Made by a program: the position numbers and the translations under genes. Below, piece by piece: positions 1 through 64,000 of a DNA stretch of 64,000 nt. The notes below the pieces were generated by a model. The model saw nothing but the letters and a program-made list of their open reading frames with translations. It was not told the DNA's origin and searched no databases. Origin of the DNA: an uncultured Bacilli bacterium (GTDB taxonomy: Bacteria; Bacillota_I; Bacilli_A; RF39; UBA660); contig CANRDD010000001.1 in NCBI GenBank assembly GCA_947629305.1, positions 6,311-70,310 of the forward strand, in the 5' to 3' direction. How positions within the stretch are numbered: position 1 is the stretch's first letter; the number at the start of each line of letters is the position of its first letter.

Positions 1-11
1 ATTTTATTATT

Positions 12-725
12 TTATTCATTATAGATAAATAAATAACGATCTAATCCAGCTAAATCTTTAAAAAATTCATATTTAATATTATAATTTTCCTTGATATAAT
101 TAATTAATAATTCTTTTTGATTATCGCCAATTTCAAAAGCTATTATTCCTTTGGGATTTAAATGTTTAAAAGCATAACTTAATATTTTTTTATAATAATA
201 TAAACCTTGATCTAAAGCAAATAAAGCTATATTTGGTTCATTATCTTTAACAATTTTACTAACATAACCATCAAAAGGTATATAGGGAGGATTAGAAATA
301 ATAATATCATATTTACCCTTTATTTCTTCTTCTATATTACTTTCATAAAAATTAATATAGACATTATTTAATTTAGCATTTTCTTTAGCTAAAACTAAAG
401 CATCTTTACTAATATCAAGAGCATCAACATCACAGGAAAGATGCTTTTTTAAACTTATGGCAATACACCCTGATCCAGTGCCAAGATCAATTATTTTAAT
501 TTTATTCTTAAAATTAGCTAAAGCATATTCAATTGTTCTTTCAACTAAACCTTCCGTTTCAAACCTAGGAATTAAGACTCTGGGATCAACTTTAATAAGT
601 GAACCATAAAAGTTAACATTACCTATTATATATTGAACAGGTTCATTATTTTCTAATCTTTTTAAAGCCATATTCCATTTATCTTGGGGTAAATATTTTT
701 TTAAATATTTAATCTCCTCATCCAT
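12..725 (-). CDS. prmC: Release factor glutamine N5-methyltransferase PrmC/HemK
   Basis: NPPY motif (IISNPPYIP); GTGSGCIAI SAM-binding motif; immediately downstream of prfA as in Bacillus. Confidence 0.8.
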   Translation of the reverse strand: MDEEIKYLKKYLPQDKWNMALKRLENNEPVQYIIGNVNFYGSLIKVDPRVLIPRFETEGLVERTIEYALANFKNKIKIIDLGTGSGCIAISLKKHLSCDVDALDISKDALVLAKENAKLNNVYINFYESNIEEEIKGKYDIIISNPPYIPFDGYVSKIVKDNEPNIALFALDQGLYYYKKILSYAFKHLNPKGIIAFEIGDNQKELLINYIKENYNIKYEFFKDLAGLDRYLFIYNE

Positions 726-726
726 C

Positions 727-1791
727 TTAATTTCCTTTTTCCCCTGCTAATTTCAAACGTAAATCTTCATTAATTAAAGCTGTAATTATAGCTTCTAAAT
801 CACCATCCATAACTTTATCTAAGTTCATAACAGAAAAATTAATCCGATGATCAGTTACTCTATTTTGAGGATAATTATATGTTCTTATTTTTTCTGATCT
901 ATCCCCAGTTCCTATTTTAGATTTTCGCTCAGCTCCAAGTTCTGTTTCTTGTTTATGCATTAATTCATCATTTAATTTAATTTTTAATAAATTTAAAGCT
1001 CTTTCTTTATTCATTAACTGACTTCTTTCCGTTTGACAAGTAACGGCAACACCAGTTGGGATGTGCGTAATCCGGACAGCTGAATTACTGGTATTAACAG
1101 ATTGACCTCCGGCACCACTGGAATGGAAAACATCAATTTTTAATTCTGATTCTTTAACTTCAATATTAACATTTTCTACTTCAGGCATAACTAACACAGT
1201 CGCGGTTGATGTATGCACTCTTCCTTGGGTTTCTGTCTCAGGCACTCTTTGAACTCGGTGAGATCCACTTTCATATTTTAGTTTGGAATAAACATTAGAT
1301 CCTTTCACCATAAATTCAATTTGGGCAAATCCTCCACTTGTTCCTTCAACTTCATGAATAACTTCAATTTTCCAACCATTTGCATCAGCATAATGACTAT
1401 ACATCCTAAATAAATCCCCAGCAAAAATGTTAGCTTCATCTCCCCCAGCAGCTCCTCTTATTTCCATGATAACATTTTTACCATCATTTTCATCTTTAGG
1501 AACTAACATTATTTCTAACTTTTGGGCTAATTCTTCTTTTTTTATCGTTAATTCATCTAATTCTAATGCTGCCATTTCTTTTAACTCAGGATCACTAGCC
1601 ATATCTTCTGCTTGTTTTAAATTATTCTCTATTCTTTTATATTCTTCATATGTTTCAACAATTTCTTTTAAATCACTTTGTTCTTTAGATAATTCTTTTA
1701 ATTTATTAAAATCATTTAATACTTCTGGTTTAACTAATTCTTCACTAATATTATTATATTTTTCTAATATTGCATCTAATCTTTTAAACAT
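727..1791 (-). CDS. prfA: Peptide chain release factor 1
   Basis: GGQ motif (SGAGGQSVNTSNSAVRITHIPTG); HRVQRVP-x-TE...GRVHTS core; typical length (354 aa); tripeptide motif reads PET rather than PAT/PVT. Confidence 0.9.
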   Translation of the reverse strand: MFKRLDAILEKYNNISEELVKPEVLNDFNKLKELSKEQSDLKEIVETYEEYKRIENNLKQAEDMASDPELKEMAALELDELTIKKEELAQKLEIMLVPKDENDGKNVIMEIRGAAGGDEANIFAGDLFRMYSHYADANGWKIEVIHEVEGTSGGFAQIEFMVKGSNVYSKLKYESGSHRVQRVPETETQGRVHTSTATVLVMPEVENVNIEVKESELKIDVFHSSGAGGQSVNTSNSAVRITHIPTGVAVTCQTERSQLMNKERALNLLKIKLNDELMHKQETELGAERKSKIGTGDRSEKIRTYNYPQNRVTDHRINFSVMNLDKVMDGDLEAIITALINEDLRLKLAGEKGN

Positions 1792-2028
1792 AATCTATTC
1801 ACCCTTGTTTTTATATTTTATCAAATAATCATAGAAAAAAAAAGGCTATTTCCATCTTTAAGTAAGAAAGATTATTTAATTTTAGCCTTTATTTTAATTA
1901 TCTTTTTGCAAATAGCCTTGATTTTTACTTTTGTAAAATAGTTAAATATGCAAAAAAGTACTCAATCTAACTAGATTAAACATAAATACTATATCTTTTC
2001 AAGTTTTTCCATCGATGCCCAAGATAAT

Positions 2029-3636
2029 CTATTTTTTATTATTAATTGAAGCTTTAATAAAGCCAACAAATAAAGGATGAGGTCTAGTTGGTCTACTTTT
2101 AAATTCAGGATGGAATTGACTAGCAATAAAAAATTTATGATGAGGATATTCAATTATTTCTACTAAATTACTAGCTTCATTTATTCCTGATAAAACTAAA
2201 CCATTTTCTTCTAATATCTTTTTATAATTATTATTAAATTCATAACGATGACGATGTCTTTCTAATATTTTATCTGTTTTATATAAATTATAAGCTAAAG
2301 TATTTTTACTTATTGTACATTCATAATTACCTAATCTTAATGTTCCTCCCATATTAAGAATGTATTTTTGATCCGCCATAAGGTCAATAATGGGATTTGC
2401 ACAAGTTTCTTTAAATTCTGTTGATGTTGCATCTTCTAAATGACATACATGCCGAGCAAATTCAATAACCGCTAGTTGCATCCCAAGACATATACCTAAA
2501 TAAGGAACATCATTCACTCTTGCATATTCAATAGCTTTAATTTTTCCTTCAATTCCTCTTGATCCAAATCCCCCAGGAACAAGTATACCCGTTACATCTT
2601 TAAATATTTCTTTTAAATTAACATCTGGTTTTTCTAAGTTTTCGGCATCAATAAACTTAATATTTACTTTATAATTAAATTTATATCCAGCATGTTTTAA
2701 AGATTCAATGACGGATATATAAGCATCATGTAATTCAATATATTTTCCAACTAAAGCAATACTAACTTCATCTTTTAAATTATTTACCGTATTAATTAAA
2801 TTTTGCCATTCTTTTAAATCAGCTTTCTTTAAATCTAATTTAAATTGTTTTAAAATAATTTCATCTATTTTTTGATTATAATAATTAATAGGTATTTCAT
2901 ATATATTTTTAACATCAATAGAATCAATAATATTTTCTAAAGGAACACTACAAAAAGTAGATATTTTTAATTTTAATGATGCTGGTGTTGCAAATGGTGC
3001 TCTTAAAACTAAAGCATTAGGATAAATACCTAAACCGGTTAAATCTTTAACACTATTTTGGGTTGGTTTACTTTTTAATTCTTCTGATCCATAGATAAAA
3101 GGAACTAAAGTGGTATGTACAATAAATATTTCTTCATTACCAAGTTCATGTTGCATTTGTCTTATAGCTTCTAAAAAAGTTAAAGATTCAATATCTCCAA
3201 CCGTACCACCAATTTCGGTAATAACTATGTCAGCATTAGAAGAAACCCCAGCTTCAATTATTTTATTTTTAATTTCATTTGTAACATGAGGTATCATTTG
3301 CACTGTTGCCCCTAAGTATTCCCCTTTTCTTTCTTTTTCAATAACTGATTTATATATTTTCCCACTGGTAATATTTGATGAATAATTTAATTCTTCATCT
3401 ATAAATCTTTCATAATGTCCTAAATCTAAATCTGTTTCACAACCATCATAAGTTACAAAAACTTCCCCATGCTGAATCGGATTCATTGTTCCTGGATCCA
3501 CATTAATATAAGGATCAAACTTTTGCATAAATACCTTATAACCTCTTGCTTTTAATAATAAAGCAATTGATGATGCTGTTATACCTTTTCCTAAACCAGA
3601 GACCACTCCTCCAGTTACAAATACATATTTTGTCAT
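2029..3636 (-). CDS. pyrG: CTP synthase
   Basis: N-terminal [19 protein letters not shown]; glutamine amidotransferase C-terminal domain (GICLGMQ); 535 aa. Confidence 0.95.
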
Positions 3637-3720
3637 TAAATACTCCTTTTACAATGAGAGTACTATAGGCTCTCTTAAATTATAACATATCCCCCAAATT
3701 AAAAAAAGACTAATTAGATT

Positions 3721-4170
3721 TTATTCTAAATTAGCCTCATCATTTTCATCTACAATCATTAAATCTGCTAAATCATCATCTTCAACATCATCTGTATCTT
3801 CATCTTTATCATAGAAAATATCTTCTTCTTCCTCATCTTCATCTATATCATCAATGACTTCATCATTAACATCATCAACAATTTCTTCATCTTCTTCCAT
3901 ATCTTCAACAACCATATTTAAATTATGTCTTGATTGTAAATCCCAATAGCCATTTTCTAACATAACAAATTTTTTATTAATAGACATTTTTTCAAAAAAA
4001 GCAATTAATTCTTCTTCATAAACACTATCTGGTAATTCTAATGCTTCACATATTTTCTTAAATATATCCTTTAAAGTCATTTTCTTTCCAGATTCTTGTA
4101 ATACAATTAAAGCAATATCATCATAACTCATTAATTCTAATTCATCTTTAGGAATATCCCTTAATTTCAT
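3721..4170 (-). CDS. rpoE: DNA-directed RNA polymerase delta subunit (HARE-HTH N-domain plus polyacidic tail)
   Basis: N-terminal SYDDIALIVLQESGKKMTLKDIF...NGYWDLQSR; Asp/Glu-rich C-terminal half; adjacent to pyrG as in B. subtilis. Confidence 0.8.
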   Translation of the reverse strand: MKLRDIPKDELELMSYDDIALIVLQESGKKMTLKDIFKKICEALELPDSVYEEELIAFFEKMSINKKFVMLENGYWDLQSRHNLNMVVEDMEEDEEIVDDVNDEVIDDIDEDEEEEDIFYDKDEDTDDVEDDDLADLMIVDENDEANLE

Positions 4171-4185
4171 TTTTATCCTTCTTTC

Positions 4186-5790
4186 TTACATTTTTTCAGG
4201 AGGTATAACCCCAATTAAATTTAACGCATTAAAGATGGTAATTTGTACCCCTTTAATTAAATTTAATCTTTCCAAAGTTTCTTCTTCATTATCTGTTAAT
4301 ATCCTTATTTGTTGATAATAATTATGAAATAATGTTGCTAGTTCATAAACATAATTAACAATTAAATGAGGTAATTCCTTTAAAGCAGCCATTTTAACTA
4401 CATCTGGGAATTCATAAACTTTTTCTAAAACATTATATGTTATTTCTTCATTTAATGCAACATATTTTGTAATATTTTTAGATAACTCTTTTTCTTTTAA
4501 TATAGAACATATTCTTGCATAAGCATAACTAACGTAATATACAGGGTTTTCATTAGACTTAGCTTTAGCTAAATTAAGATCAAAATCCATTTGAGTATCT
4601 AAACTATATTTAGCAAAATAATAACGAGCAGCATTAACCCCAACTTCAGCAATTAATTCTTTTAAAGTAACGGATTTACCTGTTCTTTTACTCATTTTAA
4701 CAACTTCACCATTTTCGACTAAACGAACTAATTGTAATAATTTAACTTCTAAAAGATCAGGATCATTACCTAAGGCTTTAACACTACTTTTAAGACGAGC
4801 CACATAACCATGATGATCAGTTCCTAATATATCAATAATTTTTGTATAACCTCTTTTATATTTATCATAATGATAGGCTATATCTGGTACTAAATAAGTA
4901 AGACTTCCATCTTCTTTAATTAATACATGATCTTTATCATCATAAATACTACTACATTTAAACCAAGTAGCTCCATCTTGTTTATATATATATCCATTTT
5001 TATCTAATTTATTAATTATTTCATAAGGATCATATTCTTTTCTAATCTCTTTTTCACTCGTTAATTTATCATATTCTATTCGATATTCTTTTAAATCATC
5101 TAATATTTTATTTAATAATTCTTTTATACCTAATTCTTTAAAAAATTCTAAATCTTTATCTAATGCTTTATCTTGATATTCATTATAAATTTTTGTAGCT
5201 AATTCTTTTATTTCTGAACCAAAATAGCCACCTTCTGGCATTTCTTCTTTAATCCCACATAATTCCTTATAACGACAAAGAATTGATAAACCTAAGTTAT
5301 TAATTTGATTACCTGCATCATTAACATAATATTCTTTGGTAACATCATATCCAGAAAAAGCCATGATTCGAGCTAAAGAATCACCATAAGCTCCTCCTCT
5401 AGCATTACCTAAATGTAATATTCCCGTTGGATTAGCACTAACAAATTCAATATTAACTTTTTGCCCTTCTCCTATATTACTTCGACCATAATTTTCTTTT
5501 TCTTCTAATACTTTATTTAAATTTGTAAATAAATAATCTTTGCGAACAAAAAAATTAATAAATCCAGGTTCTTTTACTTCTATCTTTATAATATCTTCAT
5601 CATTTATTTTATCTTTAATCCATAAAGCTATATCCATTGGTTTTTGTTTAAATATACTAGCAAGTTTCATGGCAATATTACTGGCATAATCCCCATGAGA
5701 TGCATCTTTACTCTTTGTTACTTCTACATCTATATCTATACCTTTTTCTTTTATTACTTCTTTTATTATATTTATTAATTTATCTTTCAT
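4186..5790 (-). CDS. argS: Arginine--tRNA ligase
   Basis: PTGILHLGNARGGAYGDSLARIM (class I HIGH region of ArgRS); KMSKRTGKSV; DALR anticodon-binding C-terminus; 534 aa. Confidence 0.9.
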   Translation of the reverse strand: MKDKLINIIKEVIKEKGIDIDVEVTKSKDASHGDYASNIAMKLASIFKQKPMDIALWIKDKINDEDIIKIEVKEPGFINFFVRKDYLFTNLNKVLEEKENYGRSNIGEGQKVNIEFVSANPTGILHLGNARGGAYGDSLARIMAFSGYDVTKEYYVNDAGNQINNLGLSILCRYKELCGIKEEMPEGGYFGSEIKELATKIYNEYQDKALDKDLEFFKELGIKELLNKILDDLKEYRIEYDKLTSEKEIRKEYDPYEIINKLDKNGYIYKQDGATWFKCSSIYDDKDHVLIKEDGSLTYLVPDIAYHYDKYKRGYTKIIDILGTDHHGYVARLKSSVKALGNDPDLLEVKLLQLVRLVENGEVVKMSKRTGKSVTLKELIAEVGVNAARYYFAKYSLDTQMDFDLNLAKAKSNENPVYYVSYAYARICSILKEKELSKNITKYVALNEEITYNVLEKVYEFPDVVKMAALKELPHLIVNYVYELATLFHNYYQQIRILTDNEEETLERLNLIKGVQITIFNALNLIGVIPPEKM

Positions 5791-6156
5791 TTAGACATCT
5801 TTCCTTTGAATAATTAAAGTTTTTATATCATCATCAAAATTATACTTTAATTTTATTTCCTTATTATTATCTACATATTCACATTCTATATCAATATCAC
5901 AACTTTCCCCATTTAAAAAGATAAAACTCCCTATTTTTTTCTTAAAATCAATAATCATTTTATATTCTTTTGTTATTCTTTGATATATTTTATTTTCCCT
6001 ATCAATAATTTGTTTAGGTTCTTCATCAATAACTATTTGGGAATTATCAAAACTAGTTAATAAATCATTTTGCCAAACTATTTGTTCATTACTTAATAGT
6101 TTCCAACTAACCATTTCTTTCAAAAGACAAGTTCCTCCCTTGTTTTTCGAGAACAA
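5791..6156 (-). CDS. Hypothetical protein (possibly DUF1934-like, position conserved upstream of argS in Firmicutes)
   Basis: ORF abutting argS start (1 bp gap); no recognisable motif; call based on position only. Confidence 0.3.
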   Translation of the reverse strand: MFSKNKGGTCLLKEMVSWKLLSNEQIVWQNDLLTSFDNSQIVIDEEPKQIIDRENKIYQRITKEYKMIIDFKKKIGSFIFLNGESCDIDIECEYVDNNKEIKLKYNFDDDIKTLIIQRKDV

Positions 6157-6250
6157 TTATAGCATGATATATTTTACTTGTAAACTAAAAAATTTCTTAT
6201 ATTAAAAAGAATACTATTATTTATTACTTAAATAGTATTCTTAATTATTA

Positions 6251-9200
6251 TTAATCTTTTTTTAAAGTTAATACTTTATTATCATCAGTTGCTATATCTA
6301 TCATAGTATCTAAAAAAACATTTATATTATCTTTATATATTAATAATACTTTTCTTGTTACATCTATTACTTCCGCGGGTTCTATATTTAAAAAGGATGA
6401 GATAGATTCCGTGGAAAAACATTTACCATCTATATATCCTAATTTTAAAGCAATAATAACCGCTTCTTTAACTGATAAAGTACTCATCATTTGCGTAAAT
6501 GATGGAGCTCTTAATAATTCTAATAATTTTAAAGAATCTTCTCTTGTCATCTCTATCTTTGTAAATTTTGATTCTATTTTAGGTTCTGTTTTAGATATTA
6601 AATCCCCATTTACTTGTTCTGTTTGAGACAATTCATTCTTAATCCTATTTTCTCTTTCCTTAGTTGAATTTTCTAATAACCTGCGCATTTTCGGTACTAA
6701 CGTATTATAAAACTTAGCACTTAATGTTCTATTTAATTTTGTTGAAACATGTTTATTTAAATCATCTCCATAACGAAGTCTTAATAATTCTTGATCATTT
6801 TCATTTAATTTGGTTAACATTTCATCTATTTGTTCTTTAGAATAATCTTCAAAATATTCATATATTGTTTTTATTGGTCCTTCTTTGGTAGGATTTTCTA
6901 ATAATCTGCGCATTCTTGGTACTAACATATTATAAAATTTATTACTTTGTTCTTTATTTAATTTGGTTGAAATAGGATTATTTAAATCATTACCATAACG
7001 AAGTTTTAATATTTCTTTTTCTTCTTCATTTAATTTGGTTAACATTTCATCTATTTGTTCTTTAGAATAATCTTCAAAATATTCATATATTGTTTTTATT
7101 GATCCTTCTTTAGTTGGATTTTCTAATAATCTTCGCATTCTTGGTAATAATGTACCATAAAATTTAATACTTTGTTCTTTATTTAATTCTGTTGAAATAG
7201 GCTTATTTAAATCATTACCATAACGAAGAGTCAACATTTCTTTTTCTTCTTCATTTAATTTGGTTAACATTTCATCTATTTGTTCTCTAGTATATGTTCC
7301 AAAATATTCATATATTGTCTTTATTTTTCGCACTTTTTCTTTTTTCCTTTCAACTATTTTTTCTTCATTTCCATTTATTTTTGATTCAGTTTCTATTCTT
7401 TTACTTTTATTTTTTCCTTTTCTTTCTTTTGTTGGATTCTTTAGTAATCGCTTCATTCGAGGAATTAATATATTATAAAATTTTATGCTTTGATCTTTAG
7501 TTAATTTTGTTGAAACAGGATTATTTAAATCTGCTCCATACCTAAGTCTTATTAATTCTTGATCTTCTTCATTTAATTTTAATATCACTTCATCTACTTC
7601 TTCTTTAGGATAGTCTTCAAAAAGTTCATATATTGTTTTTATTGTTCCTTCTCTAGTAGGATTTTCTAATAATCTTCGCATTCGAGAAATTAATAAACTA
7701 TAAAATTTTGTACTTTGGTCATTATTTAATTCTGTTAAAGCTGGATTATTTAAATCTTCTCCATAACGGAGCTTTAATATCTCTTTTTCTTCTTCATTTA
7801 ATCTTGTTATTACTTCATCTACTTGTTCTTTGGTATATGTTCCAAAATGTTCATATATTGTTTTTATTCTTCGAGGTTGTTCAGTTACATTCTCTTTCAT
7901 TTTTAAGCTATTTTCTTTTAAAGTAGCCCTTTTAGGATTATCTGTTTCTCTATAAATTGTTCTATATTTATCTATATTTTTTAAAGATAAATCGGGATAA
8001 GGTGTATATAAAGCTAAATCTTTAACATATTTTGACCATCTAATACGCATCAAAGCTGTGGCTTCAATTTGTTGGATTCTTTGTCTAGTTAAATGATATT
8101 TTTTACTTATTTCATTAAAAGTCATAGGTTTTTGATTATCAAACCCACATCGCATCTTTAATACTTCTATTTCCATTGGTTTCAAATTACAATTATCAAA
8201 TAAGTTTTGCACTATATCCGGCAAAGATTCATTTATAATTATTTCTTCAGGAGTCTCAGTTGAACTTGGTATTAAATTTTCTAACTCCGTGTCCTCTTCA
8301 TCATTAACAAAATTATTAATACTTACTGTATCAACTTGCAAATTAGATAATTCTGAAACAAATGAAACAGATAATCCCATTTCCTTAGCTATTTCATTTA
8401 TAGTTGGATTTCTACCTAATTTTTCTTCCAATTTAGTTATTGTTTTTTTATATAATGCTATCTTTTCATGCAAGTGCACGGGTATTCTTACATTTCGACC
8501 TTTATCCGCGATAGATCTAGTTATAGCTTGTCTTATCCACCATGTAGCATAGGTTGAAAATTTATAATTTTTATTTAAATCAAATCTATCTACCGCGGTC
8601 ATTAAACCAATGTTACCTTCTTGAACAAGATCTAAGAAAGAAAGGCCCCTTCCATAATATTTTCTAGCTATACTAATTACTAATCTTAAATTACTTTCAA
8701 TAAATAATTTTCTCGCATTATAATCACCTAGAGCCATTTTATTAAGAAGATCTTTTTCTTGTTCATCTGTGAGAAGTGGTCTTTTCCCAACTTCCCTAAA
8801 ATACATATCTGTGGCACTCATAACACCTAAATATTCTTCATCATAGGCATTTTCATTTACATTTTCTAATTCATTTATGTCAATATTATTTAACATACAA
8901 TATGTATCTATAATTGACTCTAATAAATTATCATTAAATTGTTCATCTACATTACCAGATTTTAATTGTTTATAATATTCTTTAAATACAACTATAATCA
9001 TTTTATTAAAAATACTATTTTCATTTATAAGTTTAATTAATAAATCTATACTTGGAACATAATTATAACTTTCTAAAAATCTACTTAATTTTTTAAAATT
9101 TTTGATTGCTCCTTCATAATTTTCTATTTTTATAAATTTTTGATTTATATAATTATTTAATAATATAAATGATTGATTTGCATCTAAAAGCATATTTTTA

Positions 9201-9433
9201 GTAATTTTAGCTATTTTAATTTTAATTTGTTTATTTATATATTCATTATAATTTGGTACACCTTTATATGTTTTTTTAGAAATATCAATTTCATTTAAAA
9301 CTAATTTTTCATAATCTTCCCTCGAAATATTTAAATACTTTGTCGATATATATATTTTATTAATAACAGGCATAATTATTTCATATATTTGTTTTGAATC
9401 TAATTCTTGAATATTATATAAATTTAATTCCAT
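6251..9433 (-). CDS. RpoD-family (group 1/2, SigA-like) sigma factor with unusual ~200-aa N-terminal domain and ~450-aa C-terminal extension of five tandem ~75-aa degenerate region-4-like repeats plus a terminal region-4-like domain
   Basis: Region 1.2 ([12 protein letters not shown]); region 2 ([17 protein letters not shown]...[19 protein letters not shown]); region 3; region 4.2 ([30 protein letters not shown]); then repeats [71 protein letters not shown] x5; C-terminal [45 protein letters not shown]. Confidence 0.85.
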
Positions 9434-9458
9434 TTATTTTCTCCTGTTCTAAAGATTA

Positions 9459-11006
9459 TTAATCTTTTTTTAAAGTTAATACTTTTTCTTTTCTTTTTTC
9501 TTCTGTAGCTATTTCTATTACATTATCTAAAAAACTATTTAATAATACTTTCTTTGTTATATCTATTACTTCTTCTGGTTCTATATTTAAAAAGGCCGAG
9601 ATAGATTTCGTGGAAAAACACCTGCCATCAATATACCCTAATCTTAAAGCTATAACTACGGCTTCTTTAACAGATAAAATCTTCATCAATTGAGCAAAGG
9701 ATGGTGCTTTTACTAAATCGATTAACTTCAAACAGTCTTCTTTAGTTATTTCAATATTATTAGTTTCTGATACTGTTTCTTTTTGCCCTAATTCTTCTTT
9801 AATTTCTAAAACTGGTTTCTTAACTTCTTTTTTAATTCTTTGTGTTCTTTTTCCTGTTGGATTTTCTAATAACTTCTTCATTCTTGGTACTAATACACTA
9901 TAAAATTTATTACTTTCTTCCTTAGTGAGTTTTGTTAAAACATGCTCATTTAAATCATCACCATACCTAAGTCTTATTAATTTCTTATCTTCTTCACTTA
10001 ATTTACTTAACATTTCATCTACTTGTTCTTTAGAATAATTATTAAAATGTTCATATATTGTTTTTAATTTTATTAAATTTGTATTTGGGTTTTTTAATAA
10101 TCTTTTCATTTTAGTTGCTAATAACCCATAGAATTTATAACTTTGTTCTTCTGTTAAATTGGTTGAAGATGAAATATTTAAATCTTCGCCAAAACGAAGT
10201 CTGATTAATTTCATCTCTTCTCCATTTAATTTTGTTAACATTTCATCTATTTGTTCTTTAGAATAATTTCCAAAATATTCATATATTGTATTAGCATTTC
10301 GTCTTTTTCTTTTGCCACTTTCAATTATATCTAATTCTATTATATCTTTATCCCTTAATTTTTCTCTTAATTCCTTAACTGTCTTGATAATTATTCGGGA
10401 AACATATGACTGAGAAATGTTTAACATCTCGGCAATTTCCTTTTGGTTATAAGTCCGATTATTATAAAAACCAAAATGAAGTTTAATGATTTTTTTACTT
10501 TTATCTGGTAATTCATTTATTAATTCTCTTAAAACTTGATAAAGATTAGATGTTTCATTATTATCTATATAATCACCTGCGAAGTCTTTACCATCACTAA
10601 GATAATCTTCCAACTTAATTTTACTACCATCACGATTTTGAAAAATAACTTTATCTAAACTTTCAATTTTCTTATCTTTATCTAATTTTCTTAAAAACAT
10701 TATTATTTCATTATCAATACATCTAGAAGCATAAGAAGAAAATCTAATATTTTTTGATATATCAAAAGTATCAACAGCTTTAAATAACCCTAAAATACCT
10801 ATAGATACTAATTCTTTTTTTTCATAATCAACTGTTTTAAATTTATTTGTTACTTCATATAAAACTAATCTAGTATTATGTTCTATTATTTTATTTCTTG
10901 CTTCATTATCACCATTTTGGGCTTGTTGAAGCAAATCACAAAATTCTTCATCAGATAATAATTTAGGTAATTTATGTCCATCTATAAATATTTCTTCTGT
11001 ACTCAT
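9459..11006 (-). CDS. SigE/SigK-family (sporulation-type, group 3) sigma factor paralog with C-terminal extension of two region-4-like repeats plus the same terminal domain as the upstream sigma
   Basis: LSDEEFCDLLQQAQNGDNEARNKIIEHNTRLVLYEVTNKF (region 2, SigK/E/G-like); YASRCIDNEIIMFLRKL; region 4 IIKLHFGFYNNRTYNQKEIAEMLNISQSYVSRII; then [22 protein letters not shown]...LIRLRFGEDLN repeats; C-terminus ~70% identical to that of the 1060-aa protein (both end VLTLKKD). Confidence 0.8.
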   Translation of the reverse strand: MSTEEIFIDGHKLPKLLSDEEFCDLLQQAQNGDNEARNKIIEHNTRLVLYEVTNKFKTVDYEKKELVSIGILGLFKAVDTFDISKNIRFSSYASRCIDNEIIMFLRKLDKDKKIESLDKVIFQNRDGSKIKLEDYLSDGKDFAGDYIDNNETSNLYQVLRELINELPDKSKKIIKLHFGFYNNRTYNQKEIAEMLNISQSYVSRIIIKTVKELREKLRDKDIIELDIIESGKRKRRNANTIYEYFGNYSKEQIDEMLTKLNGEEMKLIRLRFGEDLNISSSTNLTEEQSYKFYGLLATKMKRLLKNPNTNLIKLKTIYEHFNNYSKEQVDEMLSKLSEEDKKLIRLRYGDDLNEHVLTKLTKEESNKFYSVLVPRMKKLLENPTGKRTQRIKKEVKKPVLEIKEELGQKETVSETNNIEITKEDCLKLIDLVKAPSFAQLMKILSVKEAVVIALRLGYIDGRCFSTKSISAFLNIEPEEVIDITKKVLLNSFLDNVIEIATEEKRKEKVLTLKKD

Positions 11007-11038
11007 ACTGATTCTCCTTATCTTTAGAAGAAGTATAT

Positions 11039-13684
11039 TTATTTCTTTTTTGGTAATAAAGATAAAACTAATTCCATATTATTATCATCTTTTCGATATT
11101 GATAAAATCTTTTATTTTTTCTTACTTCTTCTAATATTTTCTTTGTTTTTTCACTCTTATTTTTACTTTTTTCAACTGAATTTAAAAATATATCTCCTTT
11201 ATCATTAATTCCTTGCATATAAAATTCTCTTGCATAAATAAGTTTAATAATATTTGCCTCTTCTAAGGTTAAACCTAATTGCAGAGATGCTGTTTCAACA
11301 TCTAATCCTGATTCAATAATAAAGTCATTTATTTTTGGAAAATTAAAACCATAATAATTAACTAACTTATTATAATCAAAATCTTCTTCAAGCATTTTAA
11401 AGATAGGTTTTCGATCTTCTACATCTATTTCCCCTTTTAATGCCATGATAAGATCTTGATAATCATAAGGCAAATTTTCTTGTTTTGCTAAGCTATTGGC
11501 CACAGTTAAATATTCTATTGCTATTTTCTTTTGATATTTTTTCGTATAAGCAAAACCTAATTTAGCATAGACAATGGCTCGAGGACTTTTAAACATTTGT
11601 AGTAATTGTAAATATTTTTCTATGCATTCATTATAATTTCCTTCACTATAAGCTTTATTTCCTAAATTTATAAGTTCTTTACCATTAACATATCCTTGAA
11701 TTTTTGGTTTATATCTTAAAACTACTTGTTGTTCATTACCTTCACCAATTACAAAAGCAACCATATCCTTATAATTTTCCATCATATCCATTATTCTCTT
11801 AATTTTATTTTCAGGCATAGGATTTAATAAGATAATACTTTTTTTAACAAGTAATTCCGCATATTTTTTATCTATATATTTTTTTAAATTATCTTTTTCA
11901 GGAATCATTTCTTCTTTAGGTATTTCTGTTCTTTGTTCTTGAACTTGAATTTTTTCCTCTTGAGGTAACAAAACTTCTTCTTTTTCTTTCTTTGGTTCTT
12001 CTTTAATAGTAGGTTTTTGAATTCTAGTTCTTTCTTCTTTTTCTTTCTTTGGCTCTACTTTAGAAGCAAAATTTGGCAAACTAGCTCCATCCTTTTTTTG
12101 ATTATTTTCTAAAGCTATATTAAATATTTCTAATTCTTTATTATTTTGCTTATTATCTAACATTTTTTCTGATATTTCTAATATTTGATATAATCCATCT
12201 GTGATAACACAGTCTTGACCTAACTTATTACCTTTAGTAATTATATCTAAATAAACTCTTGCTTCAGCCAATTTATCTTGAGATAACTTAATATAAAATT
12301 CTTGAATATAGGTTGCTATATCAAAAGAATAATTATCTTTACTAACTAAAGTTAAGGCCATCATTGGTTTGGTAAAAGTAATATCTTTTTCTAATAAACT
12401 AATTTTAATTAAATCAATAATTAAAAATTCATAATCACTTTTATTTAAACTATTTAAATAAGTTCTTAAGAATTTTAAAGAATTTTCTAAATCACCTTTC
12501 ATTAAATATGTAATAATATTTGCCAAAGAAGGATCAGCCTTTTTTATTGTTGGTTCAGCTTCCTTAACCTTATTTTCTTTAACTGGATTATTTTCGAAAA
12601 TAGGCTTAGTTTTTTCCCTTAATTCTTGATTAGAATTATTTTCCAAGTTATTAATTGAACTTGTTTTTTGTTCCTTTTTAGCACTTTTTCTTATATTATT
12701 ACAACTATTAACTATTTCGACAAGTAACAAATAAATTGAATCATCATTACTAACCTTAAATTTAGCATTCTTTTTCTTAATTAAATCTAAAGCTAATTCA
12801 TAATTTTGGCCATCAATTGCATTAAAAAAATCATTAGTATTATATTCTTGAATTTCAGGAATAATTTTTGTTTTATTAATATTTAATAAATCTTTTGTTA
12901 AAATATAAACATAACTTTCGGAAATACTTAAACGATGCGAAGCTTCTCTTTTTTTATAAAAATCTATTATATCTTGATATTGTTTTTGTTTAATTAAATT
13001 TATGATTTCCTTTCGATTTTTATTTTGAACATCAAGGGCTTGGATAAGTAAATTCTTAATTAATAAATCTTGAACTTTAATAGATCCTTTATCTCGAATT
13101 AATTCATTTAATTGAAGAAGAGCTAATGAAAATCTTTGATTAAGAGCTGACAACCTCATTTTATTTTGCTTAGGTATATTCTCATATCTTTTATCATTAT
13201 AATCGACTCTAATATCATCATATTCTAAATATTTAGCATATTCTTGATATTTTTCAGGAATATCCGTGATCATATTTAATAAGTATAAATAATAATTACA
13301 ATCTATATTATAAAATTCATTTTCACTATCTTGAAAAATATCATAATAGACAAAAGCTTTCTTGTAATCTTTCTCATTAATACATTTTAAAAATAAACGA
13401 AAAGCTACCCCTTTGTGGCGTGGATCTAATTCAAAACATTTTTGAAAACATAAATCAGCTTTAGCATATTCTTTTTGAGCAATTAAAGTCTTTCCATAAT
13501 AAAATAAGTCATCTACTGATTTTAAAGAATATAAACCTCTTCTAACTCTTATAATTTTTTCTTGATCAATTAAATCTTTTAAATCTTTAGAATTAAAACC
13601 AAGACTATTTAATTCTTTAGTTGTTAATTCTTTTTCTTCTAAAACATTATTATATAATTTAGTTAAACTTTCTTCATTAATCAT
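11039..13684 (-). CDS. Large TPR-repeat protein with N-terminal AbiEi-like winged-helix DNA-binding domain
   Basis: N-terminus LTTKELNSLGFNSKDLKDLIDQEKIIRVRRGLYSL matches AbiEi_4-type wHTH signature (...RxRRGxY); multiple TPR-like helical repeats (e.g. YYGKTLIAQKEYAKADLCFQKCFELDP, LGNKAYSEGNYNECIEKYLQLLQM); Lys/Glu-rich linker; 4-bp overlap with upstream gene. Confidence 0.55.
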   Translation of the reverse strand: MINEESLTKLYNNVLEEKELTTKELNSLGFNSKDLKDLIDQEKIIRVRRGLYSLKSVDDLFYYGKTLIAQKEYAKADLCFQKCFELDPRHKGVAFRLFLKCINEKDYKKAFVYYDIFQDSENEFYNIDCNYYLYLLNMITDIPEKYQEYAKYLEYDDIRVDYNDKRYENIPKQNKMRLSALNQRFSLALLQLNELIRDKGSIKVQDLLIKNLLIQALDVQNKNRKEIINLIKQKQYQDIIDFYKKREASHRLSISESYVYILTKDLLNINKTKIIPEIQEYNTNDFFNAIDGQNYELALDLIKKKNAKFKVSNDDSIYLLLVEIVNSCNNIRKSAKKEQKTSSINNLENNSNQELREKTKPIFENNPVKENKVKEAEPTIKKADPSLANIITYLMKGDLENSLKFLRTYLNSLNKSDYEFLIIDLIKISLLEKDITFTKPMMALTLVSKDNYSFDIATYIQEFYIKLSQDKLAEARVYLDIITKGNKLGQDCVITDGLYQILEISEKMLDNKQNNKELEIFNIALENNQKKDGASLPNFASKVEPKKEKEERTRIQKPTIKEEPKKEKEEVLLPQEEKIQVQEQRTEIPKEEMIPEKDNLKKYIDKKYAELLVKKSIILLNPMPENKIKRIMDMMENYKDMVAFVIGEGNEQQVVLRYKPKIQGYVNGKELINLGNKAYSEGNYNECIEKYLQLLQMFKSPRAIVYAKLGFAYTKKYQKKIAIEYLTVANSLAKQENLPYDYQDLIMALKGEIDVEDRKPIFKMLEEDFDYNKLVNYYGFNFPKINDFIIESGLDVETASLQLGLTLEEANIIKLIYAREFYMQGINDKGDIFLNSVEKSKNKSEKTKKILEEVRKNKRFYQYRKDDNNMELVLSLLPKKK

Positions 13685-14682
13685 TTCTTTATTCCTCCCT
13701 TTAACCTTTTTAATTTTATTTGTTCATTTTTGGAAAAACCTTCTTTATCAAATTCATTTGATAAAGATACAGGATACATGGTAATAATATCTTTTGTTCC
13801 AAGCATCGTAACTACACATAAATCATTTGTAATTGTCTCATTTTTATAACCAATTGGTGTATCTAATCTAAATCGGTACATATCTGATACTTCAAAATGA
13901 TTTGCATTCATATTTTCAATTATTACTCTTGCATCTAATAATAATTTCTTTAAATCAAGATATTTAAAGAAACAACCATTGGTATTCTTTTCTTCTTGGT
14001 TTTGATGTTTTGCTATATGGAATAATAATAATTCTTCACTATGATCATATAATCTATATATCATATAATCTTTTTCTTTATCATAATTATTATCTAATAA
14101 CTTTAATTTTCCTAAATAATATTTTATATAATTATTTAAAATATCATAATGTTGTGTTAACTTTGGAGTTAAAGAAGACCTATCAATTTTCATAATATAT
14201 TGTTCAGCTTGATAAAAATCTTTTTCAAGTATTTTTAAACAAATTAAGCCTTTAGTTGCTTGAATATAAAACTTAGGATTTAATTGCAAAGTTTGATACA
14301 TTCTCTCAGCAATAGAATAATCACCAGTTTGCACATTAAGTTTAGCTAAAGCCATAAGAGCTTTATATTGTAATTCTGGGGAAGTCATACATTCCCTATA
14401 ATATTTTTTACTTTGTTCAAAATTATTTTCAATATTTTCTAATAAGCCATATAATAATTTAAATATAGGTTTATCTTGATCAGGATTATTATTTAATATT
14501 TCTCTAGCTTTTGCATATTTACCTTCTCTAAGTTCAATTTGAATAAGTTTTGTTAAAGACTGAACTCTAAAACCATCATGTTGATAAGATATATTAAACC
14601 AATATCTAGCATTTATATAATCATTAGTATTATAATATTCTAATCCTTTAAAAAAGGCTTCTTTTAAATCTTTATTTGTCAT
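13681..14682 (-). CDS. TPR-repeat protein (Rap/RRNPP-like size, 333 aa)
   Basis: Repeated TPR-like helices (FFKGLEYYNTNDYINARYWF, KALMALAKLNVQTGDYSIAERMYQ); translationally coupled (4-bp overlaps) on both sides. Confidence 0.5.
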   Translation of the reverse strand: MTNKDLKEAFFKGLEYYNTNDYINARYWFNISYQHDGFRVQSLTKLIQIELREGKYAKAREILNNNPDQDKPIFKLLYGLLENIENNFEQSKKYYRECMTSPELQYKALMALAKLNVQTGDYSIAERMYQTLQLNPKFYIQATKGLICLKILEKDFYQAEQYIMKIDRSSLTPKLTQHYDILNNYIKYYLGKLKLLDNNYDKEKDYMIYRLYDHSEELLLFHIAKHQNQEEKNTNGCFFKYLDLKKLLLDARVIIENMNANHFEVSDMYRFRLDTPIGYKNETITNDLCVVTMLGTKDIITMYPVSLSNEFDKEGFSKNEQIKLKRLKGGIKK

Positions 14683-15680
14683 CTTTTTAAAACCCGACTT
14701 AAATTTTCATAATATCCTTGATCATTAACTGAGGATAAATCCTGTACTTTTCCTTGATAATCATTTAAACAAAGACCATCAGGTGTAAAATAACATATTT
14801 GACAACATTTCATATCCGGATAAATTTTTAAAGGCATTGTTGTTTTAAGACCTAAATGCCAGTATCCTTTGTAGCCAGTGGAACCTAAGCCAGCTGAACA
14901 ATGGACATGTTCACCAAGTCTTCCTAAAGAACTTCGGCCATTTAAAACTGGGATTAAATTATAAGTTTCTGTCCATTCATTAGTTCTAGCCATATATATT
15001 TCATCAGGATATAAATAAAAACCATTGTCATTAATTTCTACTTCTTCAATAGGATTATTCTTTTTTAAATCTAAAACATTATCCCTAAAAAAAGCTATTC
15101 TTTTATTTAAAGTTAAATTAACAGAATTAGGATTAATAACAATATTATCTTTATTGGAAATAATAATATCTCCTTGTTCCATTCTCTTCATTATTTCTTT
15201 CCCACTTAACATACCTATATCTAAAGAATTATCTAAACTTCTAAAAAAAGCTAAATTACCTATTTCCATATTAGGATAAATATAAATAGGTTTAGTACAA
15301 GTAATACATAATAATAAATAATCATTAAAATGATCATCTTTATATTCATTATTAAGACTAATACTAATTCCAAGTAATGATAATGATACTTTGCCATTTA
15401 GAAAAGGAACAAAACCATTGGTTTTAACTTTTTGTTCTGTTTGGGCTAAATAAACTTTACCAGGTTCTAATAAAAAACCAGATTTAGGTATTTTTTCTTC
15501 TTTTAAACCATGGGTATAACCATTTTTAGTATCGACTAAATAATCATCTTCTTGATAATAAAGAGTATCACCTAAATTAAGACGACAACTATTAGGTTTA
15601 TCTAAAGAATTATCTTTTAAATTAGTTATTTCAATATGACCTAAAGCCATTTGTTTTTTTATTTCTTCATTTGTTAACAT
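14679..15680 (-). CDS. Tandem two-domain dCTP deaminase/dUTPase-fold protein (Dcd-Dcd fusion) with degenerate catalytic residues
   Basis: Both halves start with a Dcd N-terminal signature (LTNEEIKKQMALGHIEI...; LSGKEIMKRMEQGDIII...). Second half retains GRSSLGRLG (Ser/Ser/Arg motif) but has HLGL where the catalytic VLEF Glu is expected. First half lacks both motifs. Confidence 0.6.
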   Translation of the reverse strand: MLTNEEIKKQMALGHIEITNLKDNSLDKPNSCRLNLGDTLYYQEDDYLVDTKNGYTHGLKEEKIPKSGFLLEPGKVYLAQTEQKVKTNGFVPFLNGKVSLSLLGISISLNNEYKDDHFNDYLLLCITCTKPIYIYPNMEIGNLAFFRSLDNSLDIGMLSGKEIMKRMEQGDIIISNKDNIVINPNSVNLTLNKRIAFFRDNVLDLKKNNPIEEVEINDNGFYLYPDEIYMARTNEWTETYNLIPVLNGRSSLGRLGEHVHCSAGLGSTGYKGYWHLGLKTTMPLKIYPDMKCCQICYFTPDGLCLNDYQGKVQDLSSVNDQGYYENLSRVLKR

Positions 15681-15681
15681 A

Positions 15682-16218
15682 TTACTTTCTTCTTTCTAAT
15701 TTAGGAACATATTCTCTTTCAATCCGTGATTCTGTGGCTTTAACTTGTCCTAAATATTTACCCTTATATTCAATAGAATTATCCCCGATTAAAGGAAAAT
15801 AATATAAACGGCCGATAGGCATATTAGGATAAACTTTGGTTGGATAAGTGCAAACAATTTCAAGTGTCCATGTTCCTTCAAAACCATGATCACCAAATCC
15901 CGCGGTTACATGAATTTCCATGCCAAGAGCAGCTAGCTTATCAATACCACCTAGTAAAGGAACAAAATTATAAGTTTTAGTATATTCATTGGTTCTCCCT
16001 AAATATAATTTACCTGGCTCTAAAACTAAACCTTCTTCAGGAATAAGAATTTTTTGGGTAGGATTACTTTTCTTAATATCTAAAAAGGGTTCAGTATATA
16101 CTTTTAAATCATTAGCAAGTGTTACATTAAGATAATTTTCTCCTAACGTATCTTCATTTACTTTATAAATATCGATATTATGAGGATAATTAGCTATTAT
16201 TTCATTTCTACTTAACAT
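15682..16218 (-). CDS. dcd: dCTP deaminase (single dUTPase-fold domain)
   Basis: IHVTAGFGDHGFEGTWTLEIVCTYPTKVYPNMPIGRLYYF matches the Dcd core including the catalytic Glu (TLEI); the SSxR motif is replaced (GGIDKLAALG); 178 aa. Confidence 0.65.
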   Translation of the reverse strand: MLSRNEIIANYPHNIDIYKVNEDTLGENYLNVTLANDLKVYTEPFLDIKKSNPTQKILIPEEGLVLEPGKLYLGRTNEYTKTYNFVPLLGGIDKLAALGMEIHVTAGFGDHGFEGTWTLEIVCTYPTKVYPNMPIGRLYYFPLIGDNSIEYKGKYLGQVKATESRIEREYVPKLERRK

Positions 16219-16232
16219 AATTATTACTTCCT

Positions 16233-17420
16233 TTAAATCTTTCTGGTTAAAGATATACCTTCTTTAAATTTACATTCAGATGGACAAGTAAAATTAGGAA
16301 ATGTACAACGAGATCCATGCGAATATTTAACTAATTCCGCATATATTTTTTGATCATTAGGGCTTTTTGATGCCTTTAAAGTATTAACATATTTTGTTAA
16401 TACTTCTTTTGTAATTTGCATAACTTCTAACTGAGGTGCTGTACAAATTCTTTCAAATAATTTTAAAATAAAATCTTCATATTTACCTGTTTCATTAACA
16501 TTTACGAGTAACCCTTGAGGATAATCCGATAAACTTGATATATCTTTTAACCATTCTTGGGATAAATAATCATTATCTCTAATAATAATTGGTACATAAT
16601 ATTCTTTTGTTTCTTTTAATGATAAAGAATAATCTAAAGTTCTATGTCTTAATAAATCGGCTAAAGCAACAAATGTCGCATCATAATTGACTGAGTAACT
16701 CCGGCTAAAGTGATCATCATAAGTATTATCATCTTGAATTAAAGAAAAATGTCTATTACGATAATCTTTAATATCTTGATCAATAAAACCTGTACTTAAT
16801 AAAGCCTTTTGAAACTCTTTTAAATAAGGCTTTAATTCTTGAATTAAAGGATTATTTGTATCTTCATTTAACATTTTAATTGTAAAATCATAAATATAAT
16901 TTAATTGTCTAAATGATGTTGTATATTTTAATTTAGTTCGCATAAATACTGACAACAAATAACGGGCATTTTCTTTAGCTTTTTTATCTATCATAGCTGG
17001 AGTTAAATAAACATTATCAGGATAAACCTTAGTTATTTCTTCTTTAAATATTTTATGCCATTTACGATATAATTCATTTTCTTCTTCTGTTCCAAACATT
17101 GTTGTATAACGTCCTGATTTTTCCGAAGTATTATATTCATGTTCATTATTAATCATCATCGCTAATAACTTGGGAATATTTTCAAAATATATTTGAATTG
17201 TATCATGCCCAAAGACCGAATGATGTCTATTTTTTTTATTACCATCTGCCCTATTTAACGTTTTTTCAATTGGTTCTTTTAATATTTCATCATAATTTTT
17301 AGCCGTATAACAAATATTTGCTGAATGTCCCCCGTTGATTTCTAAATCTTTTAAACTAGTTTCCTTGATTATTTCTTCATCTGTTGTAGTTATACCTACT
17401 ACTTTTGCATTTATTTCCAT
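16233..17420 (-). CDS. ThyX-like (flavin-dependent thymidylate synthase family) divergent paralog. RHR motif not conserved. Extra ~170-aa C-terminal region
   Basis: Alignable to the ThyX core: HHSVFGHD (cf. GHETPFEH) ... NNEHEYNTSEKSGRY (cf. FRHRIASYNELSGRY). SGRY is conserved but RHR reads NEH. Likely start MEINAKVVG at 17420 with GGAGG RBS; longer ORF to 17492 is possible. Confidence 0.5.
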   Translation of the reverse strand: MEINAKVVGITTTDEEIIKETSLKDLEINGGHSANICYTAKNYDEILKEPIEKTLNRADGNKKNRHHSVFGHDTIQIYFENIPKLLAMMINNEHEYNTSEKSGRYTTMFGTEEENELYRKWHKIFKEEITKVYPDNVYLTPAMIDKKAKENARYLLSVFMRTKLKYTTSFRQLNYIYDFTIKMLNEDTNNPLIQELKPYLKEFQKALLSTGFIDQDIKDYRNRHFSLIQDDNTYDDHFSRSYSVNYDATFVALADLLRHRTLDYSLSLKETKEYYVPIIIRDNDYLSQEWLKDISSLSDYPQGLLVNVNETGKYEDFILKLFERICTAPQLEVMQITKEVLTKYVNTLKASKSPNDQKIYAELVKYSHGSRCTFPNFTCPSECKFKEGISLTRKI

Positions 17421-17546
17421 TATTCCTCCCATAGCCCCCTTTTTAGTTCTAAATCTACTTAAAATTTTATCAAATATATCACTAAAAATCAATTCCCTTA
17501 GGAATTTTTTTCCAAAACTATTCCATAATAAAAAAGGTGATATCTT

Positions 17547-19505
17547 TTGAAAATACTAAAATTTCTAATTAAATCTTTTATCTTTTTATTTATATCTATG
17601 GTTGTTGTTATAATTGGTTTATATACTTATGCTTATTTAAGTCCTAAATTAGATTTAAAAAAATCAGGTAGTTTATATATTTATGATCAAAATAATAGTT
17701 TAATATATCAAGGATCTAGTTCTAATGAATGGGTTGATATAGAAAATATAAGTCCTTATTTAAAAGAAGCTATTATTTCAGTTGAAGATAAAAATTTTTA
17801 TAATCATCATGGTTTTGATTATTTAAGAATAGCTAAAGCAATGTATTTAAATATTAAAAATAAAGCTATTGTTCAAGGAGCTTCAACTATTTCTCAACAA
17901 TATATTAAAAATTTATATTTAGATTTTAATCAAACTTGGAAAAGAAAAATAGAAGAAGCTTTTTTAACTTTAGAATTAGAAGTACATTATGATAAAGATG
18001 AAATATTAGAAGGTTATTTAAATACCATTAATTATGGTCAAGGTAATTTAGGTATTGTTAATGCTTCTAGTTATTATTTTAATAAAAAAGCAAGTGATTT
18101 ATCTTTAGAAGAAGCTATTATGTTAGCAGGAATATCTAAGAATCCTAGTAAATATAATCCTGTTTCTAGTTATGATAATTGTATTAAAAGAGCTAAAATT
18201 GTGGCTAAAAGTATGTTAAATAATGGTTATATTGATAATGATACATATAATAATTTATTTAAAGAACAAATACCTATCTATGGCAAAACAAATGAATTAA
18301 ATCTCCAAATGCTTCTTTATTATCAAGATGCTGTCTTAAATGAATTAAATAATATTGATGTTATATCTCCATCACTTATTTCCTCAGGTGGTTTAAAAAT
18401 ATATACAACATTAGATTTAGATGCCCAAAGGAAAATGGAAGAAAGTATTTTAAATAATACAACTGATTCTGAGATTGAAGTAGCTAGCATTATTGTAGAT
18501 CCTGCAACAGGTGCTGTTAAAGCTTTAACAGGAGGCATGGATTATGCTAAAAGTCAGTTTAATAGAGCTTTAAATTCGAAAAGACAAGTTGGTTCAACCA
18601 TGAAAACATTTCTTTATTATGCGGCCTTAGAAAATAATTTAACAATGTCTAGTACTTTTGCCTCGAAACCAACAACCTTTAACTTAGCCAGTGGCAAAAC
18701 TTATTCACCTATTAATGCAAGTAATGTTTATGCCAATAAAGATATAACCATGGCCGCGGCTGTTGCTTTCTCAGATAATATTTATGCGATTAAAACTCAT
18801 TTATTTTTAGGGATGGATAAAATGATCGAAGTAGCAACAAGAACAGGTATTAAAGAAAAATTAAATCAAGTGGCTTCTCTTCCTTTAGGAACAAGTGAAA
18901 TAAATATTTTAGACTATGCCACTGGTTATACAACTTTTGCCTCCGGTGGTTATAAAAAAGATTTATATTTTATTGAAAAAATAGAAGATTTAGAAGGAAA
19001 TATTTTATATGAAAAAAAACAAGAAAAAGATTTAGTTTTAAATCCAAATTATACTTATATTTTAAATGAAATGTTAACATCAACATCAAATAGTGCTTTT
19101 ATTGATTATACAACCCCGACTGCTTTTTCTATTGCTAAAAAATTTACTCATAAATATGCCATTAAAACCGGAACCACTAATACCGACTACTGGATCGTTG
19201 GTTATAATCCTAATGCTTTAGTTATGACTTGGATGGGTTATGATGATAATAAATCGATGAATACTGAAGTCCGTAAAAGCGGAAGAAATGCCTGGGCAGA
19301 TATGATGGAAGCTTATTTAGAAAATAAAGATGTTAGTTGGTATGAAACGCCTGAGAATGTTGTTGCTCTTCCCCTTGATGCTATCAGTGGAACAGCAACA
19401 AATAACACAAGCCGAATAACTTTATTTTATTACTTAAAAGGAACAGAACCAAATTATACAGGAGAACAAACTGTTTTAGCTCCCAAAAAAGAGGATTTAG
19501 ATTAA
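17547..19505 (+). CDS. Class A penicillin-binding protein (PBP1A family: glycosyltransferase + transpeptidase)
   Basis: GT51 motifs EDKNFYNHHGFD and GASTISQQYIKN; transpeptidase SxxK (GSTMK), SxN (FSDN), KTG (KTGTT); N-terminal TM helix. Confidence 0.9.
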   Translation: MKILKFLIKSFIFLFISMVVVIIGLYTYAYLSPKLDLKKSGSLYIYDQNNSLIYQGSSSNEWVDIENISPYLKEAIISVEDKNFYNHHGFDYLRIAKAMYLNIKNKAIVQGASTISQQYIKNLYLDFNQTWKRKIEEAFLTLELEVHYDKDEILEGYLNTINYGQGNLGIVNASSYYFNKKASDLSLEEAIMLAGISKNPSKYNPVSSYDNCIKRAKIVAKSMLNNGYIDNDTYNNLFKEQIPIYGKTNELNLQMLLYYQDAVLNELNNIDVISPSLISSGGLKIYTTLDLDAQRKMEESILNNTTDSEIEVASIIVDPATGAVKALTGGMDYAKSQFNRALNSKRQVGSTMKTFLYYAALENNLTMSSTFASKPTTFNLASGKTYSPINASNVYANKDITMAAAVAFSDNIYAIKTHLFLGMDKMIEVATRTGIKEKLNQVASLPLGTSEINILDYATGYTTFASGGYKKDLYFIEKIEDLEGNILYEKKQEKDLVLNPNYTYILNEMLTSTSNSAFIDYTTPTAFSIAKKFTHKYAIKTGTTNTDYWIVGYNPNALVMTWMGYDDNKSMNTEVRKSGRNAWADMMEAYLENKDVSWYETPENVVALPLDAISGTATNNTSRITLFYYLKGTEPNYTGEQTVLAPKKEDLD

Positions 19506-20407
19506 CCTAAATTCTCTTTTTGAACATCTTTTAATTTACTTCTTACTCTTTTAACTGCATCAGTTATATTACTTAATTCTTTATTTATATCACTAAATTC
19601 TTCATTTAATATATGATAATTTCTTTGTACATTTAAATTATCTCCATCAAAATCTGCTATAATATCTGGTCCAGAATATTTCCATAAATTATCTTTATTT
19701 ATCCATATACAATGTCCATATCTACAAACACATATATCACTTAAAATACCTTTAGATATAACTAAACTATCAGGCATACTAAATCCTTTATTATCTATAG
19801 CTTTATTTTTATCACAATATGTTCTTAATTGAATATCTTTCTTTAAAAATTTTTTTAAATTTTGATATAATTCAATAATATTAATTGGTAATTCTATATT
19901 ATTTAAAAATTCATCTATTTCTAATGAACTACTATTAAAAATACTTTCATCATAAGAAGATATTATTTTTATATAATTATTTTCATTTTTAACTTTAAGA
20001 CAATAATTTTTATTTTCTTTATTATATAATTTTTCAATAATATTCCCATTCTTTTCTTTATGACTATCTAAAAACACATAATCTAAAACAATACTATCTT
20101 TATCCTTTTTATATACTATTCCTTTTGTTCTATATTTATTATTATAAATAATTTTATTTTGATCAAATTCTAAATCAAAATAAGATCCTTTTTCAGATAT
20201 ACAATTAATTATTCTATTATTATAATTTTTTTGATATATTTGCCATTTATCTTGATTATCAACATTAAAAATATTAAAAATATTTTCAAGATATTTATAA
20301 GCTAAATTTCTTTTAAGTTTATTAAATAATTTTTGTTTTAATTCACATTGTTCAAATATAGTATTAATAACTCCTTCATTTAAGATATTAAAATGATATT
20401 TTAGCAT
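19502..20407 (-). CDS. Hypothetical protein
   Basis: 301-aa ORF convergent with the PBP gene (4-bp overlap); no recognisable motifs. Confidence 0.4.
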   Translation of the reverse strand: MLKYHFNILNEGVINTIFEQCELKQKLFNKLKRNLAYKYLENIFNIFNVDNQDKWQIYQKNYNNRIINCISEKGSYFDLEFDQNKIIYNNKYRTKGIVYKKDKDSIVLDYVFLDSHKEKNGNIIEKLYNKENKNYCLKVKNENNYIKIISSYDESIFNSSSLEIDEFLNNIELPINIIELYQNLKKFLKKDIQLRTYCDKNKAIDNKGFSMPDSLVISKGILSDICVCRYGHCIWINKDNLWKYSGPDIIADFDGDNLNVQRNYHILNEEFSDINKELSNITDAVKRVRSKLKDVQKENLG

Positions 20408-20493
20408 AGCCTAAAACCTCTTTCTTTTAAATTAGGATATACTATAACATAAAATTTCCTATTTGTAAAATAAAAGAGTAATCCATTGTTACT

Positions 20494-21603
20494 CTAATCT
20501 TTCTTTATTTTAATATTAATATGATATTCGTGAGGTAAATTAGTTTCTTCTACCTTAACTTTATCACTATCTAAATGTAAACCACGAATAGTTTGAATTA
20601 TATTACTTAAAAAATCATCTTTTTCAATAGCTTTATCATCTTTAACAGAAGGGATAATAAAATCATCTAACATTTCAATATTATCACTATTATCTAATGT
20701 TATTTTAACTTCTTCTGGTTCTTGATATATAACTGGTTCTTCTTCCATTTTCATATTAGCAGCTTCATCTTCTAAAAAGTTAAAAAATTTATTTGGCATA
20801 ACTTCTGCAGCATCATACATATCTTTAGGATTTATTATTTTTACTTCTTCTGGTTCTTTAATATCATTATCCAGCAAAGTTTCTTCTTTTTTAACTTCTA
20901 TTGGTTTTATATCTTGGGCATTTTTTAACATTGAAGCAAAATCAATAGCTTCAACAGTTGGCACATCACTTGCCCTATTTTCCTCATTCATCTTTTTTAT
21001 TTCCTCCTCTAAAACACGTACAGTCATTCTTTCATTTATAATTCGATCTAAAAGTTCATTTTGTTTTTTCTCATCTTTAACTTTAAGTAAGCTTCTTGCA
21101 TGTCTTTCACTAATTTTTTCTTGCATAACAGCATCTTGAACTTTTTCACTTAAATTAAGTAAACGTAATTTATTAGAAATAGCGGCTTGCGAAAGTCCCA
21201 TTTTCTTAGCTAATTCTTCTTGGGTCATTCCTTCTTTATCAAGTAAAGTTTTATAAGATCTAGCTTCTTCAATCGCGGACAAATCTTTTCTTTGAATATT
21301 TTCCACGATAGCTACTTCCGCGCTTGTGTTATCATCCATTTCAGTGATAATCGCAGGTACTGATACTAAACCAGCCATAGTCGCAGCTTTATAACGTCTT
21401 TCCCCCGCGATTATTTCGTACTTTTCGCCAACTTTTCTTAAAACAAGTGGTTGAATAATTCCATGTTGTTTAATTGAACTAGCTAATTCTTGTAAAGAAC
21501 TTTCATCAAAAGAAAGCCGAGGTTGAAAACGATTTGGTATTATATCTTCAATCGGCACTTGTATTACTTTTGTATCTTTTTCTTTATTATCCAACTTAAT
21601 CAA
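20494..21603 (-). CDS. ParB/Noc-family chromosome partitioning / nucleoid occlusion protein (ParB N-domain + HTH) with long acidic C-terminal extension; no adjacent parA
   Basis: IPNRFQPR...GIIQPLVLR...YEIIAGERRYKAA (ParB box); HTH MTQEELAKKMGLSQAAISNKLRLL; ISERHARSLL; sits directly after rsmG like noc in B. subtilis. Confidence 0.8.
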   Translation of the reverse strand: MIKLDNKEKDTKVIQVPIEDIIPNRFQPRLSFDESSLQELASSIKQHGIIQPLVLRKVGEKYEIIAGERRYKAATMAGLVSVPAIITEMDDNTSAEVAIVENIQRKDLSAIEEARSYKTLLDKEGMTQEELAKKMGLSQAAISNKLRLLNLSEKVQDAVMQEKISERHARSLLKVKDEKKQNELLDRIINERMTVRVLEEEIKKMNEENRASDVPTVEAIDFASMLKNAQDIKPIEVKKEETLLDNDIKEPEEVKIINPKDMYDAAEVMPNKFFNFLEDEAANMKMEEEPVIYQEPEEVKITLDNSDNIEMLDDFIIPSVKDDKAIEKDDFLSNIIQTIRGLHLDSDKVKVEETNLPHEYHINIKIKKD

Positions 21604-21629
21604 CCCTTTACTTACTTTATAATTTTATC

Positions 21630-22355
21630 TTATTTACCTTTATTTTGCAATGGCTTTTTAATAATTTTTTCATAAGGTCTTAATTCTTTTAAATTAGTTA
21701 ATTTATTTTTTTGAATTAATATTAAAGATCTTGATCCTGCTTCTTCTAAATTAAAATTAATAACCTTTATTAAACTACCATGCATAATAAAAATAGTCTT
21801 ATTTGCTTCCTTTAACTCTTCTTCTGCCATACCTTTCATGGCTAAAAAATAACCATTTTCTTTAACAAGTGGTAAAGATAATTCACTTAAGACGCGCATA
21901 CTAGCAACGGCTCTTGAAACAACCAAATCAAAAGTATTTAAATTATTTTTAGCAAAATTTTCTGCCCTATCATGAACATAATTAATGTTGGTAACTTTTA
22001 ACTTATCCCCAAGGAGTTTTAAAAAAGTAATTTTTTTATTATTAGAATCAAGTAAAGTAACATTTAAATGAGGATAAAATATTTTTAAAACCATTCCTGG
22101 AAAACCTGCTCCAGTTCCTATATCTAATAAATTATTTATTTCTTCTAAATTAATAATTTTAACAATAGTTAAAGAATCATAAAAATGTTTTAAATAAACA
22201 TCATCTTTATTTTTAATAGCAGTTAAATTAGTATGTTCATTATATTCTAAAAGAAAATTAACATATATTTCTAATTTTTCTAATATATCATTATTATATT
22301 TAATATTTAATTCTTCTAGTTTTTCTTTAAATTTATCTATATTAATATTAATCAT
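21630..22355 (-). CDS. rsmG: 16S rRNA (guanine527-N7)-methyltransferase RsmG (GidB)
   Basis: LLDIGTGAGFPGMVLKI SAM motif; 241 aa; conserved mnmG-rsmG order. Confidence 0.85.
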   Translation of the reverse strand: MININIDKFKEKLEELNIKYNNDILEKLEIYVNFLLEYNEHTNLTAIKNKDDVYLKHFYDSLTIVKIINLEEINNLLDIGTGAGFPGMVLKIFYPHLNVTLLDSNNKKITFLKLLGDKLKVTNINYVHDRAENFAKNNLNTFDLVVSRAVASMRVLSELSLPLVKENGYFLAMKGMAEEELKEANKTIFIMHGSLIKVINFNLEEAGSRSLILIQKNKLTNLKELRPYEKIIKKPLQNKGK

Positions 22356-24211
22356 CTCCTATTATATTCTTTTTTTAAATATACTGTTAAAACAGAAATA
22401 TCCGCGGGATTTACTCCACTTATTCTTGATGCTTGAGCTATAGTTTTAGGTTTTACTTTAATTAATTTTTGTTTAGCTTCACTAGCTAAATTATTAACTT
22501 TATTATAATCTATATCCTCTGGTATTTCTTTTTCTTCTAATTTTTTTAATTTTTCAACTTCTTTATAAGCTTTATTTATATAACCAGCATATTTGGTCAT
22601 TATTTCTACTTGTTCTTTAACTTCATTACTATAATCAATATTAATAATAGTACTTAAAAAATTAATACTAATTTCAGGTCTTTTTAATAAATCATAATAA
22701 CTCATATTATTTTTAGGTAAATCTAAATTATTTTCTTTAAATATTTCTTTTAAATTATCATTTATTTTTAAATAATTATTTTTTAAATATTCTTCTAATT
22801 GTTTTATTTGTTCTTTTTTTATTAATAAATTATTATATTGTTCTTTAGTTATTGTGCCTATTTTATAAGCATATTCTCTTAATCTTAAATCAGCATTATC
22901 ATGTCTTAAAAGAAGACGAAACTCAGCTCTAGAAGTAAGCATCCTATAGGGTTCAATTGTTCCTTTCGTAACTAAATCATCAATTAAAACCCCAATATAA
23001 GCATCACTCCTTTTTAAAATAAATTCATCTTTACCCGCGAGTTTTAAAGAAGCATTAATTCCGGCCATAATACCTTGACCCGCGGCTTCTTCATAACCAC
23101 TTGTCCCATTAATTTGGCCTGCTGTATATAAATTAGCTAATATTTTATTTTCTAAACTAGGTTTTATTTGCAAAGGATCAATAGCATCATATTCTATCGC
23201 ATAAGCATATTTAGTAATAATAGCTTTTTCTAAACCTTTTAAACTATGAACCATTTTTTCTTGAACATCTACAGGCATACTTGTTGAAAAACCTTGTAAA
23301 TACCATTCATCATAATAAAGACTTTCAGGTTCTAAAAATAATTGATGTCTTGGTTTATCACTAAAACGAACTATTTTATCTTCAATGGAAGGACAATATC
23401 TAGGACCTATGCCCGTGGCATAACCTCCATACATTGCGGACTTTTCTAAATTATCCCGAATTATTTGATGCGTTACTTCATTTGTATATAGTAAATAACA
23501 AGAATGTTGGTTATGAACATCATAACTTGGTTTATTATCTAAACTAAATGTCCAAGGGGTTAAATCCCCTTTTTCTTCTTGCATCTTTGTAAAGTCAATA
23601 GATGAAGCCTTTATCCTTTGAGGTGTTCCTGTTTTAAGACGAATAATTTTTAAACCATAATCTTTTAGACAATCCGATAAATTATCACATCTTTTTTCCC
23701 CATGTGGACCTGATGGTGTATTTGTTGAACCTACCAAAATATTGCCTTTTAAATAAGTTCCTGTGGTAAGAATAACAGCCTTAGCCATAATTTTTTCCCC
23801 AAGTTTGGTTATAACCCCTTTAACCATATTATTTTCAACAATTAAATCTTCCACCATCGCTTCTTTAATTGTTAAATTTTCCGTATTTTTTAAAGCTTCT
23901 TGCATCTTTTTAGGATAAGTTATTTTATCAGCTTGACATCTTAAAGACCGAACAGCTGGTCCTTTGGAATTATTTAACATCTTAATTTGTAAATGACTAA
24001 CGTCAGCAATTTTCCCCATCAAACCACCTAAAGCATCAACTTCTCTAACAATAATTCCTTTAGCTGTACCTCCAATGGAAGGATTACATGGCATATCACC
24101 TATATTATTTAAATTACTACTTATAAGTAAAGTCTTATTTCCAAGAACCGCGGCTATATGTGATGCTTCAATTCCAGCATGTCCTCCTCCAACAACAATA
24201 ATATCATACAT
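22352..24211 (-). CDS. mnmG: tRNA uridine 5-carboxymethylaminomethyl modification enzyme MnmG (GidA)
   Basis: N-terminal FAD motif MYDIIVVGGGHAGIEAS; 619 aa; conserved core. Confidence 0.95.
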   Translation of the reverse strand: MYDIIVVGGGHAGIEASHIAAVLGNKTLLISSNLNNIGDMPCNPSIGGTAKGIIVREVDALGGLMGKIADVSHLQIKMLNNSKGPAVRSLRCQADKITYPKKMQEALKNTENLTIKEAMVEDLIVENNMVKGVITKLGEKIMAKAVILTTGTYLKGNILVGSTNTPSGPHGEKRCDNLSDCLKDYGLKIIRLKTGTPQRIKASSIDFTKMQEEKGDLTPWTFSLDNKPSYDVHNQHSCYLLYTNEVTHQIIRDNLEKSAMYGGYATGIGPRYCPSIEDKIVRFSDKPRHQLFLEPESLYYDEWYLQGFSTSMPVDVQEKMVHSLKGLEKAIITKYAYAIEYDAIDPLQIKPSLENKILANLYTAGQINGTSGYEEAAGQGIMAGINASLKLAGKDEFILKRSDAYIGVLIDDLVTKGTIEPYRMLTSRAEFRLLLRHDNADLRLREYAYKIGTITKEQYNNLLIKKEQIKQLEEYLKNNYLKINDNLKEIFKENNLDLPKNNMSYYDLLKRPEISINFLSTIINIDYSNEVKEQVEIMTKYAGYINKAYKEVEKLKKLEEKEIPEDIDYNKVNNLASEAKQKLIKVKPKTIAQASRISGVNPADISVLTVYLKKEYNRR

Positions 24212-24221
24212 ACTTTTTCCC

Positions 24222-25577
24222 TTACTTTCCTAAACAAAAATTACTAAATATATTATCAACAAGTTCATCAGTATAAGCATCCCCGATTAATTCTCCTAAT
24301 ATATTCCAAGCTTCTTTAATATTTATTTCAATTATATCAATGGGCATATTTTCTAAATAAGCTTTATTAGCATTATTTATTTCTTCTAAAGCTTTATTAA
24401 TTAAATCTATTTGTCTAACATTAGTTAAATAAGCCATATCATTATAAATAATATCTCCTAAATTATATTTATCTATTATTTTTTCTTTTAACTTATCTAA
24501 TCCATCTAAATCTATAGTATTACCTAAAACATAATCATAATCTTTTAATTCATCTAAATTAATTTTTAATTCTAAATCATTTTTATTAATAACAATAATT
24601 AATTTATTTTTATCAATACTTTTTATTAATTCTTTTTCTTCTTCTTTTATTAATTCATTATAATTTAATACTAATAATATTAAATCTGCTTCCTTAAGTA
24701 TTTTCTTACTTTTATTAACACCTATTTGTTCCACGATATCATTTGTTTCTCTAATACCCGCGGTATCAATAAAATTAAGCATTATACCATTTAAAGTTAT
24801 ACTTCCTTCTACAATATCTCTTGTTGTTCCAGGAATATCTGTTACAATAGCTTTTTCTTCATCTAATAAATAATTTAAGATACTACTTTTACCTACATTA
24901 GGACTTCCTACGATAGCTACATTTAAACCATTTTTTATAATACGACCATTTTGACTACCATTTACAATATTTTTTAAATTAATAGTTATATCCTTTAAAT
25001 AATCTTCCATTAATTCATGGGTTACTTCTACTTCATCTTCATATTCAGGATAATCAATATTTACTTCAATATTAGCTAAAATCTTAGCCATTTTATCCCG
25101 AAGATTACGTATTTTTTTAGTTAATAAACCATCGACATTATTAATAGCTAGACTTCTAGCTGCATCTGTTTTAGCATTAATTAAATCATTTACTGCTTCG
25201 GCTTCAAGTAAACTAATTCGGCCATTTAAAAAAGCTCTCTTGGTAAATTCTCCAGCCTCAGCCATCCGACAGCCATTTTTAAGTAATAATTCTAATACTT
25301 TTTGCGTTGTTTTAATTCCTCCATGACAATTGATTTCCACGGTATCCTCTTTGGTATAAGTTTTAGGAGATCTCATAACATTAACTAAAACTTCATCAAT
25401 TACTTCATCATTATCTTTTATATGGCCATATAAAATAGTATGACTAGGTGTATTTAATAAATTTTTATTAGTAAAAATTTTAGCCACATTAAAAATAGCC
25501 TCAGATCCACTTACTCTGATTATCGAAATAGCTTGCGCCGTCAATGCTGTAGCTATAGCCACGATCGTATCATCCAT
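24222..25577 (-). CDS. mnmE: tRNA modification GTPase MnmE (TrmE)
   Basis: G-domain GSPNVGKSS, DTAGIRE, NKNDL; C-terminal CLGK; 451 aa. Confidence 0.95.
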   Translation of the reverse strand: MDDTIVAIATALTAQAISIIRVSGSEAIFNVAKIFTNKNLLNTPSHTILYGHIKDNDEVIDEVLVNVMRSPKTYTKEDTVEINCHGGIKTTQKVLELLLKNGCRMAEAGEFTKRAFLNGRISLLEAEAVNDLINAKTDAARSLAINNVDGLLTKKIRNLRDKMAKILANIEVNIDYPEYEDEVEVTHELMEDYLKDITINLKNIVNGSQNGRIIKNGLNVAIVGSPNVGKSSILNYLLDEEKAIVTDIPGTTRDIVEGSITLNGIMLNFIDTAGIRETNDIVEQIGVNKSKKILKEADLILLVLNYNELIKEEEKELIKSIDKNKLIIVINKNDLELKINLDELKDYDYVLGNTIDLDGLDKLKEKIIDKYNLGDIIYNDMAYLTNVRQIDLINKALEEINNANKAYLENMPIDIIEINIKEAWNILGELIGDAYTDELVDNIFSNFCLGK

Positions 25578-25624
25578 GAAAATCTTTCCTTTCTGAACTA
25601 ACGCAAGTATTATAGCATTATTTT

Positions 25625-25957
25625 TTATTTTATTAAAGCATCAATATATCCATCTAATTTTAACTTATTTTCTTTTGTTAATAACTTATATCTATTTAAT
25701 AAATCTATTTCTTCTTGATCTAATTTAGAATCATTTAAAAATCTTGTTGGTACAGAATTATCAGTTAAACCTAAAAGATAATCTGTACTTGTATCTAAAA
25801 ATTTAGCAAGTTCAATTAATGTTTGGGCACTAGGATAAGCTTTACCTGATTCATAGGAACTTATCATTTCTTGGGAAACACCAACATTTATAGCTACATT
25901 TAATTGATTACGTTTTCTTTTTTCTCTAATGTTTTTTAAATTTTCCATAGTTATCAT
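25625..25957 (-). CDS. XRE-family helix-turn-helix transcriptional regulator
   Basis: LNVAINVGVSQEMISSYESGKAYPSAQTLIELAKFL HTH_3 signature; 110 aa. Confidence 0.75.
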   Translation of the reverse strand: MITMENLKNIREKRKRNQLNVAINVGVSQEMISSYESGKAYPSAQTLIELAKFLDTSTDYLLGLTDNSVPTRFLNDSKLDQEEIDLLNRYKLLTKENKLKLDGYIDALIK

Positions 25958-25991
25958 TCATCTTTTCTATTTCTAATTTTATAACAATAAC

Positions 25992-26020
25992 TTGTATTTT
26001 TTATAATTATAACTTATAAT
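25992..26020 (+). promoter_or_regulatory. Sigma-A type promoter (TTGTAT-17-TATAAT), copy 1 of a duplicated ~35-bp promoter element
   Basis: ttgtat 25992-25997, 17-nt spacer, tataat 26015-26020; RBS taggaga and ATG at 26055 follow; near-identical copy at 26920-26948. Confidence 0.6.
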
Positions 26021-26054
26021 TTAATATAAGAATAAATTGTATAGGAGAATGATA

Positions 26055-26750
26055 ATGAAAAAATTAGGTATTTTAACTATTTTCTTATTTTTAATAATTA
26101 TAAATATAACTTATAATTATAATCAAAATAAAGAAATACTAGTAGGAGAAAAAGAAGCAAAAATTGAAGAAACTAATAGTTCTATTGCTATAATGTTACA
26201 AAATGAAGAAGGAGAATATATTAAATCAACGGATAATGAATGGCCAAAGGATGGTTATACCTTTAATGAAACATATTCTAGTTGTGAAAATGGTAGTAAA
26301 CTTTCATGGAATATAAAAACTGGAGAAATAACCTTAATAAGTAATATTAGTGATAAATGTTATGTTTATTTTGATAAAAAGAAAAATGAACCTTTAGAAA
26401 TAGAAAATGTTGAAGTTGATAATAAAAGTACATATAATACTGTAAAACTAACTGTTAAGGCAACAGGTGGAACAGGAAAAATTAGTTATTCAGTTGAAAA
26501 TACTTGTACTAGATGTAATGACTCTGTAGATAGTTGTGGATATGATTCAACTAATGGAGACATTTCAATTAATAATAATATTATTACTATTAATAATTTA
26601 AATAGTTGTTATACACATAGTTTTACTGTTAAAGCTCAAGACGAGGTTGGCGCCATAGTTACTTCTCAAGTGTCAGATATTAGTGTTTCTAGTTATGCTT
26701 TATCAGAACCATGTGCTCCATGTGGTGTGGATCCTAGTACTAAAAATTGA
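26055..26750 (+). CDS. Hypothetical secreted/membrane-anchored Cys-rich protein
   Basis: N-terminal hydrophobic segment KKLGILTIFLFLIIINIT; start chosen at third in-frame ATG (26055) with RBS aggaga; ends at TGA followed by ~55 stop-free codons interrupted only by a second TGA. Confidence 0.5.
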   Translation: MKKLGILTIFLFLIIINITYNYNQNKEILVGEKEAKIEETNSSIAIMLQNEEGEYIKSTDNEWPKDGYTFNETYSSCENGSKLSWNIKTGEITLISNISDKCYVYFDKKKNEPLEIENVEVDNKSTYNTVKLTVKATGGTGKISYSVENTCTRCNDSVDSCGYDSTNGDISINNNIITINNLNSCYTHSFTVKAQDEVGAIVTSQVSDISVSSYALSEPCAPCGVDPSTKN

Positions 26751-26919
26751 AATCTTCCAAGTTTATGTCCTTCATGCAATACTGAAGTTGGTGGTTCTGG
26801 TTCTAGTTCTACTGATTTTAATTGATTAATTAGAAAAACTAAAATTATTAGAGAATATAATATTTCTGATATTTGTCTATTCTTTTCATTTGATATTTTC
26901 TTGGATAAAGCATTATAAC

Positions 26920-26948
26920 TTGTATTTTTTATAATTATACTTTATAAT
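26920..26948 (+). promoter_or_regulatory. Sigma-A type promoter (TTGTAT-17-TATAAT), copy 2 of duplicated element
   Basis: ttgtat 26920-26925, 17-nt spacer, tataat 26943-26948; 33/35 identical to the 25987-26021 element; RBS aagagg and ATG 26982 follow. Confidence 0.6.
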
Positions 26949-26981
26949 TTTGTTATAATAATTATAAAATAAGAGGTTAAA

Positions 26982-27620
26982 ATGAAAAAGAAAAGTTTAT
27001 TAATCATATTATTTAGTTTAATAATTATAATTGGAGGTCTTTTAGTTAGTAAAGCAGCCTATTCTTTTCTTGGTCCTAAAATAGATCAAGATTTAATTCA
27101 AAAAGGTGTTATTGTTAATACTGAAGGTACCTTAATCTTTGTTCCTGGTGATGATTTAAATTTAAATCCATCTATTGATAATTTTAATTCTACGACCAAA
27201 AATTTAGTTAGTAGTACTAAACCTAAAGTAATATTTTTAAAAAATGAAAAAGAACCAGATAAAACAAGTGAAAATTATTATGTTGGTTTTCGAATAAATA
27301 ATAATAGTTATAAATATACAACAGATAATGAAACTCCAGAAGTAATATTAAGTATTATGGATGAAAATAATAATTATATTAATTCTATTAATAATTTAAA
27401 ATATATTGAAGAATATAATGGCTTTGATATAACTAATAAAAAAGATTTATATGATATAAATTTAAGTAAAGAAATAAGTTTACAAAATAATAAAACATCA
27501 GCAATACATAATTGGACTTTTACATTAACTTTTGTTAATTTAAAAACTGATCAATCATTAAATGAAACAGCTGAATTAGATATTGATTTATTATTTTTAG
27601 ATGAAAAACCAACTGTATAA
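26982..27620 (+). CDS. Hypothetical secreted protein (signal peptide/TM anchor)
   Basis: N-terminal MKKKSLLIILFSLIIIIGGLLVSKAAYS; no recognisable domain. Confidence 0.5.
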   Translation: MKKKSLLIILFSLIIIIGGLLVSKAAYSFLGPKIDQDLIQKGVIVNTEGTLIFVPGDDLNLNPSIDNFNSTTKNLVSSTKPKVIFLKNEKEPDKTSENYYVGFRINNNSYKYTTDNETPEVILSIMDENNNYINSINNLKYIEEYNGFDITNKKDLYDINLSKEISLQNNKTSAIHNWTFTLTFVNLKTDQSLNETAELDIDLLFLDEKPTV

Positions 27621-27650
27621 AAAAACAGAAATATTAAATTCTGTTTTTAT
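27621..27650. terminator. Bidirectional rho-independent terminator between convergent genes
   Basis: aaaaaACAGAAatattaaaTTCTGTttttt: 7-bp stem, 8-nt loop, A-run on the left and T-run on the right. Confidence 0.6.
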
Positions 27651-28252
27651 ATTGGTTTAATAACTACATGTCTATTAGGTTCTTCCCCTTCACTCTCAGT
27701 TTTAACCCCTTTAAAATTAGTTAAACAATTATGAATTATTCTTCTTTCATAACTAGTCATATTATCTAATTTTATTTCCATTTTTGTTTTAACTACTTCT
27801 TTAGCTAATTGAATAGCCATTCTTTCTAAATTCTTTTCTTTTTTAGCTTTATAATTTTCTACATCTAAACTAATTTTATAACGTATACCATATTTTACTT
27901 GAAGCATTTGTCTAACTAAAGCTTCTAAAGCTTTAATAGTACCTCCATTTTTACCTATTAAAATTGGATTATTATTAGAATACATTTTAATAACAGTTCT
28001 ATCTTCATTAATACTAACTTCAAAATTAACTTCTAAATCCCAATAATGTAATATATTATTTAAATATTCTTTTATTTCTTCAATAATATCTTTTTTTAAA
28101 TATAAACTAACTTCTACAATAGATCCTTGAAATAATTTACCTTTCTTTAATGTATGTGTATATACTACATCATCTAATTTTAAATTATTTTCTTCTAATA
28201 AACTATTTAATACTGTTTCTAATTCTTTTCCTTCCTTAGTTATTTTTTCCAT
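27647..28252 (-). CDS. jag: Jag/KhpB RNA-binding protein (KH + R3H domains)
   Basis: KH GXXG (IGKNGGTIKAL); R3H (SYERRIIHNCLTNF...EGEEPNRHVVI); conserved yidC-jag pairing. Confidence 0.85.
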   Translation of the reverse strand: MEKITKEGKELETVLNSLLEENNLKLDDVVYTHTLKKGKLFQGSIVEVSLYLKKDIIEEIKEYLNNILHYWDLEVNFEVSINEDRTVIKMYSNNNPILIGKNGGTIKALEALVRQMLQVKYGIRYKISLDVENYKAKKEKNLERMAIQLAKEVVKTKMEIKLDNMTSYERRIIHNCLTNFKGVKTESEGEEPNRHVVIKPI

Positions 28253-29279
28253 ACTTCATACCTTCTTTCTTTGCTAATTTATCTTTAATCTTTTCCTTTT
28301 TATTCTTTTTATTTGAAATTCTAAATGAACGATTATTAATATAATTTAAGATAATATTTTGAATAGCAATAAAGGCATAAGTAATAATCCAGTAGAAAGC
28401 TAAGGCAATTGGTAATGATAAAGAAGCATAAACAATAACCACTAACATGACATATAACATTATTTTCATTTGTTTTTCCGCTTCTTCATTACCACTTGGA
28501 GTTTGATTCATTGTTTGTTTAAATGATAAATATGTTGATACACCTATTAATACTAATATTAATAAATACCAATAATTACCTTGACCTATTCCTTTGGAAG
28601 GACTCATTCCTAAATTTAAACCAAATAATGTTTCTTCATATATTGCTGGTAATCTATATATTGCTTGTAAAAAAGCAAAGAATAAAGGTAATTGTAAGAA
28701 TGATAATAAACAACCTAACATAGGATTTACTTTATATTTTTTATATATAAGCATCATTTCTTGACTTTTAGCCATTAATGAATCATTATCTGTTTTATTT
28801 TGATATTTTCTTTCTAATCTTTCTAATTCTGGTTGGGCTTTTTTCATATTTTGAGTTTGATTATTACTTTTAATTGTAAATGGTAATAATATTAATCTTA
28901 TAGCTAAACCTATTAATATTAAAGATATACCATAGTTATGAACTAGATCACCTAATTTTAATATTAAATAAGCTAAAGGTTTAACAAATAAAAATTCCCA
29001 TAAACCTGAACTTTCATTAGAATTAATTTTATAACTTGTACATGCTGGTAAATCATTAAATTCTATATCTAATTCTTTGCCATATTCTTCATATAATTTA
29101 TATAAATCACCATCTTTATCTGGTAAACATAATATATCTTTTCTTATTAATTGACCTGTTTGTTCTTGAATAACAAATTCTTTATCATTATCTTTTTGTT
29201 TAATATATTTGGAATTACCACATCCTGATGTTAAAAGAATCATGATACTAAGTAAACAAACCATTACTTTCTTTTTCAT
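28236..29279 (-). CDS. yidC: Membrane protein insertase YidC/SpoIIIJ (lipoprotein type)
   Basis: Lipobox LLTSGC at N-terminus; multi-TM region with YidC-like conserved core (NPMLGCLLSFLQLPLFFAF); Lys-rich tail; position after rnpA. Confidence 0.85.
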   Translation of the reverse strand: MKKKVMVCLLSIMILLTSGCGNSKYIKQKDNDKEFVIQEQTGQLIRKDILCLPDKDGDLYKLYEEYGKELDIEFNDLPACTSYKINSNESSGLWEFLFVKPLAYLILKLGDLVHNYGISLILIGLAIRLILLPFTIKSNNQTQNMKKAQPELERLERKYQNKTDNDSLMAKSQEMMLIYKKYKVNPMLGCLLSFLQLPLFFAFLQAIYRLPAIYEETLFGLNLGMSPSKGIGQGNYWYLLILVLIGVSTYLSFKQTMNQTPSGNEEAEKQMKIMLYVMLVVIVYASLSLPIALAFYWIITYAFIAIQNIILNYINNRSFRISNKKNKKEKIKDKLAKKEGMKYGKNN

Positions 29280-29280
29280 C

Positions 29281-29607
29281 TTAATTATCCTTTCTTAAAA
29301 TATTTACTAAATCTTCTTCTAAATCTTTAAACTTTACCCCATTTGCTTCTCTCTTAATTATTATAATATAATTATAGTTATTTTTAAATAGTAACTTGTG
29401 TTTATCAACAATATTTCTAACTCTTCTTTTAAATTTATTTCTTTCAACAGCATTACCTAAACTTTTCCCAACAGCAAGACCAAAATGAGGTTTTTCTTCT
29501 TCTTTTTCTAAAGAAAATAGAAGAAAATACTTTCCTTTTCTTTTTATTCCTTTATTAATTATTTTATTAAAATCTTCATGTTTTTTAACCATTTCTGTTC
29601 TTTTCAT
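29281..29607 (-). CDS. rnpA: Ribonuclease P protein component
   Basis: KYFLLFSL...HFGLAVGKSLGNAVERNKFKRRVRN; 108 aa; follows rpmH. Confidence 0.85.
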   Translation of the reverse strand: MKRTEMVKKHEDFNKIINKGIKRKGKYFLLFSLEKEEEKPHFGLAVGKSLGNAVERNKFKRRVRNIVDKHKLLFKNNYNYIIIIKREANGVKFKDLEEDLVNILRKDN

Positions 29608-29623
29608 AACAATTACCTTTTTT

Positions 29624-29646
29624 TAAAAAAACCACTGTTAAAGTGG
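29624..29646 (-). terminator. Possible attenuator/terminator hairpin between rpmH and rnpA
   Basis: On minus strand CCACTttaacAGTGG followed by TTTTTTTT; short 5-bp stem. Confidence 0.3.
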
Positions 29647-29651
29647 CTTCA

Positions 29652-29774
29652 TTATTTGCAAAGTCTTTTACGACCTTTTTTGCGACGTGCGTTTAAAACA
29701 TCTGTTCCTTTACGAGCAAAAAAACCATGAGTTTTTGCTTGTTTTCTTTTATTAGGTTGATAAGTTCTTTTCAT
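29652..29774 (-). CDS. rpmH: 50S ribosomal protein L34
   Basis: Manual translation of minus strand: [40 protein letters not shown]; missing from ORF track because of short length. Confidence 0.9.
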
Positions 29775-29889
29775 TTTATAATTCTCCTCTTTCTCTTTAA
29801 GCGTTATTAATATATCATTAACTAGTCCTAAAAGTCAAGTTAAATTGGTTTATTTTATTAATATATAATAAGGATAAAAAGGTATTATT

Positions 29890-30070
29890 GGGGATTGTGG
29901 ATAAAATGTGGATAACTATCAACACAATTAACAACATTAAACCAACAACATGTTTATAACTTATGGCATATGGGGATACTGTTAGTTTAACAATTGGGGA
30001 TTTTGTTGATATATGGCTTTTTTTAAGCTTTTAAGGCTAATTCAATTGGGGATAACTCTGGGGATAATTA
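29890..30070. promoter_or_regulatory. oriC DnaA-box cluster upstream of dnaA
   Basis: Two perfect TGTGGATAA boxes (29896-29904, 29907-29915) plus degenerate boxes tGGGGATAc (29971), tGGGGATAA (30047, 30060) in the rpmH-dnaA intergenic region. Confidence 0.8.
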
Positions 30071-30136
30071 TTTTTATCAATTTTTTCTTTTCTTTTTAAA
30101 AATTTTATATTACAATTTATATAGACAGGTAGTGGG

Positions 30137-31510
30137 GTGAGGTTTAACTTGAAGACAAGCACTCAAGAGTTATTCAACAAATTTTTAACAGAAATAGCAA
30201 GTAAAGTATCACAAAATGCTTATGTTATTTGGTTTTCGCAACTTGAACCTCTATCGATAAATAATGATGTATTTACGATAAAAGTCCCAATGGAAGTTCA
30301 TAAACAAATCTTAAGTGAAACTTATCATGATACAATAGATGCCATCTTTTTTTCCTTAACAGGAATAAATTATACCTTTAAATATGTAACAGAAGAGGAA
30401 ATAGAAGTTACGCCAGAAGTAACTTTGCCTGAATTACCTCAGGTAAAAAAAGAAGAAGAATGGGATACTCATTTAAAAAAAGAATATACTTTTGATAACT
30501 ATGTGGTTGGTAACTCCAATAGATTAGCTTTTATTGCCGCTAGGGCGGTAGCGGAGGCTCCAGGCACAATTCATAATCCTTTGTTTATCTATGGACGAAG
30601 TGGTCTTGGCAAAACCCATTTGATGCATGCCATTGGTAATTACATTACGGAAAATAGTAATAAAAAAGTTTTATATACAACAAGTAATGAATATCGAAAT
30701 GACTTCACGGGTATTGCTTCCATTAACAATGGTGTTAGTAAAATGAATTATGCTAACGAGTTTAAAAATAAATACCGAAATGTGGATGTTTTAATTATTG
30801 ATGATATTCAGTTTTTAACTGATGCAGAGAAAACCCAACAAGAATTTTTTCATACCTTTAATGAACTTCATCAAGCTAATAAACAGATAATTATTAGTAG
30901 TGATCGAAGTCCTGATGATTTAAAGAAAATAGAGGAAAGACTTAGAAGTCGTTTTATGTGGGGATTACCTGTGGATATTTATCCACCTGATTTTAATCTA
31001 AGATGTGATATTATAAGAGCAAAAATTAAAAATACAAGTATTGAAAATAAATTAAATTCTGATGTTATTGAATATATTGCTAATTCTTGTGTTAATGATG
31101 TTAGGCATATTGAAGGAACTATTAGAAGATTACTTGCTTATACAGCCATGATGGTTCCCGATAAAATAACTTTAGACTTTGCCATTGAAGCATTAAAAGA
31201 TTATGTTAATACCAATATATATATCAACAATTCGATAGCTTCAATTCAAAATGCTGTGGCCGAATATTTCAAAATATCAGTAGAAGATTTAAAAGGGAAA
31301 AGAAGAACAAATAATGTTGTTAGACCAAGGCATATTGCTATGTATTTATGCCGAGTGGAAACTGATGAACCTCTTATTAAAATAGGGCTTGAGTTTGGAG
31401 GAAGAGATCATTCCACTGTATCAACAGCGATAGATAAAATAAAAGAAGAATTAGAGACTGATGATAACTTGAATAAAATGTTGAAAGAAATAAAACATAA
31501 GTTACAATAA
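30137..31510 (+). CDS. dnaA: Chromosomal replication initiator protein DnaA
   Basis: AAA+ Walker A GRSGLGKTHL; Walker B VLIIDDIQF; C-terminal DNA-binding domain (HSTV...); GTG start at 30137 or TTG at 30149. Confidence 0.95.
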   Translation: MRFNLKTSTQELFNKFLTEIASKVSQNAYVIWFSQLEPLSINNDVFTIKVPMEVHKQILSETYHDTIDAIFFSLTGINYTFKYVTEEEIEVTPEVTLPELPQVKKEEEWDTHLKKEYTFDNYVVGNSNRLAFIAARAVAEAPGTIHNPLFIYGRSGLGKTHLMHAIGNYITENSNKKVLYTTSNEYRNDFTGIASINNGVSKMNYANEFKNKYRNVDVLIIDDIQFLTDAEKTQQEFFHTFNELHQANKQIIISSDRSPDDLKKIEERLRSRFMWGLPVDIYPPDFNLRCDIIRAKIKNTSIENKLNSDVIEYIANSCVNDVRHIEGTIRRLLAYTAMMVPDKITLDFAIEALKDYVNTNIYINNSIASIQNAVAEYFKISVEDLKGKRRTNNVVRPRHIAMYLCRVETDEPLIKIGLEFGGRDHSTVSTAIDKIKEELETDDNLNKMLKEIKHKLQ

Positions 31511-31544
31511 TGTTGATAACCTTTAGAAGAGAAAAGCCCTAAAA

Positions 31545-31645
31545 AAGGAAAAGAATGTTAATAAAGTTATACTTATCAACATAATCAACGTTATAAATAA
31601 AATAATAAATAAAAATAATAATAAAAGAAAGAAGGAAAAAAAATT
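31545..31645. promoter_or_regulatory. AT-rich putative DNA unwinding element with a DnaA-box-like site between dnaA and dnaN
   Basis: TTATCAACA (31573-31581, one mismatch to TTATCCACA) followed by ~60 nt of A/T-only sequence (aataaaataataaataaaaataataataaaagaaag); B. subtilis-like oriC arrangement. Confidence 0.5.
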
Positions 31646-32764
31646 ATGAAATGGACAATTGAAAAAAATATTATATTAGAAGCATTAAATAATGTTACCA
31701 AAGCATTAAGTCAAAGAACAACAATTCCTGTTTTAAATGGTATTGTTTTTGATGTTAAAGAACAAGGAATAGAAATACTTGCTAGTGATTCAGAATTAAC
31801 AATTAGAGTTATGATTGAAAATAAAGATATTAAATATTTAGAAGGTACAGGTAAAATAATTATTCAAAGTAAATTCTTTATGGATATGATTAGAAAAATG
31901 CCTGCCGATATAATTAATTTTGAAGTAGAAAATGATTTAAAAATTAAAATATCAACACCAAATAATCAATATCAATTAAATTGTTATGATCCTAATGATT
32001 ATCCAAATATTAATATGGAAAAATCTGATAGTGGAATCATTATTAAATCTAGTGTATTAAAAGAAATAATTAATCAAACATCATATGCTTTATCAACCCA
32101 AGAAGTAAGACCTTTATTAACAGGAATGAACTTAAAAATAAATGGAGATATTTTAGAATGTATTGTAACAGATTCTTATAGATTATCTAAGAAAAATATT
32201 AAATTAAATAGCCCAGTTAATAAACTTATCAACATTGTTATTCCTGGAAGAAGTATTACCGAATTAGAAAAAATAATATCAGAAGATGATGATGTGGAAA
32301 TACATGTCTTTAGTAATAAAATATTATTTATATATAAAAATATTTATATTCAAAGTAATTTATTAAATGGAACTTATCCAGAAACATCGCATTTTATTCC
32401 TAATGATTTTGCATATATAATTAATTTAAATGTAAGGGAATTTTATGATGCTGTTGATAGAGCGGCTTTACTTGCTCAAAGTAAAGAAAAGAATATTATT
32501 AAAATGCATATTGAAGATAAAACAATGGTAATTACATCAACATCTAATGAATTAGGGCAAGCTGAAGAAAAATTAAAGATTGATAGTAATAATAAAGAAA
32601 AGATAGAAATATCATTTAGTTCTAAATATATGATGGATGCATTAAAAGTAGTTAAAGAAGATAATATATTATTACTATTAAATACGGATGATAAGCCAAT
32701 TTTAGTTAAACCAGTTGTTGATGAATCATTAATCGAATTAATATTACCAGTTAAAACTTATTAA
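31646..32764 (+). CDS. dnaN: DNA polymerase III beta sliding clamp
   Basis: MKWTIEKNIILEALNNVTKALSQRTTIPVLNGIVFD...; 372 aa; three-domain clamp length. Confidence 0.9.
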   Translation: MKWTIEKNIILEALNNVTKALSQRTTIPVLNGIVFDVKEQGIEILASDSELTIRVMIENKDIKYLEGTGKIIIQSKFFMDMIRKMPADIINFEVENDLKIKISTPNNQYQLNCYDPNDYPNINMEKSDSGIIIKSSVLKEIINQTSYALSTQEVRPLLTGMNLKINGDILECIVTDSYRLSKKNIKLNSPVNKLINIVIPGRSITELEKIISEDDDVEIHVFSNKILFIYKNIYIQSNLLNGTYPETSHFIPNDFAYIINLNVREFYDAVDRAALLAQSKEKNIIKMHIEDKTMVITSTSNELGQAEEKLKIDSNNKEKIEISFSSKYMMDALKVVKEDNILLLLNTDDKPILVKPVVDESLIELILPVKTY

Positions 32765-32814
32765 ATTAATAAAGAAATGGTTAAGAAAAATTAATCATTT
32801 TTTTAAAAAAAGAC

Positions 32815-32843
32815 TTGACGAACATATGTTTATATGTTATAGT
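32815..32843 (+). promoter_or_regulatory. Sigma-A type promoter (TTGACG-17-TATAGT) containing the palindrome AACATATGTT in the spacer
   Basis: ttgacg 32815-32820; spacer aacatatgtttatatgt; tatagt 32838-32843; RBS aaggggg; ATG 32869. Confidence 0.55.
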
Positions 32844-32868
32844 AGATATACACAAGGGGGAAATACAG

Positions 32869-33432
32869 ATGAAAGATTTAGAATATGTAAATAATTTAAG
32901 AGAAGAAATAAGTAGAAAATTAGGTTTACCTAAGGAAGATTTAATGAGTATAAATGATTATTTACGTTATGAAATGTTATTTTTAAAGATTTATCAACTT
33001 ATTATATTTATAAGTATGAATGATCAAAGTATTTTTGAGCAAAGCAAATGGAAAGATAAAACAACTTTAGAAGTATTAAATTTAGATTTAGAAAAAATAG
33101 AAGAAGAAAAATTAATTAGGGCTTTGCATGATTTGGGCTTCTTGTTTAAAGAAGAAAAAGGATACTCGGAGTGTTTGCAAAGGTTTAAAACAACTTATGA
33201 AGATGCTAAATATTATGATTTTACGGGTGTTGATTTACCAAAAGAAAAACCAATAGAAGAAGTGCAAAGAACTTATGCTTCTTTAGTGGAAAGGTTAAAA
33301 GTTGTTAATTATACAATGGCAAGTAGTGTTGAAGCTGAAAAAATAAATAGTTTAAAAGAAGAAATGATAAGTATTTTAAGAGATATACAAACTCTAAAAT
33401 TAGGATATGATGAAAATATTTTAAAAAAATAA
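32869..33432 (+). CDS. Hypothetical protein (occupies the yaaA/S4-like slot between dnaN and recF but is not S4-like)
   Basis: 187-aa ORF from ATG 32869 with RBS. The ORF-track start at 32815 overlaps its own promoter and is unlikely. Confidence 0.5.
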   Translation: MKDLEYVNNLREEISRKLGLPKEDLMSINDYLRYEMLFLKIYQLIIFISMNDQSIFEQSKWKDKTTLEVLNLDLEKIEEEKLIRALHDLGFLFKEEKGYSECLQRFKTTYEDAKYYDFTGVDLPKEKPIEEVQRTYASLVERLKVVNYTMASSVEAEKINSLKEEMISILRDIQTLKLGYDENILKK

Positions 33433-33514
33433 TGATTTTCGCCAAAATTCGACAAAATTTATTCTAAACATATGTTAAGATATTAGGCAATTTTTTAGAA
33501 GGAGTTTAGAATAA

Positions 33515-33958
33515 ATGAATTATATTATTAATGGTAATACTTTATGGATTGAAAGAAAGGAAAATAAAATTTATATTAATGAAATGGGATTTAATAAAGT
33601 AATATACAATGGCAATGTTAGAGAAATAATAAATAAAAGTTGCCTTTACTATGGATCTTCTTATCATGGTCGTATTCAAGGATCATCTTTGATTCTGGAA
33701 GCTAATTATAAACTACCCATTATTATCAAAGACAATGCCGAGTTAATTGTTTTTCCCCTTGTTACTTCAACATTAAAAGATCCTATTTGGTTTATCTATA
33801 ATAATATAAAAGAATATCATCAAATTAAAAAAAATAAAGTCTTGGTGGAATTTACAAATGGGCAAACAGAAGCTTTTAATGTCTCGTTTTATACCTTTAA
33901 TCAACAAATATTAAAAAGTAGTCGTTTGTATGTGGTTAGCAAAACCAGAAATGGGTAA
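33515..33958 (+). CDS. ComK-family competence transcription factor homolog
   Basis: KSCLYYGSSYHGRIQGS...KLPIIIKDNAELIVFPLVTS...PIWFIYNNIKEY...VLVEFTNGQTEAFNVSFYTFNQQ aligns with the B. subtilis ComK core (SCRFFGSSYAGRKAG...KPPIMVDPSNQIFLFPTLSS...GWISHVHVKEF...VTFSNGKTMELPISYNSFENQ). Confidence 0.7.
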   Translation: MNYIINGNTLWIERKENKIYINEMGFNKVIYNGNVREIINKSCLYYGSSYHGRIQGSSLILEANYKLPIIIKDNAELIVFPLVTSTLKDPIWFIYNNIKEYHQIKKNKVLVEFTNGQTEAFNVSFYTFNQQILKSSRLYVVSKTRNG

Positions 33959-34093
33959 AAATAGGGTAAAATTTTCACTGTTGACCACGAATTTTTCTTT
34001 AAAATACTTCTATTTTATGATATAATTAAGTTACGTATAGGTATACAATATTACCTTAAAAATTAAAATAATGTCATAAAAGAGGCTTTAGAA

Positions 34094-35188
34094 ATGAAAT
34101 TAGAAAAATTAGTTATTCAGAATTTTCGCAATTATGACAAATTAACAATTAATTTTGCTGATGGCCTAAATATAATCTATGGATCAAATGGGGCAGGAAA
34201 AACAAATTTAGTTGAAGCTATATATGTTTTGTCTCTAACTAAATCATTTAGACTTTCTAATGATAAAGTTTTAATTAAAAAAGGTAAAGAAAAAGCTAGC
34301 GTAGAAGGAGAAATTAAAAAAAATAAAGATACATCAACGTATAAATTAATATTAAGTGAAGAGGGTAAAAAAGTCGAAATAAATAATAATAAAATGGCCA
34401 AAATAAGTGAATATATATCCCGAATTAACATTGTTTTATTTAATCCTGTAGATACTAACTTAATTATTGCTTCCCCAAGTGATCGCCGAAATTTACTTAA
34501 TATTGAAATTAGTCAACTTTATAAAGAATATTTAATTATATTATCAAATTATAATCGGATATTAAAACAAAGAAATTTTTATTTAAGACAGTTATACGTT
34601 AATGGGAATAATCCAACTGAATATTTAGATATTTTAACAAATAAATTAATTGAATTTGGTTTAAGAATAAATAAATATCGGGAAAGTTTTATTGAAAATA
34701 TTAATAAATATATTGGAAAAATTTATGAAAATATTTTTAAAACTGGGGAAGTAAAAGTAAAATATGTATCTAGTTTTAATAAGAAGGATCCTCAAGAAAT
34801 AATGGCAATGTATAAAAAAAGTTATAGTAAAGAAATGACTTTAGGTAAAACCCTTCTGGGTGTTCATCATGATGATATTATTTTTACTTTAGATAATCAT
34901 CCTTTGAAAGAATGGGGTAGTGAAGGACAAAGAAAAAACAGTATCATTTCTTTTAAATTAGCCCAATTAAATGTTATAAAAGAAATTAAGGGTTATTATC
35001 CTATACTTATATTAGATGACTTGTTTAGTGAACTAGATCAAGAAAAAATTAAAAATATTCTATTAATGTTAAATAATGAAGTACAGACATTTATTACAAC
35101 AACAGAAGTAAATAAAATAAATAAAAAGATACTTCATAAAAGTAAGTTATGGCATTGTTTAGATGGAAAATTGGAGGAAGAGGTATGA
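34094..35188 (+). CDS. recF: DNA replication and repair protein RecF
   Basis: Walker [15 protein letters not shown]; ABC signature region; Walker [12 protein letters not shown]; 364 aa. Confidence 0.9.
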
Positions 35189-37113
35189 GCAGAGAAGAAG
35201 AAAGACATTATTCAGATAACGATATCCAAGTACTAGAAGGATTAGAAGCAGTTCGCAAAAGACCTGGTATGTATATTGGAAGTACAGGTGAAAGGGGTTT
35301 GCATCATCTTGTTTGGGAAATTGTAGATAATGCTGTTGATGAAGCCTTAGCGGGTTTTTGTGATGACATTGAAGTAATTATTGATAAAGGAAATATTATT
35401 GAAATTCGTGATGATGGAAGAGGTATGCCTACGGGAATTAATGCCAAGACTGGTTTATCAACTATCGAAACAATTTTTACCGTTTTACATGCTGGAGGTA
35501 AATTTGGCGGGGAAGGCTATAAAGTAAGTGGAGGTCTTCATGGTGTTGGTGCTTCTGTTGTTAATGCTTTGTCGGAATGGTTAGAAGTTACTGTTTATCG
35601 TGATGGTCAAATTCATTTTCAAAGATTTGAAGATGGAGGTAAACCAAAAGAACCTTTAAAAATTATTGGGGAATGTGACGAAAATAGAACAGGAACAACG
35701 GTAAGATTTAAAGCTGATCCTACTATTTTTACCGAAACAACAATATATAACTACGATACATTATATAAAAGATTACAAGAAATAGCTTTTTTAAATAAAG
35801 GTTTAAGAATTAATTTATATGATGAAAGAGAAGATGAAAAACATGATGTTTTCCTATATAATGGGGGAATTATTGAATATGTGCAAATGCTTAATAAAAG
35901 TAAAAAGCCTTTGCATGATGAAATAATTTATTTAGAAGGTGTAACAGATGGAATTGAAATACAAGTAGCTTGTCAATATAATGAAAGTTATAGTGAATCT
36001 ATTTATTCTTTTACTAATAATATCAATACTTATGAAGGTGGAACCCATGAAGATGGGGTTAAAATGGCTCTTACGAGAGTTATTAATAATTATGCTAAGA
36101 ATGCTAAACTTTTAAAAGATAATGATGACTCTTTAACTGGAGAAGATTGCCGGGAAGGTCTTACAATGATTATTTCTTGTAAACATCCTGATCCTCAGTT
36201 TGAAGGGCAAACTAAAACCAAATTAGGTAATAGTGAAGTTAAAAAGATAGCTAATGATATTTTCTCAAAAGGTTTTGAAAGATTTTTGATGGAAAATCCT
36301 GATGTGGCTAGAGTTATAATTGATAAATGTATGACGGCATCAAGAGCTAGACTGGCCGCGAAAAAAGCTCGGGAATTAACAAGAAGAAAAAGTGATTTAG
36401 ACGTTGTCAACTTTGGAGGAAAATTAGTTGATTGTAAGGAAAAAGATCCATCTGTTTGTGAAATATTCCTAGTCGAAGGGGATAGTGCCGGAGGATCTGC
36501 GATAAAGGGAAGAAATAGTTTAACTCAAGCCATCCTTCCTTTAAGAGGTAAAATATTAAATGTTGAAAAAGCTCGGCTTGATAAAGCTTTAAGTAATGAA
36601 GAAATTAGGACAATTATTACCGCTTTTGGGACAGGAATTGGTCAAGAATTTGATTTAAGTAAATTAAGATATAATAAAATTATTATCATGACCGATGCCG
36701 ATGTTGATGGATCTCACATTCGGGTATTACTTTTAACCTTATTTTATCGTTTCTTTAGACCTATTGTTGAAGAAGGCCATGTATATGCTGCTCAACCACC
36801 TTTATTTTGTATAAAACATGGAAAAACTATAAAATATGTTTTAGACGAAAAAGAAAGAGATGAATATTTAGCAAAATTAAGTGAAAAACATGTAAATTAT
36901 GAAATAACAAGAATGAAAGGTCTTGGGGAAATGGATGCTGAAGAATTAAATGAAACAACCATGGATATTGATAAACGGATATTAAGAAAAATAACTGTTG
37001 ATGATGTAATATCCGCGGATGCTGCCTTTAGTAAACTTATGGGTGAAGAAGTAGAACCAAGAAGAAAATTTATTGAAGATAATGCATCTTATGTTAAGAA
37101 TTTGGATATTTAG
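35185..37113 (+). CDS. gyrB: DNA gyrase subunit B
   Basis: [16 protein letters not shown] (GHKL ATPase); Toprim EGDSAGGSA; start ATG 35185 ([11 protein letters not shown]) with GGAGG RBS; overlaps recF stop (ATGA). Confidence 0.95.
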
Positions 37114-37124
37114 GAGGGTTTGAT

Positions 37125-39590
37125 ATGGATAATAAAGATAGATTAGAAGAAAATAATATAGTTAATGAAATTGAAAGTTCTTTTATTGATTATTCCGTAA
37201 GTGTTATTACTTCAAGAGCTCTTCCTGATTTAAGAGATGGTTTAAAACCTGTACATAGAAGAATTCTTTATTCAATGTATGAATCTGGTTATACACCAGA
37301 TAAACCACATAAAAAAAGTGCACGTATAGTCGGGGATGTCATGGGGAAATATCACCCTCATGGTGACTCATCTATTTACGAAGCTATGGTTAGAATGGCT
37401 CAAGATTTTAATTACCGTTATATGTTAGTTGATGGGCATGGAAATTTTGGTAATATTGAAGGTTATGGTGCCGCAGCGATGCGTTATACCGAATCAAGGC
37501 TTTCCAAAATCTCTTTGGAATTATTAAGAGATATTAATAAAAATACAGTAGATTTTGGACCAAACTTTGATGAATCAGAAAAAGAACCTTTTACTTTACC
37601 AAGTCGTTTTCCTAATATTTTAGTAAATGGTACCATGGGTATCGCAGTTGGTATGGCCACGAATATCCCTCCACATAACCTTGGTGAAGTCATTGATGGT
37701 TGTATTGCATATATTGATAATCCTGATATTGATACCTTAGGATTAATGACTTATATAAAAGGACCTGACTTTCCAACTGGTGGTATAATTCTTGGTAACT
37801 CAGGGATCAAGCAAGCATATGAAACAGGCCGAGGAACTATAACGATTAGAAGTAAAGCCACAATTGAAGAAAAAAACGGTCGTCAATATATTGTTGTTGA
37901 TGAAGTACCTTATGGTGTAAATACTTTAGAATTAAAAAATAAAGTTGCCGAATTAGTTCATAATAAAGTTTTAGATGGTATTTCTGACTATCATACCGAC
38001 TTAAAAGATGGCGTTAAAATAACAATTACGTTGAAAAAAGATGCCAATGCCCAAGTTGTGTTAAATAATTTATATAAACATACAGCATTTCAATCTAATT
38101 TTGGGGTAATATTCTTAATGCTTGATAAAGGTGTTCCTAAAACTTTAGGACTTAAGGATATTATTTCTAAATATGTTGATTATCAAAGAGAAGTTATTAT
38201 TAAAAGAACCCAATTTGATTTAGATAAAGATGAAAAGAGAGTTCATATATTAGAAGGTTTAAAAATTGCTTTAGATAATATTGATGAAGTTATTAAAATA
38301 ATTCGGGGAGCTAATACGGATGAAGAAGCTAAAGCTAATTTAACAAGCCATTATGGCTTAAGTGATGCCCAAACTAGTGCCATTTTGGAAATGCGTTTAA
38401 GACGGTTAACTGGTTTAGAAAGAGATAAAATAGAATCAGAATTACAAGAATTATTAAAAGAAATAGATCGTTTAAGAGCAATTTTAGCCGATCCTAAGAA
38501 GATTGATGAAGTAATTAAAAATGAAATGTTAGAAATAAAGAATAAATATGCTGATGAAAGACGAACTAAAATTGATATGACCGCGGTGGATTATATCGAA
38601 GATGAATCTTTAATTCCAAATGAAGATATTTTAGTAGTGTTAACTAATAAAGGTTACATTAAGAGAACTATTTCAGATACTTTCAAAGCTCAAAGAAGAG
38701 GTGGAGTTGGAATTAAAGGTATTTCAACAAATGATGAAGACTTTGTAGAAAATATGATAAATCTTAATTCTCATGATTATATCTTATTCTTTACAAATAA
38801 AGGTCGTGTTTATAGATTAAAAGGATATGAAATACCAGAATTTAGCAGACAGTCTAAGGGACTGCCAATTATCAATCTTTTATCAATTGGTAAAGATGAA
38901 AAAATAAGCAGTATTTTAAAAATTAATAAAAACGAAGAAAATAAATTTTTATTATTTGCTACGCGTAATGGTATTGTTAAGAAAACTTCTATTCAAGAAT
39001 TTGATAACATAAGAAATAATGGTAAAATATGCATTACATTACGTGATAATGATGAATTAATTGATGTTAAGAAAACTAATGATAATGATTTAATCTTATT
39101 AGGATCTAGTGCGGGACGAATGGTAAAATTCCCTGAAAAAGAAATTAGAAATATGGGACGTACGGCATCTGGTGTTCGTGGTATTAATTTAGAAGATGCT
39201 AAATGTATATGTTGTGAAGTTGTTAAAGATGATGATACCATATTATTAGTAACAGAAAAGGGTTACGGTAAACAAACATATGTTTGTGATTTTAGACAAA
39301 CAAGAAGAGGCAGTAAAGGTGTTAAAGCCCTTAATGTTACTGAAAAAAATGGTAATCTAAGCGCAATAAAAATAGCTAGTTTTGATAAAGATGTTATTAT
39401 TATGACGGATTCTGGTATGACCGTTAGAATGGCTATTGATCAAATATCAATATTAGGTCGTGTTACTCAAGGAGTTCGATTAATAAATCTTAAAGATAAT
39501 CAAAAAGTAGCAACAATTAGCATTGTGGATAAAGATAATGTTGATGAACAACCTCCCGAAAATGTAGACAATATAGAAAATGAAGAATAA
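37125..39590 (+). CDS. gyrA: DNA gyrase subunit A
   Basis: Active-site region [17 protein letters not shown]; [14 protein letters not shown]; C-terminal beta-pinwheel repeats; 821 aa. Confidence 0.95.
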
Positions 39591-39620
39591 TGTTTCACGT
39601 GGAACATTATTTTTTTTTGT
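39588..39620 (+). terminator. Rho-independent terminator of gyrA whose stem is a parS palindrome
   Basis: aATGTTTCACGTGGAACATt hairpin followed by ATTTTTTTTT immediately after the gyrA stop. Confidence 0.6.
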
Positions 39621-40058
39621 ACAATTATATAAATTTACCAAAACAACTAAATAAACCAATGTTCCACGTGAAACATGACATAAATTAATCAAATTAATAT
39701 ATCAAAATAGCTGAATAAATCAATGTTTCACGTGAAACATGACATAAATTAATCAAATAAACATATTAAAATAACTGAATAAATCAATGTTCCACGTGAA
39801 ACATGACATGAATTAATTAAATTAATATATTAAAACAACTTATTAAATCAATGTTCCACGTGAAACATGACATAAATTAATCAAATTAATATATCAAAAT
39901 AGCTGAATAAATCAATGTTCCACGTGAAACATGTATAAATTAATCAAATAAACATATTAAAATAACTAAATAAATCAATGTTCCACGTGAAACATGACAT
40001 GAATTAATTAAATTAATATATTAAAACAACTTATTGAATCAATGTTCCACGTGAAACA
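39591..40058. repeat. Tandem array of eight parS (ParB-binding) sites at ~64-bp periodicity embedded in a ~65-bp/195-bp higher-order direct repeat
   Basis: 16-mers matching the Firmicute parS consensus TGTTNCACGTGAAACA at 39591 (TGTTTCACGTGGAACA), 39660, 39724 (TGTTTCACGTGAAACA), 39788, 39852, 39916, 39979, 40043 (TGTTCCACGTGAAACA). Flanks are three alternating unit variants (A-B-C-A-B-C). Confidence 0.8.
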
Positions 40059-40071
40059 TTATGAAATGATG

Positions 40072-40100
40072 TTGACAATTATCGGAGAGTTTGTTAATAT
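40072..40100 (+). promoter_or_regulatory. Sigma-A type promoter for the SRP RNA (TTGACA-17-TAATAT)
   Basis: ttgaca 40072-40077; 17-nt spacer; taatat 40095-40100 (or tataat 40098-40103); 14 bp downstream of the last parS. Confidence 0.55.
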
Positions 40101-40103
40101 AAT

Positions 40104-40182
40104 GATGTGCAACAAGGATGCTGTAAACTGGTCAGAATCGGAAGATAGCAGCCACATCAGCCTCTGCTTGTGTGCACTTTTT
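40104..40182 (+). ncRNA. ffs: Small signal recognition particle RNA (4.5S/scRNA-like, ffs/scr)
   Basis: GC-rich hairpin GTGCAACAAGG...CTGCTTGTGTGCAC. Apical region GGTCAGAATCGGAAGATAGCAGCC matches the SRP RNA domain IV consensus (GUCAGGUCCGGAAGGAAGCAGC). Ends in TTTTT. Lies in the tadA-dnaX neighbourhood where scr sits in Bacillus. Confidence 0.6.
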
Positions 40183-40195
40183 ATATGGTGATAAA

Positions 40196-40609
40196 ATGAA
40201 TAAATATTGGCAAGAAGTATTAAAATTAACCCAAAAAGCTCAAAAGAAAGGTGAAGTTCCTGTTGGAGCTATTATTGTTTACAATTCGAAGATAATTGCT
40301 AAAGGTTATAATAAAAGAGAAGGGAAACATGATATATTAGGACACGCTGAAATTGAATGTATTAAAAAAGCAAACAAATGTTTGTATAATTGGAAGTTGT
40401 CAGAATGTGAAATGTATGTATCATTAAAACCTTGTTCAATGTGTGAAGCAATTATTAGGCAATCACGTCTAAAAGCAGTACATTATTTACTAGAAAAAGA
40501 TGAAAAAAAACATGAATATGCTAAAACGGCTTTTATTAAAGAAGAAAACTTAGAATATGCCAATAATTTTAAATATGTTTTAAATAATTTTTTTAAGAAA
40601 ATGCGGTAA
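40196..40609 (+). CDS. tadA: tRNA-specific adenosine deaminase TadA
   Basis: Zinc-binding HAE...PCxxC (GHAEIECI ... PCSMCEAII); start at ATG 40196 (MNKYWQEV). The ORF-track GTG at 40172 would overlap the SRP RNA. Confidence 0.8.
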   Translation: MNKYWQEVLKLTQKAQKKGEVPVGAIIVYNSKIIAKGYNKREGKHDILGHAEIECIKKANKCLYNWKLSECEMYVSLKPCSMCEAIIRQSRLKAVHYLLEKDEKKHEYAKTAFIKEENLEYANNFKYVLNNFFKKMR

Positions 40610-40650
40610 TTTTTATTTATATATGATATAATTTTATACGGAGGATCATC

Positions 40651-42318
40651 ATGAATTATAAAGTATTATATCGAAAGTATCGTCCGGATAGTTTTGATAC
40701 TTTAGTAGGACAAAAACCAATCGTGGATATTCTTAAAAATTCCATTAAAGAGGGCAAAATAGCCCATGCTTATATGTTTTCAGGTCCAAGAGGAACTGGA
40801 AAAACAAGCACAGCGCGAATTTTAGCAAAGGCTATTAATTGTTTAAACAATGAAGATGGTATTGCCTGTGGAAAATGTGTTAATTGTTTAAATTTTAACG
40901 ATAGTCCCGATATTATTGAAATAGATGCCGCTTCTAATAATGGTGTAAATGATATTCGGGAATTAATTAACAACATTAAAATTATGCCAACATCATTAAA
41001 ATATAAAATTTATATTATTGATGAAGTTCATATGTTAAGCGAAAGTGCCTTTAATGCCTTGTTATTAACCTTAGAAGAACCACCGGAACATGCAATTTTT
41101 ATTTTAGCAACAACTAATTTAGAAAGGGTTCCTATCACGATTCTTTCTAGGTGTCAAAAGTATGATTTTAAGCGAATATCTTTAACTGACATAGTGAATC
41201 ATTTAAAAGTCATATGTGAAAAGGAAAACATTAAATATACTGATGAAGCTCTTAGTGAAATTGCAACTCTTGCTGAAGGGGGATTAAGAGATGCATTAAG
41301 TATATTAGATCAATTATCTAAAATAGATAAAGATATTACTTTAGATTTAGTTATAAAAGAAATTGGAACTATTTCTAATAAAAAAATAAATGATTTAGTT
41401 AATGCATTAGGTAATAGGAAAATTGATGAAGTTGTAGGTTTTATTAATGAATTTAGAAATATTAATTTAAATTATAAAGTTGTTATTAAAAAAATAATTG
41501 ATGTTCTGGCTAATAATGCTGTTGATGTTTTAAAAAATGGTTCTAAAAATAATTTAGATTATGATGATTATAAAAATTTGATCTTGGAATTAAATGATAT
41601 TATTAACAAAATAGATATTAGTATTGATCCTTATATTTTAATTGAAATGATTATGCTAAAATATGTTGATAATTCAGAAAAAAAATTAAATAATTTTGAA
41701 AAAGTTATAATTCCTGCGAAAAAATCAGAAGAAAGTATATTACCCAAAGAAAAAAATATTTCCCAGGAAATATTTTTAGACAAAGAAATAAAAAATGAGG
41801 ATAAAATTACAAAAAATATTTCCCAGGAAATAAATTTTCATCCTGAAACGTCTGTTGATGATAAAAAAGTTAACTTAAGAATAAATAATTGTTTTACTTC
41901 AGCATCAAAAGATGAATTAAATAACGTAAAAGAAAAATGGTTGAAATTTTTTGAAGAAGCTCCAACGAATATAAAAGGTTTAATTACAGATACTTCGCCA
42001 GTGGCTTCTTCTAAAGATTATGTTATTTTAGAAACAACAATAAAACATAAAGATATAGAGTTAAATAAACAATTAAAATTAATTGAAAATAGCTATAATA
42101 CGTTATTTTCTAATGAACAAAAATTAATTTTTCTTGATTCTGATAAATGGCTTAATGAAAAAAATAAATATATAGTTAATTTGAAAAAAGGATATAAATA
42201 TACTTTAATGAATGAAGAAGAATTAGAGAAAAGTAATGTAAATAATAATTTTAATAAAGAAAATATTGAAGAAATTGCCAATAATATCTTTAATCATGAT
42301 AAAATAGAATTGCAATGA
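40651..42318 (+). CDS. dnaX: DNA polymerase III subunit gamma/tau
   Basis: YRPDSFDTLVGQ; Walker A GPRGTGKTS; zinc module CGKCVNC; Walker B IYIIDEVHML; SRC motif; internal KNISQEI duplication in the linker. Confidence 0.9.
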   Translation: MNYKVLYRKYRPDSFDTLVGQKPIVDILKNSIKEGKIAHAYMFSGPRGTGKTSTARILAKAINCLNNEDGIACGKCVNCLNFNDSPDIIEIDAASNNGVNDIRELINNIKIMPTSLKYKIYIIDEVHMLSESAFNALLLTLEEPPEHAIFILATTNLERVPITILSRCQKYDFKRISLTDIVNHLKVICEKENIKYTDEALSEIATLAEGGLRDALSILDQLSKIDKDITLDLVIKEIGTISNKKINDLVNALGNRKIDEVVGFINEFRNINLNYKVVIKKIIDVLANNAVDVLKNGSKNNLDYDDYKNLILELNDIINKIDISIDPYILIEMIMLKYVDNSEKKLNNFEKVIIPAKKSEESILPKEKNISQEIFLDKEIKNEDKITKNISQEINFHPETSVDDKKVNLRINNCFTSASKDELNNVKEKWLKFFEEAPTNIKGLITDTSPVASSKDYVILETTIKHKDIELNKQLKLIENSYNTLFSNEQKLIFLDSDKWLNEKNKYIVNLKKGYKYTLMNEEELEKSNVNNNFNKENIEEIANNIFNHDKIELQ

Positions 42319-42337
42319 GAAAGGAAGGAAAAATATT

Positions 42338-42634
42338 ATGAATATGCAAGCAATGATGCAACAAGCACAAAGATTACAAAGAGAAATAATGAAAAAGAAA
42401 GAAGAAGTTGAAAAAAAGACTTTTACAGGTAAATCAGAATGGATAGAATTAACCATGAATGGTAAAAAAGAAGTTTTATCTTTAAAAATTACGAAAGATG
42501 GTACTATTGAAAATGATGATAAAGAAATATTAGAAGATATGTTAATATTAGCAATCAAAGATGCAATGAAGAATGTTGATACGGAAACAGAAAAAGCTTT
42601 AGGTCAATATGCTTCTTTAGGTGGTTTAATGTAA
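42338..42634 (+). CDS. ybaB: Nucleoid-associated protein YbaB/EbfC
   Basis: 98 aa; MNMQAMMQQAQRLQ...ASLGGLM pattern; conserved dnaX-ybaB-recR order. Confidence 0.85.
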   Translation: MNMQAMMQQAQRLQREIMKKKEEVEKKTFTGKSEWIELTMNGKKEVLSLKITKDGTIENDDKEILEDMLILAIKDAMKNVDTETEKALGQYASLGGLM

Positions 42635-43236
42635 TGATTTATCCTGAACCAATAGATGATTTAATAAATTGTTTAAAAAAATTACCTGGCATTGGGGAAA
42701 AAAATGCCGAAAGATTAGCCTTAACCATTAAGGATTTTAAAGCTGAAGATATTGACAAATTTTGCCAAGCTTTGAAGGATGTTAAAGAAAAAATTGAAAT
42801 ATGTCCCATCTGTGGTCATTTATCTGCTGGTGATACTTGTTCAATTTGTCAAGATAAAACCCGTGATCATAATCTGATTTGTGTTACAGAAGATTCAAAG
42901 AGTGTATTTTCTTTTGAAAAAGCTGGCAGTTTTCATGGTGTCTATCATGTTTTACATGGTCTTATATCACCCGCGGATGACATAGGACCTGAGAACATTA
43001 ATATAGCTTCTTTAGTTAAAAGAGTTGAAACTTTAGAAAATCCTGAATTAATTTTAGCTTTAAAATCTACTGTAGAAGGAGAAACAACCACTTTGTATAT
43101 TAAAAAAATATTTGAAAAGAAAAAGGTAGCTATTTCGCGTCTTTCTTATGGTATTCCAATGGGAGCAGAAATAGATTATTTAGATATTATAACACTTGAT
43201 AAAGCCTTAGCGGATCGCAAACAAATCTCTTCATAA
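42634..43236 (+). CDS. recR: Recombination protein RecR
   Basis: HhH LKKLPGIGEKNAERLA; C4 zinc finger CPICGHLSAGDTCSIC; Toprim; 200 aa. Confidence 0.9.
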   Translation: MIYPEPIDDLINCLKKLPGIGEKNAERLALTIKDFKAEDIDKFCQALKDVKEKIEICPICGHLSAGDTCSICQDKTRDHNLICVTEDSKSVFSFEKAGSFHGVYHVLHGLISPADDIGPENINIASLVKRVETLENPELILALKSTVEGETTTLYIKKIFEKKKVAISRLSYGIPMGAEIDYLDIITLDKALADRKQISS

Positions 43237-43273
43237 AATGGACAAACCTTGCATATATAAAAGTGAGGTACTT

Positions 43274-43459
43274 ATGAAAAAAATATTTTTTATAGTTAAA
43301 AGAATAATCTTTGCTTTTTGTTTAATTTATGCTTTTAACTTAGTTGTGGTAGGTTTAGAAATTTTTATACCCTTAAATTTAGTAACCATAAGTGTTGTAT
43401 CTTGTCTTGGTATGCCAGGTCTTTTAGCATTGATAGGTTTATTTTTTGTCATAAAGTAG
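43274..43459 (+). CDS. bofA: BofA-family small membrane protein (pro-sigma-K processing inhibitor homolog)
   Basis: Two TM helices; NLVTISVVSCLGMPGLLALIGLFFV resembles BofA C-terminal NPVTSLVSGFLGIPGIAALVVIQL; follows recR as yaaL/bofA do in Bacillus; start ATG 43274 with GTGAGG RBS. Confidence 0.55.
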   Translation: MKKIFFIVKRIIFAFCLIYAFNLVVVGLEIFIPLNLVTISVVSCLGMPGLLALIGLFFVIK

Positions 43460-43470
43460 GAGGAAGTCAT

Positions 43471-44325
43471 TTGAATATAGCAGTACATAACAATTTAAAA
43501 GCCCTCGTGGATTATTATCATGAGAACAAGCTCTCTCATACTTATTTGCTTGAAACAAATGATATTGAAAAATGCTATGCTGAGTTAAAAATTATTATTA
43601 AAAATATTAATTGTCCTCATGAATATCAAGATAATTGTGCAAATTGTAATCTATGTAAATTACTTGATAATAATTATCTTCCCTCATTTTTAGTTATTGA
43701 ACCAGATGGTAAAATAATTAAAAAAGAACAAATTTTAGATTTAAAAACACGTTTTAGTACTATTCCCATATATACTAAAGAAAATATTTATATTATAAAA
43801 AATGCGGAATGTTTAAATGCTACCTCAGCTAATATGATGTTAAAATTTATTGAAGAGCCCGAAAATAATATCTTAGGATTTTTTATAACAAATAATGTTA
43901 ATAATGTTATTAGTACTATTAAAAGTCGTTGTGAAATAGTTAAAGTTTTTTATGAAGCAAATATGGATAGTATCTATAATAATCCCTATTTTTCTTTAGT
44001 TTATTCTTATTTACAAAAAATAGAACTAGAAAAAAGTAAAGCAATCTTGTATAATAAATCTATATTTTTAAATAATGCTAATTTAGATTATAATTTAATT
44101 TTTAAATTAATGCTTGATATATATATTCAAGCTATTAAAGTTAAAATGGGAGAAGAGGACCAAGAATATAGTGAACAATTTGCCTTTCTTTTAAAAAATG
44201 ATTTAAAAGAATTAAGAAGGCGAGAACAAATAATTAGTGCATATTTAGAAGAATTAATTTATAATGTAAATATAGAATTATTTTTAGATAAATTTGTAAT
44301 AGAACTGAGTGATTTTAATGAATAG
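43471..44325 (+). CDS. holB: DNA polymerase III delta-prime subunit
   Basis: LSHTYLLE...; zinc module CANCNLCK; Walker B-like YIIKNAECL; IKSRCEIV sensor; TTG start 43471 after GTAGGAGG RBS (the ORF-track start overlaps bofA). Confidence 0.75.
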   Translation: MNIAVHNNLKALVDYYHENKLSHTYLLETNDIEKCYAELKIIIKNINCPHEYQDNCANCNLCKLLDNNYLPSFLVIEPDGKIIKKEQILDLKTRFSTIPIYTKENIYIIKNAECLNATSANMMLKFIEEPENNILGFFITNNVNNVISTIKSRCEIVKVFYEANMDSIYNNPYFSLVYSYLQKIELEKSKAILYNKSIFLNNANLDYNLIFKLMLDIYIQAIKVKMGEEDQEYSEQFAFLLKNDLKELRRREQIISAYLEELIYNVNIELFLDKFVIELSDFNE

Positions 44326-45085
44326 ATTATATGGAATAGTATTTAAAGATGGAGGTCAAAGTTATTTTTATAAAAGCTTTGATGAATATAATATAAATGA
44401 TTATGTTTTAGTTGATAGTGAAAGAGGTAAACTACTTGGAAAGATAGTTTCTATTTGTGAATCTAGTGATATAGTTGAAAAAGGAAGTATCTTAAAAAAA
44501 GCTAGTGATGAAGAATATAATGAACATTTAGTTAATTTAAAAGATGCAGATAAAGCTTATCATAAATGTTCTGAATTAGTTAAAGAATTAGAATTAAATA
44601 TGCATGTTATTAATGCTCAATTTAATTTTGATCGAAGTCAATTATTATTTAATTTTACCGCGGAAGAAAGAGTTGATTTTCGGGAATTAGCTCGCCGTTT
44701 AGCGGCTATTTATCATACCCGTATTGAACTTCATCAAATTGGTGCTCGTGATAAAGCTAAAGATGTTGGAGGAATAGGCATCTGTGGAAAAAAATTATGT
44801 TGTAGTAGTTTTTTAAAACAAATTGAAACCGTAACAATGAATATGGCGAAAAATCAAAATTTAGCTTTGAATCCCAGTAAAATAAATGGCTGCTGTGGGC
44901 GTTTGCTATGTTGCCTTGCTTATGAGGATAATGAATACTTAGAATGTTCGAAAGGAATGCCTAGTGTTGGTGATGAAATAAAATGTCCATCTGGCCGAGG
45001 CATTGTGCAAAGTGTTGATATATTAAACCGCAAATGTACTGTTTTAGTTGATGGAGAAAAAGAGGACGTTTATTATGATAGTTAA
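44318..45085 (+). CDS. ricT: PSP1-domain protein RicT/YaaT (stage 0 sporulation protein)
   Basis: MNRLYGIVFKDGGQSYFY...; PSP1 C-terminal domain with conserved Cys pairs (GICGKKLCCSSFL, NGCCGRLLCCLAYE); follows holB as in Bacillus. Confidence 0.8.
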   Translation: MNRLYGIVFKDGGQSYFYKSFDEYNINDYVLVDSERGKLLGKIVSICESSDIVEKGSILKKASDEEYNEHLVNLKDADKAYHKCSELVKELELNMHVINAQFNFDRSQLLFNFTAEERVDFRELARRLAAIYHTRIELHQIGARDKAKDVGGIGICGKKLCCSSFLKQIETVTMNMAKNQNLALNPSKINGCCGRLLCCLAYEDNEYLECSKGMPSVGDEIKCPSGRGIVQSVDILNRKCTVLVDGEKEDVYYDS

Positions 45086-45788
45086 AAATGATTTATATGA
45101 TTATCCTCATCGTTACATTTATCAAGATACGGATGGTTTTAAGTTTTCTATAGATTCTCTTCTTCTTGCGGAATTTGTTAAACTTCCCAAAAAAGATGGC
45201 ATAATATTGGATATGTGTACAGGTAATGCTCCCATTCCTTTAGTTTTATCAACAAAAACAAAAAATAAAATTTATGCTTTTGAAATTCAAAAAGCTGTTT
45301 ATGATTTAGCCAAGGATTCTGTAAGCTTAAATGGTTTAGATGATCAAATTGAAATTTATAATAATGATGTTTTAGATATCGATAAAATATTTCCTGGGAA
45401 ATATTTTGATATTATAACTTGTAATCCCCCTTATTTTGTAACAACATCAACTAGCCAACTTAATAAAAATGATTATTTAACAATTGCTCGGCATGAAGTT
45501 AAAATTAAATTAGATGATATTTTTAGAATAGTTAGCACCCATTTAAAAGAAAATGGGCATTTTTACATGGTTCATCGCCCCGAAAGATTAGATGAAATTA
45601 TTTTAACTAGTGAAAAATATAAATTAAAAATGAAAGTTTTCCAAGTTATCACAACCAAGAATAATATTCCATTCATGATTCTTTGTCACTTTCAAAAACA
45701 TGCTAAACATGGGATAAGATTTAATCCTATTTTAGATATAAGTAACTTAAAAAGTTATCAAAATATTTTTTCCAAGGAGGATAAGTAA
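45075..45788 (+). CDS. tRNA (adenine-N6)-methyltransferase YabB/TrmN6-like SAM-dependent methyltransferase
   Basis: ILDMCTGNAPIPL SAM motif; NPPY motif (ITCNPPYF); position after ricT (yabA apparently absent). Confidence 0.7.
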   Translation: MIVKNDLYDYPHRYIYQDTDGFKFSIDSLLLAEFVKLPKKDGIILDMCTGNAPIPLVLSTKTKNKIYAFEIQKAVYDLAKDSVSLNGLDDQIEIYNNDVLDIDKIFPGKYFDIITCNPPYFVTTSTSQLNKNDYLTIARHEVKIKLDDIFRIVSTHLKENGHFYMVHRPERLDEIILTSEKYKLKMKVFQVITTKNNIPFMILCHFQKHAKHGIRFNPILDISNLKSYQNIFSKEDK

Positions 45789-46340
45789 ATGAAATTAATC
45801 GTTGGTCTTGGTAATCCTGGCCAAGAATATAATTATACAAGACATAACACAGGTTTTATGGTTTTAGATTACTATTTAGATAATCCTATGTATCAAGAAA
45901 AGTTTAATGCTTTATATATAAAAAAAACAATAAAAAATGAAATAGTTTATTTTATTAAACCTTTAACTTTTATGAATTTATCTGGACAAGCTGTTCGCCA
46001 ATATGCCAGTTACTTTAATATTGATTCTAAGGATATTTTGGTTATTCAAGATGATTTAGATCAAGACTTTGGTCATTTCAAATTAAAGAAAAATTCTTCC
46101 TCCGGAGGCCATAATGGGATCAAAAACATTATTCAGGAGTTAGGTACTGATGAATTTGCTCGTTTAAAAATAGGTATTAAAAATGAGTATTTGCATAATG
46201 TTATTGATTTTGTTTTAAACAAATTTTCTAAGGAAGAATTAAATACTTTTCAAGAAACATTACCAACTTATAAAAAAATAATTGATTCATTTATTGAATT
46301 TGGTATTGATAAAACCATGAATATTTATAATACTAAGTAA
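45789..46340 (+). CDS. pth: Peptidyl-tRNA hydrolase
   Basis: MKLIVGLGNPGQEYNYTRHNTGF; 183 aa. Confidence 0.9.
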   Translation: MKLIVGLGNPGQEYNYTRHNTGFMVLDYYLDNPMYQEKFNALYIKKTIKNEIVYFIKPLTFMNLSGQAVRQYASYFNIDSKDILVIQDDLDQDFGHFKLKKNSSSGGHNGIKNIIQELGTDEFARLKIGIKNEYLHNVIDFVLNKFSKEELNTFQETLPTYKKIIDSFIEFGIDKTMNIYNTK

Positions 46341-46352
46341 TGAGGTATAGAT

Positions 46353-49300
46353 ATGGATTTTTTAAATAATTTATTTAAATATGAAAATGAAACAGAAATA
46401 TCTGGTTTAACTGAAGAATTATGTAATATATATATCAATAATTTATATCATTTAAAAAATAAAAATATTATAGTTGTTACTAATTCTTTATATGAAGCTA
46501 ATCGTTTTTATAATAATTTAGCTATTTATGAACAAAATCTCTTTTTATTTCCAATGGATGATTTTTTATCTTCCATGATAGTCGCGGAAAGTCCTGATTT
46601 AAAATATAAAAGATTAGAAACTATTGATAAATTAAAAAATAAAGAACAAGGAATTATTTTAACTAATCTACTTGGGTTTCTAAAATATCTTCCATCTATT
46701 AATATTCAAAATAGTATTGAAATAAATCCAAAGATGAATATTAAAAGAGATGATTTTGTTAATAAATTATATGAACTAGGTTATCAAAAATCTTCACTTG
46801 TAACCCAAACAGGAGAAATTGCTGTTCGGGGTTTTATCGTGGATGTTTATCCACTTGATGAAGTTCATCCTTTAAGAGTCGAATTTGATGGTAATGTTAT
46901 TGATTCTATTCGTTATTTTGATGAAGATACCCAAATCTCCTATGGACCAAAGAATAATTTAGTTATTAAAGCAATGGAAGAAATTAAAACTTCTGAGGTT
47001 AGTAGTCTTTTAGATTATGCAGGAGATTCTATTGTTATTTTTATTGATTATAGTCAAATTGAAGCATCTTATCAAAAACTCATAGAAGATATTTTTACTT
47101 ATCAACAAACTAGTGATAATAAAGACAAATTAATGTATGAATTAACGGATTTAAAGCCAGAATATACTATTTATTTAAATAAATTTGCTACAGGTAAGTA
47201 TAATTTAAATGCTAAAAGTATTGAAAATTATAATTCTAATTTTGAAGTTTTAAGTGATGATGTAGCTAAACAACAAAAATTAGGTCATAAAGTTATTTTT
47301 TGTTTATCTAATGATAAACAAATTAAACAAGTTAAAGAATATGTTAGTAATTGTGAATTTATTAAACAAAAAATAAATCAAGGTTTTCAAATAGATAATT
47401 ATTATGTCATTGGCGAAAATGATATTGAAAAAGTAAATAAAAATCCCATTAATTATAAGAATAATTATCATATAGGTAAGAAAATAAAAGATTTTAATCA
47501 ACTTAATGTTGGTGATTATGTTGTGCATTTAGCGCATGGGATAGGTATTTATCAAGGAATAACATCATTAAGTGTAAGAGGAGCCCAAAAAGATTTTATT
47601 GCCATAGCTTATGAAGGCCAAGATAAAATATATGTTCCTGTTGAAAAAATATCGACAATTTATAAATATACAGAAAAAGAAGGAACAGTTCCTAAAATAA
47701 ATAAGTTAGGAAGTCCAGCTTGGGAAAAAACCAGAAGATATGTTGAAGCTAAAATTAAGGATATATCCGCGGATTTAATTCGTTTATATAAAGAAAGAAT
47801 TAGTGTAGTTGGTGATGCTTATAAAGATTATCCTGAAGAAGATATTTTCGCATCCAGTTTTGCTTATGAATTAACTAAAGATCAAGAAAAAACAATTTTA
47901 GAAATAAATGAAGATTTAAAAAAGACTGTTCCAATGGATAGATTATTATGTGGAGATGTTGGCTTTGGTAAAACAGAAGTAGCTTTAAGAGCGATATTTA
48001 AAACAATCCTTAATAATCATCAAGTTATGTATTTATGTCCTACAACTATTTTATCAAAGCAACAGTTCTTAGTGGCCACGGAAAGATTTAAAGACTGGCC
48101 AATTAATATCGAATTATTAAATCGTCATATCACGGGAAAGAAAAAGAAAGAAGTTTTAGAAGGTTTAAAATCAGGTAAAATTGATTTAGTAATAGGTACC
48201 CACCGGTTACTTAGTGATGACATTGCCTTTAAAGATCTTGGTCTTTTAGTAGTTGATGAAGAGCAAAGATTTGGGGTAACGCATAAAGAAAAAATAAAAC
48301 AATTAAAAAAAGATGTTAATGTTTTAACATTAAGTGCAACACCTATCCCAAGAACATTAAAAATGGCCATGTCTGGTTTAAGAGACCTATCGGTCATTGA
48401 TACCCCACCTGTTAATCGATATCCTGTGCAAACCTATGTTGTTTTAGAAGATGATTTAATTATTCGGGATGCTATTTATAAAGAATTATCTCGTCAAGGC
48501 CAAGTTTTTATTCTTTATAATTATGTAGAAACAATTGAAAAATATATGAATCATATCCAAGAACTTATTCCTGAGGCTAGTATTAAATATGCGCATGGCC
48601 AAATGGAAAAAAATGAACTTGATAATATCATGAGTGATTTTGTTAATGCTAAATTTGATATTTTAATTTGTACAACTATTATTGAAAGTGGCATAGATAT
48701 TCCCAATGTTAATACCTTAATAGTGCAAGATGCTGATAAATTTGGTTTAAGTCAACTTTATCAAATAAGAGGCCGTGTTGGGAGAAGTAATAAAATTGCT
48801 TATGCTTATCTATTATATGCTAAGAATAAAGTTTTAAATGAAATTGCTATTAAAAGACTAGAAACTATTAAAGAATTTACTTCCTTAGGAAGTGGCTACC
48901 GAATTGCGATGCGGGATTTAAGTTTACGTGGAGCTGGCGACATCTTTGGTTCTTCCCAAGCAGGTTTTGTTGATTCAGTTGGTATTAATTTATATATGAA
49001 AATGATTGAAGATGAAGTTAAAAGACAACAAGGCCTAGAAGTTGAAGAAGATACCCAAACAAGTGCCTTAATTAATGTTGCCACCCATATTGATGATTCT
49101 TATGTTAGTGATGAAGATATCAAAATAGAAATTCATCAAAAAATTAATGAAATTGATTCTTATGCTAAACTTTTAAGTATTAAAGAAGAATTAGAAGATC
49201 GTTTTGGTAAAATAAATGAAGATTTACTTGTTTATATGTATGAAGAATGGTTTGAAAAAATAGCCTTAAAAAATAATATTACCAAAGTTACTCAAAATGA

Positions 49301-49499
49301 TCGTTATGTTGAAGTTGAATTACCTGAAGAAGTATCTAAAACAATTAAAGGAGATAAATTACTGATGGAAGCTTTAGCTTTAACTCGTAATTTTAATATA
49401 AAATATATGAATAATAAAATAACAATTCAATTATTAATTAATAATTTAGATCGTCACTTTATTTTCTATTTAGTTACTTTATTAGAAAAAGTATTATAA
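46353..49499 (+). CDS. mfd: Transcription-repair coupling factor Mfd
   Basis: 1048 aa; RecG-like helicase motifs (GDVGFGKTEVALRA, DEEQRFGV, TATPIPRTL); TRG motif region; conserved pth-mfd-spoVT order. Confidence 0.95.
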   Translation: MDFLNNLFKYENETEISGLTEELCNIYINNLYHLKNKNIIVVTNSLYEANRFYNNLAIYEQNLFLFPMDDFLSSMIVAESPDLKYKRLETIDKLKNKEQGIILTNLLGFLKYLPSINIQNSIEINPKMNIKRDDFVNKLYELGYQKSSLVTQTGEIAVRGFIVDVYPLDEVHPLRVEFDGNVIDSIRYFDEDTQISYGPKNNLVIKAMEEIKTSEVSSLLDYAGDSIVIFIDYSQIEASYQKLIEDIFTYQQTSDNKDKLMYELTDLKPEYTIYLNKFATGKYNLNAKSIENYNSNFEVLSDDVAKQQKLGHKVIFCLSNDKQIKQVKEYVSNCEFIKQKINQGFQIDNYYVIGENDIEKVNKNPINYKNNYHIGKKIKDFNQLNVGDYVVHLAHGIGIYQGITSLSVRGAQKDFIAIAYEGQDKIYVPVEKISTIYKYTEKEGTVPKINKLGSPAWEKTRRYVEAKIKDISADLIRLYKERISVVGDAYKDYPEEDIFASSFAYELTKDQEKTILEINEDLKKTVPMDRLLCGDVGFGKTEVALRAIFKTILNNHQVMYLCPTTILSKQQFLVATERFKDWPINIELLNRHITGKKKKEVLEGLKSGKIDLVIGTHRLLSDDIAFKDLGLLVVDEEQRFGVTHKEKIKQLKKDVNVLTLSATPIPRTLKMAMSGLRDLSVIDTPPVNRYPVQTYVVLEDDLIIRDAIYKELSRQGQVFILYNYVETIEKYMNHIQELIPEASIKYAHGQMEKNELDNIMSDFVNAKFDILICTTIIESGIDIPNVNTLIVQDADKFGLSQLYQIRGRVGRSNKIAYAYLLYAKNKVLNEIAIKRLETIKEFTSLGSGYRIAMRDLSLRGAGDIFGSSQAGFVDSVGINLYMKMIEDEVKRQQGLEVEEDTQTSALINVATHIDDSYVSDEDIKIEIHQKINEIDSYAKLLSIKEELEDRFGKINEDLLVYMYEEWFEKIALKNNITKVTQNDRYVEVELPEEVSKTIKGDKLLMEALALTRNFNIKYMNNKITIQLLINNLDRHFIFYLVTLLEKVL

Positions 49500-49551
49500 G
49501 TATAATTTTCTAAAAAAGCACCACAATAAGAATAGAATTGGAGTGAAGTAG

Positions 49552-50067
49552 TTGAAATCTACAGGTGTTACAAGAAGAATTGATGAACTTGGAAGAATTG
49601 TTATTCCCAAAGAAATTAGACGTAATTTAGGTATTAGAGATGGGGAAACATTAGAAATATATACAAGTGAGGAAGGAATATTTTTACAAAAACATTCTAT
49701 TTTACATAATTATGCTGAAATAGGAACTAAGTTATGTGAAATAATTAGTTCTGTTTTAAACATCGAAATTATTTTAACTGATCGGGAAAAAGTTATTTCT
49801 TCAACTCATAATAATCACATAATAGGTAAAAATATTCCTCCTGAATTTATTAAACTTATTGATGGAAGAGAAACTTTAAATAGTGAATTTGAAATGGCTG
49901 TTAATATTGATACTGAACAAATAAAAGGTTATTTTAATATTTGTCCTATTATCTCTTCCATTGATTCATTAGGTTTAGTTATCATTGTTAATAATAAACC
50001 AAATAATATGCAAGATATAGCTAAATTAATAGCTAAAATTATGGCTGAAAAATTAGATATATATTAA
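49552..50067 (+). CDS. spoVT: Stage V sporulation protein T (AbrB-type swapped-hairpin N-domain + GAF-like C-domain)
   Basis: MKSTGVTRRIDELGRIVIPKEIRRNLGIRDGETLEIY (AbrB/SpoVT N-domain); 171 aa; directly after mfd as in Bacillus/Clostridium; TTG start. Confidence 0.8.
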   Translation: MKSTGVTRRIDELGRIVIPKEIRRNLGIRDGETLEIYTSEEGIFLQKHSILHNYAEIGTKLCEIISSVLNIEIILTDREKVISSTHNNHIIGKNIPPEFIKLIDGRETLNSEFEMAVNIDTEQIKGYFNICPIISSIDSLGLVIIVNNKPNNMQDIAKLIAKIMAEKLDIY

Positions 50068-50127
50068 TTTTCTAAATTATAGACAAATTTTTCATAATAT
50101 AGTAATATTATATTAGAAAGAAGGTTT

Positions 50128-50697
50128 ATGATGAAAAAAGGTTATATTGTTTTAGGAGTAATTGGCGCCATTATTTTACTTGGTGTTATCTATGGTGTAT
50201 CAACTTATAATAGTTTAGTTAGTTTAAAAGAAACAGTTGATGCTGATGTTAGTGAAATAGATAATCAATTAGAAAGAAGAGCTGATTTAATTCCTAATTT
50301 AGTTAATACTGTTAAAGGTTATATGAAACATGAAGAAGATGTTATAGCAAGTGTAACAGAAGCTCGGGCAAATTTAGTTGGAGCTAGCAATATTAAAGAT
50401 AAAGCTGAAGCTAATGAAAAGTTAGATCAAGCTCTTAATGCTTTACTTGTTATTGTTGAAAATTATCCTGAACTTAAAGCTAATGAAAATTTTATTAATT
50501 TACAAGATGAATTAGCGGGTACAGAAAATAGAATTAGTAATGCCCGACGTAATTATAATGAAGATGTAAAAAAATATAATCAAAGTATTAAACATTTTCC
50601 TAAAAATATTATAGCTAATATGTTTAATTATGATGAAGCTGAATATTTTGAAGCTGATGAAAGTAAAAAAGATGTTCCAAATGTAGATTTTAATTAA
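50128..50697 (+). CDS. lemA: LemA family membrane protein
   Basis: N-terminal TM, then YNSLVSLKETVDADVSEIDNQLERRADLIPNLVNTVKGY (LemA signature); 189 aa. Confidence 0.8.
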   Translation: MMKKGYIVLGVIGAIILLGVIYGVSTYNSLVSLKETVDADVSEIDNQLERRADLIPNLVNTVKGYMKHEEDVIASVTEARANLVGASNIKDKAEANEKLDQALNALLVIVENYPELKANENFINLQDELAGTENRISNARRNYNEDVKKYNQSIKHFPKNIIANMFNYDEAEYFEADESKKDVPNVDFN

Positions 50698-50721
50698 AAA
50701 TCTATATCTTTTTTAATTAAG

Positions 50722-51609
50722 GTGATAATTTTGAAAAAAATATTGATTATATTACTTTTATTATTTGTTTTTCTTTTAGAACCTAAAGCTTTAGTTAAAC
50801 CAACAAAAGAATTTTATGTTAATGATTATGCTAATATATTAAGTAATGAAACAGAAGAATTTATTATTAATCATTCCCAAAGTTTAGAAGCTAAAACTAA
50901 GGCTCAAATTGTTGTTGTAACTGTTCTTAATTTAGAAGGAGAGAATTTGGAAACTTATGCTAATAAATTATTTAATGAATTTGGTATAGGTGATGCTAAA
51001 GAAAATAATGGTTTATTACTTTTACTAGCATTAGATGAAAGGTTATTTAGAGTTGAAGTTGGTTATGGTTTAGAAGGAATATTACCTGATGGTTTAACAG
51101 GTCGTTATCAAGATGATTATATTATTCCTTATTTAAAAGAAAATAAATGGGATGAAGGAATTAAAAATGGTTATTCTGCCTTTTATAAAAAAATATGTGA
51201 AGAATATAATATAGATGCTGATGATATAGTTGTTCAGCAAAATGATAATGAGAATATTGGTGAATTATTTTTTGTAATTCTTTATTCTATTATGTTTTAT
51301 GGTTTTATCTTAGGTCATAACTTTTATTTAGCTAAAAAAAATAAAAGATATTTTCCTTCAATTATTATGAGTATAATTAACATTTTAATTTATGTTTTAA
51401 TTTTCTTTAGTAAATATCAAAGTTTTATTATGCTTTGGGTTATATCCGAATTAATTCTATTTTTTATTGGTATAAATAGTCATAATATTAAAAATGGGGG
51501 AAGTGGGATTTACTTTGGAGGTTCTGGTGGCTTTGGAGGATCATCTGGAGGAGGCTTCTCAGGGGGAGGAGGATCATCCGGAGGAGGAGGTTCTTCCCGT
51601 GGTTTTTAG
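50722..51609 (+). CDS. TPM-domain (YgcG-like) protein with TM segments and Gly-rich tail; canonical LemA partner
   Basis: YVNDYANILS...AQIVVVTV...GLLLLLALDERLFRVEVGYGLEG (TPM domain); C-terminal GGSGGFGGSSGGGFSGGGG. Confidence 0.75.
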   Translation: MIILKKILIILLLLFVFLLEPKALVKPTKEFYVNDYANILSNETEEFIINHSQSLEAKTKAQIVVVTVLNLEGENLETYANKLFNEFGIGDAKENNGLLLLLALDERLFRVEVGYGLEGILPDGLTGRYQDDYIIPYLKENKWDEGIKNGYSAFYKKICEEYNIDADDIVVQQNDNENIGELFFVILYSIMFYGFILGHNFYLAKKNKRYFPSIIMSIINILIYVLIFFSKYQSFIMLWVISELILFFIGINSHNIKNGGSGIYFGGSGGFGGSSGGGFSGGGGSSGGGGSSRGF

Positions 51610-51658
51610 CCTCTTGCACAAATAAAAACTTTATGCTAAACTAAATTATAAGTTGACA

Positions 51659-51850
51659 GAGAAAAAGAGAAAATAATTTTATTTCTTTTCTAGAGAGTTA
51701 ATGGTTGGTGAAAATTAACAAGAAAAAAATTATGGATGGGCTTTGGAGTTAACTAGCTAAATGAGCTTTATAACATTAAAGAGCATGATTTATCATGAAA
51801 TAAGGTGGTACCGCGGATTTAATTCGTCCTTATCTTATTTCATGATTTTT
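51659..51850 (+). promoter_or_regulatory. T-box riboswitch leader (probable Met specifier) with intrinsic terminator, upstream of the HAD-metG operon
   Basis: Stem I with AGAGA element (ctAGAGAGttaatgg); candidate specifier AUG in aaauuAUGGaug; T-box motif AGGTGGTACCGCGG (51803-51818); terminator atcatgaaataagg/ccttatcttatttcatgat + TTTTT (51792-51850). Confidence 0.7.
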
Positions 51851-51867
51851 ATTTGGGAGGTGATAAT

Positions 51868-52488
51868 TTGGTTAAAGCCATAATATTTGATTTAGATAAT
51901 ACCTTAATTGATTGGAAAGATGAATATATTAATTCATTAAAATATGTTTTAAAAGATTATCATTTAAGTAATGATTCTATTTTAAAAATAGATGATATTT
52001 TAAATAATTTAGAAAAGATAGATGAAAAATTAAATATTAATAAAGTAATAAATTATATTAATAAGACTTTAAATTTAAAATTAACTTCTAATTTTTTAGA
52101 AGAATTAATTATAAAACAAGGTAAATGTTATGAAGATGATCTTGTTCTTAGAGAAACAATTAAATATTTATCTTCAAAATATGATTTATATGTGATGAGT
52201 AATTGGTTTACAAAGACTCAAAAAATACGTTTAGCTAATTTAAAAATATTAGAATATTTTAAGGATATTAAAGGGGCAGATCAAAATTATTATAAACCAG
52301 ATAAAAGAGCATATGAATTTATTTTAACTAAATATAAACCTGAAGAATGTCTTTTTATTGGCGATGATTTAGAAATTGATATTAAACCAGCTTTAGAACT
52401 TGGAATGCAAGTTATTTGGAAAACAAAAGAAAATAGTTTAGAATATCAAACTATTAAAGAAATAAAAGAATTAAAAAATATATTATAA
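51868..52488 (+). CDS. HAD-superfamily hydrolase
   Basis: Motif I FDLDNTLID; TTG start 51868 after GGGAGG RBS (the ORF-track start at 51853 would lie inside the T-box terminator). Confidence 0.65.
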   Translation: MVKAIIFDLDNTLIDWKDEYINSLKYVLKDYHLSNDSILKIDDILNNLEKIDEKLNINKVINYINKTLNLKLTSNFLEELIIKQGKCYEDDLVLRETIKYLSSKYDLYVMSNWFTKTQKIRLANLKILEYFKDIKGADQNYYKPDKRAYEFILTKYKPEECLFIGDDLEIDIKPALELGMQVIWKTKENSLEYQTIKEIKELKNIL

Positions 52489-52505
52489 AGAAAGAGGAAT
52501 GAATA

Positions 52506-54044
52506 ATGAATAAAAAATTTTATATTAGTACAGCCATAGCATATACTTCTGCTAAACCGCATATAGGTAATACTTATGAAATTGTCTTAGCGGATGCTAT
52601 AGCTCGTTTTAAAAGATTAGATGGATATGATGTTTATTTTCAAACAGGAACAGATGAACATGGTGAAAAAATTGAACAAAAAGCCAAGGATGAAGGAATA
52701 TTACCTCAAGAATATGTTGATCATATCGCGGGTCAAATTAAAGATATTTGGGATTTAATGAATACTAGTTATGATAAATTTGTTCGAACTACTAATAAAG
52801 AACATGAAAAAGTAGTTCAAAAAATATTTACCAAATTATATGAACAAGGAGATATTTATAAAGGAGAATATAAAGGATTATATTGTGTTCCTTGTGAATC
52901 ATTTTGGACTAGTTCAGCCCTTGTGGATGGTAAATGTCCTGACTGTGGAAGAGAAGTAAAAGAAGCAACCGAAGAAGCTTATTTTTTCAAGATGAGTAAA
53001 TATTCAAAATGGTTAGAAGAATATATTGAAAGTCATCCTCATTTTATTGAACCAGAAGCGAGAAAAAATGAAATAATGAATAATTTTATTAAACCTGGTT
53101 TACAAGATTTATGTGTATCAAGAACTAGTTTTAAATGGGGGATACCGGTTACTTTTGATTCTGATCATGTTATTTATGTTTGGATTGATGCCTTATCCAA
53201 CTATATTACTTTTTTAGGATATGATCCAGATGGAAGTAGTGAAAAATTTAACCAATATTGGCCTTGTGATATTCATTTAATTGGCAAAGATATTTTACGT
53301 TTTCACACAATCTATTGGCCAATTATTCTTCATGCTTTAGGTTTAGAATTACCAAAGCAAATCTTTGGCCATCCTTGGTTATTATTTGGTAGTGATAAAA
53401 TGAGTAAAAGTAAAGGAAATATTGTTTATGCTGATGATTTAGTAAAAGAATTTGGTGTTGATGCGGTTAGATATTATATGCTTCATGAAATGCCTTTTGC
53501 ATCAGATGGAACCTTTACCAGAGAATTATTAATTGAAAGTATTAATAGTAATTTAGCTAATACTTTAGGAAATTTAGTTAATAGAACCATTGGTATGGCC
53601 GAAAAATATTTTACTGGTGTTATAACAAATGCTGAAGAAAAAGAAAGTATTGATGAAGAATTTAAAAATTATATCATGGATAAAAAAGAAAAAGTTTTTG
53701 CTTCAATAGATACTTTCCATGTAGCTGATGCCTTAGATTTTACTTTTGATATTTTTAGAAGAGCTAACAAATATATTGATGAAACATCTCCTTGGGTTTT
53801 AGCTAAAGATTCTTCCAAAGAAAATCGTTTAAAAACGGTTTTATATAACTTAATGGAAGCTATAAGAATAGGCACTGTTCTTTTACAAGCTTTCTTGCCA
53901 GATACAGCTAAAAAAATATTTTATCAAATTAATACAGAAGAAACATCTTTTGCTTCCATAAATGAATTTGGAAAATATAAAAGTGGCACAAAAACTAATC
54001 CTAAAGAAGTTTTATTTAACCGAATCGAGGAAAAAGAATGTTAA
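52506..54044 (+). CDS. metG: Methionine--tRNA ligase (short form, no C-terminal tRNA-binding domain)
   Basis: HIGH region (AKPHIGNTYE); zinc knuckle CVPC...CPDC; KMSKS (DKMSKSKGN); 512 aa. Confidence 0.95.
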   Translation: MNKKFYISTAIAYTSAKPHIGNTYEIVLADAIARFKRLDGYDVYFQTGTDEHGEKIEQKAKDEGILPQEYVDHIAGQIKDIWDLMNTSYDKFVRTTNKEHEKVVQKIFTKLYEQGDIYKGEYKGLYCVPCESFWTSSALVDGKCPDCGREVKEATEEAYFFKMSKYSKWLEEYIESHPHFIEPEARKNEIMNNFIKPGLQDLCVSRTSFKWGIPVTFDSDHVIYVWIDALSNYITFLGYDPDGSSEKFNQYWPCDIHLIGKDILRFHTIYWPIILHALGLELPKQIFGHPWLLFGSDKMSKSKGNIVYADDLVKEFGVDAVRYYMLHEMPFASDGTFTRELLIESINSNLANTLGNLVNRTIGMAEKYFTGVITNAEEKESIDEEFKNYIMDKKEKVFASIDTFHVADALDFTFDIFRRANKYIDETSPWVLAKDSSKENRLKTVLYNLMEAIRIGTVLLQAFLPDTAKKIFYQINTEETSFASINEFGKYKSGTKTNPKEVLFNRIEEKEC

Positions 54045-54799
54045 TAGATACCCATGCGCATATCTATCAAGAATATTATGTTGATAAGTCACTAGTTATC
54101 AACAATGCTTTAAAAAATAATGTTAAGTTAATAATTAACAATGGAGTAGATTATAAAACTAATAAAGAAGTTTTAGAAAATTTAAATGAATATGTCTATG
54201 GAGCTATAGGAATTCATCCTGAAAATGTTTTAGAATATCAAGAAGAAGATTTAAAATTTATCGAAGAAAACCTTGGTAACCCTCATATCGTGGCTATTGG
54301 TGAGATTGGTTTAGATTATCATTATGGTAAAGAAAATAGAGAAAAACAAATAATTCTTTTTGAAAAACAATTAGAATTAGCCCAGAAATATCATATGCCC
54401 GTTATTGTCCATAGCAGAGATGCTACTTTAGATACAATTAATTCTTTAAAAAAATATCATGTGAAAGGAATAATTCATTCTTTCTCAGGAAGTTTAGAAA
54501 CAGCCCAAATATATCTTAAAATGGGATTCCTTCTTGGTGTAAATGGAGTAGTAACCTTTAAAAATGCCCATTTAAAAGATGTTTTAAAAGAATTACCTTT
54601 AACAAGTCTTGTTCTTGAAACAGATAGTCCTTATTTAACACCTGAACCCTTTCGGGGGAAAACAAATGAACCAGCAAATGTTTATTATGTAGCTAAGTTT
54701 CTAAGTGCTTATTTAAATATTCCTTTAGAACAATTAGAAGAAGTAACTAGTGCTAATGCTTTAGAGCTTTTTGACAGAATAAGATCGGATATGCTATAA
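54038..54799 (+). CDS. tatD: TatD-family metal-dependent DNase (YabD)
   Basis: MLIDTHAHI; TIM-barrel hydrolase histidines; conserved metG-tatD order. Confidence 0.85.
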   Translation: MLIDTHAHIYQEYYVDKSLVINNALKNNVKLIINNGVDYKTNKEVLENLNEYVYGAIGIHPENVLEYQEEDLKFIEENLGNPHIVAIGEIGLDYHYGKENREKQIILFEKQLELAQKYHMPVIVHSRDATLDTINSLKKYHVKGIIHSFSGSLETAQIYLKMGFLLGVNGVVTFKNAHLKDVLKELPLTSLVLETDSPYLTPEPFRGKTNEPANVYYVAKFLSAYLNIPLEQLEEVTSANALELFDRIRSDML

Positions 54800-55366
54800 T
54801 TGATTTACCAAGATGAGGTGGATAAAATGCGAAAGATTATTAGTTATTCTCTTCGTTTAACAATATTAATTTTAATCTTGTTTTGTTCAAAATCAACGAC
54901 AAACGCTTTTGAAGCTAAAGTAGAAAATAATAATATTAATAAAACTATTAATTTAAATACGATGGCTATTAAAGTTATCGAAGCTAATGCTTTAGCTAAA
55001 TTTACCGCGAAAGATACTTTCACGGGTGATTTAACTGGTTATGCCTATAATTGTCCTTTGTGCAATGGGACCCTAGCTTGTTTACCTAATTATAATATTA
55101 AAGATGGAACAACAACTTATAATGATGAAGACTATGGCCAAGTGTTTATCGTGGCATCTAGTAAAAATTTATCATGTGGATCTATTTTAAGATTTAAAAG
55201 TGATCGAATTATTGAAGGCCAAGATGTACTAGCTATTGTTCTTGACCGAGGGGTAGGAGGATCTTCTCTTGATTTATTAACCCCATCAGAAGAATATGCT
55301 TCTAAATACATTGGTCGTTCAAGTATAACATATGATGTTTTAAGAAGTGGATGGAATAGAGATTGA
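54800..55366 (+). CDS. 3D-domain (MltA/RlpA-like double-psi beta-barrel) protein, YabE/YuiC-like
   Basis: TGYAYNCPLCNG...IVASS...CGSILRF...AIVLDRGVGG...DLL motif set typical of 3D domains; N-terminal signal/TM; position equivalent to yabE. Confidence 0.65.
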   Translation: MIYQDEVDKMRKIISYSLRLTILILILFCSKSTTNAFEAKVENNNINKTINLNTMAIKVIEANALAKFTAKDTFTGDLTGYAYNCPLCNGTLACLPNYNIKDGTTTYNDEDYGQVFIVASSKNLSCGSILRFKSDRIIEGQDVLAIVLDRGVGGSSLDLLTPSEEYASKYIGRSSITYDVLRSGWNRD

Positions 55367-56118
55367 AAGCAAAAAAAAGATATGGCCAAAATTTTTTAAT
55401 TGATTCTTATTACATTAATAGAATTATTGAAACTATTAATGTTTTTTCTAATGATTTAATAATAGAAATAGGACCTGGAAAAGGAGCTTTAACCAAACTT
55501 TTAAAAGAAAAGAAAGTGGAATTAAGAGCTTATGAAATAGATTTAGATTTAAAACCTATTTTAGATCCCTTAAATGATGAATTAACCCATATTTATTATC
55601 AAGATTTTTTACAAGTAAAAGATTTTCCTTTAGATCGTAATATTATTATTGTAGGTAATTTACCATATTATATAACAACACCTATTTTAGAACATATTAT
55701 AGATGAGAATATTAATCCTAAAAAAATTATTATCATGGTCCAAAAAGAAGTTGCTGATCGTTTCCTAGCTCAACCTCATACCAAAGAATATGGTTATTTT
55801 ACGATTTGGTTAAATCACTTTTTTAAAACAGAAAAAATTGTTGATGTTCCTCCGAAAGCTTTTAATCCTCCTCCAAAAGTTACCAGTACAATTTTAAAAC
55901 TAACTCGTAAATCTTTACCAGATATAGATTTAAAAAAATATCAAAAATTATTACAAGATAGTTTTAAACAAAAAAGAAAAACTTTAAAAAATAATTTAAG
56001 TAATTATGATTGGTTAAAGATAAAAGAAGTATTAGATAGTTTTAATTTAAAAGAAAATGTAAGAGCTGAAGAATTAAGGGAAGAAGTATATTTAGCTATC
56101 TTAAATAAAATGGAGTAA
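55363..56118 (+). CDS. rsmA: 16S rRNA (adenine1518/1519-N6)-dimethyltransferase RsmA/KsgA
   Basis: KKRYGQNFLID...; EIGPGKGALT SAM motif; NLPY motif; TTG start overlapping the upstream stop (gaTTGA). Confidence 0.9.
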   Translation: MKAKKRYGQNFLIDSYYINRIIETINVFSNDLIIEIGPGKGALTKLLKEKKVELRAYEIDLDLKPILDPLNDELTHIYYQDFLQVKDFPLDRNIIIVGNLPYYITTPILEHIIDENINPKKIIIMVQKEVADRFLAQPHTKEYGYFTIWLNHFFKTEKIVDVPPKAFNPPPKVTSTILKLTRKSLPDIDLKKYQKLLQDSFKQKRKTLKNNLSNYDWLKIKEVLDSFNLKENVRAEELREEVYLAILNKME

Positions 56119-56121
56119 GAG

Positions 56122-57720
56122 ATGAAAAAAGAGTATTTAAAATATTATTTAATTATTTTTTTAGTAACAATTATGGTAGGTTTTCCTTTATTTAGGTTAA
56201 ATATGTTAGATGGTCATGATGCTGCTTTTCATTTATATCGTCTTAATTCTTTAAAACTGGCTATTTTAGATAAACAATTAGTTCCCGTGGTTAATCCTTA
56301 TATGTTAGGAAATCTTGGCTATGGAGCAAATTTATTTTATGCTCCTTTAACCTCGGTTGTTATTAATATTATAGCTTTATTTACACCAAGCTTGGGTTTA
56401 GCTACCAATTTATTTATTTTCTTAACTCTTTTTTTATCAGGCTTATTTATGTTTAAATTTGTTTTAACAATAACAAATAAACCTCTTTTAAGTCTTTTAG
56501 CTAGTCTCGGCTATATTGTTTTTCCTTATCATTTATTTGATATTTATACTCGAATGAGTCTTGGAGAAATAGCTTCTTTTGTTTTTATCCCCTTAGTATT
56601 TCGGGGAATATATAATATTGTTAATCATGAAAAGGGTTGGTTAGATTTAACTCTTGGTACCGCGGGTTTATTTTTATCGCACTCTCTTAGTACTTTACTC
56701 GTGGCCATTTTTGCCTTCTTTTATACTCTTTCCTTTACGAAAAAAGTATTTAAAAAACCCGTGATAAAATTACTTATTCTTAGTTTAAGTTTAAGCCTTG
56801 TTTTAAGTTTACCAGTTCTTGTTAGTTTAATTGATACCAAAATAACTAGTGATTATATGGTTTATGATCATACTTATATGAAGACAAATGGGATGGATAT
56901 GGAAAGTCGGGGTATTAATATTTTGGCTAAATCAACTGATAAACCAGTTAAAATAGCTAGAATAGCTTGCATAGAATTAATTCTTTTATTTCCTTTTCTA
57001 TTTATTAAAAAGGATAAAGTTTATTCTACGATTTATCTTTTAACTACTTTATCATTAATTCTATCTTTAAATATTATACCTTGGCATTATTTACCTAATA
57101 TCTTTTCTATGTTTCAATATCCTTTTCGGTTCTTGCAAATGACGAGTTTTTTCCTTCCCATTTTAATTTGTTTAGCTTGGGAAAATTTAATTAACAATAA
57201 TAAATTATTTATTCTTCTTCCTTTAATAATGTTTGTACCTGGTGTAATATCTAATTTAAAACTAACGGAAGAAAGAAAAGTATTACAAGAAAATTATCAT
57301 TATGATTTATTACTTCGTGGTGATATTGTAAGAAGCCGTGGCTCGGCAAGTAGTGAGTATTTACCACGTCAGGCTATCTATGCCTATGATTATTTAAAAA
57401 ATAGAAATGATATTGAAGTATTAAAAGGAGATGCTATAATTACTAATTATGATAAAAAAGGAAGTCATCTTACTTTTAAAGTAAAAGTAAATAAGGCGTC
57501 TTTAATTGAACTTCCTTTTATTTATTATCCAGGTTATAAAGTAAAAATTAATCAAAAAAGGATTAAGAATTATGAAAGCGTGCATGGTCTTTTAGCTCTT
57601 GATTTAGATGAAGGAACATATGAAGTAACAACTCATTATGAAGGACCAATTGTTTTATTTATAGCCTACCTTATATCTTTTTCAACCTTTATAATTTTAA
57701 TTAAAAAACATCGAGCTTGA
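56122..57720 (+). CDS. Polytopic membrane protein, YfhO/PTPS-related GT-C glycosyltransferase-like
   Basis: >10 predicted TM helices; N-terminal loop motif DGHDAAFHLYRL resembling the YfhO/PTPS-related DxxFH motif; C-terminal soluble beta-rich domain; family assignment from motif memory only. Confidence 0.4.
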   Translation: MKKEYLKYYLIIFLVTIMVGFPLFRLNMLDGHDAAFHLYRLNSLKLAILDKQLVPVVNPYMLGNLGYGANLFYAPLTSVVINIIALFTPSLGLATNLFIFLTLFLSGLFMFKFVLTITNKPLLSLLASLGYIVFPYHLFDIYTRMSLGEIASFVFIPLVFRGIYNIVNHEKGWLDLTLGTAGLFLSHSLSTLLVAIFAFFYTLSFTKKVFKKPVIKLLILSLSLSLVLSLPVLVSLIDTKITSDYMVYDHTYMKTNGMDMESRGINILAKSTDKPVKIARIACIELILLFPFLFIKKDKVYSTIYLLTTLSLILSLNIIPWHYLPNIFSMFQYPFRFLQMTSFFLPILICLAWENLINNNKLFILLPLIMFVPGVISNLKLTEERKVLQENYHYDLLLRGDIVRSRGSASSEYLPRQAIYAYDYLKNRNDIEVLKGDAIITNYDKKGSHLTFKVKVNKASLIELPFIYYPGYKVKINQKRIKNYESVHGLLALDLDEGTYEVTTHYEGPIVLFIAYLISFSTFIILIKKHRA

Positions 57721-57772
57721 TAAGCTCTTTTTTAGTTCTATGTTCTATGCTAAGATAGAAATGGTGATGCAA

Positions 57773-58789
57773 ATGGATTATGAAAAAATAGCTAATTTTA
57801 TCCAAAGTAACCGAAGGAAAATGGGGTTAACCCAAGAAGAACTCGCGGATTTAATTCCCATTGGCCGTGGTGCAGTCAGTAAATGGGAAAGAGCTATAAC
57901 TATCCCAGATCCTTTAGTTTTATTAAAATTAAGTGAAATATTTAATGTTAGTATTAATGAAATATTATTAGGTGAAAAAATAAATAATCATAATAAAGAA
58001 GAACTTAATAAAATAACACTAAGTCTTTTTAATAGTATTAATAATAGTAAAAAAAGAATTAAAATATTATTAATAAGTATCTTAATTATCTTATTTTTAT
58101 TTTTTAGTTATTATTTTTTTAATTCTTATAAACAAGTTAAAATATATACAATTAATACAAATAACGATTATTTTAAAATAGAAGATGCGTTATTTATTTA
58201 TACAAGAAATAAAAGTTATTTTAAAATAGGTAAATTACATATTAATAATAATTCTGTCATTATGACTAATGTTGGTATTTATTATAAAGATCAAGATCAA
58301 AAAGAACATTTATTATTTAGTATAAATGGGGATGAAGATATCGTTTATGTTGATTTAAATAATAAAATATTTAAGAAAAAAAATTTAAAACAAATATTAA
58401 ATAATATGTATATAAGATTAATTTATAATGAAGTATTAGAAAAATCATTTAAATTATATTTAGAAGAAGATTATATTAATAAAGAATTATTTAATAAAGT
58501 TAATAATCAAAATATAGAATTTAAAGATTTATTTTTAATGAATAAAGAATATTATATAAATTATATTAAAACTAAATTATATCAAAATAAAAATAATTGT
58601 TTTTATCAAGATCAAGATTTTAAATTTAATTATTTAAATAATTATATTGAATTAATAAATAAGGAAGAAAAATGGCAATATGATGTAATAAATAATAAGT
58701 TATTATTAGAAAAGAATAATAAAATAAAAGAATGTTCTAATAATTGTTCTAATTATTTTTATATAAAATTAGAAGAAGCTTTAACTTAA
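57773..58789 (+). CDS. Membrane-anchored XRE-family HTH regulator (HTH_3 N-domain, single TM, large C-terminal domain)
   Basis: MDYEKIANFIQSNRRKMGLTQEELADLIPIGRGAVSKWERA; TM KILLISILIILFLFFSYYFF; start ATG 57773 with GGTGA RBS (ORF extends upstream to 57740). Confidence 0.65.
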   Translation: MDYEKIANFIQSNRRKMGLTQEELADLIPIGRGAVSKWERAITIPDPLVLLKLSEIFNVSINEILLGEKINNHNKEELNKITLSLFNSINNSKKRIKILLISILIILFLFFSYYFFNSYKQVKIYTINTNNDYFKIEDALFIYTRNKSYFKIGKLHINNNSVIMTNVGIYYKDQDQKEHLLFSINGDEDIVYVDLNNKIFKKKNLKQILNNMYIRLIYNEVLEKSFKLYLEEDYINKELFNKVNNQNIEFKDLFLMNKEYYINYIKTKLYQNKNNCFYQDQDFKFNYLNNYIELINKEEKWQYDVINNKLLLEKNNKIKECSNNCSNYFYIKLEEALT

Positions 58790-58860
58790 GATGAGCTTAT
58801 AAAGTCCTTTCTTTTTTTAATATTAAAGATTAATCTAAAGTTAGGAAAGGAGGGATATAT

Positions 58861-59718
58861 TTGAAAAAAGGAATTATTATTACCATTATTATTTTAATTA
58901 TAAGTATTTCAATAGGTTATATTTTCTTAAAGAAAAAAGATTATAATCCAGGTTATACTGTTTATGAAAAGAAAGCTAGTATAGTTAAAGATGATGGTTG
59001 GTATTATTATTTTTATTTAAATGGCGTAAAAGAAAATAATCAAGGAGAAGTAAAAGATATTAATTATTTCTTTGATGCTATTAATTTAAAATATGAAACT
59101 TTACCTGAATATGGTTATATGGATGAAACAATTAATGAAAATGATGAAAAGGTTAAAATATTTAGACCAAGTTATCCATCTTTAAGTAATTCTTTAAAAG
59201 AAAAAGATGGTATTAAAGAAAGTGAAGAAATATTAATGATAGATAATTATTTTGATCAAAAGAATTTTACCCATTCTATTACTATTAATGATCTAAGTGA
59301 TTTAAAAGTTTATAATTTTGATAAAGAATTAATTGTGGAATTATTTAATAAAATGATTGAAAAAGAATATTCTTCTCATATAACACATTTTACTGTTTAT
59401 CAGGGTGAATATAGGCATGATGAAGAAAAAGATGGGTATATGTGGCATACAAGTGTCTTACCATTTCGAACAGGTTTAGATGCTGTTTATATTGATATTA
59501 TTTATCATAATCAAACTTATTTATCAGATTTAATTAAAGAAAATAAAGCTAATGCTAAACAAAGAGAAATATATGAAAATATAGAAAAAATAGAAAAATA
59601 TATTATTAGTAATCAAACCGTGGAATTAGAAGATACTTTTAAAGAATTAAGTAATAATAAAGATTACCAAAGATTATTTAAAATATTAGCTACATATGAT
59701 GATGGATGGATAGACTAA
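58861..59718 (+). CDS. Hypothetical membrane-anchored protein
   Basis: TTG start with AAGGAGGG RBS; N-terminal TM IIITIIILIISISIGYIF; no recognisable domain. Confidence 0.45.
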   Translation: MKKGIIITIIILIISISIGYIFLKKKDYNPGYTVYEKKASIVKDDGWYYYFYLNGVKENNQGEVKDINYFFDAINLKYETLPEYGYMDETINENDEKVKIFRPSYPSLSNSLKEKDGIKESEEILMIDNYFDQKNFTHSITINDLSDLKVYNFDKELIVELFNKMIEKEYSSHITHFTVYQGEYRHDEEKDGYMWHTSVLPFRTGLDAVYIDIIYHNQTYLSDLIKENKANAKQREIYENIEKIEKYIISNQTVELEDTFKELSNNKDYQRLFKILATYDDGWID

Positions 59719-59759
59719 AGAAAATAACTATGTTATAATTTAGTCAAGGTGGTAAAGAA

Positions 59760-60725
59760 ATGAATAAAGTTTTAAAAATAGTTCTTATATCGATAAGTGT
59801 TATTGTTTTAGTTATTGCTCTTGATACAATTGGCGCAAAAGTTTTTAATCATAGTCCTATTATAAGTATTAGAAAAAATATAGATGGAGGAACAACTGAT
59901 TATCTTAAATCAGGCCTATTTGTTAATTATTATCATTGTGTTAATGGCGAAGAAAAAACCGTTTATAAAAAGACTAAATATTCTTGTCCATTGGAAGAAA
60001 AAGCTGATTCATCTTTAGATAATATCTATCGTAATTCTTTGCTAGAATATGATATTCACAAACTATCAAATGATTATACTTTTAATGATGCTAAAGATGA
60101 TAATTATTTAGCTATTGGTCATGATAATATTTATAATGAAAATAATATTAATATTTTCTTAGAAAATTATCAAAAACAAAAAGATGCTTTTTTAAGAATA
60201 GCTAATGTAACAATTGAAGGAGATTTAATTCTAACTGATTTAATTTATAATTCTCAAGAAGATTTAATTTATGTTGTAATTGATAATACCAGAGATACTT
60301 TTAGTAAAGGAGAAATATCTTTTAAAACATATCAAAATCTTAAAGTAAATGATACAAACTGGGTTTTAACTAATGATAATGATAGTTATACAATTGATTC
60401 TCTTTATAAAAATATAGCTTGTTATAAAGAACAAGTTGGTGCTTATGTTACAAGTGAAAAAATAGTTCCTGAAGAAATAAGTATTGAAAAATTAGTTAAA
60501 GATGATTTAAAAAATATTAAATATTCTTATGGTTTAAAAAATTCATTAGGACATATAGCTTTAATTGTTAATTCTCCTAATAAAGCAACAATGAAAGAAA
60601 TAGAAGAAGTTTTAAATAAAAAATATAGTGATTTAAAAAAAGTAGAATTAAATGATAATTTTTATATATATGTTTTTAATGGAGATTCTAAGTTAGATTT
60701 AAGTAATTTGAATAATGCTTGTTAG
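59760..60725 (+). CDS. Hypothetical secreted/membrane-anchored protein
   Basis: N-terminal TM/signal KIVLISISVIVLVIAL; no recognisable domain. Confidence 0.45.
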   Translation: MNKVLKIVLISISVIVLVIALDTIGAKVFNHSPIISIRKNIDGGTTDYLKSGLFVNYYHCVNGEEKTVYKKTKYSCPLEEKADSSLDNIYRNSLLEYDIHKLSNDYTFNDAKDDNYLAIGHDNIYNENNINIFLENYQKQKDAFLRIANVTIEGDLILTDLIYNSQEDLIYVVIDNTRDTFSKGEISFKTYQNLKVNDTNWVLTNDNDSYTIDSLYKNIACYKEQVGAYVTSEKIVPEEISIEKLVKDDLKNIKYSYGLKNSLGHIALIVNSPNKATMKEIEEVLNKKYSDLKKVELNDNFYIYVFNGDSKLDLSNLNNAC

Positions 60726-60760
60726 AAAAATGCAAACTATAAAAGGTTTGCATTTTTAAG
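60726..60760 (+). terminator. Rho-independent terminator
   Basis: aaAAATGCAAACtataaaagGTTTGCATTTTT: 10-bp stem, 8-nt loop, T-run. Confidence 0.65.
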
Positions 60761-60857
60761 ACTTAGCAACTAAATAGAGACAAAAAACAACTTAAAAGTG
60801 GTAGAATGCAACCAGTAGAAAGTTATAAAATATGGGCAAGAAAGAAGGAATAATATT

Positions 60858-62306
60858 GTGAATAATCAATTCGCGGAGAATTTAAAAAAAATAAGAAAGG
60901 ATCATCATTTATCCCAAGAAGATCTTGCTAGTGAACTTAATGTTTCAAGACAAGCTATATCCAAATGGGAATCATCTTTAGCTTATCCTGAGATGGATAA
61001 AATTATTGCTTTATGTGATAAATTTAATTTAAATATTGATGATTTATTACATCATGATATAAATGAAATAAAAAAAGAAGAAGAGGGAAAGAAGAAAGTA
61101 AATAAATTTATTGATGATTTTTTAAATTTTATTACTGATACTGTTAATTTATTTAGTAATATGGATTTTAAAAGAAAAATTAAATGTTTAATAGAACAAA
61201 TAATTATTATTACATTATTAATTATTTGTTCTAATATTATCGTTTATTTTAGTGATTATATCTTTAATAATATATTTAGTTTTTTACCTCATTTTAAAAT
61301 AAGTTTATTTATGTCTAGTTTATTTAATATAATCTCTATTATAATATGTGTTATATTTTCTCTTATTATCTTTATTCATGTCTTTAAAACAAGATATTTA
61401 GATTATTATAATAAGTATAAAAAAGAAATTAATTTAAATAATAATACTAATAAAGTAGTATTTAAAGATAAAGAAGAAAATATTATTATTAGAGATCCTA
61501 AACATAGTGAATATCGTTTTATTAATGGTTTATTAAAATTCTTTATATTTCTTATAAAATTATTTTCTTTAATGATAGCTATATTTATTAGTTTTATAAT
61601 TATTCTTTTATTTATTTGTTTAATAGTATCTTTTTTACTATATAAAACTAAGTTATTTTTTCTAGGTTTAATATTAGCTATTATATCTTCTATTGTTTTA
61701 ATAACTATTATCTTTTTACTAATATTAAATTTTATTTTTAATAGAGAAAATGATAAAAAGAAAATGATTTGGAGTATTATCTTTTCTCTTGGTTTATTTG
61801 GCATTGGCTTAGGTTTTATATTTGTTGGTTCTTTAAATTTTGAAATGTTAAGTAATCCTAAAGAATTATATAGAACTAAAACAAGTGAATATGTAATGCA
61901 AGATGATTTATTTCTTTTAATAGGAAATGTTAATTATATTGAAAAAGATATTCCTAATATTGAAATAACATATGAGTATAATAAATATTATGATTTAATT
62001 GAATATAAGGATAAAGGAATAGATGTCTGGTTAGAATTAAATAATCCTTTTCCATTAATAAAAGAAGTTATTAAATATTTAAATAATAATAAAGTAATCA
62101 ATTTTACAAATAATATAACAATTAATGTTTATGCTTCAAAAGAAAATATTGCTATCTTAAAAAATAATTGGAATAGATATATTAATAATTTAGATGAAAT
62201 AGGAATAATGCAAGAAAATTATGAGAATAGGATTCAAGAATTAGAAGAACTTAATTATATATATCAAGAACAATTAGAAGAATATCGAGAATTATTAGAT
62301 AGATAA
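60858..62306 (+). CDS. Membrane-anchored XRE-family HTH regulator with multi-TM region and C-terminal coiled-coil
   Basis: LKKIRKDHHLSQEDLASELNVSRQAISKWESS; at least 5 hydrophobic helices; GTG start with AGAAGGAA RBS. Confidence 0.65.
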   Translation: MNNQFAENLKKIRKDHHLSQEDLASELNVSRQAISKWESSLAYPEMDKIIALCDKFNLNIDDLLHHDINEIKKEEEGKKKVNKFIDDFLNFITDTVNLFSNMDFKRKIKCLIEQIIIITLLIICSNIIVYFSDYIFNNIFSFLPHFKISLFMSSLFNIISIIICVIFSLIIFIHVFKTRYLDYYNKYKKEINLNNNTNKVVFKDKEENIIIRDPKHSEYRFINGLLKFFIFLIKLFSLMIAIFISFIIILLFICLIVSFLLYKTKLFFLGLILAIISSIVLITIIFLLILNFIFNRENDKKKMIWSIIFSLGLFGIGLGFIFVGSLNFEMLSNPKELYRTKTSEYVMQDDLFLLIGNVNYIEKDIPNIEITYEYNKYYDLIEYKDKGIDVWLELNNPFPLIKEVIKYLNNNKVINFTNNITINVYASKENIAILKNNWNRYINNLDEIGIMQENYENRIQELEELNYIYQEQLEEYRELLDR

Positions 62307-62362
62307 ACTATAGTGAAAAATTTTACTAAATATATAAAAATATTTCAGTATAATTATGCTAG

Positions 62363-63562
62363 ATGAAGCAGAAAATGATTAAAAGAGAACATTATTTAAA
62401 ACAAATAAGAGAATTTTATGATTCAGATTTAATTAAGATAATAACAGGCATAAGAAGATGTGATAAATCAGTTGTTTTAGAACAAATAATGACAGAAATA
62501 AAAAAGAAAAGTAAAAATATTATTTATCTTAATTTTGAAGATAAAAGAAATTTTAATACTATTAATACTAGTGATTTATTAATTCAATATGTAGATAAAC
62601 ATAAAGATAATAAGAGTAAATGTTATATTTTTCTTGATGAAATTCAAACTTTAGATAATTGGCAAGATGCTTGTAAAACTTTAAGATTAGATAATAATTC
62701 TCTTTTTATAACTGGTTCTAATTCGAAATTATTATCTAAAGAATTTACTAAAGAATTAAGTGGAAGATATGTATCTTTTCAAATAAGACCATTTGTTTAT
62801 AAAGAAATAAATGAATATATGAAAGAATTAAAAAAAGAATGTAGTATAACAGACTATCTTATCTGGGGAGGTTTTCCAAAAAGATTTGAATTTTCAAGTA
62901 CAGATGCCCAAATAAAATATTTAAATGATTTAGATAATACAATTGTTATAAATGATTTAATAAATCGTTATAAAATAAAAAAAGTAGCTTTATTTAAAAG
63001 TTTTGTTAATTATGTATTAAGATCTAATAGTAGGATTTTTTCAGCTAAATCTATTCATGATTATATAAAGGATAAAAATGAAAGTTGTTCTATTAATACG
63101 ATTATGAAATATTTAAATTATTTGGAAGAAGCATATATTATAGAAAGAGTAAAACAATATTCTTCTAAAGTAAATAGAGAATTAAATTATTATTATAAAA
63201 TATATAATGAAGATGTTAGTTTTAATTCTTTAAGATGTATAGATAATCATTATGATATATCACATAATTTAGAAAATATAGTTTATAATGAATTAATTTA
63301 TATGGGATATGATTTAAAAGTATTTATTAATAATGGAAAAGAAATAGATTTTATAGCTTCTAAAAATAATAAAACATATTATATTCAAGTAGCATACACT
63401 CTTAGTGAAGATAAGACATATAATAGAGAATTTAAAGCATTTAATAATTTAGATAATATAAATAAAAAGATAATTATTACAAATGATGATTTAGATTATT
63501 CTACTAGTTTAATAGAACATATTAAATTAAAAGATTTTTTACTTATGGAATCATTAGATTAA
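62363..63562 (+). CDS. COG1373-type AAA+ ATPase (DUF4143 family)
   Basis: P-loop-like ITGIRRCDKSVVL; Walker B YIFLDEIQ; overall architecture of predicted AAA+ ATPases with a C-terminal DUF4143-like region. Confidence 0.55.
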   Translation: MKQKMIKREHYLKQIREFYDSDLIKIITGIRRCDKSVVLEQIMTEIKKKSKNIIYLNFEDKRNFNTINTSDLLIQYVDKHKDNKSKCYIFLDEIQTLDNWQDACKTLRLDNNSLFITGSNSKLLSKEFTKELSGRYVSFQIRPFVYKEINEYMKELKKECSITDYLIWGGFPKRFEFSSTDAQIKYLNDLDNTIVINDLINRYKIKKVALFKSFVNYVLRSNSRIFSAKSIHDYIKDKNESCSINTIMKYLNYLEEAYIIERVKQYSSKVNRELNYYYKIYNEDVSFNSLRCIDNHYDISHNLENIVYNELIYMGYDLKVFINNGKEIDFIASKNNKTYYIQVAYTLSEDKTYNREFKAFNNLDNINKKIIITNDDLDYSTSLIEHIKLKDFLLMESLD

Positions 63563-63585
63563 AGACAAATTAGTCTTTTTTTTCT
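63562..63585 (+). terminator. Possible rho-independent terminator
   Basis: AAGACaaattaGTCTT followed by TTTTTTTT; short stem. Confidence 0.35.
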
Positions 63586-63618
63586 TATTTAAGAATAAAA
63601 TTTTTTAGGTGATTATTA

Positions 63619-64000
63619 ATGGCTATTAAAAAAGGGGATTATGTAACAAGAAATAGTTATCATAATGATACAGTATTTAAAGTAATAAATATTCATGATG
63701 GAAAATGCTATTTAAAAGGAATGGAAGTAAGATTATATGCTGATAGTCCTGAAGATGATTTAGAATTAGTAGATAATTTTACTATAGAAGATAATATTGA
63801 TGATTTAGATATTAAAGAAGAATTATTAAGTAGGGCAGATTTTTTCTATTTGCCTCCTCGTATTATGCAAATAGATGGCGATTCGGAGTACATGGAAAGA
63901 TGTCTTAAATTTTATAAAAAAAATGGCATCATGGCCATTGGAAAGAAAATAAGTGAAAAACATATTGCCGAACAAATTAAAGGTTTATTATTAGAATATA
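63619..64000 (+). CDS. yabG: Sporulation-specific protease YabG (5' partial, continues beyond window)
   Basis: MAIKKGDYVTRNSYHNDTVFKVINI...EVRLYADSPEDDLELV resembles the B. subtilis YabG N-terminus (IGDMVARKSYQMDVLFRVIGI...EIRLIADSP); not in ORF track because it is truncated by the window end. Confidence 0.65.
   Translation, partial: MAIKKGDYVTRNSYHNDTVFKVINIHDGKCYLKGMEVRLYADSPEDDLELVDNFTIEDNIDDLDIKEELLSRADFFYLPPRIMQIDGDSEYMERCLKFYKKNGIMAIGKKISEKHIAEQIKGLLLEY

Follow-up and report, generated by a model that had tools for sequence, protein, structure and literature searches.

Immediately downstream of gyrA, positions 39591-40058 of the window (the whole 64-kb stretch of DNA analysed here) carry eight perfect copies of the 16-bp palindrome parS, and we consider it likely that this array serves the organism as its centromere-like zone of ParB loading on the chromosome. 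In the mechanism that we propose, each palindrome (TGTTCCACGTGAAACA) would act as a canonical parS at which a CTP-bound ParB dimer nucleates, closes as a clamp, and slides to the flanks, and the presence of eight loading sites within 470 bp would multiply the rate of ParB loading. The result would be one dense ParB complex ~10 kb from oriC by which the origin region is marked for segregation, and the array may also load the SMC condensin, if other Firmicutes are a guide. As a chromosome-segregation site parS is well known; the array is a very dense form of it that is conserved in the clade.

Structure and setting of the parS array

Exact matches to TGTTNCACGTGNAACA were identified on the plus strand with starts at 39591, 39660, 39724, 39788, 39852, 39916, 39979, and 40043, while 100 dinucleotide-preserving shuffles gave an expectation of zero for the window. 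All eight sites agree with the parS palindrome at each of its 14 specified positions. The 16-mer is thus the canonical chromosomal parS, as the original prediction had proposed, and it is identical to the consensus applied to B. subtilis, M. xanthus, and other species (PMC4368675, PMC3899335, PMC7383237). When up to three mismatches to TGTTNCACGTGNAACA were allowed, just three weak extra matches appeared elsewhere in the 64 kb.

The eight tandem sites, also as first described, follow a period of 64 bp, with start-to-start spacings of 69, 64, 64, 64, 64, 63, and 64 bp. For the region 39640-40059, Tandem Repeats Finder reported both a period of 64 bp in 6.6 copies (88% matches) and a period of 191 bp in 2.2 copies (96%). 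Unit-by-unit comparison showed that units 2 and 5 are 100% identical, units 4 and 7 98%, and units 3 and 6 94%; unit 1, with a length of 69 bp, is divergent (68-71%). The predicted A-B-C-A-B-C order therefore stands, in the form of one higher-order block at 39660-39851 (192 bp) and a second, 96% identical to the first, at 39852-40042 (191 bp), but the proposed block length of ~195 bp has to be corrected to 191-192 bp. No coding potential was observed in the array beyond chance ORFs of 32-70 aa. The array may have arisen from a unit of parS plus spacer by unequal recombination or by slippage during replication, processes that would also keep its copies alike. The latest event would then be the duplication of the three-unit block, and selection would act on the 16-mer and not on the spacer or its length.

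It had also been suggested that all sites lie on one face of the DNA. At 10.5 bp per turn, a period of 64 bp corresponds to 6.1 turns and thus to an advance of ~34 degrees per unit, because of which sites 2-8 are spread over ~170 degrees; site 1 lies ~206 degrees from site 2. With this drift in phase, and with periods that range from 36 to 105 bp among relatives, helical phasing was rejected as a design principle.

The gene order of the window is of the Firmicute type and is centred on the replication origin. Two perfect and two one-mismatch DnaA boxes (29896, 29907, 30047, and 30059) form a cluster at 29896-30067, upstream of dnaA (30137-31510), and the GC skew switches sign near 30 kb of the window. 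These landmarks of oriC place the array ~9.5 kb from the origin, close to the ~10 kb given originally. The order on the minus strand is rnpA, yidC, jag, mnmE, mnmG, and rsmG, and on the plus strand dnaA, dnaN, comK, recF, gyrB, gyrA, the array, ffs, tadA, dnaX, recR, holB, and onwards. The gyrA gene (37125-39590, plus strand), identified by its DNA_topoisoIV domain and GyrA C-terminal repeats, is followed directly by the array, with parS site 1 beginning one base past the stop codon. On the other side, the array abuts the putative promoter of the small SRP RNA gene, ffs (40101-40186, plus strand; RF00169, 53 bits): 13 bp separate the last parS from a sigma-70-like site, TTGACA-17-TAATAT with TG, at 40072-40100 on the plus strand, which was recognised by consensus match alone. 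Both positions are as originally predicted. Based on a GC content of ~25% and the presence of a gene for a class A penicillin-binding protein, the window comes from a walled, low-GC member of the Bacilli.

Conservation, copy number, and spacing of parS among relatives

Clustered parS sites were sought in one genome per species, with at least three parS at a period of 46-76 bp as the threshold, and at least 120 loci were obtained. Among the 120 loci listed, 18 are contigs of low-GC 'Bacilli' MAGs, one of them recorded as Clostridium sp. CAG:594; their GyrA is 60-75% identical to that of the window. At least 18 species-level genomes of this clade have 3-15 perfect parS in the zone of gyrA, ffs, tadA, and dnaX, usually between gyrA and ffs, and the array periods in these parS-selected genomes are 36, 51, 53-55, 60, 63-64, and 74-76 bp. 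Within a species the units are near-identical, while between species the spacers are unalignable, and the 16-mer with one or two flanking bases is all that remains constant. As both units and periods differ between species, it is just the 16-mer that is conserved; the motif is kept at the orthologous locus while its flanks diverge, the pattern of purifying selection on the site.

Because this first sample had been chosen for parS, a second was drawn by GyrA homology alone. It comprises 80 metagenome loci, 67 from the clade (GyrA at least 68% identical) and 13 outgroup loci (54-59%), and the best relative in it has a full-length GyrA identity of 77%, or of 82% when a partial match is counted. 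At least one perfect parS was found within 2.5 kb of the gyrA stop codon in 50 of the 51 informative clade loci, defined as those with at least 600 bp downstream of gyrA. In the clade DNA, 225 perfect sites fall in 127 kb of the slot versus one in the other 924 kb, and none was found in the 13 outgroup loci. The slot is thus a fixed, centromere-like locus of the clade and not a dispersed repeat; the original prediction had named copies scattered without relation to the origin as the outcome that would speak against it, and we found one locus in 64 kb of the window. Of the relatives, 14 have a contig long enough to include ffs, and in every one of them this gene lies beside or inside the parS cluster; in some relatives parS sites are also present inside the coding region of dnaX. 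The copy number varies from 1 to 15, with regular or irregular spacing; regular arrays are a minority in the GyrA-based sample, where most relatives have two to nine irregularly spaced sites. Many contigs of this sample stop within ~200 bp of gyrA, which we read as assembly breaks at repeats, and arrays are therefore probably under-counted.

The compactness of the array had been regarded as unusual, a view that we do not share. We obtained at least 120 loci with three or more tandem parS, and closely clustered parS are the norm in most bacteria, the scattered sites of B. subtilis being the exception (PMC8357415). In M. xanthus, 22 parS are packed into 3 kb (PMC3899335). Other groups in which we identified tandem arrays include Acidobacteriota, Bdellovibrionota, Flavobacterium, Lachnospiraceae, and Patescibacteria, and a gene for canonical ParB (R..G) lies inside the 8-kb locus in ~40 of the 120 loci listed, these being from other phyla. 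What is at the high end of the range is a copy number of eight or more, observed in seven of the 120 loci listed.

The array shares with the origin-proximal clusters of M. xanthus, Caulobacter, P. aeruginosa, and C. glutamicum the same 16-bp palindrome, the location near the origin, and the organisation as a multi-copy ParB nucleation zone (PMC3899335, PMC4368675, PMC8357415, PMC7022226). It is denser than the M. xanthus cluster (64 bp versus ~140 bp per site), and it differs from the known clusters by being a regular tandem repeat with higher-order structure, by lacking a parAB operon nearby, and by its position between gyrA and ffs, where the first copy forms a predicted terminator stem. The Spo0J/parS system of B. 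subtilis has an identical consensus and the same neighbourhood (dnaA-dnaN-recF-gyrB-gyrA ... tadA-dnaX-recR). However, the eight to ten parS of B. subtilis (the cited papers differ) extend over ~0.75 Mb (PMC8357415), whereas the window has a single array of 470 bp, and soj-spo0J, which follow noc in B. subtilis, are absent from the noc locus of the window.

The variation in copy number raises the question of whether the tandem order itself is selected. The sites could be real parS of which one or two are enough, in which case slippage or unequal crossing-over would have produced the eight-fold repetition as a neutral side effect, and neither copy number nor period would be under selection; we regard this as possible, although doubtful. 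The 100% identity of units 2 and 5 and the 96% identity of the two blocks show the expansion to be recent, as neutral turnover would have it, and neither the period nor the helical phase is conserved among relatives. Moreover, P. aeruginosa needs no more than one parS for function (PMC4368675), and together with the range of 1 to 15 copies in the clade this means that the multiplicity may be neutral. Against this, multi-site clusters, typically of two to nine sites, are kept in nearly all relatives, arrays built from unrelated units arose separately in numerous species of the clade as well as across many phyla, and three of the seven listed arrays with at least eight copies fall in this clade. 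Such repeated origins suggest that a high density of sites is beneficial time and again, or is at any rate tolerated.

The Noc-like protein, NBS sites, and the search for a parS reader

A loading zone for ParB calls for a protein that reads parS. The only ParB-family gene of the window (20494-21603, minus strand), which adjoins rsmG and thus occupies the position of noc, encodes a protein of 369 aa with ParB_N and HTH_ParB domains, a GERR box, a short N-terminus, and a long acidic linker. It was originally called parB, but its specificity residues are Q-K-N-R and not the R-x-x-G of ParB, and it scores best with Noc. Among structures it matches Noc (7NFU, 194.7 bits) better than Spo0J (6SDK, 175.5 bits), and its best NCBIfam model is that of Noc, TIGR04285 (nucleoid_noc), with 277.3 bits against a cut-off of 315 that it does not reach; the generic parB_part model gives 187.7 bits. 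At the four positions that determine specificity, ParB has R-T-A-G and Noc has Q-K-K-R, and R173 is invariant in parS-specific variants (PMC7383237). With one permissive lysine at position 179 or 184, Q173 recognises A as base 1 and R201 recognises C as base 6, while dual-specificity ParB/Noc variants mostly have T or S at position 201 (PMC7383237). The window protein, with Q139, K145, N150, and R167, has three of the four Noc residues (Q173, K179, K184, and R201), one permissive lysine being reported as sufficient (PMC7383237), and by this published code it is predicted to bind NBS in preference to parS.

The same residues characterize a whole subfamily. The 120 closest homologues listed have Q-K-(T/S/N/A)-R with Q173 and R201 invariant, as have almost all of the nearest 150 representatives of 50%-identity clusters, the median length of which is 448 aa. 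In these 150 representatives and in the window protein, ~12-16 residues precede the PNRFQPR box, and an upstream extension of the window ORF is impossible. The ~16 residues leave no room for the membrane-targeting helix of Noc or for a ParA-stimulating peptide, and the N-terminal amphipathic membrane-targeting helix of Noc was accordingly not found in the window protein.

Sites of the NBS type are present in the window. Two copies of tATTTCCCAGGAAATa, with one mismatch to ATTTCCCGGGAAAT and an expectation of zero, lie 60 bp apart within dnaX (41758-41771 and 41818-41831, together spanning 41758-41831), and pattern matching located a third copy of this 14-mer on the opposite strand at 45389-45402. 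Three copies where none are expected are consistent with the presence of an NBS reader. The spacers of the array contain no NBS, and no degenerate NBS was recognised in them either, the best stretch found by eye agreeing at 8 of 16 positions, which is meaningless in AT-rich DNA.

In the relatives, perfect NBS palindromes were identified. When the 16 symmetric palindrome variants at the two specificity positions were counted in 1.28 Mb of clade DNA, there were 361 copies of parS and 104 of NBS, and none of the remaining 14 variants was present. From the lack of hybrids it follows that two discrete binding specificities are maintained, and a pair of specific readers explains the counts better than a single promiscuous one would. 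The density of NBS in the clade is 0.56 per kb in the parS zone versus 0.03 per kb outside. Of the 103 perfect NBS, 55 have a parS no more than 150 bp away, and the starts of the two motifs are preferentially 28-30 bp apart. In three relatives (L024, L076, and L114), every repeat unit contains one perfect parS and one perfect NBS. To our knowledge interleaved parS/NBS arrays have not been described, although our literature search was limited and not aimed directly at them.

The system thus resembles the Noc-NBS system of Bacillales by the place of the gene beside rsmG, by the residues Q173, K179, and R201, by the greatest similarity to Noc structures, and by palindromes of the NBS type, with one mismatch in the window and perfect in relatives. 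It differs by a subfamily without an N-terminal membrane-targeting segment, with N, S, T, or A at position 184, with a long acidic linker (in proteins of 360-775 aa), and with a score under the NCBIfam cut-off for Noc, and by NBS sites that in the clade are 18-fold concentrated in the parS zone, often ~29 bp from a parS. Because some species interleave parS and NBS in each unit at ~29 bp, the gyrA-ffs spacer could be a composite centromere at which two CTP clamps of the ParB family load next to each other, canonical ParB on parS and a tether-less Noc derivative (Q-K-x-R, long acidic linker) on NBS, or, more radically, at which the Noc-like protein alone serves both motifs; we put this forward tentatively, as an idea more likely wrong than right.

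Since the window protein has residues of the Noc type, the cognate parS binder is probably not encoded in the window. Neither Pfam and NCBIfam scans nor tblastn with Spo0J identified a ParB of the parS type (R173/G201 class) in the 64 kb; the domain scans covered almost all ORFs of at least 100 aa, with NCBIfam only for a few ORFs at the right end, and left out gyrB and two opposite-strand ORFs inside larger genes. A canonical ParB was likewise not found beside the Noc-like gene in four relatives, nor, by tblastn with Spo0J, within 10 kb of gyrA in the 80 metagenome loci or, as the R..G type, in the clade loci among the 120 genome loci listed. A search of the representative library returned nothing but the Noc-like subfamily among the 150 nearest 50%-identity cluster representatives. 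For ParA, no deviant Walker-A motif was seen in the window, and tblastn with a Soj query gave no match there. The surroundings of the Noc-like gene in the four relatives, and the 10 kb around gyrA in the 80 loci, likewise yielded neither ParA nor a second ParB-family gene. All clade DNA searched for ParB is origin-proximal, and we infer that a canonical parS-binding ParB is encoded elsewhere in the genome, outside the window. A separation of noc from parB has a precedent in S. aureus.

The same searches could be taken to mean that the Noc-like protein next to rsmG is the sole ParB-family protein of the clade, occupying parS by a dual or shifted specificity and acting as its centromere-binding protein. 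No second ParB-family gene appeared in the origin-proximal clade DNA, and the protein is not a canonical Noc, given its short N-terminus, the replacement of K by N, S, T, or A at position 184, its score of 277 versus 315 bits, and its place in a large separate subfamily. The interleaving of parS and NBS in L024, L076, and L114 would also suit a single reader. Nevertheless, we consider this quite unlikely, since none of the 120 close homologues listed departs from Q173 and R201 and almost all of the 150 more distant representatives have both residues, whereas parS-specific variants always have R173 and dual ones mostly T or S at 201 (PMC7383237). The occurrence of pure parS and pure NBS, with no hybrids, is also what would be expected of two separate readers.

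Site 1 as a probable gyrA terminator and other readings of the repeat

The original prediction that site 1 doubles as the stem of the gyrA terminator agrees with folding energies. Together with its flanks, site 1 is predicted to form a terminator-like RNA hairpin at 39582-39618 (plus strand), with a 15-bp stem and an ACGU loop followed by a U-run. The hairpin has a dG of -13.3 kcal/mol and a z of -4.05, equalled by 0 of 200 shuffles. Of the nine Ts in the run, those at the 5' end are pulled into the predicted stem, and UUUG follows. Only site 1 has the orientation that gives a U-G wobble and not a C-A mismatch in the plus-strand RNA, and no other copy of the array is followed by a T-run. For copies 2, 4, and 8, the predicted folds are no more stable than those of shuffled sequence (z of +0.3 to +0.6). 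The hairpin was overlooked by a generic terminator scan because the scan demands three G-C pairs and the stem has fewer. By these predictions the region after the stop codon has the stem-loop and U-tract of an intrinsic terminator, and the first copy of the array probably terminates transcription of gyrA.

In a survey of 80 clade loci with sequence after gyrA (window included), the first parS lies no more than 40 bp from the gyrA stop codon in 42, and the design of parS plus an immediately following T-run is seen in 17, the window among them, with hairpins of -13 to -19 kcal/mol. In some other clade loci a separate terminator precedes the parS. A recurrent dual use of the first site as parS and predicted gyrA terminator is thus plausible.

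A wider transcriptional role, with the palindromes acting mainly as terminators or insulators, or as operators at which some unrelated CACGTG-binding protein regulates ffs or gyrA, appears highly unlikely to us. It would account for the strong terminator-like hairpin at site 1, for the end of the array 13 bp before the -35 hexamer of ffs, and for the constant proximity of ffs to the sites in relatives, but not for the restriction of the T-run to site 1 and the shuffle-like folding of the other copies examined (2, 4, and 8). In addition, all 16 positions fit the universal parS consensus, well beyond the CACGTG core, and a terminator or operator is improbable for those sites that in some relatives lie within the coding region of dnaX. 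The effect of ParB on ffs expression proposed in the original prediction is pure speculation; in B. subtilis without Spo0J, the expression of genes adjoining parS is unaltered (PMC7022226).

The array is also similar in architecture to sopC of the F plasmid, in which a 43-bp unit is directly repeated 12 times and SopB binds a 16-bp inverted repeat in every unit (PMC3177203). Both are head-to-tail direct repeats with one 16-bp palindromic site of a ParB-family protein per unit, in the window with seven to eight units of 64 bp, and the likeness is one of architecture only. Unlike sopC, the array has the chromosomal parS as its motif and not the SopB box, and it lies in the synteny of chromosomal core genes without a parA/parB (sopAB) operon of its own and without a plasmid match. 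Although tandem direct repeats resemble plasmid centromeres such as sopC (PMC3177203), a dispersed or mobile element, whether MITE/REP-like or the remnant of a plasmid or phage centromere, was rejected as virtually untenable, as the repeat has a single location in 64 kb between core genes in conserved synteny, the clade DNA has 225 sites in the slot versus one elsewhere, 72,556 plasmids and 50,697 phages contain no match to the array, and three tandem parS were found in just 9 of 2.9 million viral contigs.

The array is a clean and extreme example of a textbook centromere motif, and it marks a fixed, clade-wide, centromere-like site by gyrA and ffs for a large group of uncultured gut Bacilli. 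The fast turnover of units around a perfect 16-mer provides a natural experiment on the number and spacing of ParB sites. The arrays probably also break short-read assemblies just past gyrA, which bears on the completeness of MAGs around the origin. In addition, a large Noc-like subfamily without a membrane anchor has been brought to light here, and the combined parS and NBS units would make the functional relationship between ParB and Noc directly testable with two motifs and one or two proteins. If the gyrA-ffs spacer were indeed a composite centromere, Noc would have been repurposed in these organisms from nucleoid occlusion to the organisation of the origin.

Composite parS/NBS repeats downstream of gyrA

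In relatives of the window, we identified repeat units 3' of gyrA that combine one perfect copy each of parS and of the Noc binding site (NBS; ATTTCCCGGGAAAT). The alternation runs for three to eight units and was observed at L024:3560-4050, L076:20-235 and L114:4520-4950, as well as in the related loci L060, L064, L135 and L184. Clade-wide, the starts of NBS and parS most often lie 28-30 bp apart, and NBS are 18-fold denser inside the parS zone than outside it.

Among the metagenome contigs of the clade, ends less than about 200 bp 3' of gyrA are common (L146, L148, L149, L150, L155, L160, L163, L176, L181 and L185), and in some of these contigs the end is preceded by two parS spaced 35-36 or 105 bp apart. 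Contig ends just past gyrA fit the idea that short-read assembly breaks off where the tandem array lies. The loci L086 and L099, labelled as a Methanobacteriaceae archaeon and Muribaculaceae, are almost certainly mis-binned Bacilli contigs, judging from their synteny with the window and a GyrA 61-75% identical to that of the window. Outside the clade, the chromosome of a Hyphomicrobiales MAG (OZ245032.1) carries perfect parS in two distinct arrays, each with 8-9 sites and a 49-50 bp period, located at approximately 0.41 and 2.16 Mb (L045 and L065) and thus 1.75 Mb apart.

The Noc-like protein and other genes of the window

The 'ParB' of the window (20494-21603, minus strand) belongs to a large and apparently uncharacterised Noc-like subfamily with the specificity residues Q-K-(N/S/T/A)-R. 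Its full-length members comprise about 330-775 amino acids and have a long acidic linker and no N-terminal membrane-targeting segment. The 150 best 50%-identity representatives all fall into the subfamily.

A PBP gene flanking the noc-like locus adjoins a minus-strand cluster (14679-17492) that may constitute a nucleotide-modification module; it encodes a long Thy1/ThyX-like protein of 419 aa and two proteins resembling dCTP deaminases, of 333 and 178 aa. Two neighbouring, unusually long proteins of 1060 and 515 aa (6251-9433 and 9459-11006, both minus strand) contain sigma-70 regions 2-4 and large extra regions, and are followed by an 881-aa TPR protein. The presence of ComK (33515-33958, plus strand, between dnaN and recF) and a SpoVT-like gene (49552-50067, plus strand) in the window, and of SpoIIR in relatives (L121:19543-20046), suggests remnants of competence or sporulation in a lineage that MAG records list as 'Tenericutes' or 'Bacilli'. 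Positions 58000-64000 may represent an island or prophage remnant, given a GC content of 0.19-0.20 compared to about 0.25 elsewhere and the presence of several Xre-type HTH proteins and of ORFs that match no family.

Binding sites within dnaX

The window contains three identical copies of a near-perfect NBS (tATTTCCCAGGAAATa), two of them 60 bp apart in the 3' third of dnaX (41758-41771 and 41818-41831) and one at 45389-45402. NBS positions in relatives are likewise consistent with dnaX. In several relatives, the dnaX coding region contains three perfect parS with a 48-69 bp period (L043:991-1135, L093:4244-4355, L154 and similar loci; +1883 to +1979 past the gyrA stop). ParB sites thus exist as tandem repeats embedded in protein-coding sequence.
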